Assembly (NCBI GenBank): GCA_017958585.1
Contig: JAGDCK010000097.1
Span: forward strand, 1 to 32,612
Reading direction: 5' to 3'
Length of the DNA stretch: 32,612 nt
From: Lachnospiraceae bacterium
GTDB lineage: Bacteria > Bacillota > Clostridia > Lachnospirales > Lachnospiraceae
The position numbers were made by a program, and so were the translations under genes. This document shows, one piece after another, positions 1-32,612 of the stretch (positions within the stretch are counted from its first letter, which is position 1; every line of letters starts with the position of its first letter). Under the pieces are notes generated by a model. The model saw only the letters and a program-made list of their open reading frames with translations, had not been told where the DNA came from and did not search any database.

Positions 1-96
1 TAGACATGTAATTGCTGGTGAGTATTGACATGTAAAATTTTGATATGAACATAATCATACAAAACAGTGTAAATATATGAAGATCATAATATAAGG

Positions 97-127
97 AAGA
101 GAGTGTCGCGTGCGGCATTCTCTTTTT
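97..127 (+). terminator. Candidate Rho-independent terminator of a transcript that starts at or before the window edge
   Basis: Stem aagagagtg (97-105) pairs with cattctctt (116-124, one G-U pair). The loop is 10 nt and a T-run extends to 127. No long ORF lies upstream in the window. Confidence 0.35.
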
Positions 128-340
128 GTATTCTCTTTCCTATATTATTCATATATTTTGGAAACGATCCTGCGCTTAAACCGCTAAAATATAAAAAAAA
201 CAAAAATATTCTTTCCGTTTCAAAATAGTTTTTCTGTACAATATCGCTACAAATAATCCCGACATGTCCAAAACCTACTCTACACATAGGTTTTAAAACA
301 AAGTGGTTAAAAAAACATTTATTTTTCAATTGTATTATGC

Positions 341-374
341 TGTAACTGCTTTGTAACAAGGTAAATACTATTAT
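341..374 (+). promoter_or_regulatory. Conserved promoter/operator block upstream of the first surface-protein gene
   Basis: The block tGTAACtGcTTTGTAACA-N10-TATTAT contains GTAAC at 342 and 353 (11-nt period) and TTGTAA 351-356, a 12-nt spacer, then TATTAT 369-374. The same block with identical spacing recurs at 2820-2853. It lies 33 nt upstream of the ATG at 408. Confidence 0.4.
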
Positions 375-407
375 TTTGATTACAAAGGAATAGTATAGGT
401 GACCTTT

Positions 408-2744
408 ATGGACAAAAAAGTCAACAGCAAACCCGCTGGGTTCGAAAAAGATGAGAAAGAATCTCTGATCATAGCTTTCGTGGTTTGCGCAATTGTGATC
501 CTCGCAGTTGTGTTGGCTTGCGTTGCGATTGCCCATCATAAAAAGCAGGTGGGCAGCGGTCCTGTTGCAGGCACCACCGAAACTGTTGAAGCCGATACCG
601 CAGAAGCCGAAAACACAGCAGAAAACCTGGGATACGTAATAGTAACAAATCAGGAAGAACTGGATGCGGCCCTTGAAAAATACGGTATGGAAGCAACAGA
701 GATCATTATACAGACAGATGAAGAGCAGTCACTATTAATTCAGTCCGGTGATTATGCGGCTCTTGATCTTACAATAGATGCACCCAATACCGAGATAGAA
801 AACTACGGTATATTCAATCTTATAACAATTCTACAGATCGCTTCCAATACATGGACGGAGCGTATAAGCGGAAACTCATTCTCACTTAATTCCGCGGCAA
901 CTCATATGATAGTTCCCGCAGGAATCGAGGTTACCAGGATCGAGAATATGCAGGCAGGCTCTACAGTGGCACTGGAAATTGATGGTACGGTAAACATGCT
1001 TACAATGTCATCACCCAATTCCATCGTGTCAGTTAAAGTGGAAGGATCTCTGAAACAGGTCGTACTTAATTCCATGGCAAATCTTACTTTGTCGGGAAGT
1101 ACAGGCCTGAAGACAGCCATAGATCTTGGCTTTGATGCGGACAACTCAGTTATCAGTACCACAATTCCAGTAAATGTGGCGAATTACTCAGACCTCACAT
1201 TTACCGCAGAGGGCGGCTCCGAAGGATCCACAGTATCCATTAAGAGCAGCACCAAGTCCACCACAGTAAGTAATAACACTTCAGAAGTGATCGAAGTAAT
1301 AACAGTGGACGGAACATCTCAGCTTGTTGAGAGCGGTAAGGAAGGCATTGTATTTGCAGCTGATACAGGTACTGATGAAGGAACTGACCAATCTGCAGGC
1401 GCAGATGGCGGATCAAATTCCTCCGCAAATACTTCCACAGGAAATACAAACACGACAACAACTACAAACAGTGGCAGCAGCACAAGAACCTCAAGCTCTT
1501 CGTCTAGTACGAGAACTTACTCCTCCTCAGGTTCGGGAACTACTACCACTTCCAATTCATCCACCACTACTGCGACAGGTACCGGAACGGCTTCATCTGC
1601 TTCCTCATCTTCGGATGCAGCAAAGAAGGAAAATGTTCAGTCAGGTGAGGGATATACAAAGACCGAAGTTGATGCACTCTTGTCTGACAAGGATAAGAAA
1701 ATTGAAAGTCTGGAAAATACAGTGACTTCACTGCAGGCGTTCATCGATTCCCTGACTTATCCGACCATCATAGGCTTCAACACATCGGCAACCTACAACG
1801 CAGGCTACTTTGGAGCGGTTAAATCCTTGAACACACTGCTGACGGAATTCCCCACAAGCGTGCAGGGCTACACCGCTGAAGGATTTACGGTAACTTATCC
1901 CGTAACGGAGTGGACCAATGTTGACGGTTACAGTCTGAGCGCATCGGAAGGTGCCTACAGATTCAGAGCAGTCCTTGGAAACAGCTCGGTTCCAAGTGTC
2001 ATAAACAGTGACACTTACGCGTATGTAACGGTATATGTAAAGAATTTTGCAAACATTGCATATGCAAATACCTATACACAGAATGCTGTTACTGTTGAAA
2101 GCTACGAGGTAGCTGATTATGCAAAAGCATATGAAGGAACAGGAGTAGGATCATATTCAGATGTATTTGTCATTACAAATGTATCATCGGATCTGATTTA
2201 TATCAGTTCATCCGTATTTTATTATTCCGCTACGGAGACGATGGTTGCAGAGGATGACATTTTGGACAGCAGATTCCTTCAACCCGGTGAGAGGGTCGTA
2301 TGTTACAGACCCGATCCGGCAGTGCTTGATTTTACCAATTATCTGGTGAACATCACAGCATCGGCTACAAGCATCGGACCTGCCGTAAAAGTGTTTGATC
2401 ATACCAATCAAACCGCAGAATTCTTTGCATTTGATGCAGAGCTTGACGATGACGGATATCCGACAGGCTTGTACAAAGCAGAGTTTAAGAATGCAACGGA
2501 GCAGCGCATGAGTGAGGTTGCCCTGACAGTTCTGTACTTTGATACCACCGGTAAGATTTGCGGTGTGGAGACACACAGGACCGGAGATATGGAAAATGAA
2601 GTGCAGATACCTTCTATCAACAACCAGACCTACAGAGTTGACATAGATTATACAACTCCGCAGATCGTGGTCAACGGAAGCAACCAGGCACTCACAGGTA
2701 TCTACAAGACCATAGTTACAGGCGGTTTTTTAAGAGATGACTAG
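408..2744 (+). CDS. Membrane-anchored surface protein, function unknown. It has an N-terminal TM or signal anchor, a repetitive beta-rich region, a Ser/Thr-rich linker, a short coiled coil and a C-terminal beta-rich region. No LPXTG signal.
   Basis: Long ORF (track 399..2744). I prefer the ATG at 408 because AGGTGA at 397-402 sits 5 nt upstream. A hydrophobic segment LIIAFVVCAIVILAVVLACVAIA lies near the N-terminus. The linker reads SSTRTSSSSSSTRTYSSSGSGTTTTSNSSTTTATGTGTASSASSSS. The protein ends ...TGGFLRDD with no sorting signal. Confidence 0.8.
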   Translation: MDKKVNSKPAGFEKDEKESLIIAFVVCAIVILAVVLACVAIAHHKKQVGSGPVAGTTETVEADTAEAENTAENLGYVIVTNQEELDAALEKYGMEATEIIIQTDEEQSLLIQSGDYAALDLTIDAPNTEIENYGIFNLITILQIASNTWTERISGNSFSLNSAATHMIVPAGIEVTRIENMQAGSTVALEIDGTVNMLTMSSPNSIVSVKVEGSLKQVVLNSMANLTLSGSTGLKTAIDLGFDADNSVISTTIPVNVANYSDLTFTAEGGSEGSTVSIKSSTKSTTVSNNTSEVIEVITVDGTSQLVESGKEGIVFAADTGTDEGTDQSAGADGGSNSSANTSTGNTNTTTTTNSGSSTRTSSSSSSTRTYSSSGSGTTTTSNSSTTTATGTGTASSASSSSDAAKKENVQSGEGYTKTEVDALLSDKDKKIESLENTVTSLQAFIDSLTYPTIIGFNTSATYNAGYFGAVKSLNTLLTEFPTSVQGYTAEGFTVTYPVTEWTNVDGYSLSASEGAYRFRAVLGNSSVPSVINSDTYAYVTVYVKNFANIAYANTYTQNAVTVESYEVADYAKAYEGTGVGSYSDVFVITNVSSDLIYISSSVFYYSATETMVAEDDILDSRFLQPGERVVCYRPDPAVLDFTNYLVNITASATSIGPAVKVFDHTNQTAEFFAFDAELDDDGYPTGLYKAEFKNATEQRMSEVALTVLYFDTTGKICGVETHRTGDMENEVQIPSINNQTYRVDIDYTTPQIVVNGSNQALTGIYKTIVTGGFLRDD

Positions 2745-2819
2745 CAGATATATAAAAAAGGAATAAAAAAACCACGAAAAACAATAATTTTTAAAAAAAT
2801 TTTTAAATTATTAAATTTT

Positions 2820-2853
2820 CGTAACCGTTTTGTAACACCATGTGCTTTATTAT
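2820..2853 (+). promoter_or_regulatory. Conserved promoter/operator block upstream of the pilin operon (second copy)
   Basis: The block cGTAACcGtTTTGTAACA-N10-TATTAT contains GTAAC at 2821 and 2832, TTGTAA 2830-2835, a 12-nt spacer and TATTAT 2848-2853. It lies 36 nt upstream of the ATG at 2890. It mirrors 341-374. Confidence 0.4.
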
Positions 2854-2889
2854 GAACCTAACATAGATGTAGGTTCGAGGGGAAGAAAC

Positions 2890-4584
2890 ATGAAAAAGCA
2901 GTCTATTGGAAAAAACTTAATAGCTGCGATGATGGTTTTAACCGGCTTGTTTACGAACTCGATCACAGCTTTTGGAGCCGACAAAGGAACTCTTTCAATA
3001 GAAGGAGTCCTGGAGGTGGATGAAGTAGTCATCTACAAGATAGTCGGTTACGACAGTGTAACAGGATACGAATTCAACGAAGCTGTTACAGACTGGATAG
3101 AAGATAAGGGAACGGATTACAAAGGACTTACACCGGCAAAGCTTTTCCAGATGACGGAAGAAAGAGCCGAAGAGTTTTTTGAACTTCTCTTAACAGGATC
3201 CAGAGGAGAGACACAGGAAGATGAAGTCGAAAAGATTTCAGATTCACCGCTCTTCCATAAAACCTACATTGGCAGTGAAGATTATGATATAGCGATGGAC
3301 CCGGGATTCTACCTGATACTTCCAATCGGAGAGAACAGGATCTACAAAATGAAATGGACAAAGATCTCCGCCGGCGAAGAAGTAGAGTTAAGCTACACAG
3401 ACAATGAAGATTACATCTACCCCACCATCGAGAATACACTTACAAAAGAAGACGAAGTTGAATCCGAAGAACCTGAGGATTCAATATTCGCAGTTAAAGA
3501 TGACACGATAACAGTTACATCAGAGATAAGTCTTCCACAGTATCCGGATATCTACTCCAGAGGAAAGACAGTAGAAAATATATACATCCTGATACCTGAA
3601 GACATCACTTACATAGAAGACTCCTTCGACATCACATTAGATGATGATTTATACGGAGAGCAAAGCTTCACAGAAGCTACGATCTACAGAGACAGCGAAG
3701 GAAAAGAGATCCTCTTTGAAAGTGAAGACTGGTTCTACAACCTGGACGGCAGTACAGTAAACGAACCGGATCTGACAGAACTCACGGAGGATGAGGGTTA
3801 CACCATCAAGGTTATATCTCTCGATACAGAGGAGGCTATCGAGAGTTTAACAATAGAGTATCAGCTTTTAAAAGATGATACTTCAAACGACACAGGGATT
3901 TATGAAACGGATGTGGGAATCATCTACAGCATAAGCCCAATGAACACAAACCTTCACGGAAACCTGAAACAACCGGCAACAGTTAATTCTTACGGAATAA
4001 GCGCTACAGTTTGTGAAGGCACCGGTTACACACAAAACAGTGACCGGGAAGAGGTTCTCGAAAATGCCAGGAGACTTGGCGGAGCAACCTTTATGATCTA
4101 CAAATTCACAGGAAAGACTTACGAAGGAGATTTAACAGACAGCCTTGGACATTCCGGTACAGAAGGAGGAGATGCGGTTGGCGAAAATGAAGATGAGGGT
4201 AACGTAAAATATTACGAGTACGATCGTGACAGAAACTTAACCATCGAATATGAACAGGTTAAACAGATCACATGCGACTCACAAGGCGTTGCCAATATAG
4301 GAGGTCTTGATAAAGCGGCATACATGATACGCCAGACAGGATTTCCCAATGGTTATGAATACGCAATCGTCAGTCTCTACATCACCGATTCAGCTTGGGA
4401 TGATGAAGACGTAATGGAAGGCAATTACATAATTAGTACTCTCTGGTTGGATTATCCCACGGTTTATCTACCTGAAACCGGAAAGAGAGGAATCGGAGGT
4501 TATGTACTTGCAGGAATTTTAATATCAGGTTTCGCTCTTATAGAATTAATAGCAAATAAGTACTCATTCGATAAACATCACTAA
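2890..4584 (+). CDS. LPETG-anchored, acidic pilin-like surface protein (candidate minor, tip or basal pilin)
   Basis: ATG at 2890 follows GAGGGGAAG, so the track's 2842 start is an upstream extension. Signal peptide: MKKQSIGKNLIAAMMVLTGLFTNSITAFGA. C-terminal sorting signal: LPETG (4468-4482), hydrophobic helix, then NKYSFDKHH. The N-terminal region (VVIYKIVGY..., GFYLILPIGENRIY) is paralogous to the downstream pilins. A CnaB-like LGGATFMIYKF motif is present. Confidence 0.85.
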   Translation: MKKQSIGKNLIAAMMVLTGLFTNSITAFGADKGTLSIEGVLEVDEVVIYKIVGYDSVTGYEFNEAVTDWIEDKGTDYKGLTPAKLFQMTEERAEEFFELLLTGSRGETQEDEVEKISDSPLFHKTYIGSEDYDIAMDPGFYLILPIGENRIYKMKWTKISAGEEVELSYTDNEDYIYPTIENTLTKEDEVESEEPEDSIFAVKDDTITVTSEISLPQYPDIYSRGKTVENIYILIPEDITYIEDSFDITLDDDLYGEQSFTEATIYRDSEGKEILFESEDWFYNLDGSTVNEPDLTELTEDEGYTIKVISLDTEEAIESLTIEYQLLKDDTSNDTGIYETDVGIIYSISPMNTNLHGNLKQPATVNSYGISATVCEGTGYTQNSDREEVLENARRLGGATFMIYKFTGKTYEGDLTDSLGHSGTEGGDAVGENEDEGNVKYYEYDRDRNLTIEYEQVKQITCDSQGVANIGGLDKAAYMIRQTGFPNGYEYAIVSLYITDSAWDDEDVMEGNYIISTLWLDYPTVYLPETGKRGIGGYVLAGILISGFALIELIANKYSFDKHH

Positions 4585-4606
4585 AAGATTTGAAAGGAGA
4601 AATATT

Positions 4607-7021
4607 ATGAAAGGATTAGCAAAGAGACTAATAGCAGTAGCCGCAGCATCTATAATGATACTCAGCAGTGCCATTACTGTTCTTGCAGACAGCAATGTTA
4701 CTCTTATCACAAGATCATCTGTTGCAGGTGCTGTTCAGGTAACAAAGACCAGTACTTCATCAATGAGCTTAACAGTTAAACGTACAGGCGATACATTCAA
4801 TGTATATCAGATCGCAAAGATCGTTTGGTCCGAAAGCGCAACCACAGGAGCAGTTAACGTATCCATAGCATGGAACGATGCAATCGCTGCCTGGTTACCC
4901 GCAAACGGATTTACCGATGCGAAGTTCACATCACCTGAAAGCCTGGCAAGAAGTGCAGATGAATCAGCTATCATCGAGATGCTCAGAGCATTCAAGGATG
5001 ACGAAACACTTATGCAGACACTTGCAGCAGATTACCTTGCAGCAGCTCACACAGATTCAACAGACATGACAGCAGGTAACTCAGCAAATGTTACACACGG
5101 AACAGACTTTACTTACAATATCACAGGACTTGGATTTGGTCTTTACTTCGTAGATGCAGACAACTCACAGAGAGATTACCAGCCTTTGATGGTAGAGCTT
5201 ATGCCTGAGCAGACAGGTCCTTCCGGAAACTGGTACATGCCTGAAAACGGAACAAGTGCTTCTCTCAAATACGAAGATATCTACATCACAAAGACAATGA
5301 ACAAGAATACCACAGCAATGGGTATTGCATCACAGGGTGCTTACGATGTAGTAAGAGCAGGTGAGATCACAAGCTTCGAAGTTTTTGTAGCAGTTCCTCA
5401 GTACCTTAAAGATTCATCAGGAAATTATACATACACACTTTACAACGCAATCGATATTATGGCAAAGGGATACAAGCTTGTTTCTTCATCCGCAAAGATC
5501 TTCTTCAAGGATAAAGATGGAAACGAGATCCATCCCGAAGCAATTCCAACACCTGATATATACGGAAACATCACAGTATCAGACAAAGATGTAGTTTATA
5601 CAGCAATCCTTGCAACCGACGCACATGTATATCACATAGCAGGAAACGAAGACGATATCATCTACGGTGTTGACACCAATGATAACGGCGTTGAAAAGAT
5701 CAAATACTACGGAGCAGTTAACGGAAAACTTGAGTCTCTCGGTATTTTGACAAATACATCAGCTAACTGGACAGTAGCATTAAACGCTTATAATACTAAG
5801 CTTGCAGCAGTCGGTTTACCTACTTATACAGGAACAGTTGAAGAGAGAGATTACAAAAAATCAGTTATCTCCATCAAGTTCGATTATACAAAGCTCATGA
5901 CAGAGTGGACCTATGGCGAATTCTTTACAGCAGACGAATTGGCAACTATAGGTAAAGCAGCAGACGAAGTATTCGTTCCCGACACATGGAGAACAACATA
6001 CGATACATATATCAATGACGAGTCATATCTCGGAACAGATGACAATACCAATGTTGCTACAGTTTACTACATCGAAGATACGACCGGAAAGATCAACACA
6101 ACATCAGTAGAGACAAAGGCTTGGACCTATGGTGCACAGATCATCAAGTTGGACGGAAGTACAACAGAGGATCCTGCAGGACCTACATATCTGGCAGGTG
6201 CAGTATTTGATATTTACAGACTGGATGACACATATTGTAATACAACAGCAACAAATAAGGCATCAGTACCTACAGCATCAGATTACAGCAGCTTCGTATG
6301 GTACTCAGATTATGAAGAGCACGCTTCATATGCAACTTCATACCAGGCATGGCTCGGATTTGTAGTGAAAACTCTTCAGTATCACTACCTGTTAAGCGGA
6401 GTTACAGATGCTCCAACGATCCAGACAGCTATTGTAACTGCAACATCAGCAAACCACAATTACAATACACTTGATCTTTTCATCAACAAGTATGCAGCAA
6501 GAGCTAATAATGAGAATTATGCAGATGTGATCCTTCCTTATGCATCATCCATCAAAGCTCAGTACATTCCCGTTTGGGTAGGACCTAATGAGTGCGAGAA
6601 CAGCAGTGCTCCTCACTATCACATGCAGGCTTACGTAGGATTCATGACAGATATCACATCAGAAGCTGATGCAGATGGTATTACAGTATCAGGACTTGAT
6701 CCTACAACATACCTCTTAGTTGAGACAAAGGCTCCTGACGGATACAACGAACTTTCAGAAGCATTACAGTTTAAAATCGACTACTATACTGAATCTGATT
6801 ACGCAAACGAAGGCAATACTTACAAGGGATTCATAGACGATGAAAACAACAAGATAACAAACGGTATTTATACATTACAGGTTGAAAACTTTACTGGACT
6901 TACACTTCCTTCAACCGGTGGAATCGGTACCACGATCTTTACCGGAATGGGTATTGCGGTTATGTTCTTAGCACTTATCTTAGTGGTAATGAAAAATCGT
7001 AAGACCAAGGAAGAATATTAA
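4607..7021 (+). CDS. Sortase-dependent pilin, module A (LPSTG sorting signal, CnaB-type C-terminal domain with E-box)
   Basis: RBS AAAGGAG lies upstream. Signal peptide: MKGLAKRLIAVAAASIMILSSAITVLA. Motifs: IIKLDG...YLAGAVFDIY, and the E-box LLVETKAPDGYNEL. The last strand VENFTG is followed by LPSTGG (6905-6919), a TM helix and MKNRKTKEEY. Confidence 0.9.
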   Translation: MKGLAKRLIAVAAASIMILSSAITVLADSNVTLITRSSVAGAVQVTKTSTSSMSLTVKRTGDTFNVYQIAKIVWSESATTGAVNVSIAWNDAIAAWLPANGFTDAKFTSPESLARSADESAIIEMLRAFKDDETLMQTLAADYLAAAHTDSTDMTAGNSANVTHGTDFTYNITGLGFGLYFVDADNSQRDYQPLMVELMPEQTGPSGNWYMPENGTSASLKYEDIYITKTMNKNTTAMGIASQGAYDVVRAGEITSFEVFVAVPQYLKDSSGNYTYTLYNAIDIMAKGYKLVSSSAKIFFKDKDGNEIHPEAIPTPDIYGNITVSDKDVVYTAILATDAHVYHIAGNEDDIIYGVDTNDNGVEKIKYYGAVNGKLESLGILTNTSANWTVALNAYNTKLAAVGLPTYTGTVEERDYKKSVISIKFDYTKLMTEWTYGEFFTADELATIGKAADEVFVPDTWRTTYDTYINDESYLGTDDNTNVATVYYIEDTTGKINTTSVETKAWTYGAQIIKLDGSTTEDPAGPTYLAGAVFDIYRLDDTYCNTTATNKASVPTASDYSSFVWYSDYEEHASYATSYQAWLGFVVKTLQYHYLLSGVTDAPTIQTAIVTATSANHNYNTLDLFINKYAARANNENYADVILPYASSIKAQYIPVWVGPNECENSSAPHYHMQAYVGFMTDITSEADADGITVSGLDPTTYLLVETKAPDGYNELSEALQFKIDYYTESDYANEGNTYKGFIDDENNKITNGIYTLQVENFTGLTLPSTGGIGTTIFTGMGIAVMFLALILVVMKNRKTKEEY
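6896..6932 (+). repeat. Sorting-signal DNA repeat, copy 1 (37 nt)
   Basis: The sequence ggacttacacttccttcaaccggtggaatcggtacca is identical to copy 3 and differs from copy 2 at 2 positions. Confidence 0.9.
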
Positions 7022-7041
7022 GAGAGGGGAAGGTGATCAAT

Positions 7042-10000
7042 ATGAAGCTTAAAAACATTTTAAAGTCATTATTAACAGTAGTATTAGCAGTATCAATGAT
7101 TTCCACTGAGGCATCCGCTATCACCGGTGAGTCCCTCAGCAACAAAGAAAGCGACACAGGAACCCAGGTACATAAGGTAGACAATTCCGCAAACACCGGT
7201 TTATTCAAGGTTCTCATGTCAGATTCTTCTGATGAGATGACTGTTTACCAGATCGCCACAATGGACCTTACAAACGGCACAGTTTCCTGGATCCCCGAGG
7301 TTCAGAACTGGATCGGAGTTTCAGCCGGCGGTGCGACAACAAACGCTTCAGCAGACGGAAAAGCATTTGCAGCTTATTACAAGCCCGAGCTTTTAGCTTC
7401 AGCTTCAACAGCTGTTCAGACAGACTTTTACAATGCATTATATGGTAAGATCAACGGAACAGCAGGAATAGATTTTGCTAACTGCCCTGTCAGCGTTGAG
7501 ACAAGCGAGACAAATATCAACTCAGGTAAGGTTGTAAAAGCTTCATCTCAGGATCAGATAGCTTTTTACCTTAAAAATCCTACTGATACATTTTTGGTAA
7601 TTGCCGATAAGACATATGTTCCCAGGCAAGGTTATCAGAACGGAGCTAACGGCGGTACAATTTATATCGCAGGTGAAGAAGTAACATATCAGGTGGTTGA
7701 TGAGAACGGAAGTACTACACAGTCACTTGTACTCACAGATTCAAATTATGCAACAGCAGGTTTGATTCCCGTTACATACTTTATTCTTCATGATGCAGTG
7801 GATGTTCCATCAGCCAGAATCGCAGAAGGAAGTATTTATCAGGAAGCAGCACTTGGAAGCTATACATTTAACGATATGCCCATCGGCTTATATGCAGTAG
7901 TGGCAAACAGTGGATCCAAGATTTATTCTCCTCTTACAGTAGCTCTTATCCCTAACAGAGACGGTGCTACAGGAGCTTGGTACTTAAGCGATGAGATCTC
8001 AGTTTCATTGAAGGCTGCAGAGCTTACAATGGAAAAGACCATCAACGGCAAGAAGTCAGATATCGTTCATGTAGGCGAGGATGTACAGTTCGAAATTACA
8101 TTTAACATTCCTGAATATACAGAGCGAAGAGTAGAAAATACTCAGACAGGAAAGTATGAATTCAGAAACTCCATCAAGAAGTATACACTTACCTTCGACG
8201 ATGTACTTGACTCAGCTTTTACACTTGATGCAGATTCAGTTACAGTAAAATACAGAAATGACTCCAGCGATGCTTGGGAGGAGTTCCCTGAGAAGTATTA
8301 CAATTCACTTATCGCTTCTCCGGCAGCAAGCGAGAATGACTACGGTGTATATGTAGGTGGATGTTCACCTTCACATATGTATCTGTACAAGATCTTTATC
8401 AACAACTACAAGCACTATGACGGAGTTACATCCGCAACTGCAGGCGCAACATATGATCCCGATAAGGATAAATATTATGTAATGGGACATGCTTACTACT
8501 ATGAGAGAGATGGTGCTTATTATCTCATGGAGAATGATACAGCACAGAACATGCCTGCTTACTATGGTAACAGCTCTACAACATATGTACCTGTAACCCC
8601 CGGAACCACAGTACTTACAGGAAACCAGATCAGAGCACTTTATTCAAGCTACACAAAGGATACAATCGGACACGGCTGGAAACTCTTCCCTGCATCACAG
8701 TATCCTGAATATGCATTAAATATCTTCAACGTATCCTTCAACTATGATGTGATGCTTGACGATAACTTTGACCTTAGCAACCTTGAACTTCAGATCAGAT
8801 ACAATGCAGAAGTAAACAAGACTATCGATATGGGTTCAGAGGACAATACAAACTACGTTAAGATGACATATGAGACTAACTCACAGGGTACTACAACAGA
8901 TGTTATCGACGATGAAGTAAGAGCTTACTCTTACGGAGTAAACGTAGTAAAGATCGATGGTGATACAGCTGACAGCGCATCACCCACATACCTGGCAGGT
9001 GCAGTATTCCAGCTCTACAGAGAGATTGGAAGCTTTACAGGAACAGACGACACAGCAACATTCGATGCTCTTTATGACGGCGGAACATCCTATACAGTAG
9101 GAGAGAATACGATTGACCTTACAGTCGGTACATCAACAGCAGATGACCTGATCCAGTTCCTCAATACAAACAATGTTCAGACTTACACAGCAGAGGTTAA
9201 CGGAGAGTACAAGGTATTCGGTCTCCAGACATTGTCAGATCGTACCTATGGCACAAGCTTCAACGGAACCATCACATCAGTTGCAAATGCAAACGGTGTA
9301 AACGTAAACGGTCTTGATGTAGGTAACTACGTACTCGTAGAGACCAATCCTCCTTCAAGTGAGTACAACGTACTCGCAGAGGATATCTACTTTGAGATCA
9401 ATCCTCTCACAGAGGAAGTTGCAAACAGCAATTACAACGGCAGCTATGCAGGATTTATGACAGCAGGCGGAAATGACGCCACATACATGGCAACAGGTTA
9501 TTACAAGATGAACGTCCTTAACTACAAGGGACTTACCCTTCCTTCAACCGGTGGAATCGGTACTAAGATATTTACAGTTAGCGGTTTGTTACTGATGATG
9601 ATCGCAATGGTGGTGATCCTTATGAAGAGCAGAAGAAAAGCTACAACTACATTAATGGGACTTGCATTTGCAGTAGCTTTGATACTTGGAAGCTCAATGG
9701 GTTCAGCTAAGGCTGCAACACCCATCGCCATTGGAAACAATCAGTACGGTACAGAAGTTACCGGTAACGGTACCACAACATTTACAGTAGAGCTTAACCT
9801 TCCCGGCGACAGGATCAAGGTTTATCAGCTGGCAGAACTTAGATATGAGAACGGCACTTTTACATCACCTACATGGTCAACGGCCTTCGGTGAGGATGTC
9901 AGAACATCAGAGTTTTCAGCATATTCAACTCCCGAGCTTCTGGGAGCAGCTGATCCTTCAGTACAGGTTAGATTCCTTGAATGGGCAAACACATGGTGTT

Positions 10001-11892
10001 CACAGCGAGCTGCTCTCCAAGGTATGGATTTCTCAGGAGTTGAGTTTACATCTCTCTCCCAGGACGGATTGTATTACACAGTAAGAAACGTTCCCTACGG
10101 TATCTACCTCATTAAGGCAGACAATACCTCAGGAAAGAACTATACACCCCTTACAGTAAATGCAATGCCTACACAGGAAGGACCTACAGGAAAGTGGTTC
10201 CTGAACGAAAACATTAATGCAACACTTAAGTTCTCATCAATTACGATTGACAAGACTATCAACGGAAACGATGTTTATGACACAGTACATGCAGGCGAGA
10301 ATGTCGAATTTGCCATCGTGGCAGAAGTTCCCAAATATCCCGGCATCACTCCTAAGTATGACTTGACAGATCCTTCAAACCCCGTTGTGGTAAAGGACTT
10401 AAGCGGAAATACAGTTTATGATTACAGTGGTTACACATATGCCATCACTGATATCATGGACAGAAATGACGGTTTTGAACTTGTTGGCAACTTTACAGTA
10501 GAATATGCTACAGACGGACCTGAGAACTGGATCACACTTCCGACTACAGACTATACTTTACTCTTTGCCAACGCAGCTGAATCAAATGCATCAACAGGAC
10601 TTTTCACATACTATGATGCATCAAATTCAAACAACGTGATGTTCCTCGATGTAGAGGTAAGTGAGTCTAACAGCTCAACATATGTTTACAAATATTACAG
10701 CCTGGATCCCGACAGCCAGAACGTGACATTACTCTATGAGACAACATCAGTAGCTATCAACGTACCTGCAACAGTTACAAATACAACAGTTCTTCAGAAC
10801 TACAAAGAGGCAATGGGAATCGATGTTGCATCATTCACCAGAGCAAATGCTTCCAGCTGGCAGACAGTTTACAACGTATCATTTGATTACGAAGCATTAT
10901 ATGAACTGAACGCATTGTACGTAAGGATAACATACGATGCAACAGCAGACGGAACAACAGTTGCAGCCAACGTAGCTAAGGCAACATACCAGAGCGGTAT
11001 TGACGGAAGCTACTCAGATATCGAAGATACAGTATATGCATACTCATACATCCTTAACCTTGTTAAGTCAGATGGTGACAACGCAGGTACATATCTTGCA
11101 GGAGCAATCTTTAACCTTTACAAAGAAGCTTATACATTTGCTCCCGATCTGGCAACAAGAGACGCTTCAGCAACCGCAGATTATCAGTACTTTACCTGGA
11201 AGAAAGCTAACCTTGATGACTCAGTCACAACAGCTCCTACAGGTTATGAGACAATGGCAGCAGTTGATGCCCTCACAGGTCAGGACTTCTACTACAGAGT
11301 TATCGCAGTTGAAGCAAGTGATACACCTTGTGAACTTGATGACCTTACAGCGGCACACAGCCACATAGTAGTTTACAACGTACTTCAGAGCAACATTACC
11401 TCAAACAATACTGCTAACGGTGTCAATGTCAACGGACTTGAGCCCGCATCATACATCCTCATCGAGACAGCAGCTCCCGAAGGATACAACAGATTGAATG
11501 AGGCAATCAGATTTGAGATTACAGAGCTTACAGCAGAAGGTTCATTACTCTTCGAAGGTGATGAGAACAACAAAGAAGACTTCATGGCAGACGAGATCGT
11601 TGAGATCACAGCACCCAGAGTAACAGATTCTTCGGCAGCAGGATATGCTGATTACATTGCAGAACTTACAGCTAAGAGAGCAGCTTACAATCCCGCTGAC
11701 GGAAAGCATCACCTGGTTTACACAGACAGCGTATATCCTGTAGACGTAAAGAACTACAGAGGACTTACACTTCCTTCAACCGGTGGAATCGGTACCAAGA
11801 TCTTCACAGTGGCAGGTATAGCAGTAATGCTTCTGGCAATCCTCATCATCGTGATGAAGAACAGAAAGAATAAAGAGGACGAACAGTACTAA
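7042..11892 (+). CDS. Tandem pilin fusion: module B and module C in one uninterrupted frame (1616 aa), each with its own signal-peptide-like segment, CnaB motif, E-box and LPSTG sorting signal
   Basis: ATG at 7042 follows GGGGAAGG. Module B has signal peptide MKLKNILKSLLTVVLAVSMISTEASA, YLAGAVFQLY, VLVETNPPSSEYNVL, and LPSTGG at 9538-9552 followed by a TM helix and KSRRK. There is no stop; the frame continues into ATTTLMGLAFAVALILGSSMGSAKA-ATP. Module C has YLAGAIFNLY, ILIETAAPEGYNRL, and LPSTGG at 11770-11784 followed by a TM helix and MKNRKNKEDEQY, then a stop. Confidence 0.85.
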   Translation: MKLKNILKSLLTVVLAVSMISTEASAITGESLSNKESDTGTQVHKVDNSANTGLFKVLMSDSSDEMTVYQIATMDLTNGTVSWIPEVQNWIGVSAGGATTNASADGKAFAAYYKPELLASASTAVQTDFYNALYGKINGTAGIDFANCPVSVETSETNINSGKVVKASSQDQIAFYLKNPTDTFLVIADKTYVPRQGYQNGANGGTIYIAGEEVTYQVVDENGSTTQSLVLTDSNYATAGLIPVTYFILHDAVDVPSARIAEGSIYQEAALGSYTFNDMPIGLYAVVANSGSKIYSPLTVALIPNRDGATGAWYLSDEISVSLKAAELTMEKTINGKKSDIVHVGEDVQFEITFNIPEYTERRVENTQTGKYEFRNSIKKYTLTFDDVLDSAFTLDADSVTVKYRNDSSDAWEEFPEKYYNSLIASPAASENDYGVYVGGCSPSHMYLYKIFINNYKHYDGVTSATAGATYDPDKDKYYVMGHAYYYERDGAYYLMENDTAQNMPAYYGNSSTTYVPVTPGTTVLTGNQIRALYSSYTKDTIGHGWKLFPASQYPEYALNIFNVSFNYDVMLDDNFDLSNLELQIRYNAEVNKTIDMGSEDNTNYVKMTYETNSQGTTTDVIDDEVRAYSYGVNVVKIDGDTADSASPTYLAGAVFQLYREIGSFTGTDDTATFDALYDGGTSYTVGENTIDLTVGTSTADDLIQFLNTNNVQTYTAEVNGEYKVFGLQTLSDRTYGTSFNGTITSVANANGVNVNGLDVGNYVLVETNPPSSEYNVLAEDIYFEINPLTEEVANSNYNGSYAGFMTAGGNDATYMATGYYKMNVLNYKGLTLPSTGGIGTKIFTVSGLLLMMIAMVVILMKSRRKATTTLMGLAFAVALILGSSMGSAKAATPIAIGNNQYGTEVTGNGTTTFTVELNLPGDRIKVYQLAELRYENGTFTSPTWSTAFGEDVRTSEFSAYSTPELLGAADPSVQVRFLEWANTWCSQRAALQGMDFSGVEFTSLSQDGLYYTVRNVPYGIYLIKADNTSGKNYTPLTVNAMPTQEGPTGKWFLNENINATLKFSSITIDKTINGNDVYDTVHAGENVEFAIVAEVPKYPGITPKYDLTDPSNPVVVKDLSGNTVYDYSGYTYAITDIMDRNDGFELVGNFTVEYATDGPENWITLPTTDYTLLFANAAESNASTGLFTYYDASNSNNVMFLDVEVSESNSSTYVYKYYSLDPDSQNVTLLYETTSVAINVPATVTNTTVLQNYKEAMGIDVASFTRANASSWQTVYNVSFDYEALYELNALYVRITYDATADGTTVAANVAKATYQSGIDGSYSDIEDTVYAYSYILNLVKSDGDNAGTYLAGAIFNLYKEAYTFAPDLATRDASATADYQYFTWKKANLDDSVTTAPTGYETMAAVDALTGQDFYYRVIAVEASDTPCELDDLTAAHSHIVVYNVLQSNITSNNTANGVNVNGLEPASYILIETAAPEGYNRLNEAIRFEITELTAEGSLLFEGDENNKEDFMADEIVEITAPRVTDSSAAGYADYIAELTAKRAAYNPADGKHHLVYTDSVYPVDVKNYRGLTLPSTGGIGTKIFTVAGIAVMLLAILIIVMKNRKNKEDEQY
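9529..9565 (+). repeat. Sorting-signal DNA repeat, copy 2
   Basis: The sequence ggacttacccttccttcaaccggtggaatcggtacta has 2 mismatches relative to copies 1 and 3. Confidence 0.9.
9538..9714 (+). other. Internal junction: a cell-wall sorting signal fused to the signal peptide of the next pilin module
   Basis: Translation reads LPSTG-GIGTKIFTVSGLLLMMIAMVVIL-MKSRRK-ATTTLMGLAFAVALILGSS-MGSAKA. The basic patch serves both as the sorting-signal tail and as the signal-peptide n-region. An in-frame ATG at 9622 is preceded by GGTGA at 9612-9616. Confidence 0.8.
11761..11797 (+). repeat. Sorting-signal DNA repeat, copy 3
   Basis: The sequence ggacttacacttccttcaaccggtggaatcggtacca is identical to copy 1. 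Confidence 0.9.
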
Positions 11893-11916
11893 ATCTTAGT
11901 GATGTTGTTTAAAAAA

Positions 11917-11955
11917 GGCAGAAGACAGGATAATTAATCTGTCTTCTGCCATTTT
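11917..11955 (+). terminator. Rho-independent terminator ending the pilin operon
   Basis: A perfect 12-bp stem forms between ggcagaagacag (11917-11928) and ctgtcttctgcc (11939-11950). The loop is 10 nt and attttg follows. Confidence 0.85.
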
Positions 11956-11988
11956 GCATAGTCTGAAAAAAGAAATAAATAAAACTTA

Positions 11989-12017
11989 TTTTCAGACTAT
12001 ACAAAATGTTATATAAT
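11989..12017 (+). promoter_or_regulatory. Candidate sigma-A type promoter of the sortase operon
   Basis: An extended -10-like TGtTATATAAT lies at 12007-12017, with a weak -35 (TTTTCA, 11989-11994). RBS GGGGAG lies 9 nt before the ATG at 12037. An 11-bp inverted repeat (11958-12000) overlaps the -35. Confidence 0.45.
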
Positions 12018-12036
12018 ATTATGGGGAGCAAAAAAG

Positions 12037-13404
12037 ATGCAGCAGAATAAAAGTTTTAACTACATGAATCTACTGCTTGTGCTGGTCTTCATTGCAGGAC
12101 TGGCTATTTTGCTGTACCCAAATATTTCCGATTATGTCAATCAGATGAACAGTTCCAAGGCCGTGTCGGAATACGATGAGACACTGGCAGAGATGACCGC
12201 CGCAGAGCGAAGCGAGATGATGATGGTGGCTGATACCTACAATACTTCACTTTCCACCAACCAGTCACGTTTCGTGGATATGACAAACGATGAATTAAAG
12301 GAATACAATCGTACCCTAAACGTTGGCGGCGACGGAATGATGTGTTATCTAAAGATCGACAAGCTGGGTGTAAATCTTCCGGTTTACCACGGAACAACTG
12401 AGGAAGTGCTCCAGAAATACGTTGGTCATATCGAGGGAACAAGCCTTCCCACAGGTGGAATAGGAACCCATTGCGGTCTCTCCGGACACCGCGGACTCCC
12501 CAGTGCGGTGCTTTTTACAAACCTGGACAGAATGGAGGTAGGAGATGAATTTTCCATATTTGTCCTCGGTGAAGAGCATGTTTACGTGGTGGATCAGATA
12601 TCAACGGTTTTGCCCAGTGACATGTCACCCCTTGCCATTGATTCCACAAAGGATTTCTGTACGCTGGTGACATGTACGCCATATGGTGTAAATACTCACA
12701 GACTTATGGTCAGAGGTGTGCGCGTGGGAGATGACGGAAACAAGGAGGGACTTATCGATACCGATGACTCCGAAAGCTCATCAAGCAGCAGGGGAATGAC
12801 CAGAGAACAAATAGTAAATGCCATAGCAGTCGGTATGACAGGTCTCTTTGGACTTATCATCATACCTTTCATACTGGTGGCACCTCCAACAAAGAGAAAG
12901 AATCTCATATTAAGACCATGGGATGACAAGATAGTGGAAGTAATAGATGCCGCAACGGTGGTATCAAACAGTGCCACCAGAGCCAACTGGGAGGTTGCCG
13001 ATGTGGCACGAGAATCCGACTGGCTGGCGGGACTCAGACAGTGGAACGAGAATATGGTAGGCCCGGTCGGTACATATGAGGCCGAGGAGAAGGATCTGTC
13101 CTATGAGCAGGTTGTATCCGAAGGAAATTATGAGGAAAGAGACTGGGACGACTACAGATATGAGGATGGTTTGGACAATCTGAACCTTGATTTTCAATAT
13201 CAGGTAAGTCAGGCGCCGTCGGGCAAGCTTTCTGAGGAAAAGGACAGAAACGAACGGGACGAGAGACCGTGGGATGATGACATCCTGCAGAAGGTTGATC
13301 AGGAGTGGGGCAAGCTTGACGGCCCGGCCCACAAGATAGCGATACAGTTCATAGAGATCAAAAAGATTCTGGAAGAAAGAACCTATGGAAAGAAAAAATC
13401 ATGA
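12037..13404 (+). CDS. srtC: Class C (pilin-polymerising) sortase with a C-terminal TM helix and a cytoplasmic extension of about 170 aa
   Basis: The N-terminal TM is LLLVLVFIAGLAILLYP. The core matches the class C pattern: LPVYHGTTEEVLQKYVGHIEGTSLPTGGIGTHCGLSGHRGLP, LFTNLD, TLVTCTPYGVNTHRLMVRG (Cys codon 12673-12675). A second TM (AIAVGMTGLFGLIIIPFILVAPP) is followed by a long acidic, Trp-rich tail. Confidence 0.9.
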   Translation: MQQNKSFNYMNLLLVLVFIAGLAILLYPNISDYVNQMNSSKAVSEYDETLAEMTAAERSEMMMVADTYNTSLSTNQSRFVDMTNDELKEYNRTLNVGGDGMMCYLKIDKLGVNLPVYHGTTEEVLQKYVGHIEGTSLPTGGIGTHCGLSGHRGLPSAVLFTNLDRMEVGDEFSIFVLGEEHVYVVDQISTVLPSDMSPLAIDSTKDFCTLVTCTPYGVNTHRLMVRGVRVGDDGNKEGLIDTDDSESSSSSRGMTREQIVNAIAVGMTGLFGLIIIPFILVAPPTKRKNLILRPWDDKIVEVIDAATVVSNSATRANWEVADVARESDWLAGLRQWNENMVGPVGTYEAEEKDLSYEQVVSEGNYEERDWDDYRYEDGLDNLNLDFQYQVSQAPSGKLSEEKDRNERDERPWDDDILQKVDQEWGKLDGPAHKIAIQFIEIKKILEERTYGKKKS

Positions 13405-16150
13405 GACAAAAGCAAAAAAACTGAATAACAGGAAAAAGTTTTTGCTTTGCCTGCAGGTCATCATAGCAGTGGTGGCAGTGGGTGCTCTTGTGATGGGCGT
13501 AAAAGTATCGGACATTAAGAAACTGGTACTTTTCGCAGACACTGTGTCCGGAAATGAATTTCAGACAGTTTCGGGTAGTGACCTGGATAACGAAGATGAT
13601 CAGGATACCGGGGATGGCGGAGAAAATAGTGAAAACGGCGATACCGTTTCAGATTCCGATGTTTCATCGGGAGACATTGTCTCACCCGGAGAACCCGAGA
13701 CCCCCGAGACACCGGAAACTCCGGAGTCCACAGTGCCCGTGGCAGTTCTTCATTACATCAGATATGTGGAAGTTTATCCTGAACCCACAATAGACAGTGA
13801 AGAAACTGATAATGGATCGGATAACGGAAATGAAACCGGTGAATCTGAGGATACAGGAAACACAGGCAATGAGAATACTCCGTCCTCAGGAGAAGAGACC
13901 GTATCTGACGGAGACAGCGGATCAAATGACGCAAACGATGGCGATCAGGGTCAGGGAAATTCGGAAAATAATGACCCCGGAAACGGATCTGGTAATGATC
14001 CTCAGAATGGATCCGAATCTGCACCGGCCGGACCAACCTACAGGAAAGTTCCCTCCACCATGGAGTTTACTTCCGTTGCGGCTGCCATTGCAGCGGCAGA
14101 GGATTACTATGTGATAAGCAATGAGCACAGGGGTCAGTCCGAAACTGAGTTTTTGCCTTATATCACACTGTGCGGTGACTCAGAGGTAAACACCACCATC
14201 AATGTGACTGCAAATACCCATAACCTCACTCTGGACCTTAACGGACATGATATTGTCTTCAAGGATACGGCATATTTTAATATTTCCGCGTCCATGGAGT
14301 TTACAATAACGGATTCTTCTCAGACTCCGGGAGTTGTAAAGGGTTCATACGAATACATTTTTGACGGAACCGGAACCTTGAACATTGACGGAGGAAACTT
14401 TATAAGCGAGCAGACCTCCATAATCGGCAGCATGCTTTTATATGCAAACGGCGGTTTCTATGTTTATTCCGATGATTTCGGATTCGGCAAGATCAGTTCA
14501 CCGATCCTCAGAGAAAGGGATGTGTTCATATCCGACACCAGGACGATCCACGGTGTTGAATACACAGGCTTCTACATTGACAGAGCAACATTTGTAAACA
14601 GCTACACTGTAAATGAGCAGGCATTTAGCGATTACTACGGAAACTTCAGGGATGCCTGGAGCGGCGCCATGGAAAAAAGTGCCTCAAACAGCAATGTGAT
14701 CGTAAAGATCGACACATTAAATACCGAGTCAAAGACAGTCAGTGTAACAGAGCTAAGCATTTTATTAAAGGGAAAGATCCTTCTCGACGGTCTTGACTTT
14801 GAGAGAAGTGAAGGCTTCAGAGACGGTTTCTTTAAGATATCTGCCGGAGAACTCATATTAAATGATGTGACCTTAAACGGCAGTATTACCACAGGAGATG
14901 TGAGATATTCCACAGCACCGCTTATCAGCTATGAAGGCGGAAAACTCTGCATTTCGGGAAGCAGTGAAAAGGGTACACTCATAGAGAACAATCTGGCAAA
15001 TACCACATCCGCGGGAATCTTTGTAAAGGGCGGTCTGTCCATGGATATGGCAGGTTACGTGGATGTATGTGACAATTTCGTGATGGTGACTCCCGACGAT
15101 ATTTATGTGAATGGTACAAAGCCTTCCAATATTTTCCTGGGTGATGATGCTTCGGTTACCCTTATAAGCAGGGTCAGATGCAACAAAAAAATAGGAATTT
15201 CCTATGGCGATCCCATCATAGCCGGTTATACATATGTGGGTGCCATCGGAGCGGATTATCAGCAGTCCTTTGCGGAAGACGAGATCGACGATCCCGAAAC
15301 CGAGGGAGACGAGCGACTTGCCTTCTTTACATCCGATGCGGTGGGATATAAGTCATATTATATGGTCTACAACGAGACCTCCAATCTCTTTTATTGGGAC
15401 AGAAGCGTGAAGCTTTTGCCGGAGGCAGGCATCGACAGGATCGAGTACATTCTGATCCCCATAGGAATGCTCCTTCTCATAATAGTGCTCTTTGCCATCA
15501 GAAAAAATGCCCGACTCGCAAGGGGTATAGTAAGCGGAATTGCGGTATTATTTATACTTGCGGGCGCAGGCTTTGCAGTATATCATATTGAATTGGAGAA
15601 AGAAATCTCACGTGAAAATCAGGAGATTATAAAGGAGATCAGCGCCTCCATAAAGAAAAACTCACTGGCGAATGTTCCGGCTTTGGACAGCGATATCATT
15701 CCCGAGGTCGTGACAGAGGACAGAGAGGTTGTGGAAGAAAACAAAAATATATCTGTTCCGAAGGACGGAAGAGAATATATTGGCGTCATCGAAATACCGG
15801 ATTATGATATCACACTTCCGGTGCTTGCAGAGTACAGCGGAGCCAGCATGAAGACTACTCCCTGTGTTTATTACGGTGACATTGACACTTCGGATCTGGT
15901 TATCGTGGGACACAACTACGATACACAATTCGGCGCACTTAGGGAATGCGAGGACGAAACCGAAGTGATACTTACACTTACGGACGGTAGTGTCTATGAG
16001 TACACGAGTTATCTCACCGAGGAGATGAACCCTGATGAAGTGGACAGGATGATAGAGGGTAACTGGGATCTGACCCTGTTTACCTGCAGCTTGAACGGTG
16101 AAAAACGTGTGGCAATAAGATGCGATTTGCTTGAAACGGGAGTAGAATAA
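13385..16150 (+). CDS. Fusion protein: signal anchor, acidic low-complexity stalk, large beta-rich surface domain, LPEAG sorting-signal-like segment, second TM, C-terminal sortase catalytic domain
   Basis: The ATG at 13385 overlaps the srtC end by 20 nt. N-terminal TM: FLLCLQVIIAVVAVGALVMG. The stalk is rich in D, S, G, N and E and contains PETPETPETPES. LPEAG (15416-15430) is followed by ILIPIGMLLLIIVLFAI, RKNARLAR and GIVSGIAVLFILAGAGFAVYHI. The sortase domain (about 15770-16147) has IEIPDYDITLPV, VIVGHNY (His), LTLFTCS (Cys codon 16085-16087) and RVAIRC (Arg). Confidence 0.85.
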   Translation: MERKNHETKAKKLNNRKKFLLCLQVIIAVVAVGALVMGVKVSDIKKLVLFADTVSGNEFQTVSGSDLDNEDDQDTGDGGENSENGDTVSDSDVSSGDIVSPGEPETPETPETPESTVPVAVLHYIRYVEVYPEPTIDSEETDNGSDNGNETGESEDTGNTGNENTPSSGEETVSDGDSGSNDANDGDQGQGNSENNDPGNGSGNDPQNGSESAPAGPTYRKVPSTMEFTSVAAAIAAAEDYYVISNEHRGQSETEFLPYITLCGDSEVNTTINVTANTHNLTLDLNGHDIVFKDTAYFNISASMEFTITDSSQTPGVVKGSYEYIFDGTGTLNIDGGNFISEQTSIIGSMLLYANGGFYVYSDDFGFGKISSPILRERDVFISDTRTIHGVEYTGFYIDRATFVNSYTVNEQAFSDYYGNFRDAWSGAMEKSASNSNVIVKIDTLNTESKTVSVTELSILLKGKILLDGLDFERSEGFRDGFFKISAGELILNDVTLNGSITTGDVRYSTAPLISYEGGKLCISGSSEKGTLIENNLANTTSAGIFVKGGLSMDMAGYVDVCDNFVMVTPDDIYVNGTKPSNIFLGDDASVTLISRVRCNKKIGISYGDPIIAGYTYVGAIGADYQQSFAEDEIDDPETEGDERLAFFTSDAVGYKSYYMVYNETSNLFYWDRSVKLLPEAGIDRIEYILIPIGMLLLIIVLFAIRKNARLARGIVSGIAVLFILAGAGFAVYHIELEKEISRENQEIIKEISASIKKNSLANVPALDSDIIPEVVTEDREVVEENKNISVPKDGREYIGVIEIPDYDITLPVLAEYSGASMKTTPCVYYGDIDTSDLVIVGHNYDTQFGALRECEDETEVILTLTDGSVYEYTSYLTEEMNPDEVDRMIEGNWDLTLFTCSLNGEKRVAIRCDLLETGVE
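15416..15589 (+). other. Internal junction: LPEAG sorting-signal-like segment fused to the membrane anchor of a sortase domain
   Basis: Translation reads LPEAG-IDRIEY-ILIPIGMLLLIIVLFAI-RKNARLAR-GIVSGIAVLFILAGAGFAVYHI. The layout (motif, helix, basic patch, helix) matches the junction at 9538-9714. Confidence 0.7.
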
Positions 16151-17421
16151 TGGAGTTGTTCAGTCTTGCACTCAGTCTTTCGGGAGTCTTCGTCATAGCT
16201 ATCATGATAGTGGGCGTAAGTCTCTCGAAGATGACCTATAAACGCAAAAAAAAGCTCCTTTTGTGGATGTCATTTCACTGCGGAACTGTGTTTATGGACA
16301 TGATGGTAAGCGTGTCGGGGGAATTCGACGGCTATCTGTATGTGGTCATTGGGAAAATAGCGGAGTTTTTGCTCTTTTGCGGGGCAGTTTACTATGCCCA
16401 TCTGTATCTTGAGGATATTTTCAGAAAGATGATGAGACGGGTCACAGCCTACAGAAGGGGTGTGATTGTCTATCTCGCACTTTTAAATATCATCAACATT
16501 TCCAGCGTGATCACGGGATTTACATTCAGGATAGAAAACGCTTCCACCGTAAAAAACGGACCCTTCTGGTACGTGGTATATTTTTTCGCGGCCATGGTTT
16601 ACTTTGCGGATATCTGTATTATAATGTATAATAAAGTGAAAAACCGTGAATCGTTGAGCCAGACCTATGTGCTTGGTGCCTTTTTTGTGCTAAGCCTTCT
16701 GGTGCAGCCCATCTGCTATCTGTATGAGGCTGTATTTCCCACATATTTTGCGATCTCACTGTGTTTTATAATCTATTACATATATTACAACGTGAATCAG
16801 TACAAGTGGTTTATGGAAAACGAAGTGGAGAGGGAGAAGCGCAAGACCAAGCTCATGCTCTCGCAGATCCAGCCCCATTTTATCTTTAATTCACTTACGA
16901 CCATAAAGTATCTGGTGATGGATGACCCGGTGGTGGCCGAGATGGCAGTCACCAAATTTACCAGTTATCTGAGAGCCAATTTAGAGTCCCTGTCCGTTGA
17001 CAGGACCATAGTTAACTTTGATAAGGAGCTTGAACACACCGAGATATATCTGTGGCTTGAGCAGCTTAGATTTGAAGACTTTTTGAAGGTAGAGTACTAT
17101 GTGGAGACCAGGGATTTTAAGATCCCGATGCTGACCTTACAGCCCATAGTCGAAAATGCCGTAAAGCACGGTATATGCAAGAAAAAGGACGGAGGCACCG
17201 TCACCATCAGAGTAAAGGAAAAGTCGGATGCCTACGAGATCGAGATAAAGGATGACGGCGTAGGATTTGATGTGGAGAACGTAATAAACGATCCCCAATA
17301 TGACAATGGCGGAATCGCAAATGTTAGCAAGCGTCTCACCGGATTTAACTATTCAACCATGAGTATCCTCAGTAAAAAGGATTGCGGTACCACTGTGAAA
17401 ATATCACTGACCAAGGAGTAG
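16150..17421 (+). CDS. Sensor histidine kinase, LytS/YehU family (multi-pass membrane sensor domain, His_kinase domain, GHKL ATPase)
   Basis: The ATG overlaps the preceding stop (TAATG). There are about six hydrophobic helices in the first 210 aa or so. The phospho-acceptor region LSQIQPHFIFNSLTTIKYL, the N-box QPIVENAVKHG and the G-box KDDGVGF are present. Confidence 0.85.
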   Translation: MELFSLALSLSGVFVIAIMIVGVSLSKMTYKRKKKLLLWMSFHCGTVFMDMMVSVSGEFDGYLYVVIGKIAEFLLFCGAVYYAHLYLEDIFRKMMRRVTAYRRGVIVYLALLNIINISSVITGFTFRIENASTVKNGPFWYVVYFFAAMVYFADICIIMYNKVKNRESLSQTYVLGAFFVLSLLVQPICYLYEAVFPTYFAISLCFIIYYIYYNVNQYKWFMENEVEREKRKTKLMLSQIQPHFIFNSLTTIKYLVMDDPVVAEMAVTKFTSYLRANLESLSVDRTIVNFDKELEHTEIYLWLEQLRFEDFLKVEYYVETRDFKIPMLTLQPIVENAVKHGICKKKDGGTVTIRVKEKSDAYEIEIKDDGVGFDVENVINDPQYDNGGIANVSKRLTGFNYSTMSILSKKDCGTTVKISLTKE

Positions 17422-17426
17422 ACCAT

Positions 17427-18086
17427 ATGGCCGAAAACGTCAAGGAACAAAAGCAAATTATATATTATGACCTGGATACGGAGGGAAATACCGAGGAAAA
17501 AGCTGAGGACGTGTATGAAAAATACGTCTTTGATGAGACTGCAGCTCCTGAGACCTCTGACCAAAGCGGGGAGCCGGAAGAGTTGAACTACGATGAGAAC
17601 ATGGATGACTCCATCTCTGAGGAGGAAGATCAGAGTGACGATTTCGGAGGCCTTTCAGAGGAGGACATGAAGCGCCTTGACGGACTGGAGGATGAGGAGG
17701 AAGAACTCAGGGAAGATTTTTTTGCGGCGGATCTTTCCGGTGATGATCGCACAAGACTTGAAGAGAGGATAAGAGCCATGGAGGAGGATATCGCCACCAT
17801 CAAACAGGGCGTATCCAATATCCTCGATATCAAATTCGACATGATGTACCAGTCCCTTCGTACGGAGATCCACGAGGATGCCATAAAGACTTACAGAAAT
17901 ATCCAGGCAGTCATTGTGGAGGAGGATGCAAAGCAGAATCACGTTCTCTTTGGCATGGACGGAAATACCAATAAATTAAAGAACAGAATGAATCATCTGC
18001 TTATTTTCTCCATCGTCTCATTTGTGACATCCATCCTGGTAATGCTTATGCAGATATTACCGGCACTTGGATTTAATCTGTTTTGA
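17427..18086 (+). CDS. Acidic tail-anchored membrane protein, function unknown
   Basis: The ATG at 17427 follows AAGGAG at 17412-17417, so the track's 17382 start overlaps the kinase. The first 120 aa or so are extremely rich in Asp and Glu (SEEEDQSDDFGGLSEEDMKRLDGLEDEEEELRED). A predicted helical segment follows, then a single C-terminal TM (LLIFSIVSFVTSILVMLMQILPALGF). Confidence 0.7.
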   Translation: MAENVKEQKQIIYYDLDTEGNTEEKAEDVYEKYVFDETAAPETSDQSGEPEELNYDENMDDSISEEEDQSDDFGGLSEEDMKRLDGLEDEEEELREDFFAADLSGDDRTRLEERIRAMEEDIATIKQGVSNILDIKFDMMYQSLRTEIHEDAIKTYRNIQAVIVEEDAKQNHVLFGMDGNTNKLKNRMNHLLIFSIVSFVTSILVMLMQILPALGFNLF

Positions 18087-18090
18087 ATGA

Positions 18091-18121
18091 AGCATCGGCC
18101 TTTTGACCGGTGCTTTTTTTG
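18091..18121 (+). terminator. Rho-independent terminator ending the sortase/kinase operon
   Basis: Stem agcatcgg(cc) pairs with (ga)ccggtgct around a tttt loop. A run of seven T follows (18114-18120). Confidence 0.8.
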
Positions 18122-18156
18122 TTAAATTAATTGCTTCTCATGATGGGGAAAATCAA

Positions 18157-18185
18157 TTGTCAGCGCAGTCAAAGAATGATAAAAT
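18157..18185 (+). promoter_or_regulatory. Candidate sigma-A promoter
   Basis: TTGTCA (18157-18162), a 17-nt spacer, then TAAAAT (18180-18185) preceded by TGa (extended -10). Confidence 0.5.
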
Positions 18186-18214
18186 CAAATTATAAATATA
18201 CTGAGGTAATACCA

Positions 18215-19801
18215 ATGAGTAAAGAGGCGCTCGAAAGGGCAGTGGCTGATTTTGAAAACAAAATATTGTCGGCGGAAGATTTTGACGCTTCAGAGGTTAC
18301 CGAAGTGATCGAAAAGCACAGGGATCTTGGCGAAAAAGGCCTGATGGGAATGCTTTACTATTACAGGGCATATGCTTATCTCGTAAACGGATTTCAATTT
18401 GAGGCTATTGAGGATTTAAACCTAAGTATCGCAGGGCTTTTGGGTTCCGAGAGAGAGAAGGAAGTGGCAAGAGCCTATAATATGCTGGGAGTTATCGCAA
18501 ACGGCGGAAGCAACCTGATCCTTGCCCATGAACATTATGAGACGGCCCTTACCTACGCCGCAAAATACGACGAAGATATCATTCAGGGAATGGTATGGGG
18601 AAATCTGGCTGAACTTCTCCACAGAGTGGGAAGCGAGGAGAGCGCGGAGAAATATTATAAGAGATTCCTGGAAACCTTTGACAGCAGCGATGATGTGGAC
18701 AACAATAACGGTCTGTCCATGTTTAAAAGAGCTGCCGGAGGATACGGATATGTATTATTAAATCTCGGAAAAGTAGAGGAAACCGGTGAACTTTTAGAAA
18801 AGATCGACACCATGCCGGAGACAATCTTTGATCCCTCATCGGAAATGTCCGTCGCCAGTTTGAAGGCATATTACCACAAACTGATCGGGGACATGGATGG
18901 AGCAAGGGAATATATACGCAAAACTCTTGATGTGGTAAAACTTGGCATAAATATCACATCGTCTTATGATCAGATCCAGAATTTCATGCAGTTTTTGATC
19001 GATTTAAAAGATTATAAGTCCCTTGGTGCTTTGCTTGATCTGGTGACGCCCCAGGCAGCCATTGAGAAAAATGAGGGCTTTATGCTGCAGCTTTTGCAGG
19101 CTCAGTTAAAGTACTGCTCGGAAAACATGGACAGCGAAGCCTATGTAAACAGCACCCAGACATTTTTTAAGATCAAGGAAAAATACGAGCAGTCAGAAAA
19201 TGCCCAGATCCTGTCCATGATGGAGCTTAGAAACAAGCTTTCCTATCTGGAAAATGAGGAGGAAGGCTTAAAGGAGCGAAATTTAAGTCTGGAATTCCAG
19301 GCTGAACACGATTTTTTGACGGGGCTTTACAACAAGAGATATTTAAACGACTACGCAGAGGCTACTTTTGAAAAGACATTTATCAAGAGGGAGAATCTGG
19401 GAGTACTGTTTGCGGATATTGACAATTTCAAAATCTTAAATGACACCTATGGTCATGCGGAGGGAGATAAATGTATCTCTGCGGTGGCCACCACCATAAA
19501 GCGGGTCATGAGAAATGACTTTGCGGCCAGATACGGCGGGGACGAATTCGTCATGATCTTTTCGGGCAGATCCAGGGATTACGTGGAGGACAGAGCCTGG
19601 GAGCTTATCGACGAGATCAAAAAGCTGGATATGTACGGTGGGGTATCCATCACCATAGGCGGCATATATGCAAGGCCGGAGCGACTGAACAAGATCTGGG
19701 ATTATTTCAAGGCTGCGGATTCTGCTCTTTATATGCAAAAGGAGATTCAACGAGGATCCTTTAAAATGACCCTACGTGAAGACCAAACATTACTTACTTA
19801 A
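18215..19801 (+). CDS. Diguanylate cyclase with an N-terminal TPR-like helical repeat domain (GGDEF domain protein)
   Basis: The ATG at 18215 follows TGAGGT. The C-terminal domain has DFLTGLYNKRYL, LFADIDNFKILNDTYGHAEGD and an intact RYGGDEFVMIF. The N-terminal 370 aa or so are helical-repeat-like. Confidence 0.85.
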   Translation: MSKEALERAVADFENKILSAEDFDASEVTEVIEKHRDLGEKGLMGMLYYYRAYAYLVNGFQFEAIEDLNLSIAGLLGSEREKEVARAYNMLGVIANGGSNLILAHEHYETALTYAAKYDEDIIQGMVWGNLAELLHRVGSEESAEKYYKRFLETFDSSDDVDNNNGLSMFKRAAGGYGYVLLNLGKVEETGELLEKIDTMPETIFDPSSEMSVASLKAYYHKLIGDMDGAREYIRKTLDVVKLGINITSSYDQIQNFMQFLIDLKDYKSLGALLDLVTPQAAIEKNEGFMLQLLQAQLKYCSENMDSEAYVNSTQTFFKIKEKYEQSENAQILSMMELRNKLSYLENEEEGLKERNLSLEFQAEHDFLTGLYNKRYLNDYAEATFEKTFIKRENLGVLFADIDNFKILNDTYGHAEGDKCISAVATTIKRVMRNDFAARYGGDEFVMIFSGRSRDYVEDRAWELIDEIKKLDMYGGVSITIGGIYARPERLNKIWDYFKAADSALYMQKEIQRGSFKMTLREDQTLLT

Positions 19802-19814
19802 AGGGGGATAATGC

Positions 19815-21413
19815 ATGAAACTAACCTTTATCGGCGCAGATCATGAAGTAACCGGAAGTTGCCACTACATGGAGGTGGGCAGCAAGAAGTTTCTGGTGGA
19901 TTACGGTATGGAACAGGGAGTGGATGCCTATGAGAACGCACCTCTTCCCGTAAACGAATCCATGATCGATTACGTGTTTTTAACCCATGCACATGTGGAT
20001 CACTCGGGACTGTTGCCCCTGCTGTATGCCCACGGCTTCAGAGGACAGATATTTACCACCGACGCCACGGCGGATCTCTGTAACATAATGCTCAGAGACT
20101 GTGCCCACATTCAACAGATGGAATGTGAGTGGAAGAACAGAAAGATGAAGAGAAATTCCGACGCACCCATGATAGAACCTATCTATACCATGGAGGATGC
20201 GGACGGTGTCATAAAGAGGATCGTTCCCTGTCACTATGATCATGTTTATGAGATATGTGACGAGATCAAGATCAGATTTACGGATATAGGACATCTGCTT
20301 GGATCGGCCAGCATAGAGTTATGGCTAAACGAAAACGGCACGGAGAAAAAGATAGTTTTTTCCGGCGATATCGGTAACAAAAATCAGCCCCTGTTAAGGG
20401 ATCCCATCCCCACAACATCTGCGGATTATGTGGTCATGGAATCCACCTACGGCGACAGGCTCCACGACAGAACAAAGGTGGACTACGAGAGCGAGCTTGC
20501 TTCCATTTTGCAGGATACCTTTGAAAAAGGCGGAAATGTGGTGATCCCATCATTTGCGGTGGGAAGGACCCAGGAGATGCTGTTTTTCTTAAGGAAGATA
20601 AAAGTGGACAGAATGGTGAAGGGCTTTGAGGACTTCCAGGTTTATGTGGACAGCCCCCTTGCCGTTGAGGCCACGGGAATTTTTAATGAAAACAGGATGG
20701 AATGTTTTGACGAGGAGGCCATGGCCCTTGTAAATGAGGGCATAAATCCAATTGCCTTTTCGGGACTTAAACTTGCCATCACCAGCGAAGAGTCAAAGGA
20801 GATCAACTTTAATGACAAGCCCAAGGTAATCCTGTCGGCTTCCGGAATGTGCGAGGCGGGTCGTATCCGTCACCACTTAAAGCACAATCTGTGGAGACCG
20901 GAGTGTACCATACTCTTTGTGGGTTACCAGGCTGTAGGAACTTTGGGCAGAAGCCTCATAGAAGGCGCAAAGGAAGTGCATCTGTTTGGCGAGCCCATTG
21001 AGGTCAGGGCAAAGATCACACAGCTTCACGGCATGAGCGGTCACGCTGACAAGGACGGACTTATCGAGTGGCTTGAAGCCTTTGAGGAAAAGCCAAAGAA
21101 GGTCTTTGTGGTTCACGGTGAGGACAATGTCTGCACCCAGTTTGCGGAGTGCTTAAAGATCGAACACGGGCAGAGGGCATACGCTCCCTATTCCGGCACG
21201 GTTTTTGACCTTACATCAGGCAAACTCGAGTATGAGGGAAATCCTCTTCCCGTAAAGAAAAAGGTTAAACCTGCCACAGGCGTATATGCAAGACTTATTG
21301 CGGCTGGACAGAGACTTATCGCAGTCATATCAAAGAGCGACGGTCTGCCAAACAAGGATCTTGCCAAATTCGCAGATCAGATCAACAATATCTGTGAAAA
21401 GATGGAAAACTAG
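19815..21413 (+). CDS. Metallo-beta-lactamase fold hydrolase of the beta-CASP family (probable RNA-metabolising nuclease)
   Basis: The sequence shows the MBL motif LTHAHVDHSG, a length of about 530 aa, a late HGMSGHAD motif, and the N-terminus MKLTFIGADHEVTGSCHYMEV that is typical of this family. Confidence 0.75.
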   Translation: MKLTFIGADHEVTGSCHYMEVGSKKFLVDYGMEQGVDAYENAPLPVNESMIDYVFLTHAHVDHSGLLPLLYAHGFRGQIFTTDATADLCNIMLRDCAHIQQMECEWKNRKMKRNSDAPMIEPIYTMEDADGVIKRIVPCHYDHVYEICDEIKIRFTDIGHLLGSASIELWLNENGTEKKIVFSGDIGNKNQPLLRDPIPTTSADYVVMESTYGDRLHDRTKVDYESELASILQDTFEKGGNVVIPSFAVGRTQEMLFFLRKIKVDRMVKGFEDFQVYVDSPLAVEATGIFNENRMECFDEEAMALVNEGINPIAFSGLKLAITSEESKEINFNDKPKVILSASGMCEAGRIRHHLKHNLWRPECTILFVGYQAVGTLGRSLIEGAKEVHLFGEPIEVRAKITQLHGMSGHADKDGLIEWLEAFEEKPKKVFVVHGEDNVCTQFAECLKIEHGQRAYAPYSGTVFDLTSGKLEYEGNPLPVKKKVKPATGVYARLIAAGQRLIAVISKSDGLPNKDLAKFADQINNICEKMEN

Positions 21414-21429
21414 TTTTCGGAGGATAATA

Positions 21430-22278
21430 ATGAGTTACGCAGACAATGTGTTTATAAATATGTGCAGGGATATTCTGGAGAACGGAACCAGCACGGAGGG
21501 AGAAAAGGTCAGACCCCATTGGCCGGACGGAACTCCCGCATATACCATCAAAAAATTCGGTGTGGTAAACAGATATGACCTCTCAAAGGAATTTCCCATA
21601 ATGACTTTGAGAAAGACAGCCCTTAAATCCGCAACGGATGAGATGCTTTGGATATGGCAGCAAAAATCCAATAATATAAACGATCTCCACAGTCACATCT
21701 GGGACGAGTGGGCGGATCCCGACGGATCCATAGGAAAGGCCTACGGATATCAGCTTGGGGTAAAGCATCAGTACAGAGAGGGCATGATGGATCAGGTGGA
21801 CCGCGTGATCTATGATCTGAAAAACAACCCCTTCAGCCGCAGGATCATGACAAATATCTATGTTCATCAGGATCTCCATGCCATGAATCTCTATCCCTGT
21901 GCCTACAGCATGACCTTCAATGTGACACAAAAGCCCGGGGATGAGAAGCTGACTTTAAATGCCATCTTAAATCAGCGCTCCCAGGACGTGCTGGCCGCAA
22001 ACAACTGGAACGTGGTGCAATATGCGGTTTTGGTACATATGCTTGCACAGGTTTGTGATATGCAGGTGGGAGAACTGGTGCATGTTATCGCGGATGCCCA
22101 TATTTATGACAGACATATTCCCTTCATCAAGGAGCTTATTTCCAGGGAGCCGAAGGAGGCGCCGAAGTTCATACTTAATCCAGAGGTAAAGGATTTCTAC
22201 AAATTTACCAGGGACGATGTGAAACTTGAGGGATATGAATTCGGAGAGCAGATAACGGATATTCCCATCGCCATCTGA
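21430..22278 (+). CDS. thyA: Thymidylate synthase (Bacillus subtilis ThyA / thyP3-like subtype)
   Basis: The ATG at 21430 follows GGAGG. Recognisable motifs are ELLWIWQ-like DEMLWIWQQKSNNINDL, SRRIM, the active-site LYPCAYS, and NPEVKDFYKFTRDDVKL. Confidence 0.9.
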   Translation: MSYADNVFINMCRDILENGTSTEGEKVRPHWPDGTPAYTIKKFGVVNRYDLSKEFPIMTLRKTALKSATDEMLWIWQQKSNNINDLHSHIWDEWADPDGSIGKAYGYQLGVKHQYREGMMDQVDRVIYDLKNNPFSRRIMTNIYVHQDLHAMNLYPCAYSMTFNVTQKPGDEKLTLNAILNQRSQDVLAANNWNVVQYAVLVHMLAQVCDMQVGELVHVIADAHIYDRHIPFIKELISREPKEAPKFILNPEVKDFYKFTRDDVKLEGYEFGEQITDIPIAI

Positions 22279-22309
22279 TATTAAAAGTCTAATTTAGAGG
22301 GAGAAAAAC

Positions 22310-22807
22310 ATGAATTTAATAGTAGCGGTTGACTCAAACTGGGCCATAGGAAACAAGGGAAAGCTTCTTGTGAGTATCCCAAATGACCACAAGAATTTCA
22401 GACTTCTGACCACCGGAAAGACAGTGATACTGGGCAGAAAGACCATGGATACCTTCCCCCAGGGACAGCCTTTAAAGAACAGGACAAACATCATCCTGTC
22501 GAGAAACAGTTCCTACAGCGTAAAGGATGCGGTGGTAGCCCATTCCATAGATGAAGTGTTAAAATACCTGAAAGACAATAACATCCCCTCCGAGGAGGCA
22601 TATGTTATCGGTGGAGACAGTATTTACAAGGCAATGCTTGAATATTGCGATACGGCCATCATCACAAAGATAGATCACGCCTATGAGGCCGATGCCTATT
22701 TCCCAAACCTTGACAAGGATCCCGAATGGGAAGTGGTGGATGAGAGCGAAGAGCAGACATATTTTGATATCACATATACTTTTGTGACATACAAAAGAAG
22801 ACAGTAA
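22310..22807 (+). CDS. folA: Dihydrofolate reductase
   Basis: The protein is 165 aa. It starts MNLIVAVDSNWAIGNKGKLL and contains VILGRKT and VIGGDSIY. It sits directly downstream of thyA, the usual pairing. Confidence 0.9.
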   Translation: MNLIVAVDSNWAIGNKGKLLVSIPNDHKNFRLLTTGKTVILGRKTMDTFPQGQPLKNRTNIILSRNSSYSVKDAVVAHSIDEVLKYLKDNNIPSEEAYVIGGDSIYKAMLEYCDTAIITKIDHAYEADAYFPNLDKDPEWEVVDESEEQTYFDITYTFVTYKRRQ

Positions 22808-22822
22808 TACACGGACGAAATA

Positions 22823-22868
22823 CCCCTTCAAAAATTGCCAAAAACAATTGGCCTTGAAGGGGTTTTTT
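22823..22868 (+). terminator. Rho-independent terminator
   Basis: ccccttcaa (22823-22831) pairs with ttgaagggg (22854-22862), with inner CCAA/TTGG pairing. TTTTTT follows (22863-22868). Confidence 0.8.
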
Positions 22869-22920
22869 GTGCGAATTGTGAGAAAATACTTTAATAGGTT
22901 AACGTGTAAAATATTTTTCG

Positions 22921-22949
22921 TTGACTTTTTAAAATGAAAGTATGATAAT
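22921..22949 (+). promoter_or_regulatory. Candidate sigma-A promoter for ilvE
   Basis: TTGACT (22921-22926), a 17-nt spacer, then GATAAT (22944-22949). Confidence 0.5.
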
Positions 22950-22995
22950 TGATAGCAAAGTAAAACCTGAAATAAAAAGAAAGAGGGAAATGCAA

Positions 22996-24021
22996 ATGGA
23001 AAAGAAGAATATTGACTGGTCAAGTCTTGGCTTCGGCTACGTTCAGACTGATGCGAGATATGTATCTTATTACAAGAACGGAGCATGGGATGAGGGAGCG
23101 ATTACCTCAGATGCAAATATTGTGCTCAACGAGTGCGCCGGAGTTCTTCAGTATGCTCAGACCGTGTTTGAGGGACTTAAAGCTTACACAACGGAAGACG
23201 GACACATCGTCACATTCCGTCCCGACCTTAACGCAGAGAGACTGGAGCAGTCCGCTAAGAGACTTGAAATTCCCGTTTTCCCTAAGGATAGATTTATCGA
23301 TGCGGTTAACAAGGTAGTTTCAGCCAATGAGGCATGGGTTCCTCCCTACGGAAGCGGCGCTACTTTATATATCCGCCCTTATATTTTCGGTTCAAATCCG
23401 GTTATCGGAGTTAAGCCCGCAGAGGAGTATCAGTTCAGAATCCTCTGTACACCTGTTGGTCCTTACTTCAAGGGCGGCGCAAAACCCATCACCATCAAAG
23501 TCAGTGATTTTGACCGTGCGGCACCGAGAGGAACAGGAAATATCAAAGCGGGTCTTAACTATGCGATGAGCCTTCATGCCATCGTTACAGCTCACAAGGA
23601 GGGATTCGATGAGAACATGTATCTCGATCCCGCCACAAGATCAAAGGTTGAGGAGACAGGCGGAGCAAACTTCCTCTTTGTCACAAAGGACAACAAGGTT
23701 GTAACTCCCAAGTCAGATTCCATCCTTCCTTCCATCACCAGAAGAAGCCTCGTATATGTGGCAAAGGAATATCTGGGACTTGAGGTTGAGGAGAGAGAAG
23801 TATACTTTGATGAGGTTAAGGATTTTGCAGAGGCCGGTCTTTGCGGTACGGCAGCAGTTATCTCACCTGTAGGAAAGATCGTAGATCACGGCAAGGAGAT
23901 ATGCCTTCCCAGCGGCATGAGCGAGATGGGACCTGTCACAAAGAAGCTTTACGAGACTCTCACAGGTATCCAGATGGGCAGAATCGAAGCACCCGAAGGC
24001 TGGATCCACACAATCAAATAA
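22996..24021 (+). CDS. ilvE: Branched-chain amino acid aminotransferase (class IV PLP enzyme)
   Basis: The ATG at 22996 sits about 8 nt after AGAGGGA. The N-terminus MEKKNIDWSSLGFGYVQTD is typical of this enzyme. The sequence also contains FEGLKAY, LYIRPY, the GTGNIKAGLNY region and GGANFLFV. Confidence 0.85.
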   Translation: MEKKNIDWSSLGFGYVQTDARYVSYYKNGAWDEGAITSDANIVLNECAGVLQYAQTVFEGLKAYTTEDGHIVTFRPDLNAERLEQSAKRLEIPVFPKDRFIDAVNKVVSANEAWVPPYGSGATLYIRPYIFGSNPVIGVKPAEEYQFRILCTPVGPYFKGGAKPITIKVSDFDRAAPRGTGNIKAGLNYAMSLHAIVTAHKEGFDENMYLDPATRSKVEETGGANFLFVTKDNKVVTPKSDSILPSITRRSLVYVAKEYLGLEVEEREVYFDEVKDFAEAGLCGTAAVISPVGKIVDHGKEICLPSGMSEMGPVTKKLYETLTGIQMGRIEAPEGWIHTIK

Positions 24022-24042
24022 GTTATACCCTGAAAACTATTT

Positions 24043-24087
24043 ACCACAAAGTTGTCGACCAAAGGACAACTTTGTGGTACTTTTGTT
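24043..24087 (+). terminator. Rho-independent terminator
   Basis: A 14-bp perfect stem forms between accacaaagttgtc (24043-24056) and gacaactttgtggt (24065-24078). T-rich acttttgtt follows. Confidence 0.8.
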
Positions 24088-24134
24088 ATTAGAGATTTTT
24101 TCTTGAGTCAGTTTTTTAAAACAGGGTATTTTTG

Positions 24135-25175
24135 ATGAAAAAAGCATTCAGATCAGTTTGTAACTTAATACTGCTTGGCATTATAACGTTATCTCTCTGC
24201 GGCTGTGAGATAAAGGGAAAAGAGGTCGTTTTTACCACCGGCTTTGCGGGCAATGAAGTGTTCAGGATAAATGACTTATCCTGCAGTGAAGCTGAGGTGC
24301 TTGTGTATCTTACCAATATCCAGAATGCCTATGAAGGCGTCTACGGAGCCCATATTTGGGAGTCTGAGCACGACGGCGTGATCCTGTCGGATGACTTAAA
24401 GGAAAGTGTTCTTGCCAGGATCGCCGGCATAAAATCCATGTATCTTTTGTCTGTTGATAAGGGGATCGAACTTACAGAGAGTGAGAAGGAAAAGGTAAAA
24501 AAAGCGGCAAGCGAATACTACGGATCCCTGTCAAAAAAGGAAAAGAATCTTCTTGGTGTGTCGGAGGATCTGATAGAGGAAATGTATACCGAATACGCTC
24601 TTTCGGACAAGGTTTACAGGACTCTCATATCCGATATAAATCCCGAGATCTCTGACGATGAAGCCAGGACCATCATAGTACAGGTGATTTTTATCGCATC
24701 AGATAACAGGGACAGTACTGCTGAGACATCATACGGAAAGAGAAAGGCTTACAATAAAGCCATGGATGTTTACCGACTTGCAACTGAAGAGGGGGCAGAT
24801 TTTGCAACTATCGCAGCCCAGTACAGTGATGACGATGAACTTATCTATTCTCTCGGAAGGGAGTATATCGAGGATGACGGATATCTGCCTGCCTTTGACC
24901 TTAGTAACGGAGAGATAAGCAATGTCAGCGAATGCATTGACGGATACAGGATTTTTAAATGTGTAAGTGCCTTTGACAGAGAGGAAACAGAACTCAACAA
25001 GGAAAAGATCATAGAAAAGCGTAGGCGGGAAGCCTTCAGCGAAGAATATGATGTATATGTGGAGACATTGAGAAAGCAGTTTAATGAAGAACTGTGGAAA
25101 GACATCAGTCTTATCAGGGATGAGGAAGTGGATACATCGGATTTCTTTGAGATAATAGACAAAGCCATATCGTGA
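24135..25175 (+). CDS. Lipoprotein, PrsA/SurA-like foldase (parvulin-type PPIase-like)
   Basis: A lipobox ITLSLCGC follows a hydrophobic N-terminus. The overall pattern is that of PrsA-like proteins: an N-terminal chaperone-like helical region and a C-terminal ...FATIAAQYSDD...GYRIFKC segment. I did not verify catalytic residues. Confidence 0.55.
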   Translation: MKKAFRSVCNLILLGIITLSLCGCEIKGKEVVFTTGFAGNEVFRINDLSCSEAEVLVYLTNIQNAYEGVYGAHIWESEHDGVILSDDLKESVLARIAGIKSMYLLSVDKGIELTESEKEKVKKAASEYYGSLSKKEKNLLGVSEDLIEEMYTEYALSDKVYRTLISDINPEISDDEARTIIVQVIFIASDNRDSTAETSYGKRKAYNKAMDVYRLATEEGADFATIAAQYSDDDELIYSLGREYIEDDGYLPAFDLSNGEISNVSECIDGYRIFKCVSAFDREETELNKEKIIEKRRREAFSEEYDVYVETLRKQFNEELWKDISLIRDEEVDTSDFFEIIDKAIS

Positions 25176-25259
25176 TGCGAGATGGCAAAGAAGTATAAAG
25201 CTTACTATGAACGGAGGTTTGCTGTCTTCGATACGGTAAAGTTTGCTCCGTGTATAGGT

Positions 25260-25288
25260 TTGACGGGGAATTTTTTTAGTGATATTAT
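25260..25288 (+). promoter_or_regulatory. Candidate sigma-A promoter for proS
   Basis: TTGACG (25260-25265), a 17-nt spacer, then TATTAT (25283-25288). Confidence 0.5.
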
Positions 25289-25331
25289 TGAATGCATGTT
25301 ATTAGTTTATTAATTGGAGGATTTTTAGCTC

Positions 25332-27053
25332 ATGAAGGTTTCTAAGTTATTGGGCGAGACAATGAAGCAGGCTCCCGCAGACTGCAGTATTGAAAGCCAG
25401 AAGATCATGGTTCGCGGTGGATATATGAAGCATATGCACAATGGAATATATTCATTGTTCACACCCACCAGATATATTACAAAAAAGATCGAGAACATCA
25501 TCAGAGAAGAGATGGATGCCATTGACGGACAGGAAGTTCTCTTCCCCGTTGTGATGCCCGCTTCCCTCTGGAGAGAGTCCGGCAGATATGAGAGCATCGG
25601 CAAGGAGATGGCTCGTTTCAAGGACAGATCAAACAATGACATGGTCCTTGGTATGACCCACGAGGAGGCAGCGGTTCATCTTGCAAAGAATACCGCAAAA
25701 TCCTACGCTCAGTATCCTTTCATGATCTATCAGATACAGACAAAATTCCGTGATGAGCCCAGAGCCCGTGGCGGACTTATCAGAGTAAGAGAGTTTACCA
25801 TGAAGGATGCTTACTCTTTCCATACAAGCCAGGAGGATCTGGAAGATTATTATGAGAAGGCTCTTGAAGCATACAACAGGATATTCCGTCGCTGCGGTGT
25901 AAAGAATTTCGTGGCTGTAAAGTCTGACTCGGGTATGATGGGAGGAAGCATTTCCCATGAGTTCATGCTCCTTACAGATATCGGTGAGGACACACTTGCA
26001 ATCTGTCCTGAGTGCGGTTACAAGGCAAATATGGAGGCGGCTGATGTATATGTGGAAAACAACCGTCCTTCTTCAGGCGAATATAAAAAGGTAAACACTC
26101 CCGGAACCACCACCATCGAATCCTTGCATGAGTTTTTAAAGACCTCAGAGGATTCCATGATAAAGGCTGTGGTTTACCAGAGAAACCTTGATGATTCCTA
26201 CGTAGTAGTATTTATCCGTGCTGACCTTGAAGTGAACGAGACAAAGCTCAGAAACTATCTGCAGTCAGAGGTTCATGCCGCTGTCATCACAGAGGAGAGC
26301 GGTATCGTTGCAGGATTTATCGGCCCTGTAAACTTTAAGGGAAATGCCACAGTTGTATATGATTCATCCATCAAAGGTTTAAAGGATGCAAGCTGCGGTG
26401 CAAATGAGGTGGATTACCATCTTACAGGTGTTGATGTGGACAGAGATCTCGGAGATATTGAGACCGTGGATGTGGCAAAGATCCAGGCAGGTTTCGTATG
26501 TCCCGGATGTGGCAAAAAGACTATCACCATCAGTAACGGTATCGAGATCGGAAACATCTTCCAGCTTGGAACAAAGTATACCAAGTCCATGGAGATGACA
26601 TATATTGACAAGGACGGCATTGAGAAGAATCCCATCATGGGATGCTACGGAATCGGTGTCGGAAGACTCTGCGCTTCAATCTGTGAGGAGAGTCATGACG
26701 AGTATGGTCCCATCTGGCCCATGTCCATCGCTCCCTGGCAGGTAGAGATCTGTAATCTTCGTCCCGACAATGAGGAAGTAAATGAGTATGCAAACAAGCT
26801 CTATGAAGACCTCAAAAAGGCAAAGGTTGAAGTTCTCTATGATGACAGAGTAATTCGTCCCGGTGCAATGTTTGCGGATGCAGATCTTTTTGGTGTACCT
26901 GTGAGAGTTATCGTCAGTCCCAAGAACATGGAGAAGGGTGTTGTGGAACTGGTATACCGTGACAAAACCTTCAAGGGTGAGATCCCTCTTGATGATGCAT
27001 TTGAGAGCATCAAAGAGCATGTAAAGAAGCTTCTTTCCATGTATGAAGAGTAA
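25332..27053 (+). CDS. proS: Proline--tRNA ligase (bacterial type with an editing insertion)
   Basis: The protein is 573 aa. The N-terminus reads MKVSKLLGETMKQAPADCSIESQKIMVRGGYM. Class II motifs are present (FRDEPRARGGLIRVREFTMKDAYSF; GCYGIGVGRL). The central insertion is the size expected for an INS editing domain. Confidence 0.9.
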   Translation: MKVSKLLGETMKQAPADCSIESQKIMVRGGYMKHMHNGIYSLFTPTRYITKKIENIIREEMDAIDGQEVLFPVVMPASLWRESGRYESIGKEMARFKDRSNNDMVLGMTHEEAAVHLAKNTAKSYAQYPFMIYQIQTKFRDEPRARGGLIRVREFTMKDAYSFHTSQEDLEDYYEKALEAYNRIFRRCGVKNFVAVKSDSGMMGGSISHEFMLLTDIGEDTLAICPECGYKANMEAADVYVENNRPSSGEYKKVNTPGTTTIESLHEFLKTSEDSMIKAVVYQRNLDDSYVVVFIRADLEVNETKLRNYLQSEVHAAVITEESGIVAGFIGPVNFKGNATVVYDSSIKGLKDASCGANEVDYHLTGVDVDRDLGDIETVDVAKIQAGFVCPGCGKKTITISNGIEIGNIFQLGTKYTKSMEMTYIDKDGIEKNPIMGCYGIGVGRLCASICEESHDEYGPIWPMSIAPWQVEICNLRPDNEEVNEYANKLYEDLKKAKVEVLYDDRVIRPGAMFADADLFGVPVRVIVSPKNMEKGVVELVYRDKTFKGEIPLDDAFESIKEHVKKLLSMYEE

Positions 27054-27109
27054 TCAAGAGGATAGACATCAGATTTTATAAAAAGTTTATAATAAAAATC
27101 ATTATTTTA

Positions 27110-27136
27110 TTAGCACTCTTTTAAAAAGAGTGCTAA
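27110..27136 (+). promoter_or_regulatory. CIRCE element (HrcA operator), a perfect match to the consensus
   Basis: TTAGCACTC-ttttaaaaa-GAGTGCTAA matches TTAGCACTC-N9-GAGTGCTAA exactly. It lies 128 nt upstream of the htpG start, and a TATAAT at 27088-27093 lies just upstream of it. Confidence 0.85.
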
Positions 27137-27263
27137 TATTGTTTTTGGGTGAAAAATCCGACAGGAGTTAAGCCCACAAAGCGACAGACTTTTGCCGGTC
27201 GCATATTAAAAAAAGAACAGCCGGCGTACCCGGCAAAAATTTATAAAAAGGGAGTGTTCATCA

Positions 27264-29324
27264 ATGGCAACAAAACAGGGAAGTTTATCAATCAACAGCG
27301 AAAATATTTTCCCCATCATCAAAAAGTGGTTATATTCCGATCATGATATCTTTTATCGTGAGCTTATTTCCAACGGATGTGATGCCGTGACAAAACTTAA
27401 GAAATTAAACATGATGGGAGAGTACGAACTCCCCGAAGGTTACAAGGGAAAGATCGAAGTCATCTGTGACCCTGACAAAAAGACCCTTACATTTAAGGAC
27501 AACGGTCTTGGAATGACAGCGGATGAGGTTGAGGAGTACATCAATCAGATCGCTTTTTCCGGTGCAACCGACTTTATTGAAAAATACAAGGACAAGAGTA
27601 ATTCAGATCAGATCATAGGCCACTTCGGTCTCGGTTTTTATTCCGCATTCATGGTGGCTGATGAAGTTCATATTGATACCCTCTCATACAAGGACGGCGC
27701 AAAGGCTGTTCACTGGGAGTGCGACGGCGGAACAGAATTTACCATGGAGGACGGCGACAGGGCTGAAGTGGGAACCACCATCACCCTCTTTATCAATGAG
27801 GACTGCCTTGAGTTTTGCAATGAATACAAGGCAAAGGAAGTTGTAAAGAAGTATTGTTCATTCATGCCGATCGAGATTTATCTCTCTAAGGCAAATACCG
27901 CTGAGACCCAGATCATTAAAGTAGATGAGAAGCTTGACAGTGACGAGGTGGTAGAGGAGATCCATCCCGAGGTAAAGGACGGCAAGGCAGAGGGTGAAGA
28001 AAAATTAAAGATCAAAAAGCGTCCCGAGCTTATGAACGAGACCACACCTCTTTGGACAAAGACACCAAGTGAGTGTACCGACGATGAGTACAAAGAGTTC
28101 TACCGCAAGGTATTCCAGGATTACAAGGAGCCCCTTTTCTGGATCCACCTGAACATGGACTATCCTTTTAACTTAAAGGGAATCCTCTATTTCCCCAAGA
28201 TCAACATGGAGTATGAATCCATTGAGGGAACCATAAAACTTTACAATAATCAGGTGTTCATCGCAGATAACATCAAGGAAGTCATCCCTGAGTTTTTACT
28301 GTTGTTAAAGGGTGTTATCGATTGTCCGGATCTGCCTCTTAACGTATCACGATCCGCTCTTCAGAACGACGGATTTGTAAAGAAGATCTCCGATTATATC
28401 ACAAAGAAGGTGGCTGACAAGCTTTCCGGAATGTGCAAGACGGACAAAGAAAACTATGAGAAATACTGGGATGATATCTCTCCATTCATCAAATACGGTT
28501 GCTTAAGAGACGAGAAATTCTGCCAGAAGATGAACGACTATATTCTCTTCAAGAACATTGATGACAAATATCTCACCCTTCCCGAGTGCCTCGAGACAAA
28601 GCCCCTTGACACAGAGGAGGAGAATGCCACCGATGAAAATGGTGAAAAGGTTGAAGCTGAAGTGGTGGATGATGCAAAGGATGAGGCTTCAGACGGCGCA
28701 GATGAAAAGAAGGAAAAGACCATCTACTACGTAACAGATCCCGTTCAGCAGAGCCAGTACATCAACATGTTCAAGAACGCAAAGATGGATGCGGTGGTTC
28801 TCACCCACAATATCGACCAGCCCTTCATCCAGAGACTTGAATCCACAAATGAGAATGTTAAGTTCTTAAGGATCGACTCCGATGTGACAGAGGCATTAAA
28901 GTCAAAGACTTCAAAGAAGGTGGAGGAAGAACTTGCAGCAATGGCTTCAACCATCACAGACCTTATGAAGAAGGCTCTTGGCAATGACAAGATCGAAGTC
29001 AAGGTGGAGAAGTTAAAGAACAAAAAGATCGCATCTGTTCTCACAAAGAGTGAGGAGAGCAGGCGTATGGAAGATATGATGAAGATGTACGCCCAGACGG
29101 GATTAAATATGGGTGACTTTGGCAAGGAGGGCGAGACTCTTATATTAAATGCAAACCACCCTCTTGTAAGCTTCGTGTCAGAGCACAAGGATGATGAGAA
29201 TGCAAAGACCATCTGCGAACAGCTCTATGATCTGGCAAAGATCCAGCAGGCACCTCTCTCGGCTGAGGACATGACTAAATTCATTCAGAGAAGTAACGAT
29301 ATCATGCTTCTTCTCACAAAATAA
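27264..29324 (+). CDS. htpG: Molecular chaperone HtpG (Hsp90 family)
   Basis: RBS AGGGAG lies upstream. The N-terminus reads GSLSINSENIFPIIKKWLYSDHDIFYRELISNGCDA. The sequence also contains DNGLGMT, IGHFGLGFYSAFMVA and the NVSRSALQ region. Confidence 0.9.
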   Translation: MATKQGSLSINSENIFPIIKKWLYSDHDIFYRELISNGCDAVTKLKKLNMMGEYELPEGYKGKIEVICDPDKKTLTFKDNGLGMTADEVEEYINQIAFSGATDFIEKYKDKSNSDQIIGHFGLGFYSAFMVADEVHIDTLSYKDGAKAVHWECDGGTEFTMEDGDRAEVGTTITLFINEDCLEFCNEYKAKEVVKKYCSFMPIEIYLSKANTAETQIIKVDEKLDSDEVVEEIHPEVKDGKAEGEEKLKIKKRPELMNETTPLWTKTPSECTDDEYKEFYRKVFQDYKEPLFWIHLNMDYPFNLKGILYFPKINMEYESIEGTIKLYNNQVFIADNIKEVIPEFLLLLKGVIDCPDLPLNVSRSALQNDGFVKKISDYITKKVADKLSGMCKTDKENYEKYWDDISPFIKYGCLRDEKFCQKMNDYILFKNIDDKYLTLPECLETKPLDTEEENATDENGEKVEAEVVDDAKDEASDGADEKKEKTIYYVTDPVQQSQYINMFKNAKMDAVVLTHNIDQPFIQRLESTNENVKFLRIDSDVTEALKSKTSKKVEEELAAMASTITDLMKKALGNDKIEVKVEKLKNKKIASVLTKSEESRRMEDMMKMYAQTGLNMGDFGKEGETLILNANHPLVSFVSEHKDDENAKTICEQLYDLAKIQQAPLSAEDMTKFIQRSNDIMLLLTK

Positions 29325-29345
29325 AAAATACACATACGTGATCCT

Positions 29346-29375
29346 AAAGAGCGCCCGTTTGGGCGCTCTTTGCGT
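29346..29375 (+). terminator. Probable terminator after htpG
   Basis: An 11-bp perfect stem forms between aaagagcgccc (29346-29356) and gggcgctcttt (29361-29371) around a gttt loop. The downstream T-run is weak. Confidence 0.65.
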
Positions 29376-29426
29376 TATGGCAACGAACAAAACGGATGAC
29401 TGCCTTTCTCGGTTTATCGTATTTTC

Positions 29427-29455
29427 TTGACCATTTACGGGTAAAAGTGTATAAG
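29427..29455 (+). promoter_or_regulatory. Candidate sigma-A promoter for the chromate-transporter pair
   Basis: TTGACC (29427-29432), a 17-nt spacer, then TATAAG (29450-29455). Confidence 0.5.
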
Positions 29456-29483
29456 TATGAATTGTGAAAGAAGGTATTTATAC

Positions 29484-30035
29484 ATGAAAAAAATATTTGC
29501 GCTGTTTCTTGATATGCTTTATATCTCCGCATTTACGTTCGGTGGAGGATTTGTGATCGTCTCCATCATGAAAAAGAAATTTGTGGATGAAAAGAAACTT
29601 ATTACGGACGAAGAGATGATGGATTTTACCGCCATTGCCCAGTCATCCCCGGGAGCCATCGCAGTGAATGCGGCGATCCTTGTGGGAAGGAAAGTGGCGG
29701 GATTTCCCGGAATGGCAGTGGCAGTACTTGGAACCATCATTCCGCCCATAGTGATAATCTCAATTATATCTTTTTTTTATGCGGCTTTTGCCTCAAACAC
29801 TTATGTGGCTCTTATGTTAAAGGGAATGAGCGCAGGGGTCTCCGCTGTTGTGTTGGACGTTGCTTTATCCCTTTTTACGGATGAGATAAAGGGTAAAAAG
29901 ATCCTTGGGATGATCTTAGGGATATGTGCTTTTGCGGCAACTTTTTTCTTTGGAATAAATGTGGTTTATATAATTCTTTTTTCGGCCATTGCGGGAATAC
30001 TTGTAAGTGCATTTTCAAAAAGGAGGGCTGAGTGA
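29484..30035 (+). CDS. Chromate transporter family protein, short-chain half (CHR family)
   Basis: The ATG at 29484 follows GAAAGAAGG. The sequence shows FTFGGGFVIVSIM...AIAQSSPGAIAVNAA, which is typical of the Chromate_transp domain. The protein is multi-pass and hydrophobic. Confidence 0.8.
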   Translation: MKKIFALFLDMLYISAFTFGGGFVIVSIMKKKFVDEKKLITDEEMMDFTAIAQSSPGAIAVNAAILVGRKVAGFPGMAVAVLGTIIPPIVIISIISFFYAAFASNTYVALMLKGMSAGVSAVVLDVALSLFTDEIKGKKILGMILGICAFAATFFFGINVVYIILFSAIAGILVSAFSKRRAE

Positions 30036-30592
30036 TGCTTTATCTTAAACTGTTCCTTGCCTTTTTGAAGGTTGGCCTGTTTTCCATTGGCGGCGGATAT
30101 GCTGCGATCCCAATAATCGCATCCGGAGTGGTGGAAGGATATGGGTGGATCACGGAAGCGGAGTTTGCGGATCTTATGACGGTGGCGGAGATGACGCCGG
30201 GACCTGTTGCAGTCAATTCGGCCACATTTGTGGGGATGAAACTTTTGGGATTCCCCGGAGCTCTTGTTGCCACTGCAGGCTGTATTCTGCCTTCCTGCGT
30301 TATCGTATCGGTGCTTTTTTGGGCTTATTACAGATACAAGGGTCTGTCAATGCTTGATGCGGTTTTGTCCGCTTTAAGGGGTACTGTGGTGGGTCTTATT
30401 GCGGCAGCGGGCATTAAGCTTCTGACCACGGCCATTTATGTCCCGGGTGCAGATGAAAAGACTTTGGACCCGGTTCAACTGTTTATTTTTGTATTAGCTT
30501 TTATTGTACTTCGATCAAAGAAGGTAAATCCCATTCCCGTCATGCTTTTAAGCGGTTTTCTGGGACTTTTTGTTCATATATTGATACCATAA
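30035..30592 (+). CDS. Chromate transporter family protein, second short-chain half
   Basis: The start overlaps the upstream stop (TGATG), with AAGGAGGG 7 nt upstream. The sequence shows GLFSIGGGYAAIPI...VAEMTPGPVAVNSATFVG. It is the paired half, as in two-gene CHR systems. Confidence 0.8.
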   Translation: MLYLKLFLAFLKVGLFSIGGGYAAIPIIASGVVEGYGWITEAEFADLMTVAEMTPGPVAVNSATFVGMKLLGFPGALVATAGCILPSCVIVSVLFWAYYRYKGLSMLDAVLSALRGTVVGLIAAAGIKLLTTAIYVPGADEKTLDPVQLFIFVLAFIVLRSKKVNPIPVMLLSGFLGLFVHILIP

Positions 30593-30660
30593 TTCCATTG
30601 CTACATGTAGATTATTTTGATATAATTAGAGTATTCTAGGGACAAGAGTGGTGAATGGGC

Positions 30661-32612
30661 ATGCGTGATCTGATGGAAAGGATTTTTGAGGGAAAGTTTG
30701 ACTTCGAAAACAACTCCTTGGATTTTTCATGCTCAAAATTGGAAATGAGCGTTCTGGCAGGTGAATGTCTGGAAGGCTCTTTTTATATTACGTCTTCGGG
30801 TAACGTCCCTATGGAGGGATTTATTACCTCGTCTGATATCAGAATGGAACTGCCCATAACAAAGCTTTCGGGCAACGAGCAGGTCATTTTTTACAAATTC
30901 CACGGTGAAAATTTAGAGGAAGGTGAAGTGGTCAAGGGAAGCCTTAATGCCATCACCAATCTGGGAGAATTCTATCTGCCCTTTGTGGTGACAGTGGAGC
31001 ACAGGATCCTCAAATCTTCCATCGGACCTATCAAGAATCTGTTCCATTTTGCAAATCTGGCAAAGAGTAACTGGCTCGAAGCTCTCGCAATGTTTTACTC
31101 GGATAATTTCAAGAGAGTTTTTGTGGGGTCGGACGCCGCTATGTACGACGTCTACAAGGGGCTTTCCGCCAACAAGATGAACAGCCAGAACATGGAAGAG
31201 TTTCTGATCCATATCAACAAAAAGAGCAGAGTCGAATACATCGTTGATGAAAAGGAATTTTTCTTTGATCTGCCGTCGGTTCCGGATGACGGTGGCATAA
31301 GCGAATTTGAGATAAATATCAAGCGAAACGGATGGGGATACACTTTCCTTAACGTGGAGTGTGACGGAGAGTTTTTATATCTGGAAAAGACTGCGGTGAC
31401 GGATGACGATTTCCTGGGGAACCTCTGCAGACTCCAGGTTTATGCCGATATGTCAAAACTTAGAGACGGCAATAATTTCGGAGTGATCAATCTGTTTGAC
31501 TCCGTGGATATGATATCCATTCCGGTGACCGTGACTGTGGGTAACGGCGTAAAGACCCTCTCAAACGATGTACAAAAGCATCTTCTCATGGTAAAGCTGG
31601 TTCGTCTTTATCAGGATTTCAGGATCAAAAAGATAAATGCCGCCACCTGGAGAAAGGATACGGGAAGACTTATAGAAAATCTTCTCTCTTTGGATGACTC
31701 GGAGGTGGGCTACAGACTTATCCAGGCCCAGCTTCTTATAAGCGAGGAGCGCTACAACGAAGCCGAGTGGATACTGGAGCACTCAAAGGCCATGATAGAC
31801 AGAAACTTCCCCGACAGGGATGAGTACATGGCTTATTATCTCTATCTGACAACGCTTATCCACAGGGATGAAAACTATGTTAACGAAGTGGCTGAACAGG
31901 TTCAGAAGATCTATTCCTCGGATGTCACAAACTGGAGAGTTGCATGGCTCTTACTTTATCTTTCCGAGGAGTACAGCCGTTCCGCATCCGGCAAATGGGT
32001 ATTTTTGGAAAAACAGTTTAATTACGGGTGCTTCAGCCCCATTTTATATATGGAATCCATATTGTTGCTTAATATGAATCCCATGCTTCTTCACAAACTG
32101 GACAATTACGAACTGCAGGTGCTTCACTACGGCGCAAAACAGCAGTTTTTAAATGAGGATCTCTGCGATCAGCTTTTGTATCTCTCAGGCAGAAAGAGGG
32201 AGTTTTCAGCTCTGCTTCTTGATATATTGCAGCACCTCTATGAAAAGAGTAATGATGAGAGGATCTTGCAGGAGATCTGTGCCACACTTATAAAGGGCAA
32301 CAAGACGGAAAACAGATATTTTAAGTGGTACGAGGCGGGAGTTCTGGCTGAACTTAGGATCACAAATCTGTATGAGTATTATATGATGAGCATCGACACG
32401 GAGATCGCCCATGACATTCCAAAGACGGTTCTCATGTATTTCTCATATCAGAACAATCTGGAATATCGAAAATGCGCTTACATGTACGATTACATAGTTA
32501 AGAACAAGGAAAATATTCCGGATGTGTATATGTCCTTTGAGAGTAAGATCGAGCATTTTGTCATAGACCAGATTAAAAAGATGCATGTGAACATCCCGTT
32601 AACGGCTCTCTA
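30661..32612 (+). CDS. Large conserved hypothetical protein, truncated at the 3' window edge. The N-terminus resembles what I recall of DUF5717-type proteins of Clostridia.
   Basis: I translated this frame by hand from the ATG at 30661 (GGTGA lies 6 nt upstream) to the window end. It has 650 sense codons and no stop. The ORF track omits it because it lacks a stop. The N-terminus reads MRDLMERIFEGKFDFENNSLDFSCSKLEMSV... Confidence 0.7.
   Translation, partial: MRDLMERIFEGKFDFENNSLDFSCSKLEMSVLAGECLEGSFYITSSGNVPMEGFITSSDIRMELPITKLSGNEQVIFYKFHGENLEEGEVVKGSLNAITNLGEFYLPFVVTVEHRILKSSIGPIKNLFHFANLAKSNWLEALAMFYSDNFKRVFVGSDAAMYDVYKGLSANKMNSQNMEEFLIHINKKSRVEYIVDEKEFFFDLPSVPDDGGISEFEINIKRNGWGYTFLNVECDGEFLYLEKTAVTDDDFLGNLCRLQVYADMSKLRDGNNFGVINLFDSVDMISIPVTVTVGNGVKTLSNDVQKHLLMVKLVRLYQDFRIKKINAATWRKDTGRLIENLLSLDDSEVGYRLIQAQLLISEERYNEAEWILEHSKAMIDRNFPDRDEYMAYYLYLTTLIHRDENYVNEVAEQVQKIYSSDVTNWRVAWLLLYLSEEYSRSASGKWVFLEKQFNYGCFSPILYMESILLLNMNPMLLHKLDNYELQVLHYGAKQQFLNEDLCDQLLYLSGRKREFSALLLDILQHLYEKSNDERILQEICATLIKGNKTENRYFKWYEAGVLAELRITNLYEYYMMSIDTEIAHDIPKTVLMYFSYQNNLEYRKCAYMYDYIVKNKENIPDVYMSFESKIEHFVIDQIKKMHVNIPLTAL

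Follow-up and report, generated by a model that had tools for sequence, protein, structure and literature searches.

The window is a stretch of 32,612 nucleotides of Lachnospiraceae bacterium DNA (assembly GCA_017958585.1, contig JAGDCK010000097.1), from a bacterium of the gut or rumen. It carries a pilus operon, the relevant part of which is given below by coordinates and strand.

2890..4584, +, fourth pilin-like protein, sorting signal LPETG (weak match to GramPos_pilinD1)
4607..7021, +, pilin A of 804 aa with LPSTG, encoded separately and ended by a normal stop, 20 nt before the fused gene
7042..11892, +, gene in which pilins B and C are fused, 1616 aa when counted from ATG 7042, stop codon at 11890-11892
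11917..11950, +, terminator-like hairpin of 13 bp after the pilin genes
11989-12017, +, promoter-like site, 3' of the hairpin
12037..13404, +, class C (pilin-polymerising) sortase, extended at its C-terminus, catalytic motif TLVTC (NF033745)
13385..16150, +, 921-aa protein with a large N-terminal region and a C-terminal sortase domain (TLFTC)

The product of ORF 12037-13404 scored 245.6 bits against NF033745 (cut-off 160). The window and the related loci L001 and L002 share the same gene order, which runs through upstream proteins and pilin A to the fused gene and on to the class C sortase, the sortase-domain fusion and a LytS-type kinase. Loci L003 and L084 agree with this order as far as their contigs reach, and the order matches in the five loci read far enough. 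The 921-aa sortase-domain protein is conserved in L001, L002 and L087; L007, which carries an A-C variant of the fusion, has a length-matched gene at the same position.

The fused gene was read from ATG 7042, which is preceded by a strong Shine-Dalgarno sequence, GAGAGGGGAAGG (anti-SD duplex -14.4 kcal/mol). An in-frame GTG upstream at 7033 would give a protein of 1619 aa and is the less likely start. An exact look-up of the 1619-aa and 1616-aa forms found no identical copy of the window protein in other assemblies. The polyprotein, which uncleaved would be approximately 170 kDa in size, contains the following elements.

7042..7119, +, N-terminal signal peptide of module B, MKLKNILKSLLTVVLAVSMISTEASA, followed by ITGE
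7120..9549, +, mature module B (pilin type B), to Thr836 of LPST
8011-8013, +, codon of K324 in the pilin-motif-like sequence WYLSDEISVSLK of module B
8989-9018, +, YLAGAVFQLY of module B
9328-9369, +, E-box YVLVETNPPSSEYN of module B
9538..9552, +, internal LPSTG sortase motif
9553..9624, +, helix GIGTKIFTVSGLLLMMIAMVVILM of the first sorting signal (TM1), 24 aa, predicted to run out-to-in
9622..9624, +, in-frame ATG (Met861), a possible non-conserved internal start, upstream sequence GGTGGTGA
9625..9639, +, basic loop KSRRK, predicted cytoplasmic, net charge +4
9640..9714, +, h- and c-regions of the internal signal peptide, ATTTLMGLAFAVALILGSSMGSAKA, ending in AKA, with a predicted signal peptidase I site before Ala892
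9550..9714, +, predicted membrane hairpin G837-A891, exactly 55 residues, which would remain once both sites are cut
9715..11781, +, mature module C (pilin type C), to Thr1580
10228-10230, +, codon of K1063 in the pilin-motif-like sequence WFLNENINATLK of module C
11452-11490, +, E-box YILIETAAPEGYN of module C
11770..11889, +, terminal sorting signal, comprising LPSTG (11770-11784), a TM helix and the tail KNRKNKEDEQY

By the standard description each gene for a sortase substrate encodes a single passenger, with one signal peptide before it and one sorting signal at its C-terminus. The initial annotation had claimed that this frame holds two complete pilins, with an internal sorting signal running directly into a second signal peptide. 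Every sequence element of that description was re-found in the window at the coordinates given for it, including YLAGAVFQLY and the E-box of module B, and ORF 7042-11892 has no stop codon from the internal LPSTG to AKA|A (9706-9714|9715). Pfam placed two stretches of PF00746 (Gram_pos_anchor) and two of PF17802 (SpaA domain) on the one protein. A hydropathy scan found exactly four strong hydrophobic segments, corresponding to the N-terminal signal peptide, TM1, the h-region of the internal signal peptide (h2) and the C-terminal TM helix.

Both modules were compared with profiles and structures of known pilins. A six-sequence profile of module B matched pilins in the PDB (9uvr at 8e-13, and also 2xtl), while its single sequence gave no match to PDB sequences; it further scored 29.2 bits with TIGR04226. 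The profile of module C matched solved pilins in the PDB at 3e-22. Its AF2 model (pLDDT 78.8) was used with Foldseek, and the top 48 matches were all sortase pilins, mostly shaft pilins, among them CppA, PilA, T6, SpaD, FimP, BcpA, SpaA and RrgB. Module C is therefore, as first proposed, a second full pilin with a sorting signal of its own. TIGR01167 matched both modules. Against NF033902 module B scored 57.9, module C 45.6 and pilin A 51.2 bits, all below the curated cut-off of 95; the three are related to the SpaH/EbpB major pilin subfamily of that model and lie outside it.

The signals that a sortase pilin needs are present twice. Each sorting signal is complete (LPSTG, a 24-aa helix and KSRRK in B; LPSTG, a helix and KNRKNK in C), and each mature pilin is preceded by a signal peptide, which is N-terminal for B and an internal segment homologous to the signal peptide at the N-terminus of the stand-alone pilin P0020 for C. 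Module B carries the D2 isopeptide-type start MEKTING, and module C carries IDKTING and YLAGAIFNLY. The E-box consensus is YxLxETxAPxGY. In canonical pilins a motif of the type WxxxVxVYPK supplies the lysine that accepts the next subunit. The candidate acceptor lysines here, K324 and K1063, are invariant and both lie just before domain 2, in the non-canonical contexts ...SLK and ...TLK and not YPKN. Modules B and C were thus shown to be complete sortase-type pilins encoded in a single ORF uninterrupted by a stop, which breaks the rule of one pilin per gene.

KSRRK at the junction has two roles, closing the first sorting signal as its positive tail and opening the second signal peptide as its n-region. 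The earlier statements on this point were borne out: the patch at 9625-9639 sits between TM1 and h2, and G837 to A891 (9550-9714) amounts to exactly 55 residues. The cleavage sites were assigned by homology and by the -3/-1 rule, and the aligned AxA site was read by hand. The internal signal peptide and the N-terminal signal peptide of P0020 match position by position in an alignment, cleavage site included; the gene upstream of P0020 ends normally (...VVRRRQGNTNTSF*) and is followed by GGAGGA and ATG. Mature-type module C begins at 9715 with ATPIAIG (predicted N-terminal peptide ATPIAIGNNQYGTEVTGNGTTTFTVELNLPGDR). An AF2 model covering the junction and the domains on either side was uninformative (pLDDT 35, pTM 0.30, four sequences only). 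That model places helices at TM1 and h2, an observation to which no weight was given at pLDDT 35.

Junctions were checked in 14 proteins from 13 clusters. TM1 was 23-24 aa in all of them, the loop was 5-10 aa with a net charge of +3 to +7, and the h/c-region, counted to the aligned site, was 21-28 aa. The aligned site, read by hand, was always [AVS]xA, and the hairpin counted by hand to the aligned AxA measured 54-57 residues in 13/13 clusters. The internal motif was LPSTG in 12 of the 13 clusters, the exception being P0007 with LPDTG, and the internal LPxTGG.GT..F was conserved to the same degree as the terminal copy. Exactly four strong hydrophobic segments were found in each of the 12 full-length proteins scanned. 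The topology put forward in the initial annotation, with the first helix running out-to-in and the second in-to-out, agrees with the conserved TM1 length, positive loop and [AVS]xA ending.

Relatives of the fused protein were collected by an HMM scan of 1.84 billion representatives. A word-indexed search with the junction profile gave single pilins only; the fused forms came from the exhaustive HMM scan. It yielded 11 full-length fused clusters at 50% identity, in all of which one HMM stretch crosses the joint, and a fragment cluster (P0013). P0002, 40% identical, is a thirteenth cluster with a stop-less junction. Three relatives in the databases, 35-40% identical, agree with the window protein in length class and in junction. 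Among 182 pilin-family proteins fetched, the fused two-pilin architecture occurred in 23 related proteins of 13 clusters and was absent from the other families; chance is excluded as an issue because the architecture recurs in this way. P0016 was considered as a split C-type pilin and rejected, being the gene at the 'A' position of the P0010 locus.

Fused ORFs were re-found in the DNA of eight distinct contigs besides the window, one of them from the isolate Pseudobutyrivibrio ruminis AD2017. RefSeq holds intact fused coding sequences from Pseudobutyrivibrio sp. 49 and sp. UC1225 (WP_176754418.1, WP_177184219.1). The fusion in these three cultured isolates is of the A-C type, and the mature N-terminus predicted after AxA in Pseudobutyrivibrio is ATTISLGN.... 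Five proteins make up cluster P0005; they come from Logan and ENA assemblies, on contigs of up to 358 kb. Taken together, the fused forms come from independent sources: from NCBI MAGs, from ENA and Logan read assemblies and from the three isolates.

These data bear on whether a lost stop or an indel in one assembly had fused two ordinary adjacent pilin genes. Split arrangements do exist in relatives, with a stop, GGAGGA and ATG in L085 and an ATGA overlap in L087. Against an artefact or pseudogene, however, no stop closes the junction in any of 13 clusters, which share 50% identity or less and come from all three kinds of source. The junction DNA is fully diverged among relatives; the junction length varies by lineage, yet the frame is always kept. 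The dN/dS ratio of the whole ORF was 0.09 (L004/L005) and 0.16 (L006/L007). Both modules are constrained (0.06-0.24), and the junction gave 0.40 and 0.08 for the same two pairs. The B and C modules have congruent NJ topologies, which indicates that the fusion predates the radiation. The initial annotation had allowed that orthologues might always have two separate genes, and a stop-less junction was found in every close orthologue. The stop-less joint was therefore shown to be conserved, in at least 13 distantly related clusters, and under purifying selection across a Lachnospiraceae pilus operon family; on the basis of the relatives of the window the artefact is already refuted for the family, and for the window itself its probability is very low.

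A further question is whether module C is normally translated from ATG 9622 at the basic patch, so that there are in effect two genes and read-through from B is incidental. The possibility of separate initiation had been raised in the initial annotation, and the start itself is real. It is preceded by the Shine-Dalgarno-like sequence GGTGGTGATCCTT, and its anti-SD duplex of -9.2 kcal/mol ranks it among the best 4% of the 50 internal NTG codons and lies within the range of the true starts of the pilus operon (-3.9 to -14.4 kcal/mol). MKSRRKATTT... would make a normal signal peptide, and in L002 a GTG preceded by AGGAAGGGGAGA gives -10.3 kcal/mol. The start is not conserved, for a usable internal start was found only in the window and L002 and in none of the other seven of nine loci. 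L003 and L084 have no in-frame NTG codon at the junction; in the remaining start-less loci the duplexes are -4.3 kcal/mol or weaker and the signal peptide would have no basic n-region. In addition module B lacks a stop in every member, so ribosomes on B must run on into C. An internal promoter was rejected, with 26 promoter-like matches against 23.8 +/- 3.9 expected. Translation of C mainly as a separate gene is accordingly very improbable, although part of module C could be made separately in the window and L002. With a usable start missing from seven other loci, synthesis as a polyprotein is the conserved way of making module C.

The reading preferred here is that ORF 7042-11892 encodes a genuine, evolutionarily conserved two-pilin polyprotein that would be processed by sortase and signal peptidase (probability approximately 0.7, the two cleavages being deduced from the signals in the protein). 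The N-terminal signal peptide would lead module B through Sec. The helix of the first sorting signal would then stop transfer in the out-to-in orientation while the basic patch remained in the cytoplasm, and the next hydrophobic segment would re-insert in-to-out as an internal signal sequence, by which module C would be translocated until the terminal sorting signal acted as a second stop-transfer. Signal peptidase I would cleave after AKA (A891|A892). The class C sortase would cleave both LPST|G sites and join the threonines to pilin lysines, for which K324 and K1063 are the candidates. The expected products are two shaft-type pilins, B and C, at a fixed ratio of 1:1 from one translocon and a 55-residue hairpin with both ends extracellular. 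Such a gene may have originated when adjacent pilin genes lost the intervening tail, stop, spacer and start, so that the positive tail of the sorting signal merged with the positive n-region of the signal peptide.

The fusion could also be real with processing incomplete, either because the second segment stays uncleaved as a signal-anchor or because the internal LPSTG is unused. C would then be tethered to the membrane by its N-terminus, or B, hairpin and C would form one membrane protein with two pilin-like ectodomains. Both internal cleavages are predictions from sequence, and the second site of the nearest known junction is termed putative or proposed (PMC3518915), which leaves room for this outcome. 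It is nevertheless rather unlikely, given that 13/13 clusters retain Ala at -1 together with A, V or S at -3, at a position homologous to a real signal-peptidase site, that the internal LPxTGG.GT..F is conserved like the terminal one, and that an N-terminally tethered pilin could not leave the membrane within a wall-anchored fibre.

Within the polyprotein reading the hairpin might be an assembly device as well as a linker, holding the sorting signal of B and the N-terminal domain of C at one spot in the membrane until the signal-peptidase cut. The class C sortase could then resolve the B-acyl intermediate on the lysine of the C in the same chain, and the obligate B-C heterodimer would be the repeat unit of an alternating two-subunit shaft. 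To our knowledge no such shaft has been described in Gram-positive bacteria, and this role is considered rather unlikely. Independently, the released 55-residue hairpin may be a signal read by the conserved downstream LytS-type kinase.

The locus was compared with those of canonical sortase pili (Corynebacterium diphtheriae SpaABC, Streptococcus pneumoniae RrgABC, Clostridium perfringens CppA and Streptococcus sanguinis PilABC). It shares with them Ig-like domains of the CnaA/CnaB type, the E-box, the LPXTG sorting signal, a conserved lysine before domain 2, an adjacent class C sortase and, for module C, a predicted fold closest to shaft pilins. In canonical loci each pilin is encoded separately and has a single signal peptide at its N-terminus and a single sorting signal at its C-terminus, whereas the window places two pilins in one ORF, with a sorting signal and a signal peptide in its interior. 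The subunits of the window are also large (approximately 725-810 aa when mature) and, unlike canonical pilins, reach only 46-58 bits on the NCBIfam major-pilin model with its cut-off of 95. The pilin genes of L085 and L087 belong to the same paralogue families and operon type and are separate but tightly coupled. Between them stand a basic tail and then a basic n-region, the elements that are merged in the fused form; the stop, 25-nt spacer with GGAGGA and start of L085 and the ATGA overlap of L087 are both absent from it.

The N-terminal anchor of the streptococcal Zmp/IgA1 proteases is the closest precedent for the junction. These proteins are arranged as SP-LPXTG-TM-TM, with the second segment proposed to be a second signal peptide with a signal-peptidase site S2 and the passenger following it (PMC3518915, which for this anchor cites Bender and Weiser 2006 and Takenouchi-Ohkubo 2006). 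The window likewise has LPXTG followed by two hydrophobic segments, the second with a putative signal-peptidase site. In Zmp, however, a short peptide is all that separates the first signal peptide from LPXTG, where the window has a whole pilin of 810 residues, and the Zmp passenger is a zinc metalloprotease without a C-terminal sorting signal, where that of the window is a second pilin with a signal of its own. The two proteins have no sequence relationship, and the window protein gave no match to any metalloprotease family in Pfam. Full-text searches of the literature found no natural polyprotein of sortase substrates. The initial annotation was likewise aware of none; this stands for the polyprotein, but the type of junction has its precedent in Zmp.

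The flavivirus polyprotein C-prM-E-NS1 is cleaved by host signal peptidase. There too a stop-transfer helix lies directly before an internal signal sequence, and two ectodomains arise from one ORF at a ratio of 1:1. The flavivirus system belongs to the eukaryotic ER and works without sortase, whereas in the window the upstream product would also be freed by transpeptidation at LPXTG.

Annotation pipelines label the fused proteins as a single 'LPXTG cell wall anchor domain-containing protein', so pilin inventories of rumen and gut Lachnospiraceae undercount subunits. Experiments are feasible because cultured Pseudobutyrivibrio strains carry the fusion. The family breaks the description of one set of signals per gene, and does so persistently under selection. 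It raises the questions of what sets the ratio and order of subunits in mixed pili, whether sortase acts on substrates still tethered at the translocon, and what becomes of cleaved sorting-signal peptides. If processing is confirmed, this would be, as far as the literature searches show, the first natural case of sortase substrates made as a polyprotein, and a bacterial counterpart to the viral polyproteins processed by signal peptidase.

The stop-less two-pilin frame proposed in the initial annotation was confirmed exactly. On the forward strand it was open for 1616 codons, starting at ATG 7042 and closing with the stop codon 11890-11892, and encoded one pilin module (B) followed by a second (C). 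GTG 7033 is also possible as an alternative in-frame start; ATG 7042 is the likely one because of its strong Shine-Dalgarno sequence GAGAGGGGAAGG (anti-Shine-Dalgarno duplex, −14.4 kcal/mol). The elements of the fused gene were located as follows.

Elements of the fused gene
7042-7119, +, N-terminal signal peptide of module B
8989-9018, +, YLAGAVFQLY, module B
9328-9369, +, E-box YVLVETNPPSSEYN, module B
9538-9552, +, internal LPSTG
9553-9624, +, hydrophobic helix TM1, 24 residues
9625-9639, +, basic patch KSRRK
9640-9714, +, second hydrophobic segment through the predicted cleavage site, ATTTLMGLAFAVALILGSSMGSAKA
from 9715, +, module C, first residue Ala892
11770-11784, +, second LPSTG, then its own helix and basic tail

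The membrane hairpin expected between the two predicted cuts (G837-A891) did measure 55 residues. Two Gram_pos_anchor and two SpaA-domain stretches were assigned to the single protein using Pfam.

The initial annotation had pointed to orthologous loci as a check on the junction, and homologue, genome and HMM searches located the stop-less junction in relatives. The first homologue search returned only three relatives (35–40% identity), all of the same length class (1540–1722 aa); all three carried, without a stop, the internal LPSTGG, helix, basic patch, second hydrophobic stretch and small-x-small site. The junction DNA differed at most codons between the compared loci, which are therefore independent sequences. 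When species-representative genomes were scanned and searched for ORFs, eight distinct contigs apart from the window carried the fused ORF; one was from the cultured isolate Pseudobutyrivibrio ruminis AD2017. The relatives were MAGs of Lachnospiraceae together with Pseudobutyrivibrio, which suggests a similar source for the window. An exhaustive HMM scan of 1.84 billion cluster representatives gave, at 50% identity, 11 full-length clusters of fused proteins, each with a single HMM stretch crossing the joint, together with one fragment cluster; the protein P0002 formed a thirteenth cluster. One fused cluster had five members, drawn from Logan and ENA assemblies, with contigs reaching 358 kb. 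Fused RefSeq proteins included WP_176754418.1 (Pseudobutyrivibrio sp. 49) and WP_177184219.1 (Pseudobutyrivibrio sp. UC1225), both annotated merely as LPXTG anchor proteins. A terminal sorting signal was present in 172 of the 182 pilin-family proteins fetched and an internal one in 23, all within the fused-pilin family. An assembly artefact as the source of the fused ORF was ruled out by the same joint in independent relatives, including cultured isolates.

Selection was estimated from two close pairs of loci, L004/L005 and L006/L007. The respective dN/dS values were 0.09 and 0.16 for the whole ORF, 0.12 and 0.24 for module 1, 0.06 and 0.10 for module 2, and 0.40 and 0.08 for the 60-residue junction. 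The frame was kept in every lineage although the length of the junction varies.

The joint has defined sequence features that are conserved and are homologous to real signals. Its anatomy was compared in 14 proteins representing 13 clusters. All 14 had a TM1 of 23–24 residues, a basic loop of 5–10 residues with a net charge of +3 to +7 and, at the aligned site, a second hydrophobic stretch plus c-region of 21–28 residues. Predicted cleavage sites were read by hand after aligning the proteins on their conserved mature N-terminus, x-T-x-[IV]-x-[LI]-x-N-x-x-G-x-x-V-[TS]-G. Across the 13 clusters the predicted site always had Ala at −1 and A, V or S at −3 (AKA, AKA, AHA, VKA, VFA, VYA, AAA, AYA, VFA, SEA, AYA, ANA and ANA). 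All 12 full-length fused proteins that were scanned had exactly four strong hydrophobic segments, and the internal copy of LPxTGG.GT..F was conserved as well as the terminal copy.

Judged by alignment, the second hydrophobic segment descends from a signal peptide. The window sequence (LMGLAFAVALILGSSMGSAKA/ATPIAIGN) aligned residue for residue with the N-terminal signal peptide of P0020, a stand-alone C-type pilin (LLSLVLAIMICISMIPLNTFA/VTPVSISN). On the P0020 contig (L085) the upstream pilin gene ended normally (...LPSTGGMGTLLFTILGAAVMIGAIGFVVVRRRQGNTNTSF), followed by a stop, 25 nt containing GGAGGA, and an ATG; in another relative's locus, L087, two pilin genes overlapped by ATGA. From these separate genes and the signal-peptide alignment we infer that the fused form arose by loss of the tail end, stop, spacer and start, with the basic tail and basic n-region merged. 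The stand-alone B-type pilin P0017 (L087, 9990-10100) had an unusually long cytoplasmic tail, about 40 residues past the sorting signal, and its stop overlapped the start codon of the pilin gene that follows (ATGA), a different coupling of neighbouring pilins.

Separate initiation of module C at the in-frame ATG 9622 had also been suggested. The ATG and its Shine-Dalgarno-like sequence are real (duplex −9.2 kcal/mol, among the strongest 4% of the 50 in-frame NTG codons inside the ORF; range for true starts of the operon, −3.9 to −14.4 kcal/mol), and a usable start was kept only in the window and in L002, where a GTG follows AGGAAGGGGAGA (duplex −10.3). The other seven of the nine loci compared had none: L003 and L084 lacked any in-frame NTG codon in the junction region, and the rest had weak duplexes, with starts that would give a signal peptide without a basic n-region. 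Promoter-like matches in the region were no commoner than in shuffled sequence. On this comparison, internal initiation is not a conserved route to module C. Module B never has a stop, and therefore every ribosome completing B goes on into C.

Modules B and C are both pilins. With NCBIfam models, an LPXTG anchor was identified in each module and an isopeptide D2 domain in B; each module also matched the SpaH/EbpB major-pilin model over part of its length, below threshold. Against solved structures the module C profile matched pilins at 3e-22, including C. perfringens CppA, and the module B profile matched 9uvr at 8e-13 and also the GBS backbone pilin 2xtl. When mature module C was modelled with AF2 (pLDDT 78.8, pTM 0.69), the best 48 Foldseek PDB matches were all sortase-assembled pilins, mostly shaft pilins (CppA, S. 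sanguinis PilA, T6, SpaD, FimP, BcpA, SpaA and RrgB). Invariant K324 and K1063, just before domain 2 in the context W......LK, are plausible, non-canonical candidates for pilin-motif acceptor lysines. The last CnaB-type domain of C-type modules contained an invariant Cys...HxH (in window module C, C1430, H1439 and H1441, approximately 11320-11370), matched in window pilin A (CENSSAPHYHMQAY) and A-type P0012 and absent from window module B; it may be a metal or cross-link site. In module B, a conserved insert (approximately 8300-8800; aa 420–600) without a family match separated domain 2 from the last CnaB domain; it contained GCSxSH and YYYxRDGAYxL, a motif recurring in the stand-alone relative P0014.

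Gene order was common to the window, L001 and L002, and L003 showed the portion reached by its short contig: two unannotated proteins and then pilin A precede the fused gene, which is followed in turn by a class C sortase, a protein of about 950 aa with a sortase domain at its end, and a LytS-type kinase.

Neighbouring features in the window
399-2744, +, protein of about 780 aa, N-terminal membrane anchor, no family match (homologue, L086 4120-6504)
2890-4584, +, fourth pilin-like protein, LPETG (a different sorting motif), weak GramPos_pilinD1 match
11917-11950, +, strong terminator-like hairpin (13 bp, 7 GC), directly 3' of the fused gene
11989-12017, +, promoter-like site TTTTCA-17-TATAAT, ahead of the sortase gene
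12037-13404, +, class C sortase
13385-16150, +, second sortase-domain protein (L001 14815-17751, L002 11969-14830, L087 13048-16209)
16150-17421, +, LytS/YehU-type histidine kinase, PF06580 and HATPase_c (L001 17813-19069, L002 14827-16098)
17382-18086, +, acidic protein, C-terminal hydrophobic segment, downstream of the kinase

The class C sortase adjoining the fused gene scored 245.6 bits (cut-off 160); its domain (residues 15–229) was followed by an extension of about 225 residues that included a hydrophobic segment as well as a long acidic tail rich in Trp and Asp. The start of the second sortase-domain gene overlapped its end. This second protein (921–1053 aa) was conserved beside the class C sortase. 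It carried a sortase domain in the window, L001, L002 and L087, whereas the L007 counterpart (12183-15266) was matched solely on its length and position. The window's domain lay at the extreme C-terminus (TLFTC, residues ~800–915), behind an acidic low-complexity stretch, hydrophobic segments and a region of about 500 residues without a family match, an unusual architecture for a sortase. The LPETG protein may be the subunit at the pilus base or tip, processed by a different sortase. The ~780-aa protein was conserved at the head of these pilus operons and in L086 came after a stand-alone B-type pilin. The terminator-like hairpin and promoter-like site would fit high pilin and lower sortase expression. 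An ORF at the kinase position in L007 (15272-16558) matched in size only. Speculatively, the kinase might respond either to the assembly of pili or to the sorting-signal hairpin once cleaved.

Paralogue groups A, B and C were separated using BLAST and an NJ tree. Ten fused clusters were B-C, and those of P0011 (from an NCBI assembly), P0012 and P0013 (both Pseudobutyrivibrio type) were A-C. The first module was of type A, not B, in L007, P0011, P0012, P0013, P0152 and P0153, and the L007 operon (P. ruminis AD2017; fused gene 5613-10787) had no separate A or B gene. The B-module and C-module subtrees branched in the same way, suggesting that the fusion is older than the radiation. C modules of A-C forms nested among those of B-C forms, and the A-C form probably arose by deletion of B through recombination between near-identical A and B sorting-signal sequences. 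Since the tree was without bootstrap support, this history is a suggestion only.

A full-text literature search aimed at the question found no report of a natural sortase-substrate polyprotein or of an internal LPXTG in pilins. The nearest known parallel to the joint is the N-terminal anchor of streptococcal Zmp/IgA1 proteases, in which a signal peptide and LPXTG precede two hydrophobic segments; the second of these is proposed to act as another signal peptide, cleaved at site S2 (PMC3518915). That order is the same as in the fused pilin joint, but only a short peptide precedes the protease LPXTG and the passenger is a protease, whereas in the fused gene a whole pilin precedes it and the passenger is a pilin. 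In flavivirus-type polyproteins a stop-transfer helix is likewise followed by an internal signal sequence, the same logic as in the fused joint. Given both known arrangements, the joint is not categorically new.

Processing was deduced from what is established about sorting signals and signal peptides. Module B would be exported via Sec until TM1 acted as a stop-transfer, keeping the basic patch in the cytoplasm; sorting signals arrest translocation, letting sortase cleave LPXTG (PMC4617865). The second hydrophobic segment would then re-insert, acting as an internal signal sequence for the export of module C. Signal peptidase I would cleave after AxA and sortase at both LPST/G motifs. Two shaft-type pilins would in this way be delivered 1:1 at a single site, leaving a 55-residue hairpin whose two ends would lie outside.
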